Origin: an uncultured Phycisphaerales bacterium
GTDB taxonomy: Bacteria; Planctomycetota; B15-G4; CAYZWU01
Reading direction: 5' to 3'
Assembly: GCA_964542475.1 (NCBI GenBank)
Contig: CAZIUL010000005.1
Coordinates: 91,066 to 155,065 of the forward strand
Length of the DNA stretch: 64,000 nt
Positions 1 to 64,000 of this stretch are shown here, one piece after another. The translations under genes and the position numbers were made by a program. Numbering within the stretch: position 1 is the first letter of the stretch; each line of letters opens with the position of its first letter. Below the pieces are notes generated by a model. The model made no database searches. It saw nothing but the letters and a program-made list of their open reading frames with translations, and had not been told where the DNA came from.

Positions 1-1151
1 CGGATCCTGGGGGCGCGAACCCGGAAAATCCCGCTGGGGACAAGCGTTTCGATTATTTGCACATGAGAACCAGGCTTCGCTTTGATCTGGAGGTGATGGA
101 GAACATCGACGCTATCATCGAGCTCCAGGATGTGAGGACAATGGGGGAGAGTACGGTAAATGATAACGAGGGGGTGGACATCAAGAGGAGTGAGATTGTT
201 TTGACCGATCTTCTAGCAAAAAACCTTTCCATGGAAGCAGGCCGTTTTGTTCTGGCTTACGGCGATCAGCGCCTGATAGGACATCTCGAGTGGTGGGACC
301 AGGGCCGGACCTATGACGGAGTTCGCATTTCCTATGAACCCAGTGATTGGTATGTAGACTTTTTCGGGTTCAGAACAAACGACCTCGCAACCTCTGACGA
401 CAACGATCAGGACATGGTCGGGATCTACGCGGGCAAGGAAATAGCACCGCTTTTTAATGCCGAAGGTTATGTTCTACTTTACCGGGACCAGATACGGGAT
501 ACTGTAACGCCCACACCCTTGAACGTAACCGAAAAACGGTTCGTGACCGTGGGGATGCGCGCTTTCGGCGATGACATGGGATTCGATTACAGCGGCGAGG
601 TTGCTCTACAGAGGGGTGATGTCGGGGGAACCGACGACGATCTCAAGGCCTGGGCCTTCGCGGTTAAAGGCGGTTACACGCTTGATGAAGTCGCTTGCAA
701 GCCCCGCCTCGGCGTGGAGGTTGACTATGCTACAGGCGACCACCGCCCGGGAGACGGCGACTGCGAGCAGTTCCAGCACCTCTTCCCCACGAATCATGGG
801 CATTACGGCTACGCTGACCTCATGGGTTGGAGCAATATGTGGGATTTCCGCTCAGGTATTTCCATCGAACCGGCAAGCAACGTGTCAGCCTCTTTGGATT
901 TCCACCATCTCCTGCTTGCTGATGCGGACGGCGGCTGGATCAACGCGGGAGGAGGCATGATTCGAGCCGGCACCGAGAACGACTCTCGCCACATTGGAGA
1001 AGAGCTCGACCTTTCAATAAAGTGGAATCCTCTGAAGCCCCTTTCCTTTCTGACGGGCTGGTCACACTTTTTTCCGGGTGGGTTCGTGGACGACACCGGG
1101 CGCAGCAGGCAGGCGGATTTCTTTTACCTTCAGACCAGGCTGGTTTTTTAG
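1..1151 (+). CDS. Outer-membrane beta-barrel protein, alginate-export (AlgE)-like family. It is 5'-partial: the frame is open back to the window start.
   Basis: ORF 57..1151 continues in frame to nt 3 with no stop. It has alternating hydrophobic/polar beta-strand-like segments, is Gly/Asp/Tyr-rich, and ends with a C-terminal aromatic residue (…TRLVF), as beta-barrel proteins typically do. Confidence 0.4.
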   Translation, partial: DPGGANPENPAGDKRFDYLHMRTRLRFDLEVMENIDAIIELQDVRTMGESTVNDNEGVDIKRSEIVLTDLLAKNLSMEAGRFVLAYGDQRLIGHLEWWDQGRTYDGVRISYEPSDWYVDFFGFRTNDLATSDDNDQDMVGIYAGKEIAPLFNAEGYVLLYRDQIRDTVTPTPLNVTEKRFVTVGMRAFGDDMGFDYSGEVALQRGDVGGTDDDLKAWAFAVKGGYTLDEVACKPRLGVEVDYATGDHRPGDGDCEQFQHLFPTNHGHYGYADLMGWSNMWDFRSGISIEPASNVSASLDFHHLLLADADGGWINAGGGMIRAGTENDSRHIGEELDLSIKWNPLKPLSFLTGWSHFFPGGFVDDTGRSRQADFFYLQTRLVF

Positions 1152-1321
1152 CGCGGGCTCCGGATCCTGACGGGCGGGCACGTGGTTCGCCCGTATACGG
1201 TCAACTGTATGTTTGCGTTCATCGTATGGGCACGGGCACGGGCGGTTCGCGAACCGCCCCTTCTACAACGAATATCAGGCGTGAAGCGTACAGTCGTCTT
1301 TCTTCACGCTTCACACTTCTC

Positions 1322-2056
1322 TTACCCTCCGCCCGTGACGAGCAGGTTGTTTCCTGTGATGTAGGAAGATTCCTCTTTCAAGAGAAAGAGCACCGCGTTC
1401 ACCAGATCGCTGTATCGCGCATACCTTCCGGCCGGAATGGTTTTTACAGGGGGGCGGTTCACCGAGTTGAACATTGTTCCCGGGGAGATCATGTTCACAG
1501 TGATTCCCTTTGAGGCCTCTTCGCGTGCAAGACCTTTTGTGTAGACGAGAAGTGCGGTTTTGGCCATGTGGTATGTCGTGGTGCGCCCCTTGGAATCTAC
1601 CCCCTGGCAGGGGCCGTATCCCAGGTTGATGATGCGTCCGAACCCCTGCTCCCGCATCCCGGGAAGCGCCAGCCTGCAGCAGTAAAAAGCGCTGTTCAGG
1701 TTGGAGTCGATCACCCCTTGCCATTCCCCGGCGCTGATTCCGGATATAGGTTTCAGCAGAAACGAGCCCACGTTGTTGATGAGCACATCCACCTTGCCTA
1801 ATTTTCGTTCCACAACACCGAACATCCTCTCCACCTGTTTTTCGTCGGTGACATCCGCTTTGACCGTGATTGCGCGCTTTCCTTTCGCACGGATCTTTGC
1901 AGCCGTTCTTTTAGCTGCGTCTTCACGCGTCAGGTAGTGGACAGCTACGTCTCCGCCTGATTCGGCCAGTGCCATGGCGAAGGCGCTCCCCATCTTGCGG
2001 GAGCTTCCTGTTACCAGACAGACCCTGCCTTTCAGAAACAGCGCTTCGGTTTTCAT
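1322..2056 (-). CDS. Short-chain dehydrogenase/reductase (SDR family, FabG-like)
   Basis: N-terminal Rossmann motif LVTGSSRKMGSA. Catalytic YxxxK (Y-HMAK). Length 244 aa, typical for SDR. Confidence 0.85.
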   Translation of the reverse strand: MKTEALFLKGRVCLVTGSSRKMGSAFAMALAESGGDVAVHYLTREDAAKRTAAKIRAKGKRAITVKADVTDEKQVERMFGVVERKLGKVDVLINNVGSFLLKPISGISAGEWQGVIDSNLNSAFYCCRLALPGMREQGFGRIINLGYGPCQGVDSKGRTTTYHMAKTALLVYTKGLAREEASKGITVNMISPGTMFNSVNRPPVKTIPAGRYARYSDLVNAVLFLLKEESSYITGNNLLVTGGG

Positions 2057-2181
2057 GTATAGTCCTTCCAGAGGAGGCCTGACAAGTCCGACATGTCCGA
2101 CAAGAAAAGCGAGTTATAAAAAGCGCCCTTCCCGGATCGGAAAGGGCGCTTTATTAAACAACATCTGATTTCAGTCCGCGA

Positions 2182-4296
2182 TCAGCTGGACCAGTATTTT
2201 ACGAGAAGAGGAGCGATCACGAGGCTCACAACAGCCATGAGCTTGATGAGGATGTTGAGGCTCGGTCCCGCGGTGTCCTTGAACGGGTCGCCCACGGTAT
2301 CGCCCACAACAGCTGCCTTGTGGGTTTCGCTTCCCTTGCCCCCGAGGTTTCCCGCCTCGATGTGCTTTTTCGCGTTGTCCCACGCTCCGCCGGCGTTGGC
2401 CATGAAAAGAGCCATGAGAACGCCGGATGCGGTGACGCCCGCCAGAAGTCCGCCGAGCATCTCCGTGCCTCCTAGATAACCCACGGCAACAGGGGTGAGC
2501 ACAGCGATCAGGCCGGGTACTATCATCTGCTTGATGGCCGCGGCGGTTGATATGTCCACGCACCTTCGGTGATCAGCTTCCGCCTTGCCTTCCATGAGAC
2601 CGGGGATGTTCTTGAACTGGCGGCGCACCTCTTCGATCATGGCGAAAGCCGCGCGACCGACCGCGTTCATGGCATAGCTCGAGAACAGAAACGGCAGCAT
2701 GGTGCCGAGCAGGATGCCGACCATGACCAGGGGAACCATGAGGTCGATGGATTTCAGCTCCACGATCTGTGTATAAGCTGAAAAAAGCGCCAGGGCTGTC
2801 AAGGCTGCGGAGCCGATGGCAAAACCCTTTCCGATGGCCGCGGTTGTGTTGCCCACCGCATCCAGGCGGTCGGTCCGTTCGCGGACTTTCGGATCAAGGC
2901 CGGCCATCTCGGCGATTCCGCCGGCGTTGTCAGCAACCGGGCCGTACGCGTCGACAGCGAGCTGGATGCCGGTTGTTGACAGCATGCCCAGGGCCGCGAT
3001 ACCGATGCCGTAGAGCCCTGCTGTATTATATGCCACCAGGATTGTTGCTCCGAGCACGAGGATCGGGAACATTGTGCTTTTCATTCCGGTTCCGAGTCCT
3101 GCGATGATGTTGGTGGCTGCGCCGGTTTCGCTCTGCTTGGCTATATTCCGGGCGGGACCCTTGTTTTCAGCGGTGTAGTACTCGGTAATCAGCCCGATGG
3201 CGGTTCCGCCTGCCAGACCCGCGATTGTGGCCCAGAAGACTCCAATGGCCGAGTATTCGAACCCTTTGACGGTCCATGTTTCCGGGAGGAACTTCATGAT
3301 CAGGAAGTAGGATGCTATCAGCATGAGGATGGCTGCTCCGAACGTTCCGATGTTCAGCGCTGCTTGCGGATTTCCGCCTTCCTTGGTCCTGACGAAAAGC
3401 GTTCCCACTATGGAAACCACGATACCTACGCCTGCCAGCATGAGGGGAAGGAATACCGCCTGGAGGCCATCGAATCCGGCCCCTGTCATTTGCGGGATGA
3501 ATGCAGCGCCCAGGATCATGGAGCCCACGATTGAGCCCACGTACGATTCAAACAGGTCCGCGCCCATGCCTGCAACATCACCCACGTTGTCACCCACATT
3601 GTCAGCGATCACAGCAGGATTGCGGGGGTCGTCCTCCGGGATTCCCGCTTCCACCTTGCCCACAAGATCAGCGCCCACATCAGCAGCCTTGGTGTAGATT
3701 CCGCCGCCAACGCGCGCGAAAAGCGCGATTGAGCTGGCCCCGAGAGAAAACCCGGAAACCACCTGCAGCACCCTGGCCATGTTCCATCCTTCCAGGGCGA
3801 GGAATGTGTTCGAATAGATGATCATGAGTACGCTGAGTCCGATCACGCCAAGCCCCACAACGCTCATCCCCATGACTGCCCCGCCTGAGAACGCAATGGA
3901 AAGAGCCTTGGCGAGTCCGTCCCGGGCAGCGTTGGTGGTGCGAACGTTTGCCTTGGTCGCCACCTTCATGCCGAAGAAACCCGCCAGTCCCGAGCAGATG
4001 GCGCCGCAAACGAAAGAGATCCCGATCAGCCAGTGGCTGTTTTCGAGAGATGCGTTGCCCCATGCCAGGAGTATTGCAACGATCACCACGAATATCGCCA
4101 GGACCTTGTACTCACGCGCCAAGAACGCCATGGCACCTTCCTGGATGTGCCCGGCAATCTTTTTCATGGTGTCATTGCCGGCATCGATCCGGTTTATCGA
4201 CATCGATTTGACAATTGCGTAAAGGAGCGCTAACACTCCAGCCGCAGGAATCAGGTAAAACCACGTCGGAAATCCTGAAAAAACCATAAAACACAC
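2182..4296 (-). CDS. hppA: Membrane-bound K+-stimulated, H+/Na+-translocating pyrophosphatase
   Basis: About 700 aa polytopic membrane protein carrying conserved V-PPase motifs ([47 protein letters not shown]). The true start is probably the MVFSGF Met 3 codons downstream. Confidence 0.9.
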
Positions 4297-4650
4297 TCCT
4301 AAAAAGAATTACAGATAAAGTATACGCTGATTTATTCGTAAACAACAGCTAACAATCGATTATTAGAGAGAACGGGAAAAGGCTTGTTCAATGAACCCGA
4401 ATGAGTTGGCAATTCGAAACCTGATAAAATAGCAGGGAGATCAGAATAAAAAAAGGAAAAAAACACTGATTCTTATTCTTGATCCGCGCTTGTTCCGCAC
4501 TCAAAACATACATGCTTCATTTCCCGGCCCGGCTTCAGCTCATAACTCCCGGGAATTCCACAAACCTTTTGGAACTTTGTCCTCCATGCCATTTTATCCT
4601 TGTATCTAATGGTATGTTATTCAACGTGTTACAGTTTATTCTTTTTTTAC

Positions 4651-4681
4651 TTGAAAAGGGTAGGGTAGTTGGTTCTAAAAT
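4651..4681 (+). promoter_or_regulatory. Candidate sigma70-like promoter upstream of sat
   Basis: TTGAAA (4651-4656) and TAAAAT (4676-4681) lie in an AT-rich tract about 55 nt upstream of the sat start. The spacer is 19 nt, which is suboptimal. Confidence 0.2.
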
Positions 4682-4733
4682 CGTTTTCTTTTGTCATCAT
4701 TTACAAGATGTTTGCTAAAAAAAGGATCAAACC

Positions 4734-5972
4734 ATGGCTAAATCCAACCTTGTTCCCCCACACGGCGGCGGGGATTTGAAACCGTTACTGCTCGATGGAA
4801 AAGAGCTCGGAGCAGAACTAACAAAAGCGAAGGATCTCCCCAAGGTCCTGATGACTTCCAGGGAAACCAGCGACTGTATCATGCTGGGAATAGGGGCGTT
4901 TACGCCTCTCGAAGGCTTCATGAACAAGGCGGACTGGCAGGGAGTCTGCGACAAGATGGTCATGAGCAACGGTGTTTTCTGGCCCATCCCCATCACCCTT
5001 TCCACGGACAAGGGAACCGCGGGCGAGATCTCCGACGGTTCAGAGGTCGCTCTCTGGGACGAGGAAAACAACGAGCTGATCGCCACCATGAAGGTGACGG
5101 AGAAGTACACCATCGACAAGAAGTACGAGTGCAAGTCGGTTTACACGACCGACGACACCGAGCATCCCGGCGTGGCCAAGGTAATGGATCAGAAAGACAT
5201 CAACCTTGCCGGCCCGATCAAGGTTCTCTCCGAAAGCTTCTACCCGGAAGAGTTCAAAGAGATTTACCAACGTCCTGCCGAGTCCCGGAAGATTTTCGAG
5301 GATAAAGGTTGGGTAAAAGTCGCTGCTCTCCAGCTCAGGAATCCGATGCACCGTTCTCACGAATACCTGGCCAAGATCGCCATCGAGGTGTGCGACGGCC
5401 TCTACATCCACCAGCTCGTGGGCAAGCTGAAAGCCGGCGACATTCCCGGTGACGTGCGAGTCCAAGCCATTGGAGCGCTCGTGGACAACTATTTTGTGGA
5501 CAACACCGTTGTCCAGGGCGGATACCCGATGGAGATGCGTTATGCCGGTCCTCGCGAGGCCCTGCTTCACGCGGTCTTCCGCCAGAACTACGGCTGCTCC
5601 CACCTGATCGTTGGCCGCGACCACGCGGGCGTGGGCGACTACTACGGCCCGTTCGATGCGCAAACGATTTTCAACGATATCCCCAAGGGCGCTCTCGAGC
5701 TGCAGCCGCTTCCCATCGACTGGACCTTTCACTGCTACAAATGCGGCGGGATGGCTTCCATGAAAACCTGCCCCCACGGCAAGGACGACCGCCTGCTTCT
5801 GTCCGGTACAATGGTCCGCAAGACACTGTCCGAGGGCGAAGAGCTTCCCAAAGAGTTCAGCCGTCCCGAGGTGGTTGCAATTTTGCAGGAGTACTACCAG
5901 AACCTGGATGATAAGGTCGAAGTCAAGCTTCACGGGGCTGCTACCGGCGATGTGAAGAAAGACAAAAAATAA
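4734..5972 (+). CDS. sat: Sulfate adenylyltransferase (ATP sulfurylase)
   Basis: [13 protein letters not shown] and [12 protein letters not shown] signatures of homo-oligomeric ATP sulfurylase. AGGAT ribosome-binding site 9 nt upstream. Confidence 0.95.
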
Positions 5973-6045
5973 CGGGGCTCGTTGCCTCGATGCAGAGATA
6001 CAGCATTAGTTCTAAAACAAGTTAATCTTTTGGTTTACAAATTTG

Positions 6046-6090
6046 GGGCGGATGAACCTCATCCGTCCCTCGGTTCCTAAGTTTTTGGGA
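6046..6090 (+). terminator. Possible attenuator or terminator hairpin between sat and aprB
   Basis: GGCGGATGA-acct-TCATCCGTCC stem, followed by GTTTTTGGG. Confidence 0.25.
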
Positions 6091-6099
6091 GGATTATGA

Positions 6100-6540
6100 A
6101 TGCCCAGTTATGTAATTCCTGAAAAATGTGACGGGTGCAAGGCGCTGGACAAGACCGCTTGCCAGTACGTTTGCCCCAACGATCTGATGGTTTTGGACAA
6201 GAAAACCGAGAAGGCTTACAACCAAGAGCCGGACACCTGCTGGGAGTGCCAGTGCTGCGTCAAGATCTGCCCCACCCAGGCGGTCGAGGTCAGAGGATAC
6301 GCCGACTTCATTCCCATGGGCGCGAGCGTTACCCCCTTGCGGAGTACCGACTCGATCATGTGGACGGTCAAGTTCCGCAACGGTTCCATCAAGCGTTTCA
6401 AGTTCCCCATCCGGACGACGGAAGAAGGCAAGGCAGAGCCTGCCGGTGGTTTCGACACCGGAACCGAGGATATCCATGATGCGACTCTTTACACGGAGCC
6501 GACATCGCTTGGCCTGGACAAGGTCTGGACCAGGGGCTAG
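6100..6540 (+). CDS. aprB: Adenylylsulfate (APS) reductase beta subunit
   Basis: Two [4Fe-4S] ferredoxin motifs (CDGCKAL…CQYVCP; CWECQCCVKICP) and the characteristic C-terminal AprB tail. GGAGG ribosome-binding site. Confidence 0.95.
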   Translation: MPSYVIPEKCDGCKALDKTACQYVCPNDLMVLDKKTEKAYNQEPDTCWECQCCVKICPTQAVEVRGYADFIPMGASVTPLRSTDSIMWTVKFRNGSIKRFKFPIRTTEEGKAEPAGGFDTGTEDIHDATLYTEPTSLGLDKVWTRG

Positions 6541-6642
6541 AACCGGGAACGATTGATTTTCCGGATCCGGTCGAATTGGTAGCTCATTCAACAAAAAGTA
6601 AAAATGAAAACGTAGCAGAATACAATTCATGGAGGTAGCAAA

Positions 6643-8529
6643 GTGGCCAATTTTGAAACTGTCGAAGTCACCACTGATCTGTTGATCGTGGGTGGTGGAA
6701 TGGCTTCCTGCGGCGCAGCCGTTGAAGCCTCTTACTGGGCCAAGAAAAACGGCCTGAAGGTAACCTTGGTTGACAAGGCCGGGATAGACCGCAGCGGCGC
6801 TGTCGCGATGGGGCTGTCCGCCATCAACCAGTATGTCGGCCTGAAAGACGGCGACAACACTGTGAAAGATTATGTGGATTATGTCCGCAACGACCTTATG
6901 GGCGTCGCCCGCGAGGATCTCGTTGCAAGCATCGCCCGTCACGTCGATGGAAGCGTGCATCTTTTCGAGAAGTGGGGACTCCCCATCTGGAAGGACGACG
7001 AAGGCAAGTACGTGCACGAGGGCAGGTGGCAGCTCATGATCAACGGTGAGTCGTACAAGGTCATCGTTGCCGAGGCTGCAAAGAACGCGCTGACCGAGAA
7101 CGGGCACGAGTACTTCGAGCGCGTCTACATCACCGAGCCGCTCATGGACGGTGACCGCGTTGCAGGCGCTGTCGGTTTCAGCGTACGCGACAACAAGTTC
7201 TATGTATTCAAGGCCAAGGCCGTGCTTTGCGCCATGGGCGGCGCTGTGCATGTGTTCAGGCCCAGGTCCACGGGCGAGGGTCTCGGGCGTTCCTGGTATC
7301 CTCCGTTCAACTCCGGCTCCAGCGCTTACTTCACACTGAGGGCCGGCGCCGAGATGACCTGCCAGGAAGTTCGCTTCATTCCCATCCGGTTCAAGGACGC
7401 ATACGGCCCTGTGGGCGCGTGGTTCCTGCTTTTCAAGTCCCGCGCTACCAACGCCTTCGGCGGAGAGTACATGCAGGAGCGCAGGGATGAGCTTCAGAAC
7501 TGGGCTCCATACGGGCTGGTAAAGCCGATTCCGGCAAACCTTCGCAACTGGCTCGGGATGCTCGACATCATGGAAGGCAAGGGCCCGATCTTCATGAGAA
7601 CAGAAGAAGCCATGCAAAAGATCGCGGACAAGTACAAGGACGATCCCAAGGCCCTCAAGAAGAAGAAAAAAGAGCTCGAGTCCGAGGCTTGGGAAGACTT
7701 CCTTGATATGACCATTTCCCAGGCTCACCTGTGGGCTGCCACGAATGTCCAGCCCGAGGAAAAATCCTCGGAAATCGCTGCTTGCGAGCCGTACTTCATC
7801 GGTTCCCACTCCGGCGCTTCCGGCGCCTGGGTCAGCGGCCCCGAGGACCTGGCTCCCGACGAATACTTCTGGGGCTATGCGCACATGAGCACGCTGAACG
7901 GCCTCTTCTGTGCCGGCGACGCTTCGGGCGCATCCAGCCACAAGTTCTCCTCCGGCTCGCACGCCGAGGGCAGGATCGCCGGTAAAGCGGCTGTTGCCTA
8001 CATCGTGGACAACAACTCACAGCCCAATGTGGACATGGCTGCGGTCGAGAAGATCAAAGAAGTTACATACAATCCGTTCGATCTTTTCGAGAAAAACCAG
8101 GACAAGTCCACTGACCCGACCGTGAACCCCGAGTACATCCGGCCCCGCCAGTTCATGTTCCGCCTCCAGAAGATCATGGACGAGTACGCAGGCGGCGTGT
8201 CCGCGCAGTTCAGCACCAACAAGTTCCAGCTCGAGAGAGGTATGGAGCTTCTCGCCTTCCTCAAGGAAGATTCCGAGAAGCTCGCCGCCGAAACGGGCGA
8301 CTACCACGAACTGATGAGGTGCTGGGAAGCGGTTCACCGCATGTGGCAGGCCGAGGCTCACGTGCGCACGGTTCTTTTCCGCGAGGAGACCCGTTGGCCA
8401 GGCTACTATTTCCGTTCAGACACTCCCAAGATGAGTGATGACTGGGCATGCTTTGCCAACTGCAAGTGGGATCCCAAGAGCGGCGAATGGGAGATGATGA
8501 AGAAACCCATCATCAGCATGAACCTCTAA
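6643..8529 (+). CDS. aprA: Adenylylsulfate (APS) reductase alpha subunit (FAD flavoprotein)
   Basis: FAD-binding GGGMASCGAA N-terminus. 628 aa of fumarate-reductase-family flavoprotein, immediately downstream of aprB. GTG start with a GGAGG ribosome-binding site. Confidence 0.95.
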   Translation: MANFETVEVTTDLLIVGGGMASCGAAVEASYWAKKNGLKVTLVDKAGIDRSGAVAMGLSAINQYVGLKDGDNTVKDYVDYVRNDLMGVAREDLVASIARHVDGSVHLFEKWGLPIWKDDEGKYVHEGRWQLMINGESYKVIVAEAAKNALTENGHEYFERVYITEPLMDGDRVAGAVGFSVRDNKFYVFKAKAVLCAMGGAVHVFRPRSTGEGLGRSWYPPFNSGSSAYFTLRAGAEMTCQEVRFIPIRFKDAYGPVGAWFLLFKSRATNAFGGEYMQERRDELQNWAPYGLVKPIPANLRNWLGMLDIMEGKGPIFMRTEEAMQKIADKYKDDPKALKKKKKELESEAWEDFLDMTISQAHLWAATNVQPEEKSSEIAACEPYFIGSHSGASGAWVSGPEDLAPDEYFWGYAHMSTLNGLFCAGDASGASSHKFSSGSHAEGRIAGKAAVAYIVDNNSQPNVDMAAVEKIKEVTYNPFDLFEKNQDKSTDPTVNPEYIRPRQFMFRLQKIMDEYAGGVSAQFSTNKFQLERGMELLAFLKEDSEKLAAETGDYHELMRCWEAVHRMWQAEAHVRTVLFREETRWPGYYFRSDTPKMSDDWACFANCKWDPKSGEWEMMKKPIISMNL

Positions 8530-8607
8530 GCGTTTTACAGGCTTTCGCTGTGCTGTTGCGATATGCCTTACAGCACGGCGGATAGCTTTTCAGAACGAAA
8601 CACGACA

Positions 8608-8646
8608 GTCAACAGGCGCCGTATAGGCGCCTGTTGACGCTTTTCT
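8608..8646 (+). terminator. Rho-independent terminator after aprA
   Basis: Perfect 13-bp stem GTCAACAGGCGCC-gtata-GGCGCCTGTTGAC, followed by GCTTTTCT. Confidence 0.7.
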
Positions 8647-8665
8647 GACAAGGCTGCTGAGAGCG

Positions 8666-8944
8666 ATGACTGAAAAGACGATGGAAAACTGTCCCCACTG
8701 CGATGTCAAGCTGTTGAGATGGCTGAATCCTGATGAATCTTCATGGGGGTTGGGGTATCAAAAGGTTTGCTTCAACGATGAGTGTCCATATTTCCAAAGG
8801 GGATGGAAATGGATGCAGAAGAAATACAATGTGAAAGCATCGTACCGCTTTCGCTATAACCCTGAAAACGGCGCAACAGGTCCTTTGCCGGTCTGGACTA
8901 TGACAGCGGGCAGGGGTAATATTGCCGAGGAGGCCGATGAGTAG
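8666..8944 (+). CDS. Small Zn-ribbon-like hypothetical protein (CxxC…CxxxC)
   Basis: 92-aa ORF with CPHCDV and CFNDECPYF motifs. Located between the aprA terminator and the YkgJ-like gene. Confidence 0.45.
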   Translation: MTEKTMENCPHCDVKLLRWLNPDESSWGLGYQKVCFNDECPYFQRGWKWMQKKYNVKASYRFRYNPENGATGPLPVWTMTAGRGNIAEEADE

Positions 8945-8997
8945 GCACGGCTCCTGCAGTTTCTTGACGCTCTACATTGAAAAAAACGAGGATTCCC

Positions 8998-9798
8998 ATG
9001 GATGTGATGAAGAACCTGGATAACCTGAAAAAGTCCGTGCTGAAAGACTATCCGAGAATGACGCTTGACAGCAAGTTCCGGTTCAAATGCCACCCTGGAG
9101 TCGAATGTTTCAACAGGTGCTGCGCGGACGTGAACATCTTCCTGACTCCTTACGATGTGCTCAGGATGAAGAACAGGCTCGGAATCACATCGACAGAGTT
9201 CATGAACCGCTACACAGCCCTGCCCATCGACAAGAAACAGAAATACCCGGTGGTCCTCTTCCATTTAAAGGAAGACGAAGCCAAGAGCTGTCATTTCGTG
9301 GATTCTGAAAAGGGATGCACGATTTACGAGGACCGTCCCTGGGCGTGCCGCATCTATCCGATAGGACTGGCTTCACCCAAGGAGGGGAGCGTCGAGGGAG
9401 AAGAAGAGTTCTATTTCCTGTTGAAAGAAGATGTGTGCCTGGGGCACGATGATGAATGCGAGTTCACCGTGAGGCAGTGGATCGATAACCAGGGTGTAAA
9501 CGAGCACGACGAGTTCGGAATGCTTTACAAGGAGCTCACACTGCACGATTTTTTCGAGAAGGGGGGAGAGCTTAACGCACAGCAGATGGAGATGTTCTAC
9601 ACCGCGTGCTACGATCTGGACATGTTCAAGCGTTTTGTTTTCGAGAGCTCGTTTTTGAAACGGTTCGAGGTTGAGCCCGAGGTTGTCGACGCCGCAAAAA
9701 AAGATGACGAGGCCCTGCTGAGGTTTGCTTTCAGATGGCTCAAGTTCTGCCTTTTTGGGGAAAAAACCATGAAGGTCGTGGATAAGATTAAGAAGTAG
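8998..9798 (+). CDS. YkgJ/UPF0153-family putative Fe-S/Zn-binding protein (Cx4Cx3CC motif)
   Basis: Cys cluster KCHPGVECFNRCC plus downstream CHF…C…C. ATG at 8998 with a GAGGA ribosome-binding site. The ORF-track start at 8977 is a TTG codon. Confidence 0.5.
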   Translation: MDVMKNLDNLKKSVLKDYPRMTLDSKFRFKCHPGVECFNRCCADVNIFLTPYDVLRMKNRLGITSTEFMNRYTALPIDKKQKYPVVLFHLKEDEAKSCHFVDSEKGCTIYEDRPWACRIYPIGLASPKEGSVEGEEEFYFLLKEDVCLGHDDECEFTVRQWIDNQGVNEHDEFGMLYKELTLHDFFEKGGELNAQQMEMFYTACYDLDMFKRFVFESSFLKRFEVEPEVVDAAKKDDEALLRFAFRWLKFCLFGEKTMKVVDKIKK

Positions 9799-9810
9799 AA
9801 AGTAGAAGCG

Positions 9811-9862
9811 GAAGAAAGAAAGAAGAAGAGAACCACGGATAAACACGGATTAACACGGACAA
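9811..9862 (+). repeat. Purine-rich plus CACGGAT direct-repeat element (family C, copy 1)
   Basis: GAAGAAAGAAAGAAGAAGAG followed by AACCACGGAT-AAACACGGAT-TAACACGGAC with ~10-bp periodicity. Related copies at 29913-30000 and 31288-31330. Confidence 0.6.
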
Positions 9863-9890
9863 TTTTCCTTGGCGAAGCAGGAGAGAGTTC

Positions 9891-11060
9891 ATGAATCAAA
9901 CCATGAAGATCGAGCCTGATCTGGATTTCATTCGCAATGTTCGGGGCCTTGGCGGAGATTCGTTGAAAAAGTGTTATCAGTGCGCCACATGCTCGGTGGT
10001 GTGCGAACTTTCGCCGGAGCAGAACCCGTTTCCACGCAAGGAGATGCTGTGGGCCCAGTGGGGGCTGAAGGACAGGCTCATGGCGGATCCGGATGTTTGG
10101 CTCTGCTATCAATGCGCGGATTGTTCGACTCACTGTCCGCGAGGCGCGAACCCGGGAGATGTCTTAAGCGCCGTGCGCTCCGCTGTGATCGCGGACTATG
10201 CTTTTCCGCGTTTTTTGGGCAAAGCCCTTTCTTCCCGCGCGGCTGTTCCGTTTTTATTCCTCGTTGCGATTGCAGCCATCTTTCTGATAATGTTTTTCAG
10301 TGCCCCTGATTCGGGCGGCTGGGGCCTCAACGCACCCATCCCCGAACCGGCAGGTGCCGGGTATGAAGGGGGCTATTTCGGAAACTTCCTGAGCCGCCAT
10401 ATTATTGATCCTGTTTTCATTTTCGGTTCCATCCTGATCGTGATCTGCGTGGCTTTAAGCCTCATGCGTTTCTGGAAGGACATGAAAAAGGCTTATGGAA
10501 AAGAAAACGGCCCTTCTTTCGTTTCCTGCGTCATCGAGGCCGTGAAAGAGATAATCACTCATTCATCGTTCAAGAACTGCGTTGAAAACAAACCCCGCTT
10601 CCTGTCGCATTTTCTTGTTTTTTACGGTTTCGTCGGCCTGCTCATTACCACGTCCCTGGCCTTTCTGTTGATAATCCTGGGCCATGAACCGCCCATTCCC
10701 TTGCTGCACCCGGTCAAGATTCTCGGCAACATCAGCTTTGTTGCAATCCTTGCCGGATGCCTGCTCCTGATCGTGCGAAGGCTTGGTAACAGCGACGGTT
10801 CCGTGGGCAAGGGCGGGTACACGAATACTCTTTTCCTCTCCGTTCTTTTTATGGTTGTGATGTCGGGGGGTCTGACACAAGCCGCTCGCCTTGCAGAGGT
10901 CCGACAGCTTTCATACGCGTTTTACTTCATTCACATGACAACAGTTTTTTTTCTGCTTTGGTACTCGCCCTTTTCGAAGTTTGCCCACATGTTCTACAGG
11001 ACCCTGGCCATTGTTTTCGCAAGATCCATTGGCAGGGCAAGGGCAGGAACCGGAAGCTGA
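9891..11060 (+). CDS. qmoC: QmoC-like membrane subunit (HdrC-like 2x[4Fe-4S] N-domain fused to HdrE/NarI-like heme-b membrane domain)
   Basis: CYQCATCSVVCE and CYQCADCSTHCP ferredoxin motifs, followed by about 6 transmembrane helices with conserved His. Sits immediately upstream of qmoA/qmoB. Confidence 0.7.
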   Translation: MNQTMKIEPDLDFIRNVRGLGGDSLKKCYQCATCSVVCELSPEQNPFPRKEMLWAQWGLKDRLMADPDVWLCYQCADCSTHCPRGANPGDVLSAVRSAVIADYAFPRFLGKALSSRAAVPFLFLVAIAAIFLIMFFSAPDSGGWGLNAPIPEPAGAGYEGGYFGNFLSRHIIDPVFIFGSILIVICVALSLMRFWKDMKKAYGKENGPSFVSCVIEAVKEIITHSSFKNCVENKPRFLSHFLVFYGFVGLLITTSLAFLLIILGHEPPIPLLHPVKILGNISFVAILAGCLLLIVRRLGNSDGSVGKGGYTNTLFLSVLFMVVMSGGLTQAARLAEVRQLSYAFYFIHMTTVFFLLWYSPFSKFAHMFYRTLAIVFARSIGRARAGTGS

Positions 11061-11101
11061 TGTCCCTCCGGTTATAAAGATAATTTAATATCAGGTTCTC
11101 T

Positions 11102-11134
11102 GTCCGACTTTCTTGCCGGACTTGTCGGACTTGG
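11102..11134 (+). terminator. Possible terminator hairpin after qmoC
   Basis: GTCCGAC-(15 nt)-GTCGGAC stem followed by TTGG. This is a weak call. Confidence 0.25.
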
Positions 11135-11505
11135 ATTGCATGGACGCGGCCCCTATATCCCCATTCTCATCCGCACTTTTGCTCTCTTTCATAATTTTGT
11201 ATTTAACAACAGGTTAAAGAAGAGTATCCAAGCAAAGATTTTTAGGATTTTTGTTTGAGGGGTATCTACTTTTTGTTATTTATAAAACTTTAAAATTCAT
11301 TGCGCAAATGCCATTAGTCCAGAGTGCTTCAGAACGCTTTTATGCGTGGTGCGGCCAGGATATTGGACGATATCCATGATGCGGCCCATCGATCAATCAG
11401 TGCATTAACATATTGTTTTTAACGGGGTTATGTGCTTTTAACACTGCATGGTGCCGGTGTTCCGACTCAGGCGGTGCGGCTGCATAACCACGGTGTTCCG
11501 GAGAG

Positions 11506-12816
11506 ATGCGCGGAAGCAGTCAGATGCAGATGCAGAAGGAGAAAGAAGTGACCAATTCAGAGAACCTTTCAGCAAAGCTGCTGGTGGTGGGTGGTGGAAT
11601 AGCGGGGATCACCGCTGCCCTCGAAGCCGCCGAAACAGGGCTTGATGTGGTACTCATCGAGCGAGAAGCTTATCTCGGTGGGCGCGTGGCAGCCATGAAC
11701 AAGTATTTTCCAAAGCTCTGCCCTCCCACCTGTGGGCTCGAGATCAACTTCCGCAGGCTGAGGAACAATCCCCGGATCCGCTTTTTCACTTTAACTGAGG
11801 TAAAAGGCATATCCGGCGGGAAAGGCGACTATGAAGTCACGCTTCTGGAAAACCCCCGGTTCGTGAAGGAAGACCGTCCGTTGGGTGATGATGTTGAGAA
11901 GGCCTGCGACGTCGAGAGGCCGGACAGCTTCAACTACGGAATAGGTAAGACAAAAGCACTTTACATTCCCCACGAGATGGCTTTTCCCATGCGCCATGTC
12001 ATCGATCCCGAGTACGTGAACGACGAACGCATGCAAAAATGCGTGGATGCCTGCAAGGAGGGCTCCATCGACCTGGCGATGAAACCCAGGGAGTTCACGG
12101 TCAAGACTGAGTCGATAATCTGGGCAACAGGCTGGAAGCCTTATGACGCGGCCAAGCTCGAGAACCTGGGTTTCGGGCAATACGAGAACGTGGTGACCAA
12201 CGTGATGATGGAGCGGCTGGCCGCTCCCAACGGTCCAACGGAAGGGAAGATAGTTCGGCCTTCAGATGGCGCCGAGATAAAGAGCGTGGCCTTTGTGCAG
12301 TGCGCCGGGTCGCGTGACGAGAACCACCTTCCCTACTGTTCCGCTGTTTGCTGCATGGCTTCCATGAAACAGGCATCGTATATCCGCGAGCTCTGTCCGG
12401 ATGCCGAGATCACCATCTTTTACATCGATGTGAGAGCGCCCGGCCGCCTCGAGGATGTTTATGTCAAGCTGCAGGCTGACGAGAAGATCGTTTTCCATCG
12501 AGGCAAGGTGGCCAAGGTGGAACAGCTCGATGGAAGCAAGAACTGCCTGGTAAAGGCTGAAAACACGCTTACCGGAGAGATGACCGAAAAGGAAGTCGAG
12601 CTCGTTGTCCTGGCGACCGGCATGGTGCCGAACACCGTGGATGAGCCGCCTCCTGTCGAGGTAAATCGTGATGACTTCGGCTTTCTCGTTCAGGAAGAAG
12701 GCAGCGGCGTGGTAGGAGCTGGCACTTCTGTCAGGCCGTTCGAGGTTTCCGCCACTGTCCAGGATGCAACAGGAGCGGTTTTAAAAGCGATCAGCAAGGT
12801 TAAGCCCAAGGAGTGA
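11506..12816 (+). CDS. qmoA: QmoA (HdrA-like FAD flavoprotein)
   Basis: FAD-binding VVGGGIAGITAALEAA and the HdrA-type Cys cluster CAGSRD…YCSAVCC. Overlaps qmoB by 4 nt. The true start may be an internal Met or a GTG at about 11524-11548 that is preceded by AAGGAG. Confidence 0.85.
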   Translation: MRGSSQMQMQKEKEVTNSENLSAKLLVVGGGIAGITAALEAAETGLDVVLIEREAYLGGRVAAMNKYFPKLCPPTCGLEINFRRLRNNPRIRFFTLTEVKGISGGKGDYEVTLLENPRFVKEDRPLGDDVEKACDVERPDSFNYGIGKTKALYIPHEMAFPMRHVIDPEYVNDERMQKCVDACKEGSIDLAMKPREFTVKTESIIWATGWKPYDAAKLENLGFGQYENVVTNVMMERLAAPNGPTEGKIVRPSDGAEIKSVAFVQCAGSRDENHLPYCSAVCCMASMKQASYIRELCPDAEITIFYIDVRAPGRLEDVYVKLQADEKIVFHRGKVAKVEQLDGSKNCLVKAENTLTGEMTEKEVELVVLATGMVPNTVDEPPPVEVNRDDFGFLVQEEGSGVVGAGTSVRPFEVSATVQDATGAVLKAISKVKPKE

Positions 12817-15107
12817 TAAAAATGGCGGATGACGCAGCAGCCAAGATCGGTGTATATATCTGTTCCGGGTACGGGATCGGCGAATCCATTGACGTGGAAA
12901 AGCTGGTTTCCATGGTAGAGGAGGAAGGCGAGGCCGCTGTATGCAAGGCCTTAGAGTCGCTGGAGTCCGAAGAGAGCGTAAACGCGATCAAGGAAGACAT
13001 CTCGTCGGAAGGCATCAACAGGCTTGTCCTTGCCGGGTTGTCGGGCCGGTTTACAAGGGACATCGAAACCGATGTGCACAACTTCGGACCCGAGGTGCTC
13101 GTGGAGAAGATCCCGTTGCGCGAGTTCGTCATCTGGCCGCATAAGAAACAAGACGAAGACACCCAGATGCTCGCGGAGGATTATCTTCGCATGGGGATTG
13201 TCAAGATGAAGAACTCAGCTCCCTCGCAGCCGGAGCCCGAAGAGGAGTTCAGCAAGCGCCTTTTAGTGGTGGGGGGCGGTGTCACAGGCTTGACCTCTGC
13301 GAAAGCCGCGGCAGGTGCAGGCTACGAGGTGGTACTCGTGGAGAAGGAAGCCGAGCTCGGTGGTCGTGTCAGGGGCTTTGCAAGCACATTTCCCAAAAGA
13401 CCGCCCTACCGCGATGTGGAGCCTACCGGTGTGGAGGAGATGATAGATGCGGTCAAAAGCAACGACTCGATCTCGGTTTACACTTCCTCTACCATATTAT
13501 CGATAACCGGCCAGCCCGGGCAGTTCGATGTCACCATCAAGAACGGAAACGGCGAAAACAAGGAGATGATCGGCGCGATCGTTCAGGCTTCCGGCTGGAA
13601 CCCGTACGATCCAAGCAACCTCGACCATCTGGGACACGGCAAATGCGCAAACGTCGTGACAAACATGGATGTCGAATCGATGGCCTTGAAAAATGGGTTC
13701 GAGCGCCCTTCGGATGGTTCCACTCCAAAGAGTGTGGCTTTTATCCAGTGTGCCGGATCCAGGGATGAGGAGCGCCTTCCATACTGTTCCGGCGTGTGCT
13801 GCAGGGTTAGCCTGAAGCAGGCAATGTACATACGCCAAAAACACCCTGACACCAAGGTGTACATCCTTTACAAGGATGTGCGTTCCCCCATGCAGTACGA
13901 GCTCTTCTATGCCCAGGCCCAGGAAGACGAAGGCATATTCCTGACCAAGGGCGAGGTGCAGAGCGTTGAGGAGAACAGCGACAAGAGCGTCACGATCACC
14001 GTGGATGATACGCTTCTTGGCGAGCACATAACCGTGACCGCTGACATGGCGGTTCTGGCGACCGGTATGGTGCCCACCACGCAGGTGGATGAACCGGCCG
14101 AGGAGGCGCCGGAAGGCGAGGAGCCCTCGAAAGAAACGGATGAAAAGCAGGCATCCGGAGACAACGGGGATGACAAGGATGCAGGGGCTTCCGCCGAGAA
14201 AGGTGCCCAAATCCTGAACCTGGGCTACCGCCTGGGCACTGACCTGCCCACGCTCAAGTACGGCTTCCCTGACTCTCACTTTGTTTGTTTTCCATATGAA
14301 ACACGACGCACAGGGATCTATGCCGCTGGTGCGGTCAGGGCTCCGCTGGATATCGATGCCTGCAAAAACGATGCGTTCGGGGCCACGTTGAAAGCCATCC
14401 AGGCCATGGAGCTGCTCTCACAGGGCCGTGCTGTTCACCCGAGGGTTATGGATCATTCACTTCCCGATTTCAACCTGAACCGCTGCACCCAGTGCAAGCG
14501 CTGCACGGAAGAGTGCCCGTTCGGTTCCTTGAACGAGGACGAAAAAGGCACGCCTCAGCCCAATCCCAACCGGTGCCGCCGCTGCGCGATCTGCCTTGGC
14601 GCCTGCCCTGAGCGTATAGTCACGTTCAACGAGTATTCCGTGCATATCATCGCCTCCCAGATCAAGACGATCGAGATCCCGGATGAAGAGGACGAGAAAC
14701 CTAGGATCCTGATCTTTGCCTGTGAAAACGATGCGATCCCCGCGCTCGAAATGGCGGGCGCACGCAAGAAGGAGTACAGCCCCTTCGTCAGGATCATACC
14801 GCTCAGATGCCTCGGCTCGATGAACATCGTGTGGATCGCTGATGCGCTTTCCACCGGCTTTGACGGGGTGATGTTGTTCGGGTGCAAATCCGGTGACGAT
14901 TACCAGTGCCATTACATCAAGGGCAGCGAGCTGTGCGAGACCAGGATGGACAATGTGAAAGATAAGCTGAAGCAGCTCGCGCTCGAGGAGGAGCGGGTGT
15001 TCCTGCAGGAGCTTTCAATCGATGAATACGACAAGGTACCGGGCCTGATCAACGAGTTCGCGGATCAGATCGAGGAGATAGGCTACAACCCGTTCAAGGG
15101 CTTCTGA
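12813..15107 (+). CDS. qmoB: QmoB (HdrA-like flavoprotein with 2x[4Fe-4S] and C-terminal MvhD-like domain)
   Basis: VVGGGVTGLTSAKAAA FAD motif. CAGSRDEERLPYCSGVCC. Ferredoxin motifs CTQCKRCTEECP and CRRCAICLGACP. Length 764 aa. Confidence 0.9.
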   Translation: MIKMADDAAAKIGVYICSGYGIGESIDVEKLVSMVEEEGEAAVCKALESLESEESVNAIKEDISSEGINRLVLAGLSGRFTRDIETDVHNFGPEVLVEKIPLREFVIWPHKKQDEDTQMLAEDYLRMGIVKMKNSAPSQPEPEEEFSKRLLVVGGGVTGLTSAKAAAGAGYEVVLVEKEAELGGRVRGFASTFPKRPPYRDVEPTGVEEMIDAVKSNDSISVYTSSTILSITGQPGQFDVTIKNGNGENKEMIGAIVQASGWNPYDPSNLDHLGHGKCANVVTNMDVESMALKNGFERPSDGSTPKSVAFIQCAGSRDEERLPYCSGVCCRVSLKQAMYIRQKHPDTKVYILYKDVRSPMQYELFYAQAQEDEGIFLTKGEVQSVEENSDKSVTITVDDTLLGEHITVTADMAVLATGMVPTTQVDEPAEEAPEGEEPSKETDEKQASGDNGDDKDAGASAEKGAQILNLGYRLGTDLPTLKYGFPDSHFVCFPYETRRTGIYAAGAVRAPLDIDACKNDAFGATLKAIQAMELLSQGRAVHPRVMDHSLPDFNLNRCTQCKRCTEECPFGSLNEDEKGTPQPNPNRCRRCAICLGACPERIVTFNEYSVHIIASQIKTIEIPDEEDEKPRILIFACENDAIPALEMAGARKKEYSPFVRIIPLRCLGSMNIVWIADALSTGFDGVMLFGCKSGDDYQCHYIKGSELCETRMDNVKDKLKQLALEEERVFLQELSIDEYDKVPGLINEFADQIEEIGYNPFKGF

Positions 15108-15384
15108 TAAGAAAATCCGAAACATCCGGATCAAGGGATATCCGAGTTGTTCACTGGGTTTTTTAATTGTTGGAATGGAAAAACCTTGAAAGTTGGAAGC
15201 CGTACTGCTAATTTTAATTTTTTGTATCAAGAGAGCGTCAGGCACTGTGTCGTTAGTTATCAGCTCATTATCAACTCATGACCCAGAAATAACTAACCAT
15301 TTAACTGATAAAGAGATAGGCAATTTTAACAATTGAAAATTAATTGGGTACGCATTGCGAAGGATAAACTAAGGAGGTTACATT

Positions 15385-16590
15385 ATGCCAAAGGATTTAC
15401 CCAAAACGCCAATGCTTGACGAGCTGGAAAAAGGGCCATGGCCCAGCTTTGTCAAAGAGATCAAGATGGCTTCAGAGACCAGCGACATGAGTGTTGATTT
15501 GCTGGGCCAGCTTGAGCTTTCTTACAACGAGAAGATCGGTTACTGGAAACACGGGGGCATCGTGGGTGTCATGGGGTACGGCGGCGGTGTGATCGGCCGC
15601 TATTCGGCCCTCCCCGACAAGTTCCCGAGCATCTCCCATTTTCACACATTGCGGATAAACCAGCCTTCAGGATGGTTTTATACCTCCGATGTACTTCGCA
15701 AGATCTGTGATATATGGGACAGGCGGGGTTCCGGCCTGACCAACATGCACGGTTCCACAGGCGACATCATTTTCCTTGGAACGGTTACTGACGAGCTCGA
15801 GCCTGTATTCGAAGAGCTGACCGCCATGGGATTCGACCTCGGTGGATCCGGCTCTGATGTCAGAACCCCTAGCTGCTGTGTCGGTCCTGCCCGCTGCGAA
15901 TGGGCGTGCTACGACACGCTGAAAACTTGCTACGATTTCACGCAGCGCTACCAGGACGAGCTTCACCGCCCGGCCTTCCCGTACAAGTGGAAGTTCAAGT
16001 TTTCCGGGTGCGCGAACGACTGCGTTGCTGCCAAGGCCCGCGCCGACATCTCGGTGATCGGAACATGGCGCGACGACATACGCGTAGACCAGGCTGCTGT
16101 GAGCGATTATGCCAAGGGCGGCCTGAACATAGTCCGCGACGTGGTAGGCAACTGCCCCTCCAAATGCATGGAGTATGACGGCAATGAGCTCGCGATCGAC
16201 AACTCGAACTGCCGCAGGTGCATGCACTGCATAAACGTCATGACAAAGGCACTCAGGCCCGGAACAGACACGGGCGCCACGGTGCTTATCGGCTCCAAGG
16301 CTCCGATCGTGGAAGGTGCGCTTCTTTCTTCGGTGCTGATCCCGTTTCTCAAGATGGATGACCCGGAAGAGGTGGATGAGTTCTGCGATCTCATGGAAGA
16401 GATTATCGATGTCTGGTGCGAAGAGGGCAAGGCACGCGAGCGTATCGGCGAGTTCATACAGCGTGTTGGAATGGGCAACTTCCTCGACGCAGTCGGCCTT
16501 GAACCGACCCCGGAAATGGTTGCTTTCCCGCGAGACAACCCCTACGTCTTCTACGACCTCAGCGGCGAAGAAGAAGATGATGAAGGTTAG
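15385..16590 (+). CDS. dsrA: Dissimilatory sulfite reductase alpha subunit
   Basis: Siroheme/[4Fe-4S]-binding Cys motifs ([17 protein letters not shown]; CPSKCMEYD; [10 protein letters not shown]). Strong AAGGAGG ribosome-binding site. Followed directly by dsrB and dsrD. Confidence 0.95.
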
Positions 16591-16667
16591 CCATTTCATC
16601 TGCACGGCAGATGCATGGATTAGAGAAGTGAAAATCGTAAATAATGATAGATTAAGGAGTTCTCATA

Positions 16668-17759
16668 ATGGCTGAGCCGGAAAAGAAAAAGAGAATAACC
16701 GATATAGGGCCTCCGAACTACGAACAGTTCCTGCCCCCGGTTATCAAGAATAACTATGGAAAGTGGAAGTACCACGAAATCGTCAAGCCGGGCGTCATGG
16801 TCCACGTGTCAGAGAGCGGTGACAAGCTTTACACTGTCAGGGCCGGATCCCCCCGCCTTGTCAGCACCAAAAAAATCCGCATGTACTCGGACCTGGCTGA
16901 CAAGTACTGCGGCGGGCACCTGCGCTTTACCAGCCGTCACAACGTGGAGTTTATGCTGGATGATGACAGCAAGATCGATGATCTCATCAAGGAGCTCGCC
17001 GATCTCGGCCATCCGGTGGGTGGAATCGGAAACGCCATATCGAGCATCGTGCACACCCAGGGATGGATTCACTGCCACTCGGCAGCGACCGACGCCTCTG
17101 GAATCGTAAAATGCGTCATGGACGATCTGGACGAGTATTTCACAAGCACCAAGCTTCCGGGCAAGATCCGCATCGCCCTGGCATGCTGTCTGAACATGTG
17201 CGGTGCTGTCCACTGCTCGGACATCGCGATTTTAGGTATTCACCGCAAGCCCCCTGTCACCGACCATTCGAAGCTGAAGAAGATGTGCGAGATCCCCACG
17301 GTCAGCGCATCATGTCCCACGGCTGCCATCAGGCCGGCCACGGTGGATGGATTTGAATCCGTGGAAGTGATCGAAGAGCAGTGCATGTTCTGCGCCAACT
17401 GCTACACGGTCTGCCCTGCCATGCCCATGAACGATCCGGTTGACGATGGAGTTTCGATCTGGGTCGGCGGCAAGGTTTCCGATGCGCGCACCCCTCCCAT
17501 GTTCTCCAAGCTGGCGGTTCCTTATATCCCGAACAACCCGCCTAGATGGCCGGAGGTTGTGAGTGTAATAAGGACGATCGTCGAGGTGTGGGCCAAGAAC
17601 GCAAGGCCGTACGAGCGCATAGGCGAGTGGATCGAGCGGGTCACATGGCCGCGTTTTTTCAAGCTCACCGGGATCGAGTTCCAGAAGGAACACATAGACG
17701 ATTTCAAGCATGCCGGCCTGAGTTTCAACAGGACCGCGCAGATTACCCATGTTCAGTAA
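16668..17759 (+). CDS. dsrB: Dissimilatory sulfite reductase beta subunit
   Basis: CHSAATD…[18 protein letters not shown] and a ferredoxin insert [18 protein letters not shown] ribosome-binding site. Confidence 0.95.
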
Positions 17760-17773
17760 CATTGAGGTGAGAT

Positions 17774-18028
17774 ATGTCGGATACAATGAGTGTCGAAGAA
17801 GTTGCCGATGCCATGTTCAAATTGGTAGAGGAAGCCTTCGGGAAAAAGAAGCTGAAACCCGGGGACCTCACCAAGGCAATGATTCAGATGTTCGAGGAAA
17901 AGGGTGTGGACAAGAAGCTTTGCAAGAAGGCGATCAGGGAGCTGGTCGAGAACGGCCGGTGCGTCTACACCTATTTCGGCGGAAGCTTCATCGAAATACC
18001 GCACAAGGAGGGGGCGGACAACGATTAA
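17774..18028 (+). CDS. dsrD: DsrD (small winged-helix protein that marks reductive-type dsr clusters)
   Basis: 84-aa Lys-rich protein immediately 3' of dsrB, ending …GRCVYTYFGGSFIEIP. Confidence 0.85.
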   Translation: MSDTMSVEEVADAMFKLVEEAFGKKKLKPGDLTKAMIQMFEEKGVDKKLCKKAIRELVENGRCVYTYFGGSFIEIPHKEGADND

Positions 18029-18061
18029 TCGTTGTGCCGGGCCGGTAAGGCCGGTGCGATT

Positions 18062-19462
18062 ATGAATATTAGTTGTCCCCGTCTCATGATCGCCGGCATG
18101 TCCGGCGATTCTGGAAAAACAATGATCACCGTAGGCCTTGCCCGGGCATTGACCGGGCAGGGCTTGACGGTTGCTACTTTTAAAAAAGGCCCCGACTACA
18201 TCGACGCTGCTTGGCTCGGCTCGGCCTCGGGAAGGGCGTGCAGGAACCTGGACACCTTTCTTGCCGAACCCGAAGCTGTAAAGCGCTCTTTCATGAGGAA
18301 CGCTCATCGTACGGGCGTCAACCTGGTCGAAGGGAACCGAGGCTTTCATGATGGAATGGATGTCGAGGGAAGCCACAGTTCCGCTGCTCTTTCAAAGCTG
18401 ATTGAATGCCCTGTGGTCCTTACGCTGGATGTCACCAAGACAACCAGGAGCGCGGCAGCGTTCGTGATCGGATCGAGGATGCTTGATCCCGGAGTGAACA
18501 TCCGCGGAGTGATCATCAACCGGGTTGCCGGGGAAAGGCACGAAAGAGTGGTGCGCCGATCGATAGAGAAACACTGCGGTGTGCCTGTCTTCGGCTCAAT
18601 ACCAAAGCTGCCTCCTGAATCCAGGATACCTTCACGCCACTTGGGCCTCATCACTCCGGGTGAGGAAGGCCGGATCCGCGAGTTGATCGATTCCCTTGGA
18701 AGACTCGCTGAAAAGCAACTGGATCTCGGCGGGTTGTTGGAAGTGGCCCAAAATGCTGCCGAGCCCGAAGGGGAAACCGGTGCGGTGCCTTTCACGGCCG
18801 ACGGTCCAAAGGTAAAAAAGGCCAGGATCTGTTTTCTGAACGATTCCGCCTTCTCTTTCTACTACCCGGAAAACCTGGAAGCGCTGGAAGAGGCCGGAGC
18901 TGAACTGGTTCCTGTTTCCGCCCTGGACGCCCAAGAGCTTCCCGGGTGCGAGGCTCTTTATGTGGGAGGCGGGTTTCCGGAAACGCACGCCGCGGACCTG
19001 GCCGATAACCGCAATTTTCGCGAAAGCCTGTTCAATGCGGCACAAAGCGGTTTGCCCGTTTATGCGGAATGCGGCGGATTGATATACATGGCCGAAAGCC
19101 TTTCCTGGAAAGGGAAGGAGTATCCCATGGCCGGTGTTTTTCCGGTGCGCATGAGGATGGAAGAGAAGCCGCAGGGTCACGGCTACACCAGGTACCTGGT
19201 GGACGAAGAAAACCCCTTCTTCGAGAAGGGCGTTGAATTGAAAGGACACGAGTTTCACTACTCCCGTATCGAAAAAGGGGAGGTGAAAAGCGTATTTGAC
19301 GTAAAACGCGGCACGGGATGCGGCAAGGGCCGCGACGGGCTGCTCAGATGGAGAGTTCTTGGAACCTATCTTCATGTTCACGCCCTCGGGTGCCCTGTTT
19401 GGGCGGATGGGATCGTGAAAGCCGCCGAAAAGTTTGGAAAGGAAAACACAACATGGGATTGA
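18062..19462 (+). CDS. dsrN: DsrN (CbiA/CobB-family amidotransferase; siroheme amidase homologue)
   Basis: N-terminal P-loop GMSGDSGKT. C-terminal glutamine amidotransferase domain with AECGGLIYM. Position after dsrABD. Confidence 0.8.
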   Translation: MNISCPRLMIAGMSGDSGKTMITVGLARALTGQGLTVATFKKGPDYIDAAWLGSASGRACRNLDTFLAEPEAVKRSFMRNAHRTGVNLVEGNRGFHDGMDVEGSHSSAALSKLIECPVVLTLDVTKTTRSAAAFVIGSRMLDPGVNIRGVIINRVAGERHERVVRRSIEKHCGVPVFGSIPKLPPESRIPSRHLGLITPGEEGRIRELIDSLGRLAEKQLDLGGLLEVAQNAAEPEGETGAVPFTADGPKVKKARICFLNDSAFSFYYPENLEALEEAGAELVPVSALDAQELPGCEALYVGGGFPETHAADLADNRNFRESLFNAAQSGLPVYAECGGLIYMAESLSWKGKEYPMAGVFPVRMRMEEKPQGHGYTRYLVDEENPFFEKGVELKGHEFHYSRIEKGEVKSVFDVKRGTGCGKGRDGLLRWRVLGTYLHVHALGCPVWADGIVKAAEKFGKENTTWD

Positions 19463-21177
19463 AGCGAAAAGAGAAGAAGAAGGGCGGCTTAAAGTCGTTG
19501 AAAAGCCATTCGGGCGGATCCTCGGTGGAAACATCACCGGAGCGCCCGGTTCACATCGAAAAGACAGCCCCTTGTATGAGCGGATGCCCCCAGGGGACGA
19601 ACATTCGCGCGCTCATGAACACGATCTCTCTGGCTGAGAAGCACGAGATCTCATACGACGACGCTTTCAAAAAGGGCTTCGAGATCATAACCGAGAAGAA
19701 CCCTTTTCCCGCTGTTTGCGGCCGTGTCTGCCCGCATCCGTGCGAGACCGAGTGCAACCGCAAGGAAAAAGAAGGGCCGGTTGCGATCAACTCTTTGGAG
19801 CGGTTCATCGGAGACTACGGAATAGAGCACGGACTTGAGTTGAAAAGGCTTGAAGGTGCCGAGGACCGCGAAGAGAAGATAGCGGTGATCGGTGCCGGCC
19901 CTGCCGGGCTGGCCTGCGCTTATCACCTGGCGAGGATGGGCTACAAGGTGACGGTATTCGAGGGCTTTCCAAAGGCGGGCGGAATGCTTCGATACGGCAT
20001 CCCCGCCTACCGCCTGCCAAGAGAGGTTCTCGACCATGAGATTGACAGTATCCTGAAACTCGGGGTTGAGCTCAAGTGCGATGTCAGCATCGGAACCGAC
20101 ATTCCCTACGAGGACCTCAAAAAAGAGTATAGCGCGATCTTTGTAGGCATTGGCGCGCACAAGGGCCGCTCTCTCAGGCTCGAAGGCGAGGACTCGGAAA
20201 ACGTGCTCACAGGCGCCGAGTTCCTGAACATGGCCAACTCGGGCAAGGAGATCCCGATCGGAAAGAAGGTCGTGGTCATCGGCGGCGGCGACACGGCTGT
20301 TGATGCCGCGCGCGTGGCCAGACGGATGGGCGCGGACGAGGTGTTGATCCTCTACCGCCGTACCCGCACCGAGATGCCTGCCATTGACGAGGAGATCGAG
20401 GGCGCAGAGGAAGAAGGGATCAAGATCGACCTGCTCGTGGCCCCTTCCGGCTTCACCGTGGAAAACGGCAGAGCCGTCAAGATGAAGTTTCAGCGGTGCG
20501 AGCTCGGTGAGCCTGACGATTCCGGCCGCCGCCGCCCCGTTCCCATAGAAGGCGACTATTTCGACGTCCAAGCCGATTTCTTCATCCCTGCCATCAGCCA
20601 GGCGCCGATTTTTGACGGCCTGGAAGAGGTTGGCAATCCCAAGGACTGGGTCAAGGCGGACGAGTGGATGCAGACCGAAAACGAGAACGTGTACGCCGGC
20701 GGCGACGTTGTCAATCTCGGGCTGGTGACCATCGCTATCGCCCAGGGCAGGCTGGCTGCGAACACAATTCACGAAAATTTGAGGGGACAAGAGCATACCA
20801 AGCCCGGAAACCCTCCGCCGGTTATCGGGGTGGACAAGGTGCTCCCCAATTTTTACGAGGAGAAGGCCGTGGCCACGTGCGAGCAGCTGTCCGTGGATGC
20901 CCGCTTTGCCGAGCCTGACAAGGAGATTGCCGAGGGGCTTTCCCGCGAACAGGCGATCGAGGAAGCAAAACGCTGCATGAGCTGCGGATTTTGTTTCGAG
21001 TGCGGGGAGTGCTGGAACTATTGCCAGGACCAGGCGGTAATCAAGCCTTATGTAAAAGGCGAAAAATATACGTTCAAAATGGAGCTTTGCAACGGCTGCA
21101 AGAAATGTGCTGAGCAATGCCCCTGCGGCTACATCGAGATGTACCTGCCGGGTCAGGCCCCGGTTTATGATTATTGA
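19453..21177 (+). CDS. dsrL: DsrL-like NAD(P)H-dependent oxidoreductase (GltD-like small-subunit fold plus C-terminal 2x[4Fe-4S] ferredoxin domain)
   Basis: N-terminal CMSGCPQG…CGRVCPHPCETECNR. Two Rossmann motifs (VIGAGPAGLACAY; VVIGGGDTAVDAA). C-terminal CMSCGFCFECGECWNYC…CNGCKKCAEQCPC. Start taken at ATG 19453, overlapping the dsrN stop; the longer ORF from 19318 overlaps dsrN. Confidence 0.7.
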   Translation: MGLKRKEKKKGGLKSLKSHSGGSSVETSPERPVHIEKTAPCMSGCPQGTNIRALMNTISLAEKHEISYDDAFKKGFEIITEKNPFPAVCGRVCPHPCETECNRKEKEGPVAINSLERFIGDYGIEHGLELKRLEGAEDREEKIAVIGAGPAGLACAYHLARMGYKVTVFEGFPKAGGMLRYGIPAYRLPREVLDHEIDSILKLGVELKCDVSIGTDIPYEDLKKEYSAIFVGIGAHKGRSLRLEGEDSENVLTGAEFLNMANSGKEIPIGKKVVVIGGGDTAVDAARVARRMGADEVLILYRRTRTEMPAIDEEIEGAEEEGIKIDLLVAPSGFTVENGRAVKMKFQRCELGEPDDSGRRRPVPIEGDYFDVQADFFIPAISQAPIFDGLEEVGNPKDWVKADEWMQTENENVYAGGDVVNLGLVTIAIAQGRLAANTIHENLRGQEHTKPGNPPPVIGVDKVLPNFYEEKAVATCEQLSVDARFAEPDKEIAEGLSREQAIEEAKRCMSCGFCFECGECWNYCQDQAVIKPYVKGEKYTFKMELCNGCKKCAEQCPCGYIEMYLPGQAPVYDY

Positions 21178-21227
21178 AATCGTTGTTAGTAAATATGGTT
21201 GAGCTTTTAAGTAAGGAGAGTGCTGAA

Positions 21228-21545
21228 ATGGCCATTTTCGAGCATGGAGAAATAAAGATCGAGGTAGACGAAGATGGGTTCATGCAGGAACCTGAACAGT
21301 GGACCAAAGATGTTGCCGCCGCGCTGGCAACGACCGAAGGTGTTGATGAGCTGACGGATGAACACTGGAAACTTGTGGACTACTTGAGGGAGTATTACCA
21401 GGAGTTCGGTATCGCCCCCATGATCCGCAAGCTGTGCAAGAAGACAGGTTTTCCTCTCAAGAAGATCTATGAACTTTTTCCGTCAGGCCCGGCAAAAGGC
21501 GCCTGCAAGGTCGCCGGTCTTGCCAAGCCCACTGGCTGCGTCTAA
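21228..21545 (+). CDS. dsrC: DsrC (sulfur-carrier/trisulfide substrate protein)
   Basis: Ends with the diagnostic C-terminal arm CKVAGLAKPTGCV, containing both conserved Cys. AAGGAGAG ribosome-binding site 8 nt upstream of ATG 21228. Confidence 0.95.
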   Translation: MAIFEHGEIKIEVDEDGFMQEPEQWTKDVAAALATTEGVDELTDEHWKLVDYLREYYQEFGIAPMIRKLCKKTGFPLKKIYELFPSGPAKGACKVAGLAKPTGCV

Positions 21546-21563
21546 TATCAGTTGAAGTTTTTA

Positions 21564-21604
21564 TCCGCGGGGGTTCGGCCTTTGAACCGAACCATCCTGC
21601 GGTT
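21564..21604 (+). terminator. Terminator-like hairpin after dsrC
   Basis: GGTTCGG-cctttgaa-CCGAACC inner stem flanked by CCGCGGG/CCTGCGG, then TTT. Confidence 0.45.
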
Positions 21605-21802
21605 TAACCCCGAAGCCGGCGCGTTTGCCGTTTTTATACATGGCTTTTGCCGGCTGATGGGACGAAGCTTTGACAACAATGCCGGCAGTGCGTCAGAAGG
21701 GCCTCCACTTGATCAGGCGGAGATCCTTCGCTCGGCCCGTAAACGGTGTGGTATGATGTTTTGTTGACAGGCAAAAACAGTTGTTGATCCGGACAGGCCT
21801 AG

Positions 21803-22354
21803 ATGCTGAATAGCCTATTATCGCAGAAGAAAAAAGCCATCCTTGAGAGGTGGCAGAAGCTGGTACTGGAATCTTATCCGGACGACACCGCCTCTTTTTT
21901 CAAGAAAGAGAGCGACCGGTTCAACAACCCCGTGGGGTTTACGATCAGCCATGATCTTGGTAAGCTTTTCGATAAACTGCTCGAAGAGATGGACCGGGAC
22001 GAGTTCAATAGCGATGAGTTCGTTTCCCTCATGGAGTATTTCATAAAAATACGATCCGTGCAGGGATTCAAGCCATCCCACGCGGTCTCGTTCGTTTTTC
22101 AGCTCAAAAGCGCTATCAGGGAAACCCTGGCGGACGAGATACGGGAAGGGAATGCCTGCGGGGAGCTGTGCCGGTTCGAATCGAGGCTGGACGAGGTAGG
22201 CCTTCTGGCCTTTGACTCGTACATGGAGAGCAGGGAAAAAATATTTGACTTGAGAACGAGACAGATCAAGGCCGGCAGAGAACGGCTTTTGCGAAAAGCC
22301 GGAATGTCAATGGACGAGAAAAACGAAAAGGATCAAAGAAATGGCGAGACCTGA
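21803..22354 (+). CDS. Hypothetical protein. Candidate DsrT (RsbRD-N-like), which precedes dsrMKJOP in many sulfate reducers and green sulfur bacteria.
   Basis: The call rests on position only: immediately upstream of dsrM and in the same orientation. No catalytic motifs recognised. Confidence 0.35.
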   Translation: MLNSLLSQKKKAILERWQKLVLESYPDDTASFFKKESDRFNNPVGFTISHDLGKLFDKLLEEMDRDEFNSDEFVSLMEYFIKIRSVQGFKPSHAVSFVFQLKSAIRETLADEIREGNACGELCRFESRLDEVGLLAFDSYMESREKIFDLRTRQIKAGRERLLRKAGMSMDEKNEKDQRNGET

Positions 22355-22384
22355 TCAGGTTCGTACCCGGGACGGAGGTGGCAG

Positions 22385-23419
22385 ATGATTTCGCAAGAGA
22401 ACCCTTTATCTGCAGCTCCACCCAAGAACAACAAGCTGATTTTCATGGCGGGAGGGGGCGCGGTCGTGTTCGCCCTGCTTTGGTTGATCGGACTTCTGCC
22501 GCTCATTTTCGGGGTGCTGATCCCGTACATCGCCGCTCTGGTTTTTTTTGTGGGATTCATCTCCAAGGTGACCGGCTGGGCGAAGTCCCCGGTCCCTTTC
22601 CGCATCCCCACAACCTCCGGCCAGCAGAAGTCGCTCCCGTGGATCAAGCATAGCAACCTGGAGAGCCCGCACAACCTGCGCGGCGTGATCGGCAGGATGT
22701 TCCTGGAGATCGTTCTGTTCAGGTCTTTGTTCAAGAACACCCGAACAGAGCTGAGAAGCGGGCCCAAGGTTGTGTACAGCACCAGCCTCTGGCTGTGGGC
22801 CGCTGCCATGGCGTTTCACTGGTGCTTCCTGGTCATCTTCTTGAGGCACATCAGGTTTTTCGCGGAACCGGTGCCCGGTTTCGCGCTCTTTTTGCAGGAG
22901 ATCGACGGGCTTTTCAAGCTCGGGGTGCCAACGCTTTTCTTGACGAACATCGTTATCCTGGGCGCCCTGGGGTTTCTCGTTTTCAGAAGGCTATTCGACC
23001 CGAAGATCCGCTACATCTCCCTCTTTTCGGACTACTTCGCGCTGTTCCTCATCTTGGGCATCGTGATCACGGGCATGCTGACGCGCCATGTTTTCAAGAC
23101 CGATATCGTGGAGGTGAAGAAGCTGGCCGCGGGGCTCATAACGCTCCATCCCTATGTACCCGGATCGGGCGCGATAGGTTTTTGGTTCTACGCCCATTTC
23201 TTTCTGCTCTGCTCCCTTCTGGCATACTTCCCGTTCAGCAAGCTGATGCACATGCCGGGGGTTTTTCTCAGCCCGACGAGGAACCTCGCAAACAACAACC
23301 GGGTGAAGAGGCACATAAACCCCTGGGACTATCCGGTCAAGGTGCATACCTATGAGGAGTACGAGGACGAGTTCAGGGACAAAATGAAAGCGGCTGGAAT
23401 GCCTTTGGAGAAGGAATAA
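22385..23419 (+). CDS. dsrM: DsrM (NarI-like di-heme b membrane subunit of the DsrMKJOP complex)
   Basis: Five to six transmembrane helices with conserved His. Directly followed by dsrK. Confidence 0.9.
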   Translation: MISQENPLSAAPPKNNKLIFMAGGGAVVFALLWLIGLLPLIFGVLIPYIAALVFFVGFISKVTGWAKSPVPFRIPTTSGQQKSLPWIKHSNLESPHNLRGVIGRMFLEIVLFRSLFKNTRTELRSGPKVVYSTSLWLWAAAMAFHWCFLVIFLRHIRFFAEPVPGFALFLQEIDGLFKLGVPTLFLTNIVILGALGFLVFRRLFDPKIRYISLFSDYFALFLILGIVITGMLTRHVFKTDIVEVKKLAAGLITLHPYVPGSGAIGFWFYAHFFLLCSLLAYFPFSKLMHMPGVFLSPTRNLANNNRVKRHINPWDYPVKVHTYEEYEDEFRDKMKAAGMPLEKE

Positions 23420-23421
23420 AG

Positions 23422-25074
23422 ATGTCAGACGAAAACACACCAAAAGCTGAAGAGCTCGTCCAGATCGACTTCAAGCCGTGCGGCAAGGACTGGATGGACC
23501 CTAAGGTCGAGATGAAGAAGGGCACGTTCAACTACATAGCCAACCCGAAGAGCCTGGAATACCTCGACCTCCCGTCTCTCGGCACGTGGTATCCCCTGGA
23601 CGAGGATTGGAAGCTTCCGGAAAACTGGAAGGAGACCGTTCTCAACGGCATAAGAGACCGGCTGGTGAAGTACCGGTCGTTCAAGATATTCATGGATATC
23701 TGCGTCCGGTGCGGAGCGTGCGCTGACAAGTGCCACTTCTTCATCGGCGGGGGCGATCCCAAGAACATGCCCGTGCTGCGCGCCGAGCTTTTGCGATCGA
23801 TCTACCGCAAAGAGTTCACCAAGGCGGGGAAGATATTGAGCAAGCTGGGCGGAGGCAGGGAGCTGACCCTTGACGTGATAAAGGAGTGGTTTCTCTACTT
23901 CTACCAGTGCACCGAGTGCCGTCGCTGCTCCGTGTTCTGCCCCTACGGGATCGACACGGCCGAGATAACCATGATGGGCAGGGAGCTTCTAAACCTCATC
24001 GGCGTCGGCATCGACTGGATCTGCACACCCGCCGCGAACTGCTTCCGCACGGGCAACCACCTCGGCATCCAGCCCCACGGCTTCCAGGACAGCGTGGATT
24101 TCGCGATAGACGATCTCGAGGAGATCACCGGCATCAAGGTCGATGCCCCGGTGAACAAGAAAGGCGCTGAGATACTTTTCGTGGTGCCCTCCGCCGACTA
24201 CTTTGCGGACCCGCACTACTACGGCTTTCTCGGCTACATGGCCCTGTTTCACGAGATCGGCCTGGACTATACCTTCAGCTCGTTCGCCTCGGAAGGCGGC
24301 AACTTTGGCCTTTTCCACTCGGCTGACATGATGAAGCGCCTGAACTCCAAGATCTATTCCGAGGCCAGGCGGCTCGGCGTTAAGTGGATAATCGGCGGAG
24401 AGTGCGGCCACATGTGGCGCGTTCTCCACCAGTACATGGACACGATCAGCGGCCCGGCCGATTTCCTTGAGGTGCCGGTTTCGCCATTGACAGGGACCAG
24501 GTTCGACAACGCTAGCTCCACCAAGATGGTGCACATCTGCGAGTTCACGGCCGACCTGATAAAGGAGGGCAAGCTGAACCTCGACAAGAGCCGCAACGAC
24601 AACTGGAAGGTCACCTATCACGACTCGTGCAACACGGCGCGCGCGATGGGTATCCTGGACGAGCCGCGTTATGTGATCAAAGCCGCTTGCAACCATTTTT
24701 ACGACATGCCTGAGAACACCATCAGGGAGCAGACGTTTTGCTGCGGCAGCGGTTCTGGCATAGGCACCGACGAAAACCTGGAGATGCGTATGCGCGGGGG
24801 GCTCCCGCGCGCGAACGCGGTGAAGCACGTGCACGAAAAACACGGTGTGAACCTGCTGTCATGCATTTGCGCCATAGACAAGGCAACGCTGCCCGCGCTC
24901 ATGGATTTCTGGGTTCCGGGAGTAGAGGTCGGCGCGGTGCACGAGCTTTTGGGCAACGCGCTGGTCATGAAGGGCGAGAAGAGATCCACCGACCTGCGCG
25001 GCGAGCCTTTGCCGGGCATAGAGGACGCCGAAGGCGACGAGGAAAGCCAAGAGGAGGGCAAAGCTGATGAATGA
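23422..25074 (+). CDS. dsrK: DsrK (HdrD-like catalytic subunit with CCG domains)
   Basis: Ferredoxin motifs CVRCGACADKCH and CTECRRCSVFCPYG. CCG-domain cysteines (…HDSCNTAR…FCCGSGSGIG). Confidence 0.95.
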   Translation: MSDENTPKAEELVQIDFKPCGKDWMDPKVEMKKGTFNYIANPKSLEYLDLPSLGTWYPLDEDWKLPENWKETVLNGIRDRLVKYRSFKIFMDICVRCGACADKCHFFIGGGDPKNMPVLRAELLRSIYRKEFTKAGKILSKLGGGRELTLDVIKEWFLYFYQCTECRRCSVFCPYGIDTAEITMMGRELLNLIGVGIDWICTPAANCFRTGNHLGIQPHGFQDSVDFAIDDLEEITGIKVDAPVNKKGAEILFVVPSADYFADPHYYGFLGYMALFHEIGLDYTFSSFASEGGNFGLFHSADMMKRLNSKIYSEARRLGVKWIIGGECGHMWRVLHQYMDTISGPADFLEVPVSPLTGTRFDNASSTKMVHICEFTADLIKEGKLNLDKSRNDNWKVTYHDSCNTARAMGILDEPRYVIKAACNHFYDMPENTIREQTFCCGSGSGIGTDENLEMRMRGGLPRANAVKHVHEKHGVNLLSCICAIDKATLPALMDFWVPGVEVGAVHELLGNALVMKGEKRSTDLRGEPLPGIEDAEGDEESQEEGKADE

Positions 25075-25450
25075 CAAGGGAAAAATCTTGTTCGGCCTGG
25101 TGATCTTTTTCGTGCTTTTGTCCATCCCCTTCTGGTATACGCTGGCAAGCGGGAAGCGGGGTTACTACCCCGAGATGGAAAAGGCTGCCAAGGGCGAAAA
25201 ATGCATCATGGAAAAACAGGAGATGATACCGGGGCACATGGGGCTCTTGAACGAATGGCGGGACCTTGTTGTGCGGGAAGGCAAGAGGACGCACACTGCT
25301 GAGGACGGGACCGAATACAAGATGAGCCTCACGAACACATGTCTTGACTGCCACCAGGACAAGAGCGAGTTCTGCGACAAGTGCCACGATTATCTCGGCG
25401 TAAAACCGTACTGCTGGGATTGCCATGTCGACCCAAAGGAGATCGAGTGA
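25067..25450 (+). CDS. dsrJ: DsrJ (triheme periplasmic cytochrome c)
   Basis: N-terminal membrane anchor. Three heme-binding motifs: CLDCH, CDKCH, CWDCH. Confidence 0.9.
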   Translation: MNDKGKILFGLVIFFVLLSIPFWYTLASGKRGYYPEMEKAAKGEKCIMEKQEMIPGHMGLLNEWRDLVVREGKRTHTAEDGTEYKMSLTNTCLDCHQDKSEFCDKCHDYLGVKPYCWDCHVDPKEIE

Positions 25451-26235
25451 TGGATGTGAACAGAAGAAGGTTTCTCAAGGTAGCGGGGGTCGGCGCGCTC
25501 GGGCTAGCGGGTGCTAAACCCGTGCTGGATGCCTTTTCCGATGAGGAAACGCACGAAAGCGCTCCTTCCAAGGATAAGAAGGGCAAACAGCACGCCGGAA
25601 AGAGGCTGGCAATGGCCATCGACCTGAAGAAGTTTGATGAAAACACTGCCAAGGCCTGCCGGGATGCCTGCCACATAACCCACAACGTTCCTGATTTCGG
25701 CAATGCAAAGGACGAGATCAAGTGGATCTGGACCGAGCCGTTCGGGCACGCGTTCCCGGAGCAGGAGCACGAGTTCATCGAGGATGCGCTCAAATCCGCG
25801 TCTGTGCCGGTGTTGTGCAACCACTGCGACAATCCGTCGTGTGTCAGGGTTTGCCCCACGCAGGCCACCTTTCGCAGGGATGACGGCATCGTGGTGATGG
25901 ACTGGCACAGATGCATCGGGTGCAGGTACTGCATGGCTGCATGCCCCTACGGATCCAGGAGCTTCAACTGGCGTGATCCCAGGGAGTTCATCGATAAGAT
26001 CGATCCGAAGTTTCCCACGCGGTCGCGAGGTGTCGTGGAGAAGTGCACCTTCTGCGACGAACGGCTGGCCGATGGCAAGGAACCCGCGTGCGTTGAGGCG
26101 TGCGGCAACGATGAGATGATATTCGGGGATGTCGAAGACCCCGAATCGAAGATACGGGAGGTGCTGAGTAAGCGTTTCTCGATCAGGCGTAAACCCGGGT
26201 TGGGTACGAAGCCGGAAGTATACTATCTCGTGTGA
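25450..26235 (+). CDS. dsrO: DsrO (Tat-exported ferredoxin-like Fe-S subunit)
   Basis: Twin-arginine signal NRRRFLKVAGVGALGLAG. Multiple CxxCxxCxxxCP clusters. The ATG overlaps the dsrJ stop (ATGA). Confidence 0.9.
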   Translation: MDVNRRRFLKVAGVGALGLAGAKPVLDAFSDEETHESAPSKDKKGKQHAGKRLAMAIDLKKFDENTAKACRDACHITHNVPDFGNAKDEIKWIWTEPFGHAFPEQEHEFIEDALKSASVPVLCNHCDNPSCVRVCPTQATFRRDDGIVVMDWHRCIGCRYCMAACPYGSRSFNWRDPREFIDKIDPKFPTRSRGVVEKCTFCDERLADGKEPACVEACGNDEMIFGDVEDPESKIREVLSKRFSIRRKPGLGTKPEVYYLV

Positions 26236-26242
26236 GGCAGAC

Positions 26243-27451
26243 ATGCTAGAAAAGGCGATGTTCGGAAGTAGAAGGTACTGGGCCTGGGTCGTTTTTCTGC
26301 TGGTGTTGATTGGAGTCGGCCTCCTATGCTATCTCCAGCAGCTTAGCCAGGGGCTTGGAATAACTGGAATGGGCAGGGACGTGACATGGGGATTCTACAT
26401 CGCCCAGTTCACCTTCCTGGTGGGTGTGGCAGCATCAGCCGTGATGGTGGTTCTGCCCTACTACCTGCATGACTACAAGGCGTTCGGCAAGCTCACCATC
26501 TTGGGGGAGTTTCTTGCCATTTCCGCTGTGATCATGTGCCTGCTGTTCATTTTCGCGGACCTGGGCCAGCCCCAGCGCGGCATGAACATGATACGGTTCA
26601 TGAGCCCCAAATCGGTCCTCTTCTGGGACATGATAGTGCTCAACGGCTACCTCGTGATCAACCTCGTGTTGAGCTGGAAGAGCCTTGACGCGGAGCGAAA
26701 CTCTGTCAAGCCTTCCGGGTGGTGGATCAAGCCGCTGATCATAGTATCGGTCCCATGGGCTATCAGCATCCACACGGTCACGGCAATGATCTACTGCGGC
26801 CTCCCCGGCCGTTCCTTCTGGTACACGGCCATCCTTGCCCCGCGCTTTCTCGCGTCGGCGTTCGCATCCGGCCCCGCGCTCCTGATACTGATCTGTTTCA
26901 TCCTGAAAAAGTTCACCAGGTTCGACGCGGGCAAGGAGCCCGTGCAGAAGCTAGCGGTAATTGCCACGTATGCGATGTTTCTAAACGTTTTCTTTTTCCT
27001 GCTCGAGGTGTTCGTGGCGGTTTACGGAGCCATCCCGGAGCACACTCAGCATTTCGAATACCTGTTCCTCGGCATCGGCGGGAAATCCAAGCTCGTGCCG
27101 TGGATGTGGATGGCCCAGTTCATCTCTGTGTTTGCGATAGTCATCTTCGCTGTTCCTCGGCTCAGAAAGAACGAGAACCTGCTGAAATGGGGGTGCATCG
27201 GCATCTTCGTCGCCATCTGGATAGACAAGGGGCTCGGCATGGTTGTGACCGGCTTCGTGCCTTCGCCGCTTGAGGGCGTGACAGAGTACTGGCCCACCTT
27301 CAGGGAGCTTTGCATCACGATCGGTGCCTATGCGGTGGGTGCGCTGATACTCACAGTGCTCTACAAGGTGGCGCTGGAGGTACGGGGAGAGGTTTGCAGG
27401 CCTTGCTGCGAAGAGGTGGAGCATGAAGCGACAAAGCAAACCGCACCATGA
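26243..27451 (+). CDS. dsrP: DsrP (NrfD/PsrC-like integral membrane quinone-interacting subunit)
   Basis: About 10 transmembrane helices, 402 aa. Position after dsrO. Confidence 0.9.
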   Translation: MLEKAMFGSRRYWAWVVFLLVLIGVGLLCYLQQLSQGLGITGMGRDVTWGFYIAQFTFLVGVAASAVMVVLPYYLHDYKAFGKLTILGEFLAISAVIMCLLFIFADLGQPQRGMNMIRFMSPKSVLFWDMIVLNGYLVINLVLSWKSLDAERNSVKPSGWWIKPLIIVSVPWAISIHTVTAMIYCGLPGRSFWYTAILAPRFLASAFASGPALLILICFILKKFTRFDAGKEPVQKLAVIATYAMFLNVFFFLLEVFVAVYGAIPEHTQHFEYLFLGIGGKSKLVPWMWMAQFISVFAIVIFAVPRLRKNENLLKWGCIGIFVAIWIDKGLGMVVTGFVPSPLEGVTEYWPTFRELCITIGAYAVGALILTVLYKVALEVRGEVCRPCCEEVEHEATKQTAP

Positions 27452-28664
27452 CAGCAGCGGGGAGAACGGTAACGGAACACCGGGCGCCCTGGTGGTGTGC
27501 GGGATCAACCACGCCACGGCCACGCTCTCCGAGCGTGAGCCGTTCCAGATAACCAGGCAGGACCTCATTCCCGCGCTCAAGGAGCTCGAATCCATCAGGG
27601 GCGTGAGAGAGAGCCTTGTCCTTTCCACCTGCAATCGGTTCGAGGCTTACATGGTGCTCGATGCCCACGAGGAACCGTTCACCGTGCTTCGCGATTTTTT
27701 CATCCGTTTGAAGGGGATCGATCCCAAGCCCCTGCGCAGCCTTTTCTACGTGCGCCACGAGAGCACCGCTGTCAGGCACCTTTTCCGCGTGATCGGCGGG
27801 CTCGATTCCATGGTGCTCGGAGAGTACCAGATCAAAAACCAGGTCAAGGAGGCGTACAGCGCGGCATGCAGCGTGAAAGCGCCGGGCAAGGTGCTCCACA
27901 GGCTTTTTCACGCGGCTTTCAGGACGGGCAAATCGGTACAGACACACACGGGCTTGGGCGCGGGGCGCATGTCGGTTGCAGGCATGGCTGTCGGGATAGT
28001 CGAGGAACGCCTGTCCCCTGATGATACGGTTCTGTTAATAGGGGCGAACGAGAACATTCGCATCGTTGCGGATAGGCTGAAGTCCGCCGGGTTCGAACGG
28101 TTTGTTTTCGTGAACCGGACCTCATACAAGGCCAGGAAGCTGGCAAGCCGCTACGGCGGTGAAGGGTCCGGCCTCGATGAACTGTCCGACGCGCTGAAGG
28201 AAGGGGTAGGTGCTTTGGTCAGCTGCACGAGCGCTCCCGGATTCATCGTGACGGCAGAGCAGCTCGAAGCGCTGGCTGCTGACAACCGCTGCCCCGGCCT
28301 TCTGATCGACATGGCTGTTCCCAGGGACATCGAGCGGCCGGAAACCTCTTCTTTTCCGGCGGAACTGATCGACCTCGAGGACCTCAAGGCCTGCAGGAAG
28401 AACGGAGAACAAATCCGCGAGCAGGAGCTCCCCAGGGCTGAAAGCATAGTGGAGGACAAGGTCAGCACGTTTCAGAGCTGGATGGAGAACGCTTTCGATG
28501 AGGGCACCGGAGCGCTCATCAAAGAGTACGACCGCATCAGGCTGGCACGCCTGAAAGATGCGCTTGCCTCGTTCGAGGCGAAAGACCGCGATGTGCTCGA
28601 GCGTTTCTCCCGTGACCTCATGCAGGACTTCCTCAAGGTGCCCACGCAGAACTTCACCGAGTGA
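27423..28664 (+). CDS. hemA: Glutamyl-tRNA reductase (tetrapyrrole/siroheme biosynthesis)
   Basis: Active-site LSTCNRFE motif and NADPH-binding LLIGANENIR region. Overlaps the dsrP 3' end by 29 nt. Confidence 0.85.
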   Translation: MKRQSKPHHDSSGENGNGTPGALVVCGINHATATLSEREPFQITRQDLIPALKELESIRGVRESLVLSTCNRFEAYMVLDAHEEPFTVLRDFFIRLKGIDPKPLRSLFYVRHESTAVRHLFRVIGGLDSMVLGEYQIKNQVKEAYSAACSVKAPGKVLHRLFHAAFRTGKSVQTHTGLGAGRMSVAGMAVGIVEERLSPDDTVLLIGANENIRIVADRLKSAGFERFVFVNRTSYKARKLASRYGGEGSGLDELSDALKEGVGALVSCTSAPGFIVTAEQLEALAADNRCPGLLIDMAVPRDIERPETSSFPAELIDLEDLKACRKNGEQIREQELPRAESIVEDKVSTFQSWMENAFDEGTGALIKEYDRIRLARLKDALASFEAKDRDVLERFSRDLMQDFLKVPTQNFTE

Positions 28665-28826
28665 CCGTTTCATCTCTTCAACATCGAAACACCACCGGCA
28701 GGAAATACAGGGCCTCCCCTTGCAGCCAACCGCCCGTCCGGTTTTTCCCTTCCCCTTTCCGCCCTCCTGTATAAGCTGTTAACCGTACCCTCATGACAAC
28801 AGCTCATTTCCAAAAGGATCCTTCCA

Positions 28827-29912
28827 ATGAAACGAAAAACATTCCGCGTCATCTTGGCCGCTTTCCTTTTCTTTCTGTTTCCCGCTTCATTGGTCTGTGC
28901 TCAGCAACCCGACAACAACCGGGTAAGAATCGCTACATGGAACATCCGTATGCTCTCGGACGGAAGCAGGGATCCGTCCGAAGTCACAAAGATCGTCAAC
29001 CTGATCGATGAGTACGATCTCGTGGCGATCCAGGAGGCAAGGGATACACGGGTTCTCGATCGCATGAAGGCAAAGCTTCCGGGATGGACATACATCGCCT
29101 CACAAAAGGTCGGAAGAGGCCAAAAGGAGATCTATGCCTTCTTCTGGAGGACATCAAGGGTTTCCCGGATCGGCAGGCCGTGGACACTCATGGACAGGCA
29201 GGACCTTTTCATCAGGGAGCCTTTTGCCGCGACATTCAGGGCGGGCAAGTTCGATTTCACCTTGTGTACGGTTCACGTTCTTTTCGGCAAGAGCAAGTCA
29301 CAGCGCAGAAAGGAGCTTGTTCTGATGGACGAGTATGTGGCCGCGATCCAGTCCGCGAACGAAAGCGAGCAGGACATACTTCTCGTGGGTGATTTCAACT
29401 TTCCCCCTGATGACATAGGATGGCAGCTTGCCGGGTGGACACCGCTTTTCAAGGCGCCAATGAAAACCACGATAGGCGACAAGAGCCTGTACGATAACAT
29501 CTGGATCGACCCGGAGCACACCAGCGAGTTCACCGGGGAAAAGGGAGTGAACAGGTTCGATCAGGCTCTTTATGGGAACGACCTCAAGAAAGCCTCCTTG
29601 GAGGTGTCGGATCACAGGCCGGTCTGGGCGGTTTTCAGCACGCAAGAAGATGATGACGTGAACGAATACGGGGAGCTCTCGCGCGCACATGTCAAGGTTG
29701 AAGCACAGGAAAACGCGGGCGCTGCCGTACCGGAGAACAAACCGGCCTCCGAGCAGGGCAAAGGCGGGATCGCTGTTTATGCGACCCCTTCCGGAAAAAA
29801 ATACCACCTCAAAACATGCAGGTACGCGAAGGAAAACGCGTCAGCCCTTACCGTTGCCGCGGCCAGAAAGAAAGGTCTCGAACCGTGCAAGGTTTGCGGT
29901 CCCCCGAAATAG
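28827..29912 (+). CDS. Secreted endonuclease/exonuclease/phosphatase (EEP, DNase-I-like) family protein with C-terminal Cys/His tail
   Basis: Signal peptide. EEP motifs (IATWNIR; DLVAIQEA; LVGDFN; SDHRPV). C-terminal YHLKTCRY…PCKVCGP metal-binding-like tail. Confidence 0.7.
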   Translation: MKRKTFRVILAAFLFFLFPASLVCAQQPDNNRVRIATWNIRMLSDGSRDPSEVTKIVNLIDEYDLVAIQEARDTRVLDRMKAKLPGWTYIASQKVGRGQKEIYAFFWRTSRVSRIGRPWTLMDRQDLFIREPFAATFRAGKFDFTLCTVHVLFGKSKSQRRKELVLMDEYVAAIQSANESEQDILLVGDFNFPPDDIGWQLAGWTPLFKAPMKTTIGDKSLYDNIWIDPEHTSEFTGEKGVNRFDQALYGNDLKKASLEVSDHRPVWAVFSTQEDDDVNEYGELSRAHVKVEAQENAGAAVPENKPASEQGKGGIAVYATPSGKKYHLKTCRYAKENASALTVAAARKKGLEPCKVCGPPK

Positions 29913-30000
29913 GGAGGAAGAGGAAGAAAGAAAAAGAGAACCACGGATGGAAACGGATAATTCTTAATAAAGCCAAGAGAACCACGGATGAACACGGACA
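29913..30000 (+). repeat. Family C purine-rich/CACGGAT repeat, copy 2 (two half-units)
   Basis: GAGGAAGAGGAAGAAAGAAAAAGAGAACCACGGATGGAAACGGATAA … AGAGAACCACGGATGAACACGGACA. Confidence 0.6.
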
Positions 30001-30051
30001 CTGTTTTTAACCGGGGCTTGAGGCCAGAGGAAAAAACGCAGCATGAGCGCA

Positions 30052-30093
30052 GGTTACGGTGCCGCAGCAGATGAGGATGAAATATGCGGGTTA
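30052..30093 (-). repeat. Family A 3'-end element, copy 1 (its last 3 nt are the stop codon of the minus-strand gene at 30091..31074)
   Basis: GGTTACGGTGCCGCAGCAGATGAGGATGAAATATGCGGGTTA. Gene-sense reading: TAACCCGCATATTTCATCCTCATCTGCTGCGGCACCGTAACC. Confidence 0.75.
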
Positions 30094-31074
30094 TCCCGCT
30101 TTGATCGCTGCGAGCCTGCGATCGATCTCCCGCCGGAGTTTTCCGATGAACTCTTCTGTCTTGCCCGGTTCGACCAGTTCGATCGACGAGCTGTTGGTCC
30201 GGATTGTGCCGCATGGCAGTCCGAGATCCTCGTAATAGCGGTAGCCGTTTTTGAAAACCTCCCTGAAGAAGACAACGCGGCTCCATTTTAAAAAAGGCAT
30301 GCCTTTCTGATACGGGTTTCGAAAAAGCTCGAAGCTGACAAACCCGCTGTTGTCGACAGGGATAGGCGGGGCAGCCGGGTCGTATTCGAAGAAGGCTCCT
30401 CCTTCAGGAAACAGATGGCGGGCGGATCGGTTGCAGGAGGAGGGCAGGAGCTCGCCGTATGCTTCGAAACGGTCGAACGGTGTACGGAAAACGAGGGAGA
30501 GCTCGTAAAGGCGAAGGAAAACATTGATGCAGTAAAGGTTCCTTTGACGGCTCAGAATTACGGTGCCTTCTTCGGGCGCGGCGAATGTAATCGTCAGCTC
30601 CTGCGTTTCGCACTTGGAACCGCCCTCGAGACAGTGTCCGTTTGTTTGACCGCTGATGTCGATTTCTACGCTGTGGCTCCCTGCTATTACGCAGAGCTTT
30701 TGATTAATGAACCGTATGAAGGCGTTGACATCCGGCTCAGGGAAGGAGCTGTCCAGGGGCAGGGTGAACGATTCTACCACCGGCTCCATGGACGCCCGCG
30801 CGACAGCCGGCCCTGTTGTCACCTGTTCTGATGCGGGGATCCTCTCTTTGCGCGCCTCTTCCGAAAAACCGGGAGCACCCGTTGCTTCCGTCATGATCCG
30901 GGAAATAACGGTTGCAGGTTTGCCGCGGTGAAAACCGTATGGAGCGGTGCCGGGCCACGCATTCGATTCGCAGTGTTGCCCTGTTCGGGCAAGAAAAACA
31001 GAGGCTGCGAGCACCAGGGAAAGGGCAGTGATAACCAGAACGGCGGCTTTCTGCCACTGGTTTCCAGGATGCAT
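30091..31074 (-). CDS. Hypothetical membrane-anchored protein
   Basis: N-terminal transmembrane anchor. No recognisable catalytic motif. Confidence 0.45.
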   Translation of the reverse strand: MHPGNQWQKAAVLVITALSLVLAASVFLARTGQHCESNAWPGTAPYGFHRGKPATVISRIMTEATGAPGFSEEARKERIPASEQVTTGPAVARASMEPVVESFTLPLDSSFPEPDVNAFIRFINQKLCVIAGSHSVEIDISGQTNGHCLEGGSKCETQELTITFAAPEEGTVILSRQRNLYCINVFLRLYELSLVFRTPFDRFEAYGELLPSSCNRSARHLFPEGGAFFEYDPAAPPIPVDNSGFVSFELFRNPYQKGMPFLKWSRVVFFREVFKNGYRYYEDLGLPCGTIRTNSSSIELVEPGKTEEFIGKLRREIDRRLAAIKAG

Positions 31075-31110
31075 CTCTATCCACCTTCGAATAGAAACAT
31101 AATATTAGAG

Positions 31111-31173
31111 TCCGTTGAAAAAGTCAGATCGGCTACGGCCTGACCTTTTGCCCGATCTGACTTTTTCAACGGG
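31111..31173. repeat. Family B long perfect hairpin (21-bp arms, 19-nt loop)
   Basis: CCGTTGAAAAAGTCAGATCGG-ctacggcctgaccttttgc-CCGATCTGACTTTTTCAACGG. A truncated second copy is at 32638-32685. Confidence 0.8.
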
Positions 31174-31287
31174 TTCATAAGCATTCAACGATGTATGAAG
31201 TGACCCGGGAGGCAATAAGATAACAGACAAATTTCGCTCCCGCGGCTTGAGGTGGAGCAGATAAACGCAGAGGAAGCGGCGTAGGGA

Positions 31288-31330
31288 AGGGAAGAAAGAA
31301 GAAGAGAAGCACGGATTGACACGGATAATT
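31288..31330 (+). repeat. Family C purine-rich/CACGGAT repeat, copy 3
   Basis: GGAAGGGAAGAAAGAAGAAGAGAAGCACGGATTGACACGGATAA. Confidence 0.6.
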
Positions 31331-31529
31331 CATAACAAGCAATGATGAGGGCACTGTCATGCCTTGTTGATTGTTTATGGTGTATTCGAACATTGAGCCG
31401 GATTGGATAAACAAAAATATGGCTCGCTTGAGCTGTTGTCTGGGATCAGGTGGTGTAGGATAATGAACCTTCCTATGTTCTCATTGGTTTTTCGGAGAAC
31501 GTAAGAACGGTACAGGAGTAGATTATATA

Positions 31530-32612
31530 TTGGTAGCCATGAACTCAAAAAAAACCGATGGACCAAAACGCCGATCCGTCCTGCTAAAGCTTTTCTTTCG
31601 ACTGCTGTTAATGGTAGTCGCCATTATCGTTGGGGTGCTCCTTGTCGAGATCTTTCTCGCAGTCTTTGCACCCTTTGGCATTGATCACTTCGCGAACCGC
31701 CGCGTCTACGAGGAGGTCTTCGTGGGGCCGGCCGGCGCACCAGGGGTGAACTACGAGCTGAAGCGCGAACGCTCTGTAGAGGCTGGAGTCCTGTACCGTA
31801 CAAACAACCTCGGCGCCCGCGGCGGTGAGGTGGCTATCCCCAAGCCGGACGGCATCTACCGTATAGTGTTTTCCGGCGATTCCAACACCTTCGGGTGGGG
31901 CGTGGCCGAGGAGGACACCTTCGTGGCGCGGGTGGAGCGCGGCCTCAATGAACGTGCTCGGCCTCCCGGCACAAAGCGTTTCGAGTGCGTGAATCTCAGC
32001 GCCTTGGCATACAATACCGTGCAGGAGGCGGCACTGTTGCGCTCCAAGGGGATGATGGCAGAGCCTGATGTGATGTGTATCGTTTTCTGCATGAACGACG
32101 TGTTAATAAAGGGGAAGGACGATGACTATGTGCGTATCGAGCGAGACATGTTCGAGTCGCGGCGGTCAACGCTGGACCGGTTCTTCGCGGACAACCTGGG
32201 ACCTTTCCTCAAACGGGCGGGACTTTACCACATCCACGATTTCCTCACGTACCTGTTTATTTCGCGGTACAACCAGACCTATTACGAAACAGTGGAGAGA
32301 TTTTTCCACGGCATCGATGAAGGCTTTGTCCTTGTGAAGGACTCTTTAAAGGAATTCAACAGGTTCGCGAAGAAGCGAGGGCTTCCGTTTGTACTGCTCG
32401 ACCTGACGGGCAAGAAGGAGCTCGAGGCGCTCGCGAACGAGCACGGCTTCGGTTACGTGAACCTTTTCGATGCCGAGATCCAACGCAGCCCCGAGTATTG
32501 GAATTCGTACTGCGATCCCCACCCCAACGCCGACGGGCATGCCTTCTATGCGGGCCGGATCTTGGATGGGATCCACCCATGGATCGAGGGTGAGGAGTTT
32601 CCAGGGAGATGA
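31530..32612 (+). CDS. SGNH/GDSL-family hydrolase, N-terminally membrane-anchored
   Basis: Transmembrane helix, then the GDSNTFGWG block (catalytic Ser), then a DxxH block near the C-terminus (DPHPNADGH). Confidence 0.75.
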   Translation: MVAMNSKKTDGPKRRSVLLKLFFRLLLMVVAIIVGVLLVEIFLAVFAPFGIDHFANRRVYEEVFVGPAGAPGVNYELKRERSVEAGVLYRTNNLGARGGEVAIPKPDGIYRIVFSGDSNTFGWGVAEEDTFVARVERGLNERARPPGTKRFECVNLSALAYNTVQEAALLRSKGMMAEPDVMCIVFCMNDVLIKGKDDDYVRIERDMFESRRSTLDRFFADNLGPFLKRAGLYHIHDFLTYLFISRYNQTYYETVERFFHGIDEGFVLVKDSLKEFNRFAKKRGLPFVLLDLTGKKELEALANEHGFGYVNLFDAEIQRSPEYWNSYCDPHPNADGHAFYAGRILDGIHPWIEGEEFPGR

Positions 32613-32637
32613 TACCCGTCCCTCGATTCCAAGGAGC

Positions 32638-32685
32638 CCGTTGAAAAAGTCAGATCGGCTACGGCCGGACCTTTTGCCCGATCTC
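32638..32685. repeat. Family B hairpin, truncated copy 2 (left arm plus loop plus 8 nt of right arm)
   Basis: CCCGTTGAAAAAGTCAGATCGGCTACGGCCGGACCTTTTGCCCGATCT. It is followed at 32684-32756 by a further imperfect hairpin (CTGCGTTGCGAGATCCTCAAC…GTTGAGGATCGTCTC…ACGCAG). Confidence 0.7.
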
Positions 32686-32757
32686 TGCGTTGCGAGATCC
32701 TCAACGAATCCCCTGAGGTTGAGGATCGTCTCCCGGCATGAAACGCAGGCACAGCGC

Positions 32758-32800
32758 AGTTTACGGTGCCGCAGCAGAAGAGGATGAAATATGCGGGTTA
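32758..32800 (-). repeat. Family A 3'-end element, copy 2 (contains the stop codon of the gene at 32798..33790)
   Basis: GTTTACGGTGCCGCAGCAGAAGAGGATGAAATATGCGGGTTA. Confidence 0.75.
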
Positions 32801-33790
32801 AAACTCGAGATCGGGAAGCTCCTTCTCTTGAACCAGTTTCACGGTTAACAAGATGACATGGTTCTTGTTGTCTTTGTCCTTGCCGGGGATGGCATAGATC
32901 ATGGAACCGGTGTCTTTTAGAATGGCCATGGTTTCCATTTCCACCGTTTTTGTGGCTGCTCTGGCAACGGGGCCGTGCACGGTTTCGATCTCTTCGATGG
33001 GCCGCTGGATCATCATGTTTTTTGAGGACAGGTTGAGGCCGATATTATTTTCCTGGAGCAGGGAAGCCCTGACATCAATGATGAGACCTTCCTGGAGAAT
33101 TTCTATTTGGGGATCCACTATACTGTTTTTGGTGGGCTCAACATATACGTGGACTTCGTAACCGGTAATAAGGGCGATCTGGTTTATGATAGAAATTATT
33201 CCTTTCCGACCATTATTAACGAGGAGCCTGGGCGCGGAGAGAATGCAGCTTTCCTTGTCTTTTTGACATTCATCCAGCAGCTTCTTGCTTTTTTCGTCGG
33301 CAATGGTCAGAGCCACTTTTGACCCCTTCTCTCCCATTAACCGGTTGAAGGCACCCGGAGACAGCGCGTAGTAGGTGAGCTCCACCAGGAACTGCACATC
33401 GCCGGCTGAACGCCGCGTTTCAAGGAATGACTGAATCCATTCGTGTTGCTTGGGGCGAACCAGGGCGACCAGGGAGCTGGCGCCGATGGCCTTGACCTCT
33501 TCACGGTTTTCAACCAGGGGCGGTTGGATAAAGTCACGGATGATATCCGCCAGGTTTTCCGTGTGTTTCCACATTTCATCGGCCACATCGATTTTTTCCT
33601 CGTGATCACCGGTACCACTTTTCACAGCCTTTGAAATGAGCCGAATATGATTCCCGACATCGTATATTTGCAAGACCAGCGTGTTATCAGATGCGTTCAT
33701 GTCGTTAGTGATGGTCGTAACTTGATCCTGTGCCGCAAGGCACGAAAGCAGGATAAAAAAGAAAAATGTACATGAAAAACATCTAGTCAT
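32798..33790 (-). CDS. Hypothetical secreted protein, downstream of an ECF sigma/anti-sigma pair
   Basis: Signal peptide (FFFFILLSCLAAQDQ). No confident domain call. Confidence 0.45.
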   Translation of the reverse strand: MTRCFSCTFFFFILLSCLAAQDQVTTITNDMNASDNTLVLQIYDVGNHIRLISKAVKSGTGDHEEKIDVADEMWKHTENLADIIRDFIQPPLVENREEVKAIGASSLVALVRPKQHEWIQSFLETRRSAGDVQFLVELTYYALSPGAFNRLMGEKGSKVALTIADEKSKKLLDECQKDKESCILSAPRLLVNNGRKGIISIINQIALITGYEVHVYVEPTKNSIVDPQIEILQEGLIIDVRASLLQENNIGLNLSSKNMMIQRPIEEIETVHGPVARAATKTVEMETMAILKDTGSMIYAIPGKDKDNKNHVILLTVKLVQEKELPDLEF

Positions 33791-33848
33791 TGTTGAACTC
33801 CTTGTTTAGGATCAATCATCCAAGTTAACATACGCCAATTGATGTGAT

Positions 33849-34382
33849 CTAAAACTGAACGTGATCTTTACACACAATAGATGCAAAGCATATGAATCCA
33901 TTTTCGATTTCCCTTTTATCAGGGATAACTATGCTGTGAGTTGAGCTCCAACCGTCCTGTGTTCGGACCATGGTGCTCTTCTCGAAGGTATTGGTGAGTG
34001 TGATCTTGTATTTGAAATCCAGAATGGTGCTCCTTGTCTGTTCGCCCGGCTCCTGGTCCTGAATCACAACATGCCGTTCCCTTTCCAGAGGCGCATTGTT
34101 GTAGGAATCCAAGAACATCCACAACAGGAAGGCAACCGTCCCCGCAGCCAGGACCATTACCCATGTGAGTCCGTGACGTTTGGTTGACCTGGTTTCATCG
34201 ACCATGGTATATGCCTCCCTGAGGACGGCCAGGCGGTCACAAAGGGAGGTCAGCTTATGGGCATGTTCCGGGTGTTCCAAAAGGTAATCCTGAACAAGTG
34301 TGTCTTTGAAAGGATCGTTTTTCTGATCCAGGATCTCCTGCACCCTGTTCCAGAACCCTTCTTTGGTTTTCATCTCAGGCAT
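33849..34382 (-). CDS. Putative anti-sigma factor (single transmembrane helix)
   Basis: Cytoplasmic N-domain, then a transmembrane helix (WVMVLAAGTVAFLLWMFL), then a periplasmic C-domain. Overlaps the ECF sigma gene. Confidence 0.5.
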   Translation of the reverse strand: MPEMKTKEGFWNRVQEILDQKNDPFKDTLVQDYLLEHPEHAHKLTSLCDRLAVLREAYTMVDETRSTKRHGLTWVMVLAAGTVAFLLWMFLDSYNNAPLERERHVVIQDQEPGEQTRSTILDFKYKITLTNTFEKSTMVRTQDGWSSTHSIVIPDKREIENGFICFASIVCKDHVQF

Positions 34383-34959
34383 CCTTTTCTCGTGACTCAG
34401 CCAGCTTACGTCGTGCCCGGTGCAAGAGGGACTTTACAGTGCCCTCCGGTTTGTTCAATGCTGATGCAATGTCTGATATCGATTCGTCATAGCAGTGGAA
34501 GCGAACCAGAACGTCCCGTTCCTTGGAACCGAGTCCCTCGATCAGCTTTGCGACCAGCTCTCGGTTTTCGATCTCACTCCTGGAAGGCGCCTGGATTTCC
34601 GATACCCGGTCACCTAACAGGCCGGGTGCCTGTCCCCTTTTCAGGCGATGGTCTAGAAAGGCGCGGAAAGCGGTTTTTTTGAGCCAGCCGTAAAGCGATC
34701 CCTCCGGTTCAAAGGCATGGCGGTACCGCAAGGCGCGTTCCACCACATCGTGTAGAAGGTCTTCGCCTTCTTCCGGAGCCAATCTCTGGAGAAAGGCCTT
34801 GAGCTTCGGAATTTCCGCTGCCAGTTGATTGTCCGATGTTTCCACCGGTTTGGTACGATTGTTTGCCATTGTTCTTATAGTACACTTACCTGCAAGAGAT
34901 GAAAAAGGTTGCAGCGAATTGAAATTAATACGAAAATCCTCTGACTCCCTTTTGTCCAT
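34375..34959 (-). CDS. ECF-subfamily RNA polymerase sigma-70 factor
   Basis: Region-2 motifs (…YRHAFEPEGSLYGWL…) and the region-4 helix-turn-helix (ESISDIASALNKPEGTVKSLLHRARRKL). The likely true start is MANNRTK, internal to the ORF. Confidence 0.75.
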   Translation of the reverse strand: MDKRESEDFRINFNSLQPFSSLAGKCTIRTMANNRTKPVETSDNQLAAEIPKLKAFLQRLAPEEGEDLLHDVVERALRYRHAFEPEGSLYGWLKKTAFRAFLDHRLKRGQAPGLLGDRVSEIQAPSRSEIENRELVAKLIEGLGSKERDVLVRFHCYDESISDIASALNKPEGTVKSLLHRARRKLAESREKDA

Positions 34960-35000
34960 TCCTCTTTTGATTGGGCTTTGATTACTGCTGTTGATTATTT

Positions 35001-37151
35001 GTGGAGAAGGAGAAGGAGAAGGAGATGAAGATGAAAAAATTCACCGTAACATTGCTCGCTGTTTTATTTACATTGTGCACAACGGTTTTTGCGAAGAAAG
35101 AAAACACCAACACCGAGCTCTATGTGGCTCCCGATGGAAACGATGCCTGGTCGGGCCGGTTCCTGGTTCCGAATGGGAATGGAACGGACGGCCCCCTGGC
35201 CAGCCTTGCCGGCGCCCGGGACACCATTCGAGCTCTTCGAAGTGCCGGTGATTTGCAGGGCCAGGGTGCGACTGTCCGAATCCGAGGTGGATTTTACCGT
35301 CTCGAAGCACCGTTTGTCCTTGCTCCAGAGGATAGCGGCCGGGAGAGCCCCATCGTGTACGAAGCCATGTCGGGCGAAAGGCCGGTTTTTTCCGGCGGCC
35401 GAGAGGTTCGGCACTGGCAAAAAGGTGATGGTTCCCTCTGGATCGCTGATATCCCCGATGTTAAGGCGGGGGAATGGTATTTTCACCAGCTTTTTGTGAA
35501 CGGCCGAAGAGCGTGCCGTGCCCGGACACCGAATGAGGATTGCCTGCGCACACAGGGGCAGCTTCCCGGTTTCGAGACCCCTCAGCGGTTTCGCGGCAAC
35601 CAGGACGCCTGCATGGGATTCAAGTACCGCCCCGATGACCTGACTGTTTTTTCGAACATGGAAGATGTGAACATTTTTCTCTACCACTCGTGGACCAGCT
35701 CGCTTCACTGGGTAAGGGAACTGGACGAGAAGGAGAGGCTTGTACATTTTCGCAACCGATGCGGCTGGCCCGTTGGGTGGTGGGATGGAGGGAATCAGCG
35801 TTACCATGTGGAAAACTGTTACGAAGCCCTGGATGCCCCCGGCGAATGGTACCTGGAACGGAGTTCGGGAAAGCTATACTACTGGCCTCTGGAAGACGAA
35901 GATCCTGATGACGTTACTGTCGTGGCGCCGGTTCTCGATCAGCTTGTAAGGTTCGAAGGGGACCAGGACAGCCCCGTCGGCTTGATTCACTTGAAGGGGC
36001 TCTGCTTCAGCCACGCCGACTGGAACCTGCCCAAAGATAATATCGCCGACGGGCAGGCAGCGACTTTCCTCAATGGTGCGCTCCACCTTAAATTTGCTAC
36101 TTCGTGCCGGTTTGAAAGCTGTGAGATATCCCACGTGGGTTCGTACGGCGTCTGGTTTGACGAAGGAACCCGGAACTGCCTGCTCAGCCGGTGCGAGCTT
36201 TTTGACATGGGTGGCGGAGGAGCGCGCATCGGCTGCCACAAAGCGCCGTCCAACGGCGGGCAGGTCGATCAGAGCCGGACCTGCTTCAACAATCACATTG
36301 ATAACTGTTTTATCCATGACGGCGGAAAAGTTTTTCCCGCAGGGTGTGGTGTGATTATTCAGCATGCCCATGACAACCGGATCACCCATAATGAGATTTC
36401 AGATTTTTTTTATACGGGTATTTCAATAGGTTGGAGCTGGGGGTACCAGAAAAGCCCGGCTTACGGCAATGTGGCGGAATACAACCATGTCCATCATCTG
36501 GGCTGGAAGGTGTTGAGCGACATGGGCGGGGTTTACACCCTGGGTGTTTCGCCCGGTACCCGTGTCAATCACAACATTTTTCACCACATCCAATCGTACG
36601 GCTACGGCGGGTGGGGGCTTTACACAGATGAGGGCAGCTCCGGGATCGAGATGGCATACAACGTGGTATACAAGACAAAAACCGGCTCTTTTCATCAGCA
36701 CTACGGAAAGAACAATCACATTCACAACAACATCCTGGCCTTCTCCGCGACCCACCAGCTCCAGCGCAGCAGGGAGGAGGATCACAACTCCTTTTTCTTC
36801 GAGAGGAATATCATCTACTATGACAATGGAAAGCTTCTGAGCGAGGGAGGCTGGAGTAACAACCGGTATACCATGGATTCCAACCTCTACTGGAATGCCG
36901 GAGGCGATGAGCCGCTCTGGAACAAGGACGCCCTCGATGCCTGGCAGGCGAGGGGGCATGATCGGCTGTCGGTTGTCACGGATCCGCTTTTTGAGGATCC
37001 CTATGCGTTTGACTTCCGGCTGCTGCCCGGCTCCCCGGCCCTTGGGATAGGATTTGTGCCGATTGCTGTGGGGGAGGTGGGGCTATATGGAGATCCGGAG
37101 TGGGTGAACAAGCCTCAAGATGTCAGCCGGAGGGTGATGCTGTTCGAGTGA
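35001..37151 (+). CDS. Secreted right-handed parallel beta-helix repeat protein (pectate-lyase-fold; glycoside hydrolase or polysaccharide lyase-like)
   Basis: Signal peptide after MKMKKF. Repeated beta-helix turns (NxxxHN…, GGWGLYTDEGSSGIEMAYN). A (GGAGAA)n tandem array spans 35003-35024 at the start. Confidence 0.65.
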   Translation: MEKEKEKEMKMKKFTVTLLAVLFTLCTTVFAKKENTNTELYVAPDGNDAWSGRFLVPNGNGTDGPLASLAGARDTIRALRSAGDLQGQGATVRIRGGFYRLEAPFVLAPEDSGRESPIVYEAMSGERPVFSGGREVRHWQKGDGSLWIADIPDVKAGEWYFHQLFVNGRRACRARTPNEDCLRTQGQLPGFETPQRFRGNQDACMGFKYRPDDLTVFSNMEDVNIFLYHSWTSSLHWVRELDEKERLVHFRNRCGWPVGWWDGGNQRYHVENCYEALDAPGEWYLERSSGKLYYWPLEDEDPDDVTVVAPVLDQLVRFEGDQDSPVGLIHLKGLCFSHADWNLPKDNIADGQAATFLNGALHLKFATSCRFESCEISHVGSYGVWFDEGTRNCLLSRCELFDMGGGGARIGCHKAPSNGGQVDQSRTCFNNHIDNCFIHDGGKVFPAGCGVIIQHAHDNRITHNEISDFFYTGISIGWSWGYQKSPAYGNVAEYNHVHHLGWKVLSDMGGVYTLGVSPGTRVNHNIFHHIQSYGYGGWGLYTDEGSSGIEMAYNVVYKTKTGSFHQHYGKNNHIHNNILAFSATHQLQRSREEDHNSFFFERNIIYYDNGKLLSEGGWSNNRYTMDSNLYWNAGGDEPLWNKDALDAWQARGHDRLSVVTDPLFEDPYAFDFRLLPGSPALGIGFVPIAVGEVGLYGDPEWVNKPQDVSRRVMLFE

Positions 37152-37190
37152 TGGACGGATCCGGGCCGTTCCAGGCGCGGGCTTTCCACG

Positions 37191-37232
37191 GGTTACGGCG
37201 CCGCAGCAGAAAAGGATGAAATATGCGGGTTA
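37191..37232 (-). repeat. Family A 3'-end element, copy 3 (29 nt downstream of the stop of the gene at 37261..38418)
   Basis: GGTTACGGCGCCGCAGCAGAAAAGGATGAAATATGCGGGTTA. Confidence 0.75.
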
Positions 37233-37260
37233 ACTGTTGTAACGAGTTCACTTCGGTTCC

Positions 37261-38418
37261 TCAAACAAGGGGTGCATCTTCGTTCCCCTGTTCCGTGTTT
37301 TCATGGGAAGGGTCTTCCTCGCCGTTCTCCTGGTCCTTTTTTCCGAGGATCCGGTCGAAAGCGGTGAGGCCGCCCATGGCACCCAGTCCCATGGTTTCCA
37401 CGGCCGTGCTTGGAACTATGATCATGGATCCCTTCTTCTTGAGCCCTTCGAACACCATGTTCATGGCCCTGAGATGCAGGGCGGCCGGATTGTTTTTGTA
37501 GAATTGAGATGCATCCGCGAATTTCTCCGCAATCTCGGCTTCAGCATTGCTCAAAATGATGCGTGATTGGCGTTCCCGTTCGGCCTGGGCCTTCCGGCTC
37601 ATGGCATCTTCCAGCGCCTCGGGGATGATGATATCCTTGATCTCCACCGACTGTACGGTAATTCCCCATGCACTCGTTTTGGCCTCGAGCACCTGCTGGA
37701 TCTCCTTTCCCAGCCTGTCCCTGTGGGAAAGCATCTCCGCGAGTTCACTCCTCCCTATGGCATCCCTGAGAGCGGTCTGGGCGGAGTAACTCACCGCCTC
37801 GGTGAACTTCTCCACCTCGAGCACGCTCTTTTCAGCATCCCAAACCATCCAGAAGGCGATGGCATCCACACTCACAGGGACGGTGTCACGGGTGAGCGTT
37901 GTTTCAGCATTGAAGTCGATGACGCGGATTCTCTGATCCACATAGTTGGCGACTTTGTCGATTACAGGGAATAGAAAAAAAATGCCAGACCCGCGCAGCC
38001 CTTTGAACCTGCCGAAGCGCAGGATCAGGGCTTTTTCCCACTGGTACGCCATCTGAAAACAGGGTGAGATAAGCCCTGCCGCAACCACGGTGGTGACAAG
38101 GACCCAGCTTTCCGGACGGTGGCGCAGGAACACAGCCAGTGCTCCCAGAGTTGTGAGAACGAGGATCGATTCCCATATCTGCGTCAGGCGAAACACCAGT
38201 ACCATTCCCAGGGCCACGGCAGCCATGGTGATCACTACAGGCAACTGAAACGTGTACATCTGAAGATGAACAACAAGCCCGATAAGGCAGAGCGAAAGCA
38301 AGATTGCAACATTCAACGGACCGAACCGATAATCGGCATGGAAGCTGATGGCGAACTGCTCCAGGGTTTTGAGTTTGGACTTTTCTTTTAACATGGACAT
38401 TTCTGTCTCCTTTATCAT
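37261..38418 (-). CDS. SPFH/band-7 (stomatin/HflKC-like) membrane protein
   Basis: N-terminal transmembrane helices followed by an SPFH domain (…RVIDFNAETTLTRDTVPVSVDAIAFW…) and a coiled-coil Ala/Glu-rich region. Confidence 0.8.
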   Translation of the reverse strand: MIKETEMSMLKEKSKLKTLEQFAISFHADYRFGPLNVAILLSLCLIGLVVHLQMYTFQLPVVITMAAVALGMVLVFRLTQIWESILVLTTLGALAVFLRHRPESWVLVTTVVAAGLISPCFQMAYQWEKALILRFGRFKGLRGSGIFFLFPVIDKVANYVDQRIRVIDFNAETTLTRDTVPVSVDAIAFWMVWDAEKSVLEVEKFTEAVSYSAQTALRDAIGRSELAEMLSHRDRLGKEIQQVLEAKTSAWGITVQSVEIKDIIIPEALEDAMSRKAQAERERQSRIILSNAEAEIAEKFADASQFYKNNPAALHLRAMNMVFEGLKKKGSMIIVPSTAVETMGLGAMGGLTAFDRILGKKDQENGEEDPSHENTEQGNEDAPLV

Positions 38419-38789
38419 TGGCGCTTGCGCTGATCGAGGTTTTCCAGGATATCCTCGATGGTGAATCCATAAGAAGAAGCCCTTGAAAGGAACTCCTGGC
38501 AGAGCTGATCGAGCATGCGCTGATGCTCCACCTCGTCCAAAGAAACTTCTTTGTGGCAGGCAAAAGTGCCCGAGCCCATCTGGGTTTCCACCAGGCCCGT
38601 CAGTTCGAGCTCGGTATAGGCGCGGCTGACCGTGTTCGGGTTGATGGAGAGATCCACAGCCAGCTGACGCACGGTTGGAAGGCGATCTCCTGATTCCAGC
38701 AGGCTGGTTGCAATGGCGCTTTTCACCTGATCGATGATCTGTCGGTAGTAGGGAACACCGCTATTTGAGTCGATCTGAATTTGAATCAT
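38415..38789 (-). CDS. GntR-family HTH transcriptional regulator (short, YtrA-like)
   Basis: N-terminal winged helix-turn-helix: GDRLPTVRQLAVDLSINPNTVSRAY. Overlaps the SPFH gene by 4 nt. Confidence 0.8.
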   Translation of the reverse strand: MIQIQIDSNSGVPYYRQIIDQVKSAIATSLLESGDRLPTVRQLAVDLSINPNTVSRAYTELELTGLVETQMGSGTFACHKEVSLDEVEHQRMLDQLCQEFLSRASSYGFTIEDILENLDQRKRQ

Positions 38790-39114
38790 TTTGTTCCTCA
38801 GAATCGATAAAGTCCTAATACACTATTGTATTAAGATAATAGTACATTATACATGTTTGTCAAGTTTGAATTTAGTGGAAATGCAGAACCGAAGGAGTGG
38901 AATGCTTTTAATGCTCTAATTATACCGGAGTTACACCGTAATTTTTTTATGGGGAAGAGTACAAATATTCGCGCTAAAGCAAATTTTGAAATCCAAGAAG
39001 CTCAAGATTAGTGTGCCTGAACCATAAAAACCGAGTTTCAATCACGGCAATAGTTGCTCATGGCGTTCTCAGACCGGGTCATGGATGAATCATCCCATGT
39101 TCGTTTTTATACGG

Positions 39115-39882
39115 TTATTTTTTTTCGAGCTCCGCCACCTTTTTTTCCAGAGCCGCCACCCTTTCCTTGAGCTCGGTGTTCATGGTGTAAATGGGGAGCA
39201 GATAATCGCCGGCATCGTTATCCATTATTTTGATCAGCTTGACCATGGTGTGAACCTTGGTCGCAAAGCTGGTGATGATCAGCCCGTTTGATTTTTGCAC
39301 CGTCCGCACGGACCCCATGGCCTGGTTTGTAAAGAAAGGGTTCAAGGAAGTAAGGGTCTCCCTGGCATCGATATGCTTCAAGGGCACGTGGGTCGTAATC
39401 AGAATGCCCCTGTCCGCATAGTCTTTCACCTCTTCTGGGTTTACGAAGATTGAGCTGTTTATGGCAAGAAAACTGTTACGGCTTTCCCTGCCGGGTGTGA
39501 TTTTAACGATTTGAAAAATGGCGGAAGCTCCTTCACCTGTTTTCAAACACAAGTAGTCATGACACAAAAGCAGACGCTCGAAGAAGCCTTGAAATTTCGA
39601 TTTCGGTATTTGCATCGAAGATGAGAACTGGAAATTGCACCCATCTATTTCCGCTTCATTAAACAGAAACGAAAGGTTTAATGTTTTGCTGGCCAGGTCG
39701 ATGAACTTTTTCATTGTCATGGAACAGTTTTCGTCCAGGGGCAGCACAACAGGGGGCTCTTCTTTCTCTTGGGGACATTGAGGAGGTGCGGCGCACGAAG
39801 AGGCAAGGTCGAGGAAGAGGGCAAGTCCGAGGCAGATGCAAAGGGCGAACAAGGACAAGAGTCCTTTTTTCAAAATGTTCAT
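39115..39882 (-). CDS. Hypothetical secreted protein or lipoprotein with C-terminal coiled-coil
   Basis: Signal peptide with a Cys shortly after it. C-terminal heptad segment ELKERVAALEKKVAELEKK. Confidence 0.45.
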   Translation of the reverse strand: MNILKKGLLSLFALCICLGLALFLDLASSCAAPPQCPQEKEEPPVVLPLDENCSMTMKKFIDLASKTLNLSFLFNEAEIDGCNFQFSSSMQIPKSKFQGFFERLLLCHDYLCLKTGEGASAIFQIVKITPGRESRNSFLAINSSIFVNPEEVKDYADRGILITTHVPLKHIDARETLTSLNPFFTNQAMGSVRTVQKSNGLIITSFATKVHTMVKLIKIMDNDAGDYLLPIYTMNTELKERVAALEKKVAELEKK

Positions 39883-40029
39883 GGCTATAACCTCCCGGAA
39901 AAGAATAATGATTGTTAGCGGAGCGATGTTATTCGCTGTCCCGAATAGATCGCTTTGACCTGATCCAAGCGAGATTACTTCCGATTAAATATACGTTTGT
40001 TTCCGCGGGGATCAAAGCAAGGCGTGCCC

Positions 40030-41709
40030 CTACGTTTCCCACGACGCCTTCATTAAGATTCCGCCCCCGAGATAGACCGCATCTTTGATCCCGTTCTCAA
40101 GCATGATCCTGGTGGATTCGGCCGAGCGAAGGCCCTTCGAACATACAAGGAGCACAGGTTTGTCCTTCGGGACCTCTTCCCACCTTTTGCGAAGCTCTTC
40201 GAGGGGGATGTTGATGATCCCATCCAGGGGGATGGGATCGTTTTCCATCTCTTCGGGCGTGCGCACATCGATGATGGTTCTGCCCCCACAATCCGCTCCA
40301 GGAGATAGCCCTTCCACTCCTTCCCGCACTGCGTTCTGCGCGGCGCATCCCAGCGAGAACAGCGGATCAACAGCCGGGGCGAACGGCGGCGCGTACGCGA
40401 ACTCCGAATCGATCAGGTCGTCGAGTCGCCCCTCTTTCTTGAGCAGCGACGCGAGCAGGTCAACCCTTTTCACCACTTCTCCCGTGCCGTACCCCTGCAT
40501 CCCCAGAAGCCTCTGAGTGCCTTTTTCGAACACGAGCTTGAGAAGCACGTTTTCCGATTCAGGGTAGTACTCAGGCCTGTCCGAAAAGGTGCCCCATGCG
40601 CATGACGCGTCAAATCCAGCCTCGGCGGCAGCTCTTTCGGTGAGCCCTGTGCACGCGACATTCAGGTCGAACACCTTGAGCGCCGCGCTTCCGACCACCG
40701 GACCGAACCCGTCCTTTTTCCCGCCGATGTTCGAGCCTGCCACGCGGCCCTGGCGGTTGGCGAGCGACCCGAGCGGCATAAGAGCCGGCTTGCCCGAGAT
40801 CGCATGCTTCACCTCGATGACGTCACCCGCAGCGTAAATGTCCGGGTCCGATGTGCGCATCTGCTTGTCAACAACGATCCCTCCGAGCTCTCCGATATCG
40901 ATGCCGCATTCGACGGCCAGGCTGTTTTGCGGTTTCACGCCAAGCGCCATCACCGCGTGGTCCGCCTCGATCGAACCGTCCTTCGTCTTGATGACAACCC
41001 CGTCTCCGGTGTCTGTGACCTCCTCCACGGGGCAGCCCGTGTGGATCTCCACGTCCTCGCTTTTCAGGTACGCTTCAACTCCGCGCGCTGTTTCCTCGTC
41101 CATTATCCCGGGCAGGATCTGCGGGGCCGCCTCGATCATTACAACCTCGGCGCCCCAGAGAGATCCGAAAGACTCGGCGAGCTCGCACCCTATGAACCCT
41201 CCTCCGATGATCCCGACCTTCCTGATTTCGCCTTTCGCGAGGGCCTTTTTGATGCTGATGGCATCGTGCAATGTTTTGAACGTTGTGATCCGCGGGCTCT
41301 TTTTTTCGACCCCCGGCAGTACATTCGGGCTCGCTCCCGCAGCGATGACAAGCTTGTCATAAGCGATCTCGGTTTCATCCTGTGTCTCGACCGCTTTGCA
41401 CAGGACTTTCCGCTCTTTCCTGTTGATGCGCTCCACCCTGGTCATGGTGAGCACTTCCAGATCCTTGGCAGCGCTGAAAAAATCGGGATCCCTGACCAGC
41501 CCGTAGGGTGTGCTGCGAAGCTTGTCGACGTTTTCGATGTCTCCGGACACGAAATACGGCATCCCGCAGGCGCCGTAGGAAATGTACGACCCCTGATCAA
41601 TTACGGTTATCTTCGCTTTACCAAGAAGCCTCCTGGCCCTGCACGCAGCGCGAAGCCCTGCTGCTGAAGCGCCTATTACAACTACTTTCAATGATCCGGT
41701 GCTCTCCAT
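40030..41709 (-). CDS. CoA-disulfide reductase-type pyridine-nucleotide disulfide oxidoreductase with C-terminal rhodanese domain (CoADR-RHD/NAD(P)H sulfur reductase-like)
   Basis: FAD motif VVIGASAAGL. Redox-active single Cys SYGACGMPYF. NAD motif GIIGGGFIGCE. C-terminal rhodanese with active Cys (LLVCSKGLRS). Confidence 0.85.
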   Translation of the reverse strand: MESTGSLKVVVIGASAAGLRAACRARRLLGKAKITVIDQGSYISYGACGMPYFVSGDIENVDKLRSTPYGLVRDPDFFSAAKDLEVLTMTRVERINRKERKVLCKAVETQDETEIAYDKLVIAAGASPNVLPGVEKKSPRITTFKTLHDAISIKKALAKGEIRKVGIIGGGFIGCELAESFGSLWGAEVVMIEAAPQILPGIMDEETARGVEAYLKSEDVEIHTGCPVEEVTDTGDGVVIKTKDGSIEADHAVMALGVKPQNSLAVECGIDIGELGGIVVDKQMRTSDPDIYAAGDVIEVKHAISGKPALMPLGSLANRQGRVAGSNIGGKKDGFGPVVGSAALKVFDLNVACTGLTERAAAEAGFDASCAWGTFSDRPEYYPESENVLLKLVFEKGTQRLLGMQGYGTGEVVKRVDLLASLLKKEGRLDDLIDSEFAYAPPFAPAVDPLFSLGCAAQNAVREGVEGLSPGADCGGRTIIDVRTPEEMENDPIPLDGIINIPLEELRKRWEEVPKDKPVLLVCSKGLRSAESTRIMLENGIKDAVYLGGGILMKASWET

Positions 41710-41929
41710 CTCTGCTCTCCTTGATCAACAGGTTTCCAGGTTATTTCGTTTTCATAAATGCCAGATATTGCTTGACATTTGTTGCCAGAATTTTAATTTT
41801 GATCTTTTCTTCTGTACATCTTGGGTTATGACTTCGATTCGGTCAAGACCCGGTTTTGTATTATTGTAACTTGCGACTGCCAAAGGTGTTGCATTATTCT
41901 CGGTTCATAAGGACGGTACTGGTGACAGC

Positions 41930-42337
41930 ATGACCATCAAAATCACAGGCAAAACACACGATCTGGATTTCAGCGCAAAAATCGCGGAAATCTGCGGGGA
42001 AAACATCCACAAGTGCATGCAGTGCGGAACCTGCACGGGCGGCTGCCCAATGACAGGTGAAATGGATGTAACGCCCCGGAAGATGATGCTGCTTTCGCAC
42101 ATGGGCATGAAGGAAGAGGTTTCCGGATCGAACACGGTGTGGCTATGCGCCACATGCAACACCTGTTACGCGCGATGCCCGCGCGGGCTGGACATCCCGA
42201 AGATCATGGAAGCCATCCGCCAGATCAGGCTCAGGGCAAACGAGAACCACGTCGAGCCGAACAAGATCTCAAAAGAGGTGCTTCGCAAGGCACCGCAGAT
42301 CGCCATGGTAAGCTGTTTTCGCAAGCACACCTCATGA
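41930..42337 (+). CDS. hdrC: Heterodisulfide reductase subunit C-like (2x[4Fe-4S])
   Basis: CMQCGTCTGGCP and CATCNTCYARCP motifs. Confidence 0.8.
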   Translation: MTIKITGKTHDLDFSAKIAEICGENIHKCMQCGTCTGGCPMTGEMDVTPRKMMLLSHMGMKEEVSGSNTVWLCATCNTCYARCPRGLDIPKIMEAIRQIRLRANENHVEPNKISKEVLRKAPQIAMVSCFRKHTS

Positions 42338-42354
42338 TTTGATCGAGGAAGTAA

Positions 42355-43239
42355 ATGAAGGTTTCATACTATCCCGGCTGCACGTTGAAGACCAAGTCGA
42401 AGAACCTGGAGAAGCCAGGCATCGCCGCGATGGAAGCGCTGGGCGTGGAGCTCGTCGAGCTCGAACGCTGGAACTGCTGCGGAGTCGTTTATTCCCTGTC
42501 GGATGACGACCTTCTCAAGGTGGTAGCCCCGGTCCGCGACCTGATCAGGGTTGCCGAAGAGGGGTACGACAAGGTCGTGACAATGTGCTCCATGTGCTAC
42601 AACACACTCGCCCGCGCGAACCTTCTGATGCGCACCGACGAGGAAAAGCGCAAAACCCTGAACGACTTCATGGAAGAGGAGCCCGACTACTCAGGCGAGG
42701 TGGAGGTGCTCCATCTGTTGAACTTTCTCCGCGACGAGATCGGCTGGGACAAGGTCAAGGCAGCGGTAAAGGTTCCGCTCGACGGCTTGAAGGCGGCCCC
42801 GTTCTACGGGTGTACCCTTGTCAGGCCTGAAGAGGTTGCCATCGATTCGGCGGAGAACCCGAGGTTCATGCACGATCTCCTGTCCGCCCTTGGTGCATCC
42901 ACGGTCGACCTGCCAAACGGAACCGATTGCTGCGGCGCCTACCAGATGATTAGCCACCCGGATGCCTCCATTAAAGCCGTCGCCAACATCATCGGTCCCG
43001 CTGAAAAACGCGAAGCGGATGCGGTAGTGACCGCATGCCCGCTCTGCGAGTACAACCTCGGAATGCAGCAGTCCGCTGTTCTCGAGAAGCACAGCGATCT
43101 CAAAGCTGTTCCGACCTTTTATTTCACACAACTCATGGCTGTTGCCATGGGTGTTGATGCCCAAGAATGCTGTTTTGGTCTGAACATGCCGGGCGCGAAA
43201 GAGCTGCTCGAAGAAAAGAAGTACCTCGTATCCGCGTGA
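42355..43239 (+). CDS. hdrB: Heterodisulfide reductase subunit B-like (two CCG domains)
   Basis: CCG-domain cysteines: WNCCG…MCSMCYN and DCCGAY…CPLCEYN. Confidence 0.85.
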   Translation: MKVSYYPGCTLKTKSKNLEKPGIAAMEALGVELVELERWNCCGVVYSLSDDDLLKVVAPVRDLIRVAEEGYDKVVTMCSMCYNTLARANLLMRTDEEKRKTLNDFMEEEPDYSGEVEVLHLLNFLRDEIGWDKVKAAVKVPLDGLKAAPFYGCTLVRPEEVAIDSAENPRFMHDLLSALGASTVDLPNGTDCCGAYQMISHPDASIKAVANIIGPAEKREADAVVTACPLCEYNLGMQQSAVLEKHSDLKAVPTFYFTQLMAVAMGVDAQECCFGLNMPGAKELLEEKKYLVSA

Positions 43240-43332
43240 CGCGCTTGTTTTCATCGAACAGGCAAACGAATGACGAAAAGGTTTATTTTTACAAGACTTT
43301 AACAAGAGTTCATTGAACCACAGAGGTAGCAA

Positions 43333-44073
43333 ATGAGTCCGACCACCGAGATTACCGAGGATCTGCTTCCCATTTACATCATGGGAAAAAAGTATGATGT
43401 GCCCCCGTCGCTCACCATCATGAAGGCGATGGAGCACGCGGGCTACCAGTTCGTGCGAGGCTGCGGCTGCCGCGGCGGAATCTGCGGTGCCTGCGGCACT
43501 GTCTACCGCCTTCCCGGAGATTATCACATCCGCGTGGGGCTGGCGTGCCAGACCGTTGTCCAGGCGAACATGTACCTGACGCAGATCCCGTTCTATCCGG
43601 CGAACAGGGCCGAGTACGATTTCGATAAGACCAAGGGCGACGCGGAGGATGTTTTCGAAGCCTACCCCGAGCTCTTCAGGTGCGTGGCCTGCAACGCCTG
43701 CACCAAGGTGTGCCCGATGGATGTCCAGGTCATGGACTACATCGCCGCAATCAAGAGGGGCGACCTCGAGAAGGCGACCGATCTTTCCTTTGACTGCATC
43801 CAGTGCGGGCTCTGCACGACCAGGTGCATGGGAGAGCTGCCCCAGTACCACATCGCCCAAATGGTCCGCCGCATCGCGGGCGCAAGGCTCGCACCTGTTT
43901 CCAAGCATTGCGACGAGATGGTGGACCAGATCAAGGGAGGCAGATACAAGGAGCACCTTGCCAAGCTCAAAGAGATGGGCGAGGACGAGCTCAAGGAGCT
44001 TTACAAGGCGCGCGAAAACGAACCCGCTCTTGCGGAAGAGATGTGGGAGCCAAAGGAAAAAACGTACCTGTAG
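43333..44073 (+). CDS. Succinate dehydrogenase/fumarate reductase iron-sulfur subunit-like ([2Fe-2S] plus [4Fe-4S]/[3Fe-4S])
   Basis: CGCRGGICGACG (2Fe-2S). CVACNACTKVCP and CIQCGLCTTRC ferredoxin motifs. Confidence 0.75.
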   Translation: MSPTTEITEDLLPIYIMGKKYDVPPSLTIMKAMEHAGYQFVRGCGCRGGICGACGTVYRLPGDYHIRVGLACQTVVQANMYLTQIPFYPANRAEYDFDKTKGDAEDVFEAYPELFRCVACNACTKVCPMDVQVMDYIAAIKRGDLEKATDLSFDCIQCGLCTTRCMGELPQYHIAQMVRRIAGARLAPVSKHCDEMVDQIKGGRYKEHLAKLKEMGEDELKELYKARENEPALAEEMWEPKEKTYL

Positions 44074-44219
44074 ACAAGACCGCCATCAGGCGGAACCCGT
44101 CGATGCCTGCTGGAATGCGTACGCGGCATCGAGCCCGTTCGATAGGGCATCCGCGGGATTTCTGCCGGGGCTGTATAAGTGTTGAATCGATCCGTTTTTG
44201 AAGAAACGATAGAGAAAGG

Positions 44220-45899
44220 TTGACAATGCCGTATCCTGAATCACTCAAGGGTTACATCAAGAAAGTCGAAGAGACCAGGCCGTTACGCGTGGAGCGCAAG
44301 AAGAAGGACGAAGAGGTCCCCTTCATGTCTCTGGAGGAGCGCGCCGAAATATTAAAAAAATTCCATCCCGATGCCAAGGAGGAAGGCCGCCGCGAGATAA
44401 AGGTCGGGCCGTCCAAGGGTTACGGGATCGCGCACGAGATGGTGGATCTCCTGGAAGCCAAAAGCCGGGTCGATCCGGCGAAGGTGGATTTGAGTAAGCC
44501 GGAGCATGAAACCGACGTGCTGATCATCGGAGGCGGCGGCGCGGGCAGCTCCGCGGCGCTACTGGCACAGGAGCAGGGCGCCAAGGTGACAATCGTCACG
44601 AAGCTTCGCCACGGCGATGCGAACACCATGATGGCTGAAGGCGGGATTCAGGCCGCAACCAAGGGGGAAAAGGATTCGCCGTACTGCCACTACCTGGATG
44701 TAATGGGCGGCGGACACTTCAAGAACGTTCCCGAGCTGGTGGAAGGGCTTGTGACCGAAGCGCCTGACGTGATCAACTGGCTTCTGAAGCTGGGATGCAA
44801 CTTCGACAAGTTCGATGACGGCAGGTTGAGAACGCTTCACGGCGGGGGAACATCGCGCAAGCGCATGCACTCGGCCGCCGACATCACCGGCGCCGAGATG
44901 ATGCGTACGGTGCGCGACGAGGTCCGCAACCGCTCATCCGACATTAAGGTCATCGAGTTCGCACCCGCGGTCGAGCTGATTCTCAACGAGCACGGCCACT
45001 GCGCGGGCGCTGTCTTGTACAACATGGATACCGAGGAGTACTTCTTTGTCAAGGCCAAGGCCGTGATCATGGCCACCGGCGGGAGCGGAAGGCTTCACAT
45101 ACAGGACTTCATGACAACAAACCACTACGGCGCCACTGCCGACGGGATCATCATCGCTTACAGGGCGGGCGTGCCCGTCTGCTTCCTGCACACGGTGCAG
45201 TACCATCCGACCGGGGTGATCTTCCCCGAGCAGGCGGAAGGGATTCTCATCACGGAGAAGTTCCGCGGCGCCGGGGCCAACATACTGAACGTCAATGGAG
45301 AGCAGTTCGTGAACGAGCGTGAACCCCGCGACGTGGAGGCTGCCGCGTTCATCAGGGAATGCACGGAGCGCGGGCTCGGCGTGCCCACTCCCACGGGCAA
45401 GGCGGGCGTGTGGCTCGACAGCCCGATGATCGACGATCTGAGCGGCGAAGGGTTCGTGGAGATGAACTTCCGCGGGAAGCACATCCTGTACGACCGTTTC
45501 GAGATCGACATCTCCAAGGAGCCGATGCTGGTTTACCCAACGCTTCACTATCAGAACGGCGGCCTGGAGTTCAAGAAGGACGGCACAACCTGCCTGCCCG
45601 GGCTTTACGTTGCCGGCGAGGTCGGCGGCGGGATACACGGAGAAAACAGGCTCATGGGCAATTCGCTGCTCGACATCATGGTCTACGGCCGTATCTCCGG
45701 CAAGAGCGCCGGCGAGTACGCCAAGGGTTCGGCAAAGGACGGCGCGCTATCGCTCGCGCACGTGGAAAAGTACAACAAGGAGCTCGATGAAGCGGGGGTC
45801 GGCCTCGACCGCGTGGCCCCAATGCTTCTGCCCGACTACACGCTCCAGCAGGTGAAAGATAAGCAGCTCACCAGCAAATACCTCGGAACCATGCGGTAG
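44220..45899 (+). CDS. Fumarate reductase/succinate dehydrogenase flavoprotein subunit-like (TfrA-like)
   Basis: FAD motif VLIIGGGGAGSSAAL. Conserved HxxGG and HYxxGG elements of the FRD/SDH/L-aspartate-oxidase family (LHTVQYHPTG). Confidence 0.8.
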   Translation: MTMPYPESLKGYIKKVEETRPLRVERKKKDEEVPFMSLEERAEILKKFHPDAKEEGRREIKVGPSKGYGIAHEMVDLLEAKSRVDPAKVDLSKPEHETDVLIIGGGGAGSSAALLAQEQGAKVTIVTKLRHGDANTMMAEGGIQAATKGEKDSPYCHYLDVMGGGHFKNVPELVEGLVTEAPDVINWLLKLGCNFDKFDDGRLRTLHGGGTSRKRMHSAADITGAEMMRTVRDEVRNRSSDIKVIEFAPAVELILNEHGHCAGAVLYNMDTEEYFFVKAKAVIMATGGSGRLHIQDFMTTNHYGATADGIIIAYRAGVPVCFLHTVQYHPTGVIFPEQAEGILITEKFRGAGANILNVNGEQFVNEREPRDVEAAAFIRECTERGLGVPTPTGKAGVWLDSPMIDDLSGEGFVEMNFRGKHILYDRFEIDISKEPMLVYPTLHYQNGGLEFKKDGTTCLPGLYVAGEVGGGIHGENRLMGNSLLDIMVYGRISGKSAGEYAKGSAKDGALSLAHVEKYNKELDEAGVGLDRVAPMLLPDYTLQQVKDKQLTSKYLGTMR

Positions 45900-45970
45900 G
45901 TGGCAGGAGGGGCACGGCAAGCATCCGGTTCCGAACAGGCGGATCCACGCGCTTCACTATTGCTGAACCT

Positions 45971-48100
45971 TTGTATCGAGGGCATACCATGGACTCTTTC
46001 CAGCTTGGTTTCGAAGAGGGAAAAAAACTGCTAGAACCGTACGGGATCCCGATCCTCGGACAAGTTGCAGCGTCAAGGGATGAAGCTCTGGCTGCCGCGG
46101 GCGAGCTGGGTTACCCGGTGGCGCTCAAATCCGTGTCCGAGAAGATCATCCACAAGACCGACGTTGGAGTGGTGTTTCTCGATCTCGTGAACGAGGCCGC
46201 TGCAGGGGATGCCTACGACAAGATCGTAGACAACGCGAGGCGGGCGGGCGCAGGCGAGCTGGACGGCGTTCTTGTGCAGAAGATGGCCAAATCGGGCTTT
46301 GAGCTGCTCGTGGGCGCCAAGCAGGACGCATGTTTCGGCACAGTGACCATGGTGGGTCACGGCGGCCGTTTCGTGGAGCTGTTCGAGGACGTGGCGCCCG
46401 GAGTCGGAGTTCTCACTCGCGAAGATGTGCTCCGCATGCTCTCGCACACAATGGCCGGCAGGATACTCGATGGCTTCCGCGGCCCGCCGCTTGACATGGA
46501 AGCGGTCGTCAGCCTTGCAATAAACGTATCCAGGTTCATGGATGAAAATCCTGAAATCCACGAGCTGGACCTGAACCCGGTCCTCGTGTACGAAAGCGGT
46601 TTCGCTGTTGTGGACGCCCGCCTGATCAAAGGCGATGCCGTTGAGTCCGCCCGCTGCACCGACCTTTCCGAAACACGCATGAAGAGCCTCGACTCGGTGT
46701 TCAACCCCGGATCCGTAGCTGTTGTCGGGGCATCCAGGCACGGCACGATCGGGGGGATCATCCTCAAAAACTCGAGCCGGGTCAAAAAGCTCTATCCCAT
46801 AAATCCGCGGTACAAGGAGCTGCTCAAAAGGCCGTGCTATCCGTCTTTGTCCAGCCTTACGGAAACCCCTGATGTGGGGGTCTTCGTGACAGGCGCGGAG
46901 AACGCGGTGAAGAGCTTCGAGGATTTCTGCGAAGCCGGAGGCAAGGGCGCGATCATCGTGAGCGACGGGTTTGCCGAGATCGGCAGGAGCGACCTCGAAG
47001 AGGAGCTCAAACGGATAAGCGTCAAGCACGATGTCGTGTATATCGGGCCCAACTGCCTCGGCGTGATCGACAACTTCTCCGGGCTGAACACGCTTTTTAT
47101 CCCGGAGCAGAGAACAGCCTCGCTTCGAGAACCGTGCGGGTTGGGGATTATTTCCCAGAGCGGCGGGATCGGTCTCGAGTTTCTGGAGATGCTGGAAGCT
47201 GACAACCTTTCGGTCGGCAGATGGATTTCCTGCGGGAACGCGAGCGGCGTGGACCTGGCCGAGATCTTGGCCCACATGGGTGACGATGACCGGATCGATA
47301 CGATAGCCCTGTACCTGGAAGGCATCAAGAACGGTCTCGGTTTCATGGAGGTTGGAAAGAGGGTGAGCCGCGGGAAGCCGGTGATCGTGATCAAGGGCGG
47401 GGTCGGCGGGGGGGCCGCAGCCACGATGTCGCACACCGCATCGCTCGCCGGGAGCTTCCAGGCGTTCAAGGCGTGCTGCGACCAGGCCGGTTTTTTTCTG
47501 GTCGAGGAGCTGACAGAGGATCCGAAGATCCTGATCAACATCATATCCATTCTCTCAACACAGCCCAGAGCCAATGGGAACCGCGTGGCGGTTGTCAGCG
47601 TGGGCGGAGGAGCTGCAATACTTCTCGCGGACCAGGTCACCGAGGAGGGAATGGAGCTTGCCGAGTTCGAGCCGGACACGGTGAAGAGTTTCCAGGGGCT
47701 ACTGGGTGCGAAAGCCAAAGAAGCATCGCCAGCAGAGAGGGATCGGATCATTGCGCGGCTCGGCAACAACCCGGTGGATCTTTTCGGCGAGTGCGATGAC
47801 GAGCGCCTGCTCGAGGCGATCAGAATCCTGGACCGGGATCCGAACACCGATATCATCCTCGTGGGACTTTACCTTCAGGTGCCGTACCTGTCCGAGTACC
47901 TCACGGAGCGTCTCGTGGACCTGAACCTGGAAATTACAAAACCGCTGATAATCTCGCCGCGCGGGTTCTCAAAGCACGTGCTCAGATCCCGGGAGTACCT
48001 CTACTCCAAGGATTTCCAAACCTACACGGTTCCCATGGTAAAGCCGTTAGCCATCGCCACAAAGATATGGCAGAGGTACGAGACCGATTTCACGCGGTAG
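45971..48100 (+). CDS. NDP-forming acyl-CoA synthetase, fused beta-alpha (ATP-grasp domain followed by CoA-binding/ligase domains; ACD/succinyl-CoA-synthetase-like)
   Basis: ATP-grasp N-half (ALKSVSEKIIHKTDVGVV). CoA-binding SVAVVGAS. The phospho-His region is in the C-half (GHTASLAG-like MSHTASLAG). Confidence 0.8.
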   Translation: MYRGHTMDSFQLGFEEGKKLLEPYGIPILGQVAASRDEALAAAGELGYPVALKSVSEKIIHKTDVGVVFLDLVNEAAAGDAYDKIVDNARRAGAGELDGVLVQKMAKSGFELLVGAKQDACFGTVTMVGHGGRFVELFEDVAPGVGVLTREDVLRMLSHTMAGRILDGFRGPPLDMEAVVSLAINVSRFMDENPEIHELDLNPVLVYESGFAVVDARLIKGDAVESARCTDLSETRMKSLDSVFNPGSVAVVGASRHGTIGGIILKNSSRVKKLYPINPRYKELLKRPCYPSLSSLTETPDVGVFVTGAENAVKSFEDFCEAGGKGAIIVSDGFAEIGRSDLEEELKRISVKHDVVYIGPNCLGVIDNFSGLNTLFIPEQRTASLREPCGLGIISQSGGIGLEFLEMLEADNLSVGRWISCGNASGVDLAEILAHMGDDDRIDTIALYLEGIKNGLGFMEVGKRVSRGKPVIVIKGGVGGGAAATMSHTASLAGSFQAFKACCDQAGFFLVEELTEDPKILINIISILSTQPRANGNRVAVVSVGGGAAILLADQVTEEGMELAEFEPDTVKSFQGLLGAKAKEASPAERDRIIARLGNNPVDLFGECDDERLLEAIRILDRDPNTDIILVGLYLQVPYLSEYLTERLVDLNLEITKPLIISPRGFSKHVLRSREYLYSKDFQTYTVPMVKPLAIATKIWQRYETDFTR

Positions 48101-48175
48101 GTGCGGTTCGCGAACTGCCCGGTTCATGCCAGGTTCCAGCCGGGCTCTTCTCTCCCGAAAGCTTGACCCCTCTCT

Positions 48176-48208
48176 GCCGCAGCAGAAGAGTATGAAATAA
48201 GCGGGCTA
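48176..48208 (-). repeat. Family A 3'-end element, copy 4 (truncated; contains the TAG stop of the gene at 48206..48991)
   Basis: GCCGCAGCAGAAGAGTATGAAATAAGCGGGCTA. Confidence 0.65.
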
Positions 48209-48991
48209 CAGCCCCAGCGCTTTGATCTCCTGTTCGAAACGGGAAGGGTTTATCTCCAGAAGCCAGCCTTCGCCGTATGAATCCTGGAGTACTTCTTCAG
48301 GATCCGCGAGCACCTTTTCGTTCACCTTTACCACGCTGCCGGAGAGAGGGGACCAGATCACGTGCGACCTCAGGTCCGCTGTGAACAGCTGCAGGCACAT
48401 GCTTCCCTGGCGGAGTTCGTCGCCGACCGAGGGCATGTCCACGGTCAGTACCTTGCCGATCATGAGAAGGAACGGGCGTTCAACCCCGATGAGCACGTTG
48501 CCGCTCTTCCGGCGCATCATCCAGGTGTGCCCGCCGATTCCATTGAACGCGTTGGCCGGCTTCCGCTCGCCTCTTCCGATGAACTCTTCGGGTTCAGCCG
48601 CTGTCCCGGCTCCTTCCCCGCCAACGAGCTGGGCCGCGCGTTTCACAACCCCCCTCAGCTCCGACTTGGTGAACGGCTTGGAAACATAGTCGAACGCGCC
48701 GAGCTGCATGGCCTGGAGCGCGGTGTTGATGGTGGCGTACCCCGTGACCATGATGATGGGGATCCCTGCATGCTTCGACTTGACCTCCTTCATGAGCTCC
48801 AGCCCGTCCATATCAGGCATCATCAGATCCGTCAGGATGATATGAACCGTTTCCTTTTTCAGGATTTTGAGCGCGTCCTCGGCGGACAGCACCTTGAACA
48901 CTTTGTCCGTGTCCTGTCTCAGGTGCCTCTCAGCGCTGTCGAGCACGATCTGTTCGTCGTCAACCACTAAAATGTTCAATTCTGTTTCCAT
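48206..48991 (-). CDS. Response regulator: CheY-like receiver fused to a GcvH-like (glycine-cleavage H / lipoyl-domain fold) C-terminal domain that lacks the lipoyl-lysine
   Basis: Receiver: VVDDE…D(54)LMMPDMDG…K. C-terminal SPLSGSVVKVNEKVLADPEEVLQDSYGEGWLLEI matches the GcvH C-terminus, but the ESVKA lipoylation site is replaced by TADLRS. Confidence 0.8.
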   Translation of the reverse strand: METELNILVVDDEQIVLDSAERHLRQDTDKVFKVLSAEDALKILKKETVHIILTDLMMPDMDGLELMKEVKSKHAGIPIIMVTGYATINTALQAMQLGAFDYVSKPFTKSELRGVVKRAAQLVGGEGAGTAAEPEEFIGRGERKPANAFNGIGGHTWMMRRKSGNVLIGVERPFLLMIGKVLTVDMPSVGDELRQGSMCLQLFTADLRSHVIWSPLSGSVVKVNEKVLADPEEVLQDSYGEGWLLEINPSRFEQEIKALGL

Positions 48992-49051
48992 AGCTCGACT
49001 CCATGGTTTTATTTTCTATTTCTCGTAGATCCTTTGTCGGCCGCTACCGGT

Positions 49052-50881
49052 CTACCGGGCCGGCGGCAGAACGATCCGGAAGATCGCTCCTTCGTTTTCC
49101 GCAGTGTCCACTTCTATCACGCCGCGATGGCGTTCCACTATACCCCAACTCACGGCCAGCCCAAGCCCGCTCGTCTCCTTGGAAGAAAAAAACGGTTCGA
49201 AAATTTTGTCGATCATGTTCTCCGGGATGCCGGGGCCGGTGTCCTCCACCGAGATGACGCACTTGTTCTGATTGCGATCGTATTCGGTTTTCAACGTAAT
49301 CGTGCCTTTTTCCTTCATCGCATCCAGGGCGTTCAGCATGAGGTTCAAAACCACCTGCTGAAGCTGGGATGGATCTGCACGGATGAGCGGCAGCTCCTCG
49401 GCTTTTTTCATCTCAAGAGTAACGTTTTTGAACCTGGGCAGCTTTTCCACCAGTGAAAGAGTTTTATCCACAATGCTGTTCGCATCCGTTTTTTCAAACC
49501 TGGGTGTTTCCTGTTTCGCGAAATCCAGCAGGTTCCGCACGATGTCTCTGCAGCGCAGGGTTTCCCTGATGATGACTTTGACATCATTGTGAAGGTCGCT
49601 GTCTTCGGGAACCTCCTCAAGGATGCTTTCGGCAAAGGCGAGCACCCCTGTCAGGGGGTTGTTGATCTCGTGAGCCACACCGGCTGCGAGCTTGCCCACT
49701 GCGGCGAGCTTGGTGGACTGGACCAGCTTGTCCTGGAGCTGCTTCTTCACTGTGACATCGCGAGCAATTGTACACACCCCCGTGGCTTTGCCCTTGTAGT
49801 CCGGCAGGGGAAACCGCACAGTGTTGAAGTGCCGGTTCTGTTCGTTGATCTGGAAGGTCTCCTCGTATGTGCGGTGAACGTTTTTTTTCATTACCTCCCG
49901 GTCGTTGCGGTCCACGATCATGGCGACTCCCTCGGGCAGGACCTCCTCGACCTTTTTTCCAATGAAATCCTTTTTCTCGAGGCCGTATGCTTTGGCAATG
50001 GTCTTGTTTACCACCAGGTAGCGCCCTTCCAGATCCTTGATGCAGATGTGATCCATGGCTGCGTCGATGAACCGCCTGAAACGTTCCTCCGCGCGCTCGA
50101 TTTCGCGCCGAAGCATGACCCGCTCGGTTATGCGGTGCCATGTTTCTATGACCGCCTCGATGTCGCCCCGCTCGTTCTTGATGGGAGTCTGCGTTACCTC
50201 CCAGAAAGATTCCGCCGGTGATATGCTTTGGTGTACGCTGCTCAACGGTTTACCCGATGCAAACACCTTGTCGAGGTTGCAGGCCGCGTACAGGCAGTCG
50301 ATTGCAAGGTTCGTGCTCTGGAACAGCTCGAAACATTGCTTGCCGATGGCGTCTTTCTGGGGGATGCCCGTGTATTCCGTGAACCTTGCGTTTGTCCGTA
50401 TCACCTTTCTCTCTTTGTTCAGCACCATGACAAGGTCAGGGATGCTGTCGAACAGGCTTTGGATGTACAGCTGCTCCTTCTCGACCTCCTGCTTCAGCTC
50501 GGTCTTTTCCGCAAGCCTTCGTTCCTGTTCCGCCTGGGCGTTTGCCAGGTCCCAGAAGATGTGAGCGAACGTGTGGTCAATGAGCTTGGCACCGCGCGGG
50601 AGGTTCTGAATTATCTTGTCCAGCACGGCGTTGCTGCCTGTGAGCTCGATTATGAGCTCTATGTCCGGAATGGAAAGGGCCGCGGCCATGTCGTTCGTAG
50701 TCTTCATGCCGTGCGATTTCGCATAGGCAAGCCCGGGCGCGTCATGATCGAGGTCCATCACGCAGATGACATCCAGGATCATTTCTTTGAGAAAAGCTCC
50801 CCTGGCAAGATCAAGGATGGCCTGGCAGCCTTTTCCTCCGCCTATGATAACGGTTTTCATGCGAGCGAGTTCCCCAACCAA
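49052..50881 (-). CDS. Cytoplasmic sensor histidine kinase: N-terminal Rossmann-like domain, two PAS domains, HisKA, HATPase
   Basis: N-terminus VIIGGGKGCQAIL. H-box AAGVAHEINNPL. G-boxes DTGPGIP…GLGL. The likely start is MKTVIIGG at about 50860. Adjacent and co-oriented with the response regulator. Confidence 0.85.
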   Translation of the reverse strand: MVGELARMKTVIIGGGKGCQAILDLARGAFLKEMILDVICVMDLDHDAPGLAYAKSHGMKTTNDMAAALSIPDIELIIELTGSNAVLDKIIQNLPRGAKLIDHTFAHIFWDLANAQAEQERRLAEKTELKQEVEKEQLYIQSLFDSIPDLVMVLNKERKVIRTNARFTEYTGIPQKDAIGKQCFELFQSTNLAIDCLYAACNLDKVFASGKPLSSVHQSISPAESFWEVTQTPIKNERGDIEAVIETWHRITERVMLRREIERAEERFRRFIDAAMDHICIKDLEGRYLVVNKTIAKAYGLEKKDFIGKKVEEVLPEGVAMIVDRNDREVMKKNVHRTYEETFQINEQNRHFNTVRFPLPDYKGKATGVCTIARDVTVKKQLQDKLVQSTKLAAVGKLAAGVAHEINNPLTGVLAFAESILEEVPEDSDLHNDVKVIIRETLRCRDIVRNLLDFAKQETPRFEKTDANSIVDKTLSLVEKLPRFKNVTLEMKKAEELPLIRADPSQLQQVVLNLMLNALDAMKEKGTITLKTEYDRNQNKCVISVEDTGPGIPENMIDKIFEPFFSSKETSGLGLAVSWGIVERHRGVIEVDTAENEGAIFRIVLPPAR

Positions 50882-51168
50882 TGAACTGTTTATGCGGCCC
50901 GCTTGGCCAGGTGCTTTACCTGAGCAGATCAGAGTCTAACGTCTGGGAAATTCCGTGTCCAGCATCTCGTCGTACTCATTTGTGAACCGGGAGAGGCTGC
51001 TGTAAAACGCTTTGGGCTTGATAGTGAAATGGAGCAGCAGCGCCTCGAGCTTTGGCGGAATATTTTGAAAGCTCTTTTGAATCGTTCATCCGCTTTGTTC
51101 TCCGGCACAGGGGGTTTCGCGTGTATAATGCGTGCCGTAATCGATCAAACTGAGGAGCTTCGGATAAA

Positions 51169-51378
51169 GTGAAGCGCGGAAACAAGCAAAAAAGAAGAAA
51201 AAAGCGCGAAAAAAAGCCACAGCTTTGCTGCTGCTGCCGGCAAAGCTATTCTTTTTGCTGGGCATGCCCGTGCGGTTTCCTGATATGCCAGGCCTGCCTG
51301 GACGAGAACCTCTGGGGCATGACCTGCAACAATGTGACATGGACATGTCCTGATTGCGGGCAGGCCCGGTCCTTTTGA
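51169..51378 (+). CDS. Small, highly Cys-rich basic protein (69 aa, 13 Cys; Zn-ribbon/treble-clef-like). Hypothetical.
   Basis: GTG start preceded by GAGGAG (11-nt spacer), with TATAAT at 51124-51129. Sequence KRGNKQKRRKKREKK then CCCC…CWAC…CQAC…CPDC. Confidence 0.3.
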   Translation: MKRGNKQKRRKKREKKPQLCCCCRQSYSFCWACPCGFLICQACLDENLWGMTCNNVTWTCPDCGQARSF

Positions 51379-51393
51379 GTCGGCAACCCTTTT

Positions 51394-51517
51394 TCCTGGA
51401 GGTCGGCAGTCCCTTGTAGCGTGTGTTCATTACCGGCGCCGACGGAGCGGCGCCCTCCATTGTTTAACCGACGCATTCACTTTATCCTGGAGGGCGGCAG
51501 TCCCTTGCCGCCTCTTT
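51394..51517. repeat. Family D GC-rich structured repeat, copy 1
   Basis: …CCGGCGCCGACGGAGCGGCGCCCTCCATTGTTTAACCG…CTGGAGGGCGGCAGTCCCTTGCCGCCTCTT. Stems: GGCGCCG/CGGCGCC and GGGCGGC/GCCGCC. Confidence 0.75.
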
Positions 51518-51558
51518 TCTTCCCTGAACCCAGAACGCCTTAACCGCATTATTACCGA

Positions 51559-51948
51559 CTAATGATAGTCATGTGTCTGCTGCACCACCTTCACGCCTGT
51601 TTTGTTTTCTATGTACTTCGCCATGTCGTCCGCGCTGGCGTAGGGGCATTCCGGCATGGCTTTCACCATGCAGGTGCTCATGTACACCGCATCAGGCTTG
51701 GTTTCGGACTGTTTTATGTTCAGCCCAATGTTCGGCGGGGTGGAGCGCCCGGGGCACTGGCACCTTACGAAACCGATGACGCGTGCTTCCTCGTCGAAGT
51801 TGCCTTCGCCGAGCGCGGCCGCTTTCAGGCAGCGCCACTCTCCGGGGCAGCCGTAGCCCGAGTCCATGTAAGCTCCGCATCCGACTACTATCACGTTTTT
51901 CATCTGTTTATCCTTGGTTTGATTGAAAGAGCCTGCTGCTTTGCTCAA
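51559..51948 (-). CDS. CGGC-domain protein (Cys-rich, redox/Fe-S-like)
   Basis: VVGCGAYMDSGYGCPGEWRC…CQCPG…CPYA. The likely start is MKNVIVVG at about 51900. Confidence 0.65.
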   Translation of the reverse strand: MSKAAGSFNQTKDKQMKNVIVVGCGAYMDSGYGCPGEWRCLKAAALGEGNFDEEARVIGFVRCQCPGRSTPPNIGLNIKQSETKPDAVYMSTCMVKAMPECPYASADDMAKYIENKTGVKVVQQTHDYH

Positions 51949-51977
51949 CGAAAAACGAGCTGTCGGCCCAGTCTGAT

Positions 51978-52556
51978 TTATTTGGTAAGAAACCGATCCA
52001 GGACCTTCTTCGATTGCGCTTCCACTGTTTCGTGGATGCTGTTTCCATGGGTGTCCATGGTCACGATCACGGGGAACTCCTTCGCTTGTACGACCCAGAA
52101 CGCTTCAGGGGTTCCGAGCTCTTCAAGCAGGTGGACATCGAGCACCTCCTCTATTGCCACTGCTGTAGAGGTCCCGCAGCCGCCCACCGCATGGAAGTAA
52201 ACAGCGCCGAGCCTTTGGCACGCTTCCATGGTCTTTTTCCCCATGCCGCCCTTGCCGATCACGCCGCGCACACCGTAGCTTTCGATGACCTTTGCCTGGT
52301 ACGGCTCTTCGCGTATGCTCGTGGTGGGGCCGGCGGCAACGAAAGACCACTTGCCGTCCTCGTTCTTTACAACCGGGCCGCAGTGATAGATCACGCCTTG
52401 GGCGAGAAGGTCGTCCAAGAAGTCCGGGCGCTCTTCAACCATCAGCTTGTGAGCAGCGTCGCGTGCGGTCACCATGACGCCGGAGAGAAGCACCGTGTCC
52501 CCTACCTTCAGGGATCTGATTTTTTCATCGGATATGGGAATGTCTATTTTAATCAT
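51978..52556 (-). CDS. fumB: Class I (Fe-S) fumarate hydratase, beta subunit (C-terminal domain type)
   Basis: Fe-S hydro-lyase beta fold (…GPTTSIREEPY…GKGGMG…). Overlaps the alpha subunit gene by 8 nt. Confidence 0.85.
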   Translation of the reverse strand: MIKIDIPISDEKIRSLKVGDTVLLSGVMVTARDAAHKLMVEERPDFLDDLLAQGVIYHCGPVVKNEDGKWSFVAAGPTTSIREEPYQAKVIESYGVRGVIGKGGMGKKTMEACQRLGAVYFHAVGGCGTSTAVAIEEVLDVHLLEELGTPEAFWVVQAKEFPVIVTMDTHGNSIHETVEAQSKKVLDRFLTK

Positions 52557-53421
52557 AGCTGGCTTCTCCGTTTTTACACGTCATTGTTTTCCGCCTGCAT
52601 GCCCAGCACATGTAGGAGACCGAAACATAGAAGGTGGCGGGATGGCGGTGTTGCTTGGCAGCAAAAACGTTGAGCACCGTGGTTTTTCCGCCGAACCCCA
52701 TGGGACCTATTCCAAGCTCGTTGAGCTCGGTCAACAGCCTGTTTTCGAGATTTGCCAGGTCGGGATCCAGGTTGACCGAGTCGAACTTCCGGAAGAACTG
52801 CTCCTTGCCGAGCATGTATGAGGTAGTGCGGTCGCCCCCGATGCCGACGCCGATAATGCCCGGGCTGCACCCTTTGCCCTGGGCCTTGAACACGGCGTCG
52901 AGCACACACCTCCTGACACCGTCGAGATCGCGTCCCGCGCCCAGCGCCGCGTCGGGAAGCTTGTACTGGGCGCTCACGTTTTCGCTGCCCCCTCCCTTTT
53001 GCATGAGCTTGACCAGGGTCTGGTCCTTGTCCCATTGTTTGAACGAGACATAGGGCGTGTTGACGCCTACGTTGTTCCCCGTGTTTTTGCCTGTGACAGG
53101 GTCAACCGCGTTCGGCCTGAGCAACAGATCCTTTGTGGCCCTTTCTGCCGCGGCCTCCACGGCCTTCCGGAACATGACGGTGTCGGTTCCCTGTGGATGA
53201 TACACGTAAAGTATGAGCGATCCCGTGTCCTGACAGATGGGAGTCACCGCTTCTCTGGCCATCTCGACGTTGTCAAGTATTGCCTGGAAGGTGTTGGCCG
53301 GCGTGGATCCGGCCTCCTCCTTTGCCAGGGCTTCCTGCAGCGCGGCTTCCACATCGTGTGACAGGTCGGTGCTCGAACTTTTTATCAGGTGATAAAGCTG
53401 GTTGACAACTGTTTCGTTCAT
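52549..53421 (-). CDS. fumA: Class I (Fe-S) fumarate hydratase, alpha subunit
   Basis: Conserved CQDTGS Fe-S ligand region and catalytic-domain blocks. Gene pair arrangement as in two-subunit class I fumarases. Confidence 0.85.
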   Translation of the reverse strand: MNETVVNQLYHLIKSSSTDLSHDVEAALQEALAKEEAGSTPANTFQAILDNVEMAREAVTPICQDTGSLILYVYHPQGTDTVMFRKAVEAAAERATKDLLLRPNAVDPVTGKNTGNNVGVNTPYVSFKQWDKDQTLVKLMQKGGGSENVSAQYKLPDAALGAGRDLDGVRRCVLDAVFKAQGKGCSPGIIGVGIGGDRTTSYMLGKEQFFRKFDSVNLDPDLANLENRLLTELNELGIGPMGFGGKTTVLNVFAAKQHRHPATFYVSVSYMCWACRRKTMTCKNGEASYD

Positions 53422-53630
53422 GACACTCCTCTCTGTAAACGCCGGTTATCGTTGACAGCAGCCATTCTATTGAATCTCGACACTTCTTTCCTCAATGTAA
53501 TAAGGTTTGTTTCGATTTTTTCCCGTGTATAATTCACGGTTTTCAATCGGTTGCGCGCGAAGCGTTTTTTTGTGTGTGTGAGGACACCCCCTTCGTTTAT
53601 TGAAGGGAACACGTTGTTCGAGGAGGCATC

Positions 53631-54809
53631 ATGATACGCGAGAAGATTGAGCAGACCTACGGCATTCTTGACGAGATGAACATCGACATGTGGATGATAT
53701 TCGCACGCGAAAGCGCGGTCATCTCAGACCCGGCTATCGAGCTCGTGGTCGGCACCGAGTGCACGTGGCAGTCAGCGTTCGTTTACACGCGGGACAGGAA
53801 ATCGTACGCAATCGTGGGCAACCTGGACGAGGCGAGGTTCAAGGGCCTCGGGGTCTTCGACGACGTTCGCTCGTACGTGACCGGAATCAAGGAGACGCTG
53901 CTGGACCTGTTCAAGACGCTGAACCCGTCCAGGTTCGCGCTCAACATATCAAAGAACGACTACATGGCGGATGGGCTCACATACGGAATGTTCCAGCTCT
54001 TGCAGCAGCATCTCGCGGGTACCGAGTGGGCAGACCGCTGGGTTCCATCCGAGAAGATCGTCGCGGCGTTGCGCGGCCGCAAGTCGTCCACGGAGCAGGA
54101 GCGCATACGCAAGGCCGTTGAGATGACCGAGGAGATCTACTCGAAAGTCACCGGTTTTTTGAAGCCCGGCAGGACCGAGAAGGAGGTGGCCGCGTTCATC
54201 CTGAAACAGGTGGACGAAGCAGGGATCGAGACGGCATGGAACCGCTCCGAATGCCCCGCGGTGTTCACCGGCCCCGAATCCGCGGGCGCGCACTGCGGGC
54301 CCACGGACAGGCCCATGGAGCCGGGGCACATCATGAACATCGACTTCGGCGTCAAAATCGAAGGGTTCTGTTCGGATATCCAGCGGACCTGGTACTTCCT
54401 GAAGGAGGGTGAGAAGGAGGCTCCCGATACCGTGAAGAAGGCGTTTCAGACCATCGTGGATTCCATACGGACGGGCGCTGAAAAGATCCGGCCCGGCATG
54501 ACAGGGCTCGAAGTGGACACCATCGTGCGAAGCTTCATAACGGACAGCGGCTATCCCGAGTACCCGCATGCAACAGGCCACCAGGTCGGCCGCTCGGCGC
54601 ATGACGGGGCCGCGACCCTTGCGCCGGAGTGGGAGCGGTACGGCGAGATCCCGCACATGAAGATGGAAGAAGGGCAGGTCTACACCATAGAGCCGCGCAT
54701 CCCGGTAGAGGCCCACGGCGTGGCCACATCCGAGGAGATCATCGTTGTGACGAAGGATGGCGGAAAGTTCCTGTCCCACCCGCAGACCGAGCTGTTTTAT
54801 GTCGGATAG
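53631..54809 (+). CDS. M24-family metallopeptidase (Xaa-Pro aminopeptidase/creatinase-like)
   Basis: Pita-bread fold metal ligands D…D…H…E…E (NIDFGVKIEGFCSDIQRT…HATGHQVGRS…YTIEP…). Confidence 0.8.
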   Translation: MIREKIEQTYGILDEMNIDMWMIFARESAVISDPAIELVVGTECTWQSAFVYTRDRKSYAIVGNLDEARFKGLGVFDDVRSYVTGIKETLLDLFKTLNPSRFALNISKNDYMADGLTYGMFQLLQQHLAGTEWADRWVPSEKIVAALRGRKSSTEQERIRKAVEMTEEIYSKVTGFLKPGRTEKEVAAFILKQVDEAGIETAWNRSECPAVFTGPESAGAHCGPTDRPMEPGHIMNIDFGVKIEGFCSDIQRTWYFLKEGEKEAPDTVKKAFQTIVDSIRTGAEKIRPGMTGLEVDTIVRSFITDSGYPEYPHATGHQVGRSAHDGAATLAPEWERYGEIPHMKMEEGQVYTIEPRIPVEAHGVATSEEIIVVTKDGGKFLSHPQTELFYVG

Positions 54810-54848
54810 ACCGCATGGTTCATAACCATCTGCTGCGGCGTTGTAAAC
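54807..54848 (+). repeat. Family A 3'-end element, copy 5 (diverged; plus orientation; begins with the TAG stop of the M24 peptidase gene)
   Basis: TAGACCGCATGGTTCATAACCATCTGCTGCGGCGTTGTAAAC, aligned against gene-sense copies 1-4 TAACCCGCATATTTCATCCTCTTCTGCTGCGGCACCGTAAAC. Confidence 0.6.
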
Positions 54849-54858
54849 AGCGCCGCGG

Positions 54859-56217
54859 CTACTCTGCCTGAGAGGCGATCTTTTTCGCGTCGATTCTGTC
54901 GGTCACGAACTTGAACACCATGAGGGCCAGGAAAGCGGTGATGCCTACACCTACCCAGAAGAACCATATATAATGGGCGTGATCATAGGCGTGGGCTTGT
55001 TCCGCTTCCGGCATGGCTGCCACCACATCCGGCGCAGGGCAGAACTTGTCGAGCAGGCGCCCTGAAGCCGCAAAGCCGAATAGCCAGGACCAGGCAGTGG
55101 TCAGGTGCGAATATCCCATGTACATGCCCACCTCGCCGGGGGGCGCCTGTTTGGAGGCGTACTCGAGAAACCGCGGGGAAAGGAAACATTCCGCGGTTCC
55201 CTGCATGAAGATTCCGATTATCAGCATCAGTTCGATGGGGTGCAAGGAAATGGCAAGGAGCTGAATTCGTTCCGTACCCAGGTTTGGGGCGAGCGCCACG
55301 GGCAGGGCGGAAAAGGGGATGATGAAAAGAGCGATGCTGATGGAAGTTACCGGCCGAATCTTGCGCACGAACTGTGTGATGAGGACCACGAGACAGGTGA
55401 CCGTCAACGGATTCACGATGGCGATCCAACCCGGTTTGGAATAATCACCAACCATGCGGAACAAGTACTTGGGCATGGTTGCATAAAGCTGGCCTTGGAT
55501 CGCCCAGAACCCGCCGATGATGATTATCAGACATAAGAAGCGGATGTTTTTGAGTACCCTCCCCAGCCCGTTAAAAAGCTCAGCAACACTCTTGCCTTCG
55601 CCACTCCTATCCGTGGTTTTGAAAGAAAAAAAGATCACGATTAATCCAAGGAGTGAAACAAGCGCGGACAACAGGTTTACCGCCTGGAATCCGGTGATTC
55701 CGAGGTCCATCTCGTTTATGCTGATCCGGATAGGATCCGCCACTATCTTTGATATGGTTGATCCGATGTTTACAGCCATGTAAAAAAGAGAAAAGGCTCG
55801 GGCCCGGTTGGCGTCGGTCGAACACTTGGCAGTGGTGCCGGAAATGACGGGCTTTACAATGGCTCCTCCCAGCATGATCAATACAAGCGCAAGCACGGCC
55901 GCCCACTTCTCCGGTACCGCGCCGAGCATGCCGTACCCGACAGATCCGAGGGCGAAAGCGATCATCAGGGCTTTACGAAACCCGATCTTGTCGGACAAGG
56001 CTCCCAAGAAAGTGGGCATGAAATAGAGAAGAAAGGCAAAACCGCCCACGAGGTCACCGGATTCTTCATCCGTGAATCCCACGTCCTCTGTCAGGTAAGC
56101 CACCATAAAAAGGAAGGCGCCGTAATAAGCCAACCGCTCGAGTAGCTCAGAGAAGTTGGCTACCCAGAAAACCTTGGGGAACTTCCAGGACATGCTAGCA
56201 GCGGTTTTTTCTTCCAT
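54859..56217 (-). CDS. POT/PTR2-family proton-dependent di/tripeptide transporter (MFS)
   Basis: PTR2 signature ELLERLAYYG near the N-terminus. About 12 transmembrane helices. Confidence 0.85.
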   Translation of the reverse strand: MEEKTAASMSWKFPKVFWVANFSELLERLAYYGAFLFMVAYLTEDVGFTDEESGDLVGGFAFLLYFMPTFLGALSDKIGFRKALMIAFALGSVGYGMLGAVPEKWAAVLALVLIMLGGAIVKPVISGTTAKCSTDANRARAFSLFYMAVNIGSTISKIVADPIRISINEMDLGITGFQAVNLLSALVSLLGLIVIFFSFKTTDRSGEGKSVAELFNGLGRVLKNIRFLCLIIIIGGFWAIQGQLYATMPKYLFRMVGDYSKPGWIAIVNPLTVTCLVVLITQFVRKIRPVTSISIALFIIPFSALPVALAPNLGTERIQLLAISLHPIELMLIIGIFMQGTAECFLSPRFLEYASKQAPPGEVGMYMGYSHLTTAWSWLFGFAASGRLLDKFCPAPDVVAAMPEAEQAHAYDHAHYIWFFWVGVGITAFLALMVFKFVTDRIDAKKIASQAE

Positions 56218-56298
56218 TGGTTGTTCCTTCGTTTTTTAATTCCGGGGACGGGGTATTCATTCTCCCCAGCCCGACCGGTCCGACGAGCCCGACAAAAC

Positions 56299-57543
56299 TT
56301 AATCCCCGAAAAGCTGCACCAGGTTCAGAACGGTGCATGCCGAAAGCGCCAGCGACCTGTCCGCTATCCACTCCTGCGGGCCGTGGAAGTTCACTCCTCC
56401 GGCGAAGACGTTGGGTGTTGGCATGCCCATTGCCGTGAGCCGCGATCCGTCCGTGCCCCCGCGTATGGGGTCGACGCTCGGCGTGAGCCCGGTCATCTCG
56501 ATCGCCTTTTTCAGGCTGTCCGTGATCTCGGCATGCTTTGAAAGCTCGTCGTACATGTTCCTGTACTGCTCGACGATCTCCACCGTGACCTTGAGCTTGG
56601 GCTCCTCAGCCATGAGTGCCTTGCCGATCTCTTTCAAGCGCTCGCACCGTTCCTCCAGGATCTTGACCGTGAAGTCCCTTATGATCAGGTTGGCCTTGCA
56701 CTCGGCCGCGTCTCCCGAGACATCGGTCGGGTGGTAGAAGCCGTCCCTTCCGTCCGTGCATTCAGGCGTTTCAGCCATGGGAAGGCGCGCCAGGAACTTG
56801 CCCATGTAAGTTAGCGCGTTCACCATCTTGCCTTTTGCGTAGCCGGGGTGCACGGAAACGCCCTTGAACGTGACGATGCCCTTGTTCGCGGAGAAGGTCT
56901 CGATGTTCATCTCGCCCGGGAAACCGCCGTCGAGCGTGAACGCAAAAGGCGATGCGAAATCCTTCATCGGGAACTTGTTCGCTCCCCTGCCCACCTCCTC
57001 GTCCGGGTTGAAGCAGATCCTGAGAGTGGGCCGCTTGATCTCCGGGTCCGAGAGCAGCACCTCGACGGCAGCCATGATCGCCGCGATGCCCGCCTTGTCA
57101 TCAGCACCGAGCAGCGTGGTCCCGTCCGCCGTGATGATGGTGTCGCCCTTGCATTTCAGGAGCTCCGGTGAATCTTTCGGATCGATTGTAACGCCGTCCT
57201 TGAGCTTGATGGGGGAGCAGTCGTAGTTTTTGTGGAACTGCGGCTTGACATCGGTTCCTGAAAACGCGGGTGCTGTGTCCATGTGGGCGCAGAGCCCAAC
57301 CAGGCCCTTGGCGTTCCCTTTCAGTTCTGCCCTCACATACCCGTTCTCATCCATTTCAGCGCCTTTTACGCCGAGCTCCTTCAGCTCATTAACCAGGTGC
57401 TTGCCGAGCGCGAGCTGCTTGTCCGTGCTAGGACATTTTTCGCATTCCTCGTCCGATTGGGTGTCGAACTTCACGTATTCGAGAAACCTGTCCAGTATCT
57501 TGGTGTTTTTCAGGATTTCTTCGGGTTTGTTGAATGTGCGCAT
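56299..57543 (-). CDS. pepT: Peptidase T (tripeptide aminopeptidase, M20B)
   Basis: M20 metal-binding blocks (CAHMDT; GADDKAGIAAI; NPDEEVG). Length 414 aa. Confidence 0.9.
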   Translation of the reverse strand: MRTFNKPEEILKNTKILDRFLEYVKFDTQSDEECEKCPSTDKQLALGKHLVNELKELGVKGAEMDENGYVRAELKGNAKGLVGLCAHMDTAPAFSGTDVKPQFHKNYDCSPIKLKDGVTIDPKDSPELLKCKGDTIITADGTTLLGADDKAGIAAIMAAVEVLLSDPEIKRPTLRICFNPDEEVGRGANKFPMKDFASPFAFTLDGGFPGEMNIETFSANKGIVTFKGVSVHPGYAKGKMVNALTYMGKFLARLPMAETPECTDGRDGFYHPTDVSGDAAECKANLIIRDFTVKILEERCERLKEIGKALMAEEPKLKVTVEIVEQYRNMYDELSKHAEITDSLKKAIEMTGLTPSVDPIRGGTDGSRLTAMGMPTPNVFAGGVNFHGPQEWIADRSLALSACTVLNLVQLFGD

Positions 57544-57650
57544 GAAAATCTCTCCTTACGTGGCAATGAATTATCCGCTCTGCTCTCTATAATCTGTCCG
57601 GAACCCGCCATGGTAGCAGAGGGGGAGGAAGAGGACACGAATGAAATGCC

Positions 57651-57756
57651 AAGAGGGCGAAAGATTTTTCGCCCCTACGGCGGCTGACTGAGCGGCGCCC
57701 TCCACTGTTTAGCATGCCGTTTTACCTGGAGGGCGGCAGTCTCTTGCCGCCTCTTG
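57651..57756. repeat. Family D GC-rich structured repeat, copy 2 (preceded by hairpin GGGCGAAAGATTTTTCGCCC)
   Basis: CTACGGCGGCTGACTGAGCGGCGCCCTCCACTGTTTAGC…CTGGAGGGCGGCAGTCTCTTGCCGCCTCTT. Confidence 0.75.
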
Positions 57757-57857
57757 ATCGGTTTGTGTGAGTGTCTCCGGTTGTTGCAATTCAACAACAC
57801 TTTCCCACAGAAAGCGGACCAGGCAAGAATGCCTAACCCGAACATAGCCTAGTCTCA

Positions 57858-59450
57858 TCAAGGCTGGTAAATTTCAGCAGTATCGCTTACCGAGGCAGGG
57901 TTGCCGCTGAATCCGCCCGCGAGCAGCCAGGTCCCATCCGGCAGGGGCGCGAAACCGAAAGCGAAGCGGGTCATGTTCAGGCTTGGCCCGGCGCTCCACG
58001 TGCCGCTCGACAGGTTGTAGATCTCGCTTGAGCCCAGGATCATCGGGTTGTTGAGGTCTCCCGCGCCTCCGGCCATGGCGATCACGGTGCCGTTGTCCCT
58101 GGTCAGCATCTGGCACCCGATGCGTGATGTTGTCATGTCACCGGTCGATGAAAATGTCTGCCCGGACGAATCGACAAGGCTGCAGGTTGTTGTCAGGTCG
58201 TAGTCGATGAACGTGCCCGTGGCCCCGCTCACTATCAGGACCTTGCCGCTCGGCAGAAGATGGGCCGAATGAGCAGTCCTTGTGCGAGTCATCGATATTG
58301 GCGAGCCGAAAGAACCGATGCCCGTGTTAGGCGTGTAGAGCTCGGCCTTGTCGAGAAGCTCCGGAATCTTTATGCCGAACAGTTCGAAGTATGAAACGCC
58401 GCCGGCCACAATTACCTTGGCGTTGCCGAGCCGGGTCGCGGTGAACGCCACCCTGGGCTTGGCCATGTTCGGGCCGCTGCCGAAGCTGCTCGTTGCGGGA
58501 TCGAAGATCTCGGTCGTTTTCTGCATGGTGTTGATCATCGAGGTCTCGTCCGTGGGATCGGTGTATCCGCCGATCACGAGCACGCGGCCGTCCTCCAGAA
58601 GAACCGGCTGGTACATGATCCTCGTCAGCGACATTGCTCCTGCGATGGAGAAGCTGCTTGTGGCCGGGTCGAATACCCACGATGTGGTGGTGGGGTCGTT
58701 GGACCCGTTCATTCCGCCGAGAAAGAGCACGCGCCCGTCATCCAAAACGGTTGCCGTCATTCCCGTGCGGGGTGCGGGCAGCGAATAGGGAGCAGCCGCG
58801 AACCGCTCGAGGCCCGGTTCGTATAAAAGAACTCCGGCCGTGACATAGGTGCCCGCGCCGGTCACAACAGTGCCGCCCGCCATGATCACTGTCCCGTCAG
58901 GAAGCCCGGCTGTTGCAGCGCCTGCTATCCGGTCCGGCATCGTTTCCAGGGTGTATGCAAAGCTGTTGGGATATGCGAACGTCACCCTGTACAGGTTGGA
59001 TATGTCCAGGATCGGGGTTGCCATGTTGTTGAGCAGGCAGTTTTGAAAGTTAAGGTTCAACCCGTCGAGCAGGGGATCGTTCGGCGCGAACAGGGCCAGC
59101 TCCTTTGTGCCGTCAGCTTCGAAGTAATCCACGAAACCCGGTATGGTGGCGCAGAAGGTCAGAAGATCAAACCCCACGTCCAGAGTGCACCACGGCGTGA
59201 CAGTCGGTCCTGTTGTCAAGGACATGAGAAGGTAGTAGCTCCCGTTCGGCGGGCCCTCGAGGTTTATTGTGAACGTCTGTCCGATCCCTCCGCCGTCCAT
59301 GCTGATGGACATCTCCTGTGGAGCTGCCATGCCCATGAAAAGACAGCAGAGGAGCGGAACTAGGAACAAGGCTTTCTTGGCTTGGGGGGGGAACATATCA
59401 GCTCCTTTTTTCAAAGCGGTTTTATTAGGCGGATGGTGTAGGCTTTCCAA
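57858..59450 (-). CDS. Secreted Kelch-repeat beta-propeller protein (galactose-oxidase-central-domain-like)
   Basis: Signal peptide after MFPPQAKK. Repeated …DGRVL.LGG…/…AGG… Kelch blades. Confidence 0.65.
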   Translation of the reverse strand: MESLHHPPNKTALKKGADMFPPQAKKALFLVPLLCCLFMGMAAPQEMSISMDGGGIGQTFTINLEGPPNGSYYLLMSLTTGPTVTPWCTLDVGFDLLTFCATIPGFVDYFEADGTKELALFAPNDPLLDGLNLNFQNCLLNNMATPILDISNLYRVTFAYPNSFAYTLETMPDRIAGAATAGLPDGTVIMAGGTVVTGAGTYVTAGVLLYEPGLERFAAAPYSLPAPRTGMTATVLDDGRVLFLGGMNGSNDPTTTSWVFDPATSSFSIAGAMSLTRIMYQPVLLEDGRVLVIGGYTDPTDETSMINTMQKTTEIFDPATSSFGSGPNMAKPRVAFTATRLGNAKVIVAGGVSYFELFGIKIPELLDKAELYTPNTGIGSFGSPISMTRTRTAHSAHLLPSGKVLIVSGATGTFIDYDLTTTCSLVDSSGQTFSSTGDMTTSRIGCQMLTRDNGTVIAMAGGAGDLNNPMILGSSEIYNLSSGTWSAGPSLNMTRFAFGFAPLPDGTWLLAGGFSGNPASVSDTAEIYQP

Positions 59451-59616
59451 AACATCACATTAATATCATACAACGCATTGGTTTTCAAGGCGGGAACCTT
59501 CCCGGAAATTTCCCGGGCCGGGCCCGGCCAAGCCCGGCACGGCATGGGTGCGGCCCGGGAACGCAGCGACTTGCGATACGGGCGAGGTTGCCGCGTGTAT
59601 TCACCGACACTCCGGA

Positions 59617-61431
59617 TCAGTATGTGATCGTTGTCTCACCGATGTTGCTCGTCCCCCGGAACAGACCGGTTCCTTGATCGAAAGTGGCCACCTGGGATTG
59701 GAATATGATGCCGTTGAGCCCGAGCGGAATCTGAATCTCGAGGGAACCCAGCCCGGCGGTATCCAGGCTTTGCGAGTTGATGATGATGAACTGCAGCAGA
59801 ACCGGGAAGCCGTAATATGTGAATGTCGTGTTATCCAGCGAAACGAGAAGGTGCGAAAAATCATCCGCGCCGCCGCCGAAGCTCCATGCGAACATTTGAC
59901 CTTCCGGGGCAAGATCAGCAACACTGAGGACCGGCGGATCGTTTTCGATGTAGGTTAAGTACCCCGGATTGCTCGTTTCCCATGCGTTGGAGACCCTGAC
60001 CTCGGTTATTCCTAGCATCGACGCTTCAGGCGCGGGGAAAAAGATCGTTTGATCATCATCGATCGTAAATCCGGCCGGGGCGCTCAAGCACACGTCTCCG
60101 CACTGAACCTCTGTTGCCAGGGAAAAGTTGTCTCCGGTCAAAATGACATTCCCGCCCATGAAGGATTTGACAAGGGCCGGGCTGACCTGGCTGATCTCAG
60201 GGGTCATCGAAGGGGCTATCGCCTCCATGGCCGCCTCCACATCAAGCCTTCCGTGTTTGACCCAGGTTCCCACGTCGACTGCAGAGGTTTGAATCGCGTT
60301 GCGCACGGTCCACGCGTTAGCCTGGGTCCTCTGGCTGCCAAGGAGCGAGTAAAGAAGCACTGCCGCGCCCGCGACATGCGGGCAGGCCATGGATGTGCCG
60401 TTGGATATCGTGTAACCGCCGGAGTTCCATGTGGACACGATGTCCTTGCCCGGCGCCGCCACGCTGACCCAGCTTCCGTATGTTGAAAACGATGCCCTGG
60501 AATCGTTGGACTTTGATGCGGCCACCGCGATGACACGGGAGTACGCCGCGGGGTAGTGTTTCGAGGTGTTGCCGCTGTTGCCGGCCGCTGCAACGCATAC
60601 GCAGCCGGCGCTGTACGCCGCATCGATCGCTGTTTCCATGCTTGAGCTTTTACTCGTGCTCCCGAACGACATGGAGATCACGAGCGCGCCCGAGCTCTTT
60701 GCCTCGTTGATGCACTGGATTATCGTGCTTACGGCAAATGCGTCCTTGCCGGCCCTGTAAGACAGGAACCTGCAGTCATGAGCCACACCCGCAACACCGA
60801 TGAGGTTGTTCGTGGCGGCTGCCGCGATCCCCGCGGTGAGCGTTCCGTGGCCGTTTGTGTCGTTGGGATTCGAATCGTTGCCGTAAAAGTCGTAGCCGCC
60901 GGCATAGTTGGGAACCAGGTCGGAATGGTTCATGTCCACGCCCGTGTCGATCAAGGCCACGAGCGCTCCGGGCGATCCTGTGAAATGGTCCCATGCATCA
61001 TCGCACTCGATCTTTTTCGGGCCCCATTGCTGGCTCCAGAAAGGGTCGTCCGGCACGTGGAAAGGTTTGTACACGAAGTTCGGCTCGGCAAAGAGCACGC
61101 CCGGCATGCTGCCGAGCGCCTCGATCGTATCGTCGAGCGATCCGTTGTCGAAACGAAGGCGTTCGATTTCATGCGGAAGCGCCTCTATCTTCCGTGCCCC
61201 GGCCTGCTCGCGAACCTCGGCCCTGGCCGCGGCGTGCACAACGCTTTTTTTGAAGCGCACCAGCACCTCTCCCTTGACAACCCAGGCGCCTTTCCATTTT
61301 TCAAGCTCAAGAACGGGGTCGGGATTTTCGCCCGCCTGGGCGTACACCGCAACGGGCGCCGACAAAACAAGAGCGCAGAACACAGCGGCGGATAATACAA
61401 TAGCGATGGGCCTCGTGCGGTGTGATAACAT
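59617..61431 (-). CDS. Secreted S8-family subtilisin-like serine peptidase with C-terminal extension domains
   Basis: Signal peptide. Catalytic triad blocks: VALIDTGVD (Asp), NGHGTLTAG (His), GTSMACPHVAG (Ser). Confidence 0.9.
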   Translation of the reverse strand: MLSHRTRPIAIVLSAAVFCALVLSAPVAVYAQAGENPDPVLELEKWKGAWVVKGEVLVRFKKSVVHAAARAEVREQAGARKIEALPHEIERLRFDNGSLDDTIEALGSMPGVLFAEPNFVYKPFHVPDDPFWSQQWGPKKIECDDAWDHFTGSPGALVALIDTGVDMNHSDLVPNYAGGYDFYGNDSNPNDTNGHGTLTAGIAAAATNNLIGVAGVAHDCRFLSYRAGKDAFAVSTIIQCINEAKSSGALVISMSFGSTSKSSSMETAIDAAYSAGCVCVAAAGNSGNTSKHYPAAYSRVIAVAASKSNDSRASFSTYGSWVSVAAPGKDIVSTWNSGGYTISNGTSMACPHVAGAAVLLYSLLGSQRTQANAWTVRNAIQTSAVDVGTWVKHGRLDVEAAMEAIAPSMTPEISQVSPALVKSFMGGNVILTGDNFSLATEVQCGDVCLSAPAGFTIDDDQTIFFPAPEASMLGITEVRVSNAWETSNPGYLTYIENDPPVLSVADLAPEGQMFAWSFGGGADDFSHLLVSLDNTTFTYYGFPVLLQFIIINSQSLDTAGLGSLEIQIPLGLNGIIFQSQVATFDQGTGLFRGTSNIGETTITY

Positions 61432-61581
61432 AACCAGTTCCCCTTCATGAACCTCGTAGGATCAACAACTATTAATATTATCATCAATTGCCTGAAAAAC
61501 CATTAATATTTTTTAATGTTTTATTTTTGAGAAGACGTTTTTAAGGGGGGTCGTTATTAGCGCTTCCTCTCCATTATTCCC

Positions 61582-61792
61582 ACGGAGGGCGGACACATAG
61601 GTCCGCCCCTACGGCGGCTGACGGAGCGGCGCCCTACACTGTTAATAGGTCGGTTGACCATCTTCTGGAGGGCGGCACTCTGTTGCCGCCTCTTCGGTTC
61701 CGGCGCCGACAAAGCGGCGCCCTCCACTGTTTAACCGGTGCTTGCCGTTTCTTCTGGAGGGCGGCAGTCTCTTGCCGCCTCTTCTCTTCTCT
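61582..61792. repeat. Family D GC-rich structured repeat, copy 3 (two tandem units; leader hairpin GGGCGGAC-acatag-GTCCGCCC)
   Basis: Two units ending CTGGAGGGCGGCACTCTGTTGCCGCCTCTTC and CTGGAGGGCGGCAGTCTCTTGCCGCCTCTTC. Each is preceded by (C)GGCGCCGAC.AGCGGCGCCCT(A/C)CACTGTT(A)A. Confidence 0.8.
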
Positions 61793-61879
61793 TTCCTTTC
61801 CTGAACATTTTCCTTGGTGGGTATCCCTTGACCCCTGTTTCTCCCGGGTGCTATAACATCTCCCTTCGGAGGAGGCAGT

Positions 61880-63954
61880 ATGCCCATCGACAAAGACGAC
61901 AAAAACACCTCCCGGGAAAGGGCGGAAAAGCTCTTCCGCGAGTTTCTCGCCCGCCGCGAGGCCGACGACGAGGTGACGGCGGACGAGTATTTCGCCAAAC
62001 ACCCCGAACTCGAGCATGAGCTGAAGGAGCTTTTCAGCACACTGAAGACTGATGAAACGGAGGAGATAGACCTCGGAGAAGGTAAAGCCCCTGCATCCGG
62101 ACCTGCCAAGGACCGGGAAACCATCGGCGACTTCCGCATCATCCGCGAGATCGGCTCGGGCGGCATGGGCACGGTGTACGAGGCGGAGCAGCTTTCGTTG
62201 AAGCGGCGTGTGGCCCTGAAGGTGCTGCCTTCGCACCTGAGTTTTTCTGACCAGGCAGTGTGTAAGTTCCAGCGCGAGGCTGAAGCCGGCGGCAGGCAGC
62301 AGCACGCTGGTATCGTGGGAGTGATTGCGGTGGGCGAGGAGGAAGGCGTCCACTACATTGCCCAGGAGCTGATCAAGGGCGGGTTCACACTGGCTGACAG
62401 GCTCGGGGATCTCGGCAGAGGGAAGCGGGCTACCTGCGCGAGACAGCAGGGCTTGCAGCGGAGATCGCGGACGCGCTGCAGCACGCGCACTCCACAGGCG
62501 TGATCCACCGGGATGTGAAGCCTTCTAACATCCTTCTGACCCCGGAAGGCGCGCCCAAGGTGACCGACTTCGGCCTTGCCCGCATCGAGGATGCGCTCGC
62601 GCTCTCCCGCACCGGGGATTTCGCGGGCACCCCGTACTACATGTCACCCGAACAGGCAGCCTCGCGCCGTATCGGCATCGACCATCGCACCGACATTTTT
62701 TCGCTCGGTGCCACCCTGTACGAGATGCTGACTCTCAAGCTTCCCTTCGAAGGTGACACCAGCCAGCAGGTCCTGCGGAAAATTCTGCTCGAAGACCCGC
62801 CTGACCCGCGAAAGCTCCGCTCGCGCACCCCGCGCGACCTGGCTGTGATCTGCCTCAAGGCCATGGAGAAGAGGCCGGATCACCGTTACCAGAGCATGGA
62901 GGAGTTATCAGCGGACCTGCGTCGTTTTACGAACAACGAACCGATTGTAGCGAAGCCGCCCGGCCCGATCGCGAGGGGCGTGAAATGGGTGCGGCGCCAT
63001 CCCGTGGTAAGTGTTGCGGGAGCGGTTGCGGTTGTGGCGCTTTTGGTGATCTCTGGTTTATGGTGGCGCGCAACAGAGGCGGAGCAGGCAACCGCTGCCG
63101 CGCTTACACGGATCAAAGAGGAGAAGGCTGCTACTGCTGCAGAGCGCGACCGTGCAATAGCAGCCGAGAAAACGGCAAAACAACTCTCTTACTACGCTTT
63201 TCTTCGCTCAACTCAAGATGCCTTGAATGCGAATAACTTTGCGGAGGCGAGGCGAACGCACGAGCTCTGCCCGGAGGAGTACCGCGAATGGGAATGGCAC
63301 CACTTGGCCTTGAGGCTTGATCAGAGCTTGCAGACGTTGAAGGGGCATGAAAACGGAGTAGACTCCGTCGCCTGGAACCCTACAGGCACGCGGATCGTGT
63401 CAGGATCGGGGGATAATACCCTTCGCGTTTGGGCTACGGCTACTACCGGCGAGTGTGTACAAACGCTTACGGGACATGAAAACGGGGTGACCTCCGTTGC
63501 CTGGAATCCTACGGGCACCCGTATCGTGTCCGCTGAGCCTTATGGGGTTTTTCGCATCTGGGACGCAGCCACTGGGGACTGCATACAAACGGTTACGGGG
63601 AATGAAAGCTATGTGTCCTCCCTCGACTGGAATCCGGCTGGCACGCTGATTGTGTCTGGGGCTCTGAATAGGACCGTTCGCGTCTGGGATGCGTCTAATG
63701 GACGGTGCGTGCAAACGTTAGCTGGGCATGAAAGCGGAGTGACCTCTGTTGCCTGGAATCCTTCAGGCACGCGGATCGCGTCCGGGTCATATGATAGTAC
63801 AATTCGTATCTGGGATGCTGCCACTGGTCAGTGCGTTCAAACGATCACGGGGCATGATGATATGTGGGGGGGGATCTCCGTTGCCTGGAACCCTGCTGGC
63901 ACGCGGATCGTGTCAGGGTCGGATGACGAGACCGTTCGCGTCTGGGACGCGTAG
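61880..63954 (+). pseudogene. Ser/Thr protein kinase with transmembrane helix, coiled coil and C-terminal WD40 repeats. The reading frame is broken by a frameshift near 62410-62425.
   Basis: Kinase subdomains I-V (GSGGMGTVYEA…ALKVL) are in the frame of ORF 61880..62503. Subdomains VIb-XI (VIHRDVKPSNILL…DFGLA…GTPYYMSPE) continue in a different frame (ORF 62500..63954). The sequence …LGDLGR|EAGYLRETAGLAAEIADALQHAHSTG is recovered by a 1-nt shift. The gene ends with a TAG at 63952-63954. Confidence 0.55.
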
Positions 63955-64000
63955 AGCGGGCAGTGTCGCCAAACGCGTCAAGGGGATGAGAGGGATGTAT

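Follow-up and report, generated by a model that had tools for sequence, protein, structure and literature searches.

Organization and conservation of the gene cassette

Four adjoining plus-strand genes at positions 41930-45899 of the window, by which we mean the whole 64,000-nt stretch of uncultured Phycisphaerales DNA analyzed here, resemble hdrC, hdrB, frdB and frdA in that order and raise the question of whether they form a single enzyme and, if so, which reaction it carries out and where its electrons come from. A first-pass annotation had named these and three neighboring genes, and all seven were recovered where it had placed them or close by. The four-gene set proved to be a real unit: the order hdrC-hdrB-frdB-frdA was identical in 62 of the 68 assessable loci from other genomes (neighboring genes were counted across 80 related loci), a recurrence that lies far beyond chance. 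An additional stand-alone example was found in L095/L096. The conserved cassettes are spread over at least 12 phylum-level lineages, among them many uncultured anaerobic phyla, and every homologue found came from a MAG or metagenome. Identity to the window proteins across loci was 72-85% for FrdA, 58-75% for FrdB, 52-65% for HdrB and 46-69% for HdrC, and the genes flanking the 62 cassettes were unrelated. In the related loci compared, HdrCB-like genes always occurred together with frdBA, which speaks against the earlier caveat that they might derive from an unrelated Flox/Hdr complex.

None of the four proteins has a predicted transmembrane segment or signal peptide (the maximum Kyte-Doolittle value over a 19-residue window was 1.36), and monotopic membrane binding would still be compatible with this result. 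Judging from sequence, we consider it somewhat better than an even bet that the cassette encodes a cytoplasmic, anchor-less fumarate reductase in which HdrCB takes the place of the anchor and the electron donor enters through HdrCB.

A putative fumarate-reducing flavoprotein

The frdA-like gene (44226-45899, plus strand) encodes a 557-aa protein with FAD_binding_2 as its only Pfam domain (residues 97-481); a TTG start at 44220 was rejected, the true start being the ATG at 44226. The protein carries a conserved 90-residue N-terminal extension and is missing the SdhA C-terminal domain. The curated SdhA, FrdA, TfrA and NadB models all scored under cutoff on it, TfrA ranking first with 318 bits (cutoff 718). 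Both the low scores and the unusual architecture would suit an enzyme acting on a substrate other than fumarate, like L-aspartate oxidase, urocanate reductase or other FAD_binding_2 enzymes, a reading that we regard as very improbable. None of the residues for fumarate/succinate binding and proton transfer has been lost: the equivalents of FrdA H232, T244, E245, R248, R287, H355 and R390 are all conserved, and the predicted active site for fumarate/succinate is complete; moreover, the column of the NadB-specific Glu121 holds Gly, the flavoprotein is partnered with an SdhB/FrdB homologue, and sucCD and fumarase are recurrent neighbors. In the phylogenetic tree the family formed its own clade (bootstrap 100), distinct from TfrA, SdhA/FrdA and NadB and sister to the TfrA/Sdh1 group. 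The clustering with NadB that the first-pass annotation had allowed for was thus not found, and its assignment of a fumarate-type flavoprotein, rather than an L-aspartate oxidase, holds. A mediocre AF2 model (pTM 0.76, mean pLDDT 70) had 1kf6_A and 7d6v_A as its top fold matches, and the modeled fold matches the FrdA/SdhA type.

Throughout the flavoprotein family, the histidine that binds FAD covalently (FrdA H44) is replaced by Asn. Non-covalently bound FAD allows fumarate reduction and not succinate oxidation; since the histidine is absent, the flavin should be held non-covalently and the predicted enzyme should work in the fumarate-to-succinate direction only, as follows from established flavoprotein chemistry.

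Predicted iron-sulfur subunits and their relationship to known enzymes

The frdB-like gene (43333-44073, plus strand) encodes 246 aa with Fer2 and Fer4 domains, in which a 2Fe-2S motif is followed by CxxCxxCxxxCP and CxxCxxCxxxC. A four-Cys motif stands where the [3Fe-4S] motif usually sits, giving motifs for one [2Fe-2S] and two [4Fe-4S] clusters, and C46, C51, C54, C72, C117, C120, C123, C127, C155, C158, C161 and C165 were invariant in 28 homologues. By profile alignment (hhalign against classical SdhB/FrdB: 96.7%, E 4.7e-10, 146 collinear columns), the protein is a divergent and short homologue of SdhB/FrdB.

The hdrC-like gene (41930-42337, plus strand), the first of the cassette, encodes 135 aa (Fer4_17/Fer4_8) with two [4Fe-4S] motifs, C29xxC32xxC35xxxC39P and C73xxC76xxC79xxxC83P; its NCBIfam matches, to the QmoC N-terminal region (87 bits) and to HdrC (80 bits, cutoff 160), were both below cutoff. 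The hdrB-like product (42355-43239, plus strand; 294 aa) has two Pfam CCG domains, both with complete motifs (C9..C41C42..C78xxC81 and C153..C192C193..C228xxC231; 10 of 10 motif cysteines), and two non-cubane [4Fe-4S] clusters are expected. It aligned full-length to the solved methanogen HdrB chains 8rvu_b, 7bkb_B and 5odc_B (E 1e-32 to 1e-37, best 3.5e-37) and scored 168 bits on the HdrB model TIGR03288 (cutoff 345) and 156 bits on the MFR SdhE model (cutoff 500). Against the TfrB model, the three Fe-S proteins each scored only 24-39 bits, the 39 bits being for the HdrB-like protein. The HdrB-like and HdrC-like proteins resemble true HdrB and HdrC rather than pieces of TfrB.

Against this background, the earlier proposal that the genes are the domain parts of TfrAB, the thiol:fumarate reductase of methanogens (Methanothermobacter; Heim et al. 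1998, as cited in PMC6315080), stands for the set of cofactors and domains and for the missing anchor, but not for the sequences. TfrAB is cytoplasmic and without a membrane anchor, as predicted for the cassette; its flavoprotein, in the sister clade of the window family, also lacks the covalent-FAD histidine (Gly in the true TfrA representative); it combines FrdB-type [2Fe-2S] and two [4Fe-4S] clusters with two CCG domains; and the two may plausibly share an anabolic function in the reductive TCA cycle. TfrA, however, has the C-terminal domain and no N-terminal extension, the opposite of the window flavoprotein, and TfrB is one fused polypeptide with no HdrC equivalent, whereas the cassette has an extra two-cluster HdrC-like subunit and a CCG protein of HdrB type. 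Furthermore, the cassette is hosted by bacteria, where neither CoM-SH nor CoB-SH would be expected.

An unlikely alternative, but one worth weighing, is a type-E-like quinol:fumarate reductase in which the HdrB-like protein would correspond to SdhE/MfrE (Campylobacter/Wolinella), monotopic, menaquinol-fed and respiratory, and in which HdrC and HdrB together would represent a split GlpC/GlcF/HdrD. Type E SQR and MFR enzymes (SdhABEF of Sulfolobus/Acidianus; MfrABE of Campylobacter/Wolinella) likewise have a CCG subunit instead of a haem-containing membrane anchor; in type E SdhB, too, a four-Cys motif replaces the [3Fe-4S] motif, the extra Cys providing a second [4Fe-4S] cluster. The MFR_anch_SdhE match extends over the full HdrB-like length with a score close to that for HdrB. 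Unlike the cassette enzyme as predicted here, MFR is periplasmic. SdhE is described, in PMC2754724, as a monotopic anchor without transmembrane helices. Syntrophobacter fumaroxidans frdABEF (Sfum_4092-4095), whose product is described as lacking an anchor and having a Cys-rich FrdE, with Fe-S clusters attributed to FrdE and FrdF, was assigned to type E because of the same gene content (PMC3570798). That system, which resembles the cassette by description, was assumed in this classification to be membrane and quinone linked; quinone coupling is a feature of the type E and MFR enzymes and would be only putative for the cassette. Several observations argue against this alternative: the flavoproteins of type E and MFR enzymes are complete in length and carry covalent FAD with its histidine, whereas the window protein has Asn and no C-terminal domain; those enzymes have SdhF or no fourth subunit, whereas the cassette has an HdrC-like Fe-S protein in place of SdhF; the HdrB-like protein showed no anchor segment of its own, whether hydrophobic or clearly amphipathic; a classical sdhB is already present in four Ignavibacteria loci (with a second flavoprotein gene adjoining in L009 and L043); and orthologues of the FrdB-like/FrdA-like pair (FrdB'A') occur with soluble HdrA-MvhD, and distant relatives with NuoF.

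Variant loci and electron bifurcation

An operon of the form hdrC-hdrB-hdrA-mvhD-frhB-like-frdB-frdA-sucC-sucD was found in 5-6 loci from Syntrophaceae and Thermodesulfobacteriota, where FrdB'A' shares 72-73% identity with the window pair and HdrCB only 34-46%. The N-terminal 'HPDy..G.NkG' extension is retained in relatives of 39-49% identity; among these more distant relatives, one is paired with a NuoF-like protein (L086, 46% identity), one stands alone with a small Fe-S protein (L088) and one is an FrdB-FrdA fusion (L085). Because some loci combine the FrdB-FrdA pair with a NuoF-like protein and others have HdrA-MvhD inserted, the electron input of the pair is interchangeable, and by sequence FrdB'A' is a portable catalytic module served by different input modules in different lineages.

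These loci bring in electron bifurcation, which we think distinctly unlikely for the window: the cassette would be the high-potential arm, with HdrC docking a separate HdrA/MvhD/Flx/NuoEF-type module, and NADH or another mid-potential donor would reduce both ferredoxin and fumarate, the latter replacing the heterodisulfide, while HdrB would be a mere electron relay to FrdB'. Besides the HdrA-MvhD operon, this scheme is favored by a Phycisphaerales locus (L003) with a divergent NuoE-NuoF fusion and an MvhD-domain Fe-S protein, and by the invariable retention of HdrC, which Tfr lacks. To our knowledge, however, the CCG clusters of every characterized Hdr-type enzyme are the terminal catalytic site and not a relay. 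HdrA, MvhD and NAD(P)H-binding genes are absent from the operon in 62 cassettes, the window's included, and HdrA-like genes in the window are limited to the QmoA- and QmoB-like ones (by Pfam only), beside apr-dsr genes. The variant HdrCB comes from a different lineage, and therefore the HdrA operon cannot simply be extrapolated to the window cassette. The cassette shares with HdrABC-MvhAGD complete HdrB and HdrC cluster motifs, full-length alignment of HdrB and the existence of an HdrA- and MvhD-containing variant, but differs in having no HdrA, a fumarate reductase dimer rather than a hydrogenase as partner, scores under the equivalog cutoffs and a short HdrC.

The same bifurcation idea has been published for Ca. 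Endoriftia and Thioflavicoccus, where, as in the Escarpia symbiont, frdB-frdA-hdrC-hdrB ('tfrAB' + hdrCB) lies in an rTCA cluster and has been put forward, as a proposal only, as an Hdr-linked fumarate reductase (PMC6315080 and supplement; PMC11636981; PMC13147460). The same four gene types are adjacent there, a likeness seen at the level of gene content, but the order in T. mobilis and the tubeworm symbionts differs and the genes are embedded with korABCD, hdrA and flxABCD.

Neighboring genes

Upstream of the cassette, a divergently transcribed gene (40030-41709, minus strand; Pyr_redox_2, Pyr_redox_dim and Rhodanese, with Pfam and NCBIfam matches) encodes a CoA-disulfide/persulfide reductase that carries a rhodanese domain at its C terminus. 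Its annotation as a single-Cys enzyme of CoA-persulfide/disulfide type was borne out by the domains and by its best solved relatives (6pfz, 8a56, a CoA-persulfide reductase, and 3icr; also 3nta), to which the redox and rhodanese cysteines both aligned. Downstream, the predicted fused beta-alpha ADP-forming acyl-CoA synthetase of the ACD family (45989-48100, plus strand) matched all four domains (ATP-grasp_5, CoA_binding, Succ_CoA_lig and Ligase_CoA_2), with a 3-hydroxypropionate-CoA ligase [ADP-forming] (9y43) as best solved relative. The 89-nt gap between frdA and this gene contains no plus-strand terminator-like site, and the two may be co-transcribed in the window.

The first-pass annotation had suggested that these genes form one module, in which a thiol:fumarate reductase would use CoA-SH, the CoADR-rhodanese would recycle the CoA disulfide or heterodisulfide, and the fused synthetase would take up the succinate. 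The three gene sets do adjoin in the window and in identical metagenome contigs, and the reductase is of the genuine type, yet we find this scheme barely credible: neither the reductase nor the synthetase was a neighbor in any of the 80 related loci, among them the three closest from Phycisphaerales (84-85% identity), and the reductase gene is on the opposite strand. The CoADR-rhodanese is a local neighbor outside the cassette system, and it fits instead the large dsr/apr/sat/qmo sulfur gene set of the window, where a persulfide reductase has a clear function of its own; nor is the synthetase a conserved partner. Nothing ties CoA-SH or recycling by CoADR to the enzyme, and neither a thiol carrier nor a thiol-recycling enzyme was found in the cassette or as a conserved neighbor.

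Part of the proposed succinyl-CoA module did survive. Succinyl-CoA formation is plausibly linked to the cassette: 9 of 80 loci have sucCD (succinyl-CoA synthetase) next to it, and in L074 the gene immediately 3' of frdA encodes a fumarase beta subunit. The propionate-pathway context suggested along with this link was not seen. In the window itself, the annotated two-subunit class I fumarase (51978-53421, minus strand; alpha 52549-53421, beta 51978-52556; Fumerase and Fumerase_C) scored over cutoff on both TIGR00722 and TIGR00723 and lies 3.9 kb off on the opposite strand, beyond a two-component system; it is probably the substrate source for the cassette enzyme.

Proposed electron transfer and physiological role

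In the soluble fumarate reductase that we favor, an HdrCB-type iron-sulfur module would stand in for the membrane anchor, and electrons from a cytoplasmic donor entering at this module would reach the FAD along seven Fe-S clusters, as counted from motifs: two [4Fe-4S] in HdrC, two non-cubane [4Fe-4S] in HdrB, and one [2Fe-2S] and two [4Fe-4S] in FrdB'. Our single best guess for the donor, by analogy with Tfr, is a dithiol oxidized at the HdrB CCG site, possibly a protein such as DsrC or a low-molecular-weight thiol other than CoA. It is almost as likely that HdrC serves as the docking site of a redox protein, either ferredoxin or a separately encoded HdrA/MvhD/NuoF-type module; since HdrC is retained in 62 of 62 adjacent cassettes although Tfr needs none, electrons may enter through HdrC and not from a thiol at HdrB. 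The near-equal score of the HdrB-like protein on the quinol-linked MFR SdhE model would also count against a thiol-fed, soluble enzyme.

When grown on fumarate, S. fumaroxidans contained 11- to 45-fold more FrdABEF (PMC8691401; PMC5947623), a complex that, if orthologous, would provide the sole physiological evidence for the cassette family. In the organism, the cassette enzyme would serve the reductive TCA branch from malate through fumarate and succinate to succinyl-CoA, the same job that thiol:fumarate reductase does in methanogens.

Gene organization of the cassette and its surroundings

Domain and motif evidence recovered from the window every gene that the first-pass annotation had listed for this region. 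The core (hdrC-hdrB-frdB-frdA, 41930-45899, plus strand) encodes an HdrC-like protein of 135 aa (41930-42337) with two CxxCxxCxxxCP motifs, an HdrB-like protein of 294 aa (42355-43239) in which both CCG motifs are complete, an Fe-S protein of 246 aa (FrdB', 43333-44073) carrying, in order, an SdhB-type 2Fe-2S motif, CxxCxxCxxxCP, and CxxCxxCxxxC, and a FAD_binding_2 flavoprotein of 557 aa (FrdA', 44226-45899) whose ATG start at 44226 is preceded by the ribosome-binding site GAAAGG. The intergenic gaps within the core measure 17, 93, and 152 nt, and 89 nt separate frdA from a plus-strand gene for a beta-alpha fused ADP-forming acyl-CoA synthetase (45989-48100). A promoter and terminator scan found no terminator-like site on the plus strand from hdrC through the synthetase gene. 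The 152-nt frdB-frdA spacer contains a GC-rich hairpin lacking a U-tract (CCGCC-ATCA-GGCGG, 44080-44093), possibly serving mRNA processing or stability instead of termination.

The minus-strand neighbor of hdrC (40030-41709) encodes an oxidoreductase of the pyridine-nucleotide-disulfide type that carries a rhodanese domain at its C-terminus (CoADR-rhodanese). Its closest matches of known structure were CoA-disulfide/persulfide reductases having rhodanese domains (6pfz, 8a56, 3icr, and 3nta), with which its redox and rhodanese cysteines both aligned. Beyond the synthetase lie a minus-strand fusion of a response-regulator receiver with an unusual, GcvH-like output domain (48206-48991), the adjoining PAS histidine kinase gene (49052-50881), and, past this two-component system, the two subunit genes of a class I fumarase (51978-53421, minus strand). 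Separating the fumarase genes from the two-component system is a gene for a CGGC-domain protein (51559-51948, minus strand). At the window end, a Ser/Thr-kinase domain is fused to WD40 repeats (62500-63954, plus strand), an arrangement typical of Planctomycetota.

Upstream of the cassette, Pfam searches identified a complete dissimilatory sulfur gene set (2182-27451) consisting of H+-pyrophosphatase (2182-4296, minus strand), ATP sulfurylase (4734-5972), an AprA-like flavoprotein (6643-8529), QmoC-, QmoA-, and QmoB-like genes (9891-15107, with an MvhD/FlpD domain at the C-terminus of the QmoB-like product), DsrA and DsrB (15385-17759), DsrN-like (18032-19462) and DsrL-like (19318-21177) proteins, and DsrM, DsrK, a DsrO-like Fe-S protein, and DsrP (22385-27451). 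Since the nearest relatives of the flavoprotein occur in Phycisphaerales MAGs, the host may be a planctomycete capable of reducing sulfate or oxidizing sulfur.

Conservation of the four-gene unit

A collection holding one genome per species was scanned for relatives of the flavoprotein, and 588 were found; the best 80 loci, all of them from MAGs, were examined. The closest were from Phycisphaerales/Planctomycetota (flavoprotein identity 84-85%), and the remainder included Ignavibacteria, Zixibacteria/GN15, Gemmatimonadota, Acidobacteriota, Myxococcota, Thermodesulfobacteriota/Syntrophaceae, Dehalococcoidia, Krumholzibacteriia, Eiseniibacteriota, LCP-89, and others; the cassette is spread over at least a dozen bacterial phyla. 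Only MAG and metagenome names, and no cultured hosts, appeared among the matches listed in protein searches and cluster look-ups, and the Syntrophaceae/Thermodesulfobacteriota type of flavoprotein is abundant in metagenomes, with 111 members in one 90% cluster. The four genes were adjacent and in the same order in 62 of the 68 loci with enough upstream sequence; four of the other six had insertions and two were truncated versions of an insertion variant. Identity to the window proteins across loci was highest for FrdA (72-85%), followed by FrdB (58-75%), HdrB (52-65%), and HdrC (46-69%).

Neighbors were counted by tblastn; greedy ORF calls on the GC-rich loci gave spurious antisense ORFs (clusters c4, c5, c13, and c17). 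Outside the four core genes, no neighbor was widely shared among the best 80 loci, and a further cassette, on a 69-kb contig, was situated amid unrelated housekeeping genes. Succinyl-CoA synthetase genes (sucCD) stood beside the cassette in 9 of the 80 loci, a fumarase beta subunit gene directly followed frdA in a Dehalococcoidia locus (L074), and a classical sdhB was found near the cassette in four Ignavibacteria loci, with a second flavoprotein gene next to sdhB in L009 and L043. By eye, four Desulfobacterales-type loci (L006, L008, L013, and L018) carried genes for a PlsC-like acyltransferase and a crotonase-like protein upstream of the cassette and, downstream, paired proteins resembling 2-hydroxyacyl-CoA dehydratase/benzoyl-CoA reductase subunits.

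A distinctive flavoprotein of the fumarate reductase superfamily

Against curated models, FrdA' scored 318.5 bits on the TfrA equivalog NF004900 (cutoff 718), where only model positions 6-419 of 546 were matched, 277 bits on generic SdhA/FrdA (cutoff 567), 257.6 bits on NadB TIGR00551 (cutoff 452.75), and 218 bits on MFR_Fp_SdhA, the model for the methylmenaquinol:fumarate reductase (MFR) flavoprotein (cutoff 1100). The matches to the TfrA, SdhA/FrdA, and NadB models all end at about position 420, which indicates that the C-terminal domain of SdhA and TfrA is missing, and no Succ_DH_flav_C domain was found in FrdA'. At the other end, approximately 90 residues precede the Rossmann fold.

The alignment set for FrdA' comprised SdhA, FrdA, and NadB of E. 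coli, Sdh1-type proteins of Mycobacterium, NadB representatives, and a genuine TfrA (P0181), whose score on the TfrA model is 765 bits. Residues corresponding to FrdA H232, T244, E245, R248, R287, H355, and R390 were kept in the window protein as well as in 11 family members and nine deep relatives, save that T244 is replaced by Ser in three of the deep relatives. FrdA' thus has the catalytic residue set of the SdhA/FrdA superfamily and also its fold: the best fold matches of an AlphaFold2 model (pTM 0.76, mean pLDDT 70) were E. coli FrdA (1kf6_A) and M. smegmatis Sdh1 SdhA (7d6v_A), and the N-terminal extension was predicted to be structured (pLDDT 70-89). At the position of His44, the site of covalent FAD attachment, the window protein, the 11 family members, and nine deeper relatives all have Asn. 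Variants of FrdA at His44 bind FAD non-covalently, which permits fumarate reduction but not succinate oxidation; from the loss of this histidine, we infer that FrdA' would act as a one-way fumarate reductase.

Phylogeny against TfrA, SdhA, FrdA, and NadB, a check proposed with the original assignment, gave a placement separate from NadB and nearer the group containing TfrA. In a neighbor-joining tree (79 sequences, 495 columns, 100 bootstraps), the FrdA' family formed its own clade with a support of 100 (72 when joined by the deeper relatives sharing the N-terminal extension), nearest to two unlabeled proteins (P0255 and P0257) and then to a larger group including TfrA and the Sdh1 type, and apart from E. 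coli SdhA and FrdA. The alternative that FrdA' is an L-aspartate oxidase was rejected on the basis of its sub-cutoff score on the NadB model, its position outside the NadB clade, and the presence of Gly throughout the family in the column of NadB Glu121. In addition, the flavoprotein gene was always accompanied by a FrdB homologue in the 68 loci assessed, unlike stand-alone NadB.

Iron-sulfur subunits

The SdhB match of FrdB' was barely detectable in a single-sequence search, whereas a profile of 28 sequences matched the classical SdhB/FrdB profile at 96.7% probability (E = 4.7e-10), collinearly over the 2Fe-2S domain and both cluster motifs. All 12 motif cysteines were invariant in the 28 sequences, and the four in the third motif predict a [4Fe-4S] cluster at the classical [3Fe-4S] site; motifs across the cassette predict seven Fe-S clusters.

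The HdrB-like protein scored 168 bits for HdrB, a similar 156 bits over its full length for the SdhE of MFR, the CCG-domain subunit that serves as monotopic anchor (NF042965, cutoff 500), and 39 bits for TfrB. Its alignment to HdrB chains of known structure from methanogens covered the whole length (E = 3.5e-37). Corresponding scores for the HdrC-like protein were 87 bits for the N-terminal region of QmoC, 80 bits for HdrC, and 31 bits for TfrB. Both proteins have complete cluster motifs, as in the two CCG motifs of HdrB and the two [4Fe-4S] motifs of HdrC in HdrABC, and both fell below the HdrABC equivalog cutoffs. On the TfrB model NF004898 (cutoff 385), the three separate Fe-S proteins scored only 30.6, 38.8, and 23.9 bits. 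The first-pass annotation had described the cassette as a split TfrAB. The Tfr-like, anchor-less cofactor set stands, but these bit scores argue that the subunits are genuine HdrB- and HdrC-type proteins plus a separate short FrdB rather than fragments of TfrB. Non-covalent FAD, a cytoplasmic location, and the lack of an anchor are features of Tfr that the cassette shares, whereas the single fused TfrB polypeptide is not. No transmembrane helix, signal peptide, or twin-arginine motif was predicted in the four cassette proteins, and no anchor gene was present within the cassette in 62 loci.

Modularity of the catalytic pair

When 1.8 billion cluster representatives were searched exhaustively, the family extended to deeper FrdA' relatives (39-56% identity) that have the N-terminal extension with an 'HPDy...G.NkG' motif and lack both the C-terminal domain and the covalent-FAD histidine. 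These occur in other gene contexts: frdB'-frdA'-nuoF-like in marine gammaproteobacterial MAGs (L086 and L087; L086:6366-9891), a 727-aa FrdB'-FrdA' fusion (L085:5250-7433), and a FrdA' relative alone or with a small Fe-S protein (L088 and L089). Prochlorococcus sp. MIT 1201 also carries a relative (P0285), which together with those of L085 and L086 is 43-49% identical and has the common N-terminal motif.

HdrA was absent from the window cassette and from the 62 adjacent cassettes, a point of difference from HdrABC, and was found only in a variant from five Syntrophaceae/Thermodesulfobacteriota loci (L064, L066, L079, L048, and L080) with the order hdrC-hdrB-hdrA-mvhD-frhB-like Fe-S protein-frdB-frdA-sucC-sucD (e.g., L079:439-12001). 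Its hdrA encodes a duplicated HdrA of about 1020 aa, and its frhB-like gene is also fdhB-like. FrdA of this operon is 72-73% identical to the window protein while its HdrB and HdrC are only 34-46% identical, a disparity indicating that the catalytic pair has been joined to a different Hdr lineage; the operon is a candidate for a fumarate-linked Hdr bifurcating complex. In a Phycisphaerales locus whose flavoprotein is 84% identical (L003:531-5453, minus strand), two genes divergently upstream of the cassette encode a NuoE-NuoF fusion of 831 aa that includes an additional ferredoxin domain and a 660-aa Fe-S protein with an MvhD/FlpD domain, and this pair is a possible NADH input module.

Proposed function and electron donor

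The cassette would catalyze the cytoplasmic reduction of fumarate to succinate in the reductive TCA branch, a role suggested by the fumarase and acyl-CoA synthetase genes nearby in the window and by sucCD in other loci, with electrons entering through HdrCB. As a tentative first reading, the donor could be a dithiol oxidized at the HdrB CCG site as in Tfr, whose donor is the thiol pair CoM-SH and CoB-SH; this reading is favored by the Tfr-like logic of the system, the non-covalent FAD, and the nearness to the TfrA clade; in a sulfur-metabolizing host, DsrC is a candidate for such a dithiol. No thiol carrier or thiol-recycling gene was a conserved neighbor in the best 80 loci. A lipoyl-protein donor like LbpA of sHdr systems, provided by the response-regulator/GcvH-like fusion downstream, was rejected: this protein is not a conserved neighbor, and its GcvH-like domain, which has Asp at the lipoyl-lysine position, is probably not lipoylated. 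The first-pass annotation had further proposed a three-part module in which CoA-SH was the donor, the CoADR recycled it, and the synthetase followed. We did not retain this coupling, the support for which was adjacency in one genome; the CoADR-rhodanese and fused synthetase genes were found beside the cassette in none of the 80 related loci, even with relaxed thresholds. The anchor-less, Tfr-like fumarate reductase at the center of that proposal is what remains.

Somewhat more doubtful is a redox protein docking on HdrC, either ferredoxin or a separate HdrA/MvhD/NuoEF module; HdrC is always kept here though Tfr does without it, and variants with HdrA and NuoF exist. Slightly less likely still is that menaquinol is oxidized at a monotopically bound HdrB-like subunit, by analogy with type E (SdhABEF)/MFR enzymes or GlpC/GlcF-type modules. 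In type E/MFR enzymes, the flavoprotein is full-length, retaining its C-terminal domain and the histidine that binds FAD covalently, whereas FrdA' has Asn and no such domain, and in place of the small SdhF subunit of type E, the fourth cassette gene encodes an HdrC-like 2x[4Fe-4S] protein.

A broader proposal, and one we consider improbable at present, is that HdrCB-FrdB'A' forms the high-potential, fumarate-reducing arm of a new and very widespread flavin-based electron bifurcation in which fumarate replaces the heterodisulfide of methanogens. A mid-potential donor (NADH, F420H2-like, or H2) would then reduce ferredoxin and fumarate together by way of HdrA/MvhD/NuoEF-type partners.

Relation to described systems and implications

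For tubeworm symbionts and Thioflavicoccus mobilis, a comparable gene set was described within an rTCA cluster (putative frdB, putative frdA, hdrC, hdrB, korDABC, hdrA, flxDCBA); the pair was called tfrAB and was proposed to work through thiol cycling or by bifurcating electrons directly to fumarate and 2-oxoglutarate synthase (Rubin-Blum et al. 2019, PMC6315080). Compared by description, its gene content matches that of the cassette, whereas the order, frdB-frdA-hdrC-hdrB, differs; no Endoriftia or Thioflavicoccus names were among the best 120 matches of each protein search. The tubeworm-symbiont cluster was later found to be co-expressed except for tfrAB (Mitchell et al. 2024, PMC11636981), and according to a 2026 survey such AB-type fumarate reductases remain unexplained (PMC13147460). 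The frdABEF enzyme of S. fumaroxidans (Sfum_4092-4095) is described as lacking an anchor, its Fe-S clusters being assigned to FrdE and FrdF, and is strongly (11- to 45-fold) induced by fumarate (PMC3570798, PMC5947623, PMC8691401). Going by these descriptions only, the enzymes of the tubeworm symbionts, Thioflavicoccus, and S. fumaroxidans are probably of the same kind as the cassette. Our literature search found no published account of the four genes as a cassette standing by itself, of how many lineages carry it, or of the unusual architecture of its flavoprotein. Judged from its sequence, the cassette is a widespread and highly conserved member of the fumarate reductase superfamily, with a distinctive flavoprotein and an Hdr-type electron module, that has been only partly anticipated in print.

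Fumarate reduction is at the core of anaerobic metabolism, the reductive TCA cycle, and succinate and propionate fermentation, and the textbook fumarate reductases are either membrane-bound and quinol-dependent or, in archaea, the thiol-dependent Tfr. The cassette would represent a third solution, common across bacteria, whose genes currently carry no annotation beyond 'FAD-binding protein' or a generic 'SdhA/FrdA'. Knowledge of the donor would alter reconstructions of carbon and electron flow from MAGs of Zixibacteria, Ignavibacteria, Planctomycetota, Acidobacteriota, Desulfobacterota, and others, and would settle a recent question about the 'incomplete AB-type' fumarate reductases of rTCA autotrophs (PMC13147460). 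Should an Hdr-type bifurcating module prove to be the donor, the reaction would be a new energy-conserving one, and the reductive TCA branch would supply low-potential electrons to anaerobes from a dozen phyla.

Follow-up and report, generated by a model that had tools for sequence, protein, structure and literature searches.

A REP-type element (REP, repetitive extragenic palindrome) of the REP/BIME kind probably makes up the small arrays at three intergenic loci within the window analysed here, a 64-kb stretch of DNA. The repeat belongs to a previously undescribed family, no published description of its TGGAG-footed hairpin having been found, and the kind of element that it represents (REP/BIME) is already well known. 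We regard it as ordinary in kind because its building block, a TGGAG-footed GC hairpin of 20 nt, occurs dispersed in genomes of the Planctomycetes-Verrucomicrobia group.

Architecture of the arrays

The building block is a single module in which an unpaired, conserved (T)GGAG foot lies directly 5′ of a 20-nt GC-rich hairpin, with a stem of 7–8 bp, a loop of 4–6 nt and two invariant basal G-C pairs. In the foot, GGAG is invariant, and at least 90% of modules have a T in front of it. The initial annotation placed copies of a two-hairpin unit at 51394–51517, 57651–57756 and 61582–61792, and the sequences are indeed present at these positions; the two tandem units proposed for the last locus are borne out both by the sequence and by motif matches. 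Each such unit proves to be a foot-to-foot inverted pair of modules, consisting of hairpin-CCCTCCA, a spacer of 22–28 nt and TGGAGGG-hairpin, an arrangement found in all four units, as in a REPIN. Every locus also opens with an extra module, so that there are 11 modules in all, with alternating orientations, and all 11 fit one plan once they are written in the same orientation. The leading hairpins had not been distinguished initially; they comprise a degenerate copy at 51394–51425, AGAGGGCGAAAGATTTTTCGCCC at 57653–57676 and GGAGGGCGGACACATAGGTCCGCCC at 61584–61607. The modules and the one spacer delimited are as follows, with scores from R1, a covariance model of the single module.

51394..51425, plus strand: A0, degenerate module (TGGAG-GTCGGCA-GTCCCT-TGTAGCG), foot at its 5′ end; R1 10.5 bits, E 1.7
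51432..51462, minus strand: A1-L (on plus: GGCGCCG-ACGGAG-CGGCGCC-CTCCA), perfect 7-bp stem; R1 40.4 bits, E 2.6e-8
51463..51484, no strand: A1 spacer between the two feet (TTGTTTAACCGACGCATTCACTTTATCC region), read directly from the sequence
51485..51515, plus strand: A1-R (TGGAG-GGCGGCA-GTCCCT-TGCCGCC); R1 40.8 bits, E 2e-8
57653..57676, plus strand: B0, leading variant (AAGAG-GGCGAAAG-ATTT-TTCGCCC), then CTAC (GTAG on minus); R1 11.4 bits, E 0.97
57676..57707, minus strand: B1-L, own stem imperfect (on plus: GGCGGC-TGACTGA-GCGGCGCC-CTCCA); R1 15.2 bits, E 0.1
57724..57754, plus strand: B1-R (TGGAG-GGCGGCA-GTCTCT-TGCCGCC); R1 39.5 bits, E 4.2e-8
61580..61610, plus strand: C0, leading module (CGGAG-GGCGGAC-ACATAG-GTCCGCC), then CTAC; R1 25.3 bits, E 2.2e-4
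61610..61641, minus strand: C1-L, foot GTAG instead of GGAG (on plus: GGCGGC-TGACGGA-GCGGCGCC-CTACA); R1 10.3 bits, E 2
61663..61693, plus strand: C1-R (TGGAG-GGCGGCA-CTCTGT-TGCCGCC); R1 40.4 bits, E 2.5e-8
61699..61729, minus strand: C2-L (on plus: GGCGCCG-ACAAAG-CGGCGCC-CTCCA); R1 34.8 bits, E 7.3e-7
61752..61782, plus strand: C2-R (TGGAG-GGCGGCA-GTCTCT-TGCCGCC); R1 38.7 bits, E 7.1e-8

The arrays thus listed contain 3, 3 and 5 modules; A and B both read R0-L-R, and C reads R0-L-R-L-R. Their linkers alternate between short tail-to-tail (0–11 nt) and long foot-to-foot (22–28 nt) forms, and the window arrays are therefore clusters of palindromic units in which both orientation and linker type alternate, which is what characterises a BIME. 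With slightly different stems in its two modules, each pair is a heterodimer as that term is used for REPINs. Spacer sequences are related among the four window units, as would be expected if the dimer were the copied entity.

A GGCGCCG…CGGCGCC hairpin had been described for each unit; it is perfect in A1 and C2 only, whereas the units of locus B and C1 carry the left arm GGCGGC, which is mismatched to its own partner and complementary to the right arm of the 3′ hairpin, and the left arm of B1-L pairs with the right arm of B1-R. Among the 11 window modules a GTAG foot is found only in C1-L, apart from the opposite strand of B0 and C0.

The element is repeated far more often than chance would allow. 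Searches with GGAGGGCGGCAGTCTCTTGCCGCC (up to 3 mismatches) gave matches at 51489, 57728, 61667 and 61756, all on the plus strand, and GAGCGGCGCCCTCCACTGTTTA matched at 51445, 57690, 61624 and 61712, on the plus strand only; each motif has 4 copies where 0 are expected, and 100 shuffles produced no match at all. R1, whose seed alignment includes six window modules, matches strongly at 7 places (25–41 bits, E 2e-8 to 2e-4) and weakly at 4 (10–15 bits). All of these are at the three loci; neither the other 51 kb of the window nor the 10 kb on its left contains anything convincing. The source genome therefore contains 11 modules at 3 loci in the approximately 75 kb searched, all three loci falling within 10.4 kb.

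Stem pairing and folding

Compensatory changes are seen in the stems. For 42 modules the proportion of paired cells is 94%, and 6 of the 8 pairs change on both sides; no shuffle out of 500 attains this, and slid controls give 33–68%. In 21 partner modules, chosen solely by foot and position so that stem sequence played no part, the proportion is 83%, compared with 68.5% in shuffles, and again 6 of 8 pairs show two-sided changes. The fully paired basal stem and small loop agree with those of REPs, in which such stems are of about 6–9 bp or more.

The minimum-energy fold of B and C1 is one long hairpin. C2 prefers separate hairpins, and A1 is ambiguous, its hairpins being nested in the minimum-energy fold and separate in the centroid. 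Because their two halves are unlike at compensated stem positions, C2, and less clearly A1, favour two separate hairpins over one long hairpin.

A small structured RNA family had been suggested as an alternative to a REP/BIME-like repeat. Each ∼90-nt unit would then be a small RNA or a cis-regulatory RNA folded into three helices: one from each of the 5′ and 3′ hairpins and, between them, a CCCUCCA/UGGAGGG helix that closes the spacer. The units do fold better than shuffles (z −2.0 to −4.7), the hairpin stems covary, and the three-helix form appears in the A1 centroid on the plus strand and in the A1 and C2 minimum-energy folds on the minus strand. This good folding is, however, seen on both strands, which fold equally well because the element is near-palindromic. 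The middle helix, proposed initially as a long-range CTCCA…TGGAG pairing, never covaries and is broken without compensation in C1 (CCCTACA against TGGAGGG), and the spacer that it would close varies between lineages in both length (13–49 nt) and sequence. Comparison with Rfam, which the initial annotation had called for, identified no family: there are 0 matches in the whole window at gathering thresholds and only noise at permissive thresholds, the best hit at locus C being CC3552 with 17.9 bits against a gathering score of 50. Tandem and partial copies of the units also exist, no promoter-like site adjoins any unit, the gene context is different at each of the three loci, and one strain has lost 30 nt within a unit. 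We consider a structured RNA very unlikely. The REP/BIME-like reading, on the other hand, is supported by a single module in inverted orientation, by alternating arrays, by the compensatory stem changes and by dimers that recur, with unrelated spacers, in many PVC genomes. A riboregulator based on Shine-Dalgarno/anti-Shine-Dalgarno pairing was considered and rejected, since no start codon follows GGAGG.

Distribution in other genomes

A scan with the 3′ hairpin over 185,579 species genomes gave at least 97 loci. Among the matches listed, 70 of the 97 are PVC-labelled (Kiritimatiellae, Lentisphaerae, Verrucomicrobiota, Planctomycetota), 8 are unlabelled but alike and 19 are non-PVC. CCTCCA lies within 60 nt upstream in 35 of the 88 PVC or unlabelled matches and in none of the 19 non-PVC ones, again among the matches listed. 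Of 47 pairs of adjacent modules there, 28 have their feet facing each other across spacers of 13–49 nt. Away from the indexed matches, PVC loci contain 2.7 modules per 100 kb, compared with 0 in 125 kb of non-PVC loci. The foot-to-foot dimer thus recurs in many PVC genomes, with compensatory stem changes and with spacers that are lineage-specific and unrelated. Several contigs per MAG were matched in the scan, among the matches listed.

In JANYBP01 the palindrome reaches well past the modules, and in the Opitutales genome CAXXNP01 the dimer is embedded in a longer repeat. A near-exact 30-nt pattern found no match in the species-genome scan, in which the source species is not among the representatives, and BLAST of locus C against plasmids and phages gave none. 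Twenty metagenome matches to a pattern with a 5-nt loop (L010–L029) were dismissed as chance matches, as they are without the other half of the element.

Gene context and strain variation

All three window loci lie between called genes and are in this respect extragenic, as REPs are. Locus A is found beyond the 3′ end of a CGGC-domain gene, locus B between the stop of a Kelch gene and the start of a peptidase T gene, both on the minus strand, and locus C between the starts of two divergent genes (S8 peptidase and Ser/Thr kinase). The initial statement that all copies lie at gene ends consequently holds for A and for the Kelch side of B, but B is also at the peptidase T start and C is between divergent starts; the position relative to genes follows no consistent pattern across the three loci. 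In arrays A and C the final hairpin has a C/T-rich tail behind it and was flagged as terminator-like. No U-tracts are present, and the Kelch gene has a terminator-like hairpin of its own at 57840–57815.

An alternative to mobile DNA is that the modules may serve PVC bacteria as host-selected signals in RNA or DNA, selection having produced each of them or held it where it is. Possible roles are those of a terminator (factor-dependent or bidirectional), of a protective hairpin at mRNA 3′ ends or of a binding site for a conserved PVC protein. The terminator-like last hairpins of arrays A and C would fit such a role, as would modules elsewhere that begin right after a stop codon (L111 and L120); foot and stem are conserved in several classes and phyla of the PVC group, an unusual breadth for a selfish repeat, modules with PVC-type loops occur on three IMG/VR contigs, and no cognate transposase was found in the window and the fetched loci. 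A terminator role is nevertheless not obvious for locus C between its divergent starts. Locus B is antisense to both neighbours, one of them with its own terminator-like hairpin, and the lack of U-tracts points the same way. The tandem arrays, inverted heterodimers and variable spacers are, moreover, typical REP/BIME traits.

Variation among strains and relatives also argues against a selected signal. In contig L004, from a co-occurring strain, a 30-nt deletion between CGGCAAG repeats removes the C2-R hairpin, and its loss has evidently been tolerated. The closest available relative, with 80% identity in peptidase T and 44% in the S8 peptidase, has 0 modules in its 13 kb, including the regions upstream of these two genes. 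Taken together, these observations make a host signal unlikely, and a REP-type element remains the reading that we prefer.

Proposed mobilisation

The possibility of a nearby RAYT transposase, raised initially, found no support in the window. Searches with an HUH…YxxNP pattern, tblastn, an HMM from 120 RAYT homologues and Pfam scans of all sizeable window ORFs detected no Y1_Tnp/RAYT gene over the 64 kb of the window and the adjoining 10 kb on its left. In ∼750 kb of fetched loci there is only one Y1_Tnp gene, at L103:2967–3728 (2.2e-15), which is ∼1 kb from a module and is flanked by a different palindrome (CCCTACATAG-CCCCCGGCATGCCGGGGG). A homologue search with its protein yielded close Tepidisphaeraceae-type relatives only and did not lead to a module-flanked gene, and all-against-all clustering of ORFs from the 97 listed loci linked no protein family to the modules as a recurrent neighbour. 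No empty site or target-site duplication was seen; in the empty-site comparison through peptidase T relatives, the nearest is too rearranged for a clean comparison.

We only infer mobilisation of the element, because the window and the 10 kb beside it contain no Y1/RAYT gene and the sole one found near a module elsewhere has different flanking palindromes. The dimer would have spread as a non-autonomous unit, through an HUH/Y1 single-strand DNA transposase of RAYT type that acts in trans and recognises the folded hairpin and its 5′ foot on single-stranded DNA. Tandem growth would be local, by slippage or recombination between modules, and resident copies may be mostly neutral. Stable hairpins would form in transcribed copies and might stop 3′ exonucleases or reduce read-through. 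What counts against the REP-type explanation is that no RAYT gene was found in the window or the neighbouring 10 kb, that the only Y1_Tnp gene in the fetched loci has another palindrome at its flanks, and that the foot is outside the described tags. Conservation of the GGCGGCA/TGCCGCC stem across classes and phyla is also broader than is usual for REPs.

The inverted-repeat architecture might alternatively indicate MITEs moved by the DDE transposase of some insertion sequence, the inverted modules being double-stranded terminal repeats, and the longer palindrome of JANYBP01 and longer repeat of CAXXNP01 would be in keeping with this. The conserved feet, however, point inward instead of marking the outer ends. 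No target-site duplication is visible when the sequence around the window units is read directly, no family of transposases was seen repeatedly beside modules in the 97 listed loci, and it is the folded hairpin rather than the duplex sequence that is conserved, since the stem changes are compensatory. MITEs therefore seem a most improbable explanation.

Comparison with known repeats

REPs are tagged hairpins with 6–9 bp stems that form HH/TT homo- and heterodimers with 20–100 bp spacers, and REP-rich genomes in the PVC group include Opitutus terrae and Rhodopirellula baltica (PMC3733652). The module described here shares with GTAG-tagged REPs (Di Nocera et al. 2013, PMC3733652; criteria in Quentin et al. 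2018, PMC6006769) a GC-rich 7–8 bp stem-loop with a conserved unpaired 5′ tetranucleotide, an extragenic multi-copy habit, also seen in PVC genomes, and a predominance of inverted dimers, often heterodimers, with spacers of tens of nucleotides. It differs in its foot, (T)GGAG as against GTAG/GTGG, in lacking a flanked RAYT gene in the DNA examined (in a REPtron at least one copy is within 1 kb of such a gene), and in having one stem type common to several classes and phyla. The described superfamily tags are GTAG/GTGG or CGTC, 0–2 nt from the hairpin foot, and GGAG is not among the variants given (PMC3733652), although it differs from GTAG by a single base. That study's O. terrae REPs differ in sequence from the present family, as judged from the different peptides that they encode. 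CGTC-tagged REPs (PMC3733652) are likewise tagged hairpins with no dedicated transposase known, but have another tag and are mainly alphaproteobacterial.

The REPINs of Pseudomonas (Bertels and Rainey 2011, PMC3116915) similarly have two inverted REPs and a short spacer as their unit, and can form one long hairpin, as units B and C1 do. They differ from C2, which prefers two hairpins (A1 being ambiguous) and whose halves differ at compensated stem positions, and no RAYT partner was found for the present element in the DNA examined. E. coli BIME-2, reportedly described by Gilson, Bachellier and colleagues as alternating Y and Z2 palindromic units with alternating linkers, resembles the window arrays in its alternating orientation, in its alternation of short and long linkers (0–11 and 22–28 nt in the window) and in a variable number of units per locus; its sequence is unrelated and its phylum different.

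Two other candidates were rejected. Integron attC sites are imperfect palindromes between an inverse core RYYYAAC and a core GTTRRRY, one per gene cassette and on one strand, whereas the present units have no such core sites at their ends and occupy loci parted by several genes, on both strands. The ends of IS200/IS605 elements were set aside because the hairpins here are inverted and not on one strand.

We tentatively suggest, as a possibility short of an even chance, that the (T)GGAG-footed 20-nt hairpin and its foot-to-foot heterodimer form a third superfamily of tagged palindromes beside the REPs with GTAG and CGTC tags. Such a superfamily would be of ancient origin and common to the PVC superphylum (Planctomycetota, and Verrucomicrobiota with Kiritimatiellia and Lentisphaeria), and might be kept by a yet-to-be-found HUH enzyme or a conserved host function rather than by a lineage-specific RAYT.

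Implications

A conspicuous GC-rich repeat is accounted for here as a REP/BIME-type element, and annotators therefore need not treat it as a regulatory RNA. The present family leaves the understanding of REPs in general unchanged. If its PVC-wide distribution holds, TGGAG with a 20-nt hairpin would be a simple marker for intergenic repeats in a superphylum in which such elements are barely catalogued, and these repeats may partly explain contig breaks and mis-binning in PVC MAGs. The family would then also provide a test case for the persistence of REP-like families across phyla, and for the enzyme, if any, that moves them.

Organisation of the repeat

A GC-rich two-hairpin repeat had been placed by the initial annotation at three intergenic loci, A (51394-51517), B (57651-57756) and C (61582-61792, with two tandem units), and our reading of the sequence bears out both the positions and their described contents. 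Motif searches of the window find the 3' hairpin motif and the 5' half motif four times each, all on the + strand, against none in 100 shuffles, and an independent repeat search of the window recovered the same repeats as families D2, D7 and D9. Alignment resolves four full units and one degenerate half unit.

Repeat units in the window, from alignment
In front of A1: degenerate half unit A0
51426-51517, + strand: full unit A1
57651-57756, + strand: full unit B
61582-61694, + strand: full unit C1
61695-61783, + strand: full unit C2

Once brought into the same orientation, all hairpins follow one plan, an unpaired (T)GGAG foot directly 5' of a 20-nt hairpin that begins with GG and finishes with CC. 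In every unit the first hairpin carries the module on the - strand, where it shows up on + as hairpin-CCCTCCA, and the second carries it on the + strand (TGGAGGG-hairpin); each unit is thus a foot-to-foot inverted pair, with 22-28 nt between the feet in the window units. The stems of the two halves, GGCGCCG/CGGCGCC and GGCGGCA/TGCCGCC, differ at compensated positions, so that the unit is a heterodimer. Every locus also has an extra leading module, tail to tail with the first unit; it is degenerate at locus A (A0), whereas B0 has an AAGAG foot and C0 a CGGAG foot, each followed by CTAC (GTAG on the other strand). With R and L for the two orientations and R0 for the leading module, the order is R0-L-R at A and B and R0-L-R-L-R at C, orientation alternating module by module and linkers alternating between short and long. 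R1, a covariance model of the single module built from module alignment A3, matches exactly 11 modules, at loci A, B and C, and gives nothing convincing in the rest of the window or the 10 kb to its left.

Folding and covariation

On each strand the units fold better than shuffled sequence (z -2.0 to -4.7). In B and C1 the left arm, GGCGGC, matches the GCCGCC arm at the far right, which gives a single long hairpin; C2 forms separate hairpins, and A1 is nested in the minimum-energy structure and separate in the centroid. Across 42 modules, 94% of cells are paired and six of eight pairs vary on both sides, a result reached by none of 500 shuffles (slid controls, 33-68% paired). In 21 partner modules, picked by foot and position only, 83% of cells are paired compared with 68.5% in shuffles, and again six of eight pairs vary on both sides. 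From the covariation of the stem in both sets we conclude that the hairpin is under selection to pair, as single-stranded DNA or as RNA. The CTCCA and TGGAG sequences proposed to close a long-range helix are present, being the two feet, but the helix itself finds no support: the feet are invariant, so covariation is uninformative, and in C1 (CCCTACA against TGGAGGG), the sole informative case, the change is not compensated.

That the repeat is a structured RNA, as the initial annotation allowed, is unlikely, since Rfam yields no match, the spacer is variable, the element is near-palindromic and the gene context is inconsistent. A DDE-type MITE is also unlikely; the conserved feet point inward, no target-site duplication is seen, and pairing is what is conserved.

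Gene context and strain variation

The neighbours of the loci were identified by Pfam scans and from the genes called on identical contigs. Locus A follows the 3' end of a CGGC-domain gene; locus B has the stop of a Kelch-repeat gene on one side and the peptidase T start on the other; and locus C separates an S8 peptidase gene from a Ser/Thr kinase gene, whose starts are divergent. Both neighbours of B are on the - strand, so unit B as written is antisense to them. No gene-relative position is common to the three loci, and the suggestion that all copies lie at gene ends holds for A, fails for C and meets a stop/start gap at B. No sigma-70-like promoter was found next to the units at the three window loci, and a terminator-like flag falls only on the last hairpins of A and C, through their C/T-rich tails.

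At >99.8% identity, the window has matches among metagenome contigs of several JGI, ENA and Logan samples. On one of these contigs, from a co-occurring strain, the last hairpin of locus C is missing through a deletion of 30 nt that lies between two direct repeats of CGGCAAG (L004:3170-3190, window 61748-61777), though this may be an assembly artefact. In another strain contig (L130:2600-2720, window ~1207-1245) a GGGCAT hexamer microsatellite is expanded and accompanied by a scaffold gap, where the window has only CGTGCCCGTGCCCAT. The nearest named peptidase T homologues, all from Planctomycetota MAGs, are 80% (Planctomycetota bacterium) and 67% (Phycisphaerae) identical. In the nearest relative no modules lie near the homologous genes, though that relative is too diverged and rearranged to give a true empty site.

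The main alternative is a host-selected terminator, stabiliser or protein-binding site. Such a site fits poorly with the position of locus C between divergent promoters, the antisense placement of B, the tandem arrays and the tolerated deletion in the L004 strain.

Directly to the left of the window are sulfatase genes; with the peptidase T homologues, they make the source probably a planctomycete. The window also carries a full dissimilatory sulfur gene set by Pfam (4734-27451: sat, aprBA, qmo-like, dsrAB, dsrN-like, dsrC and dsrMKJOP-like), in the same genome as the Planctomycetota-like peptidase T and with the sulfatase genes nearby; a dsr-carrying planctomycete would merit study for its own sake.

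Other repeats in the source genome

Five tandem copies of ~126-132 nt (63326-63957) lie within ORF 62500-63954, called on identical contigs as a 737-aa Ser/Thr kinase with WD40 repeats, and are thus coding repeats rather than a DNA element. Intergenic clusters of CACGGAT direct repeats at ~10-nt spacing follow purine-rich runs at 9807-9872, 29915-30005 and 31283-31338 (families D3 and D8) and could be regulator binding sites. A ~40-60 nt repeat (GCCGCAGCAGAAGAGGATGAAATATGCGGGTTA) lies just 3' of - strand genes at 30034-30102, 32741-32809, 37173-37241 and 48175-48217, at least two copies finishing on a stop codon (30091, 32798), and a 51-nt repeat with a hairpin (GTCAGATCGGCTACGGCCTGAC) occurs at 31108-31158 and 32634-32684 (96% identical). 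GC-rich hairpins with a GTAG foot (e.g. GTAGAAGGGGCGGTTCGCGAACCGCCC, GTAGGGGCGCACCTGAGTATGCGCCCC) lie between gene ends at 1235-1270 (- strand), 48096-48120 and L127:15723-15748, which suggests that the source genome holds more than one tagged-palindrome family.

Distribution in other genomes

A scan of one genome per species (185,579 species) with the 3' hairpin pattern TGGAGGGCGGCA-N6-TGCCGCC gave at least 97 loci. Among the 97 listed, 70 carry Kiritimatiellae, Lentisphaerae/Victivallales, Verrucomicrobiota/Opitutales, Planctomycetota, "PVC group" or Chlamydiota labels, eight are unlabelled but alike, and 19 are from scattered GC-rich non-PVC genomes. CCTCCA occurs within 60 nt upstream in 35 of 88 PVC and unlabelled matches listed but in none of 19 non-PVC ones; in almost every one of the 35, the foot is preceded by 20 nt that fold into a hairpin of 7-8 bp whose stem is another one (e.g. 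GGCGCC, GGACGC, GGCGAC). Foot-to-foot pairs predominate among the loci listed (28 of 47 neighbouring module pairs, spacers 13-49 nt), with lineage-specific spacer sequences. Away from the scan matches, PVC loci hold 2.7 modules per 100 kb, which have further stem variants, and non-PVC loci none in 125 kb. This unusually broad conservation speaks for a host-selected site.

Some MAGs have a palindrome that reaches further, or a dimer set within a longer repeat. In the Opitutales MAG CAXXNP01/OY762281 (L037, L050, L052, L069, L070, L099, L116), a conserved repeat of >200 nt surrounds the dimer on both sides and may be a composite element built around a REP dimer. Three IMG/VR contigs classed as viral (L134/L141, L136, L139) have single TGGAG-hairpin modules with PVC-type loops, one contig having two copies; the module is carried by phages that infect PVC bacteria, or else the contigs are host DNA.

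Relationship to known palindromic repeats

Tagged REPs have 6-9 bp stems with an unpaired tetranucleotide at one end, frequently form head-to-head or tail-to-tail dimers, often heterodimers, with 20-100 bp spacers, and occur in PVC genomes (Di Nocera et al., PMC3733652); the window modules resemble them in stem, unpaired 5' foot, inverted heterodimers and PVC presence. In hairpin form and intergenic position they also fit the operational REP definition (Quentin et al., PMC6006769); they depart from it in the tag, which is GGAG rather than the GTAG or GTGG demanded. The arrays share with BIMEs the alternation of orientation and of linker length. These likenesses support the REP/BIME-like reading of the initial annotation, and on such sequence features loci A-C are best regarded as REP-dimer/BIME-type arrays, a new family of a known kind. 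Literature searches by literal sequence and by topic found no earlier description of a TGGAG-hairpin family.

The standard mobiliser of GTAG REPs is a RAYT-type Y1 transposase, and the modules would, by analogy, be mobilised in the same way. Pfam scans for a nearby RAYT, a check that the initial annotation suggested, gave no Y1_Tnp match among the window ORFs, nor is there a Y1_Tnp gene in ~75 kb of the source genome (window and left flank); this favours a host-selected site. For CGTC REPs, too, no dedicated transposase is known (PMC3733652), a likeness to the TGGAG modules, for which a cognate enzyme was not found.

The one Y1_Tnp gene (PF01797) in ~750 kb of loci, in a Humisphaera sp. MAG (JANXVV010000277.1), follows an inverted pair of CCCTACATAG-CCCCCGGCATGCCGGGGG palindromes that carry a GGGGWSAS-like motif. 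Gene and palindromes (L103:2700-3728) make up a TIRYT/REPtron-like unit that differs from the TGGAG modules; the protein has thousands of close metagenome relatives.

The one unusual point about the family of loci A-C is that it occurs across the PVC superphylum while its foot lies outside both described REP superfamilies.
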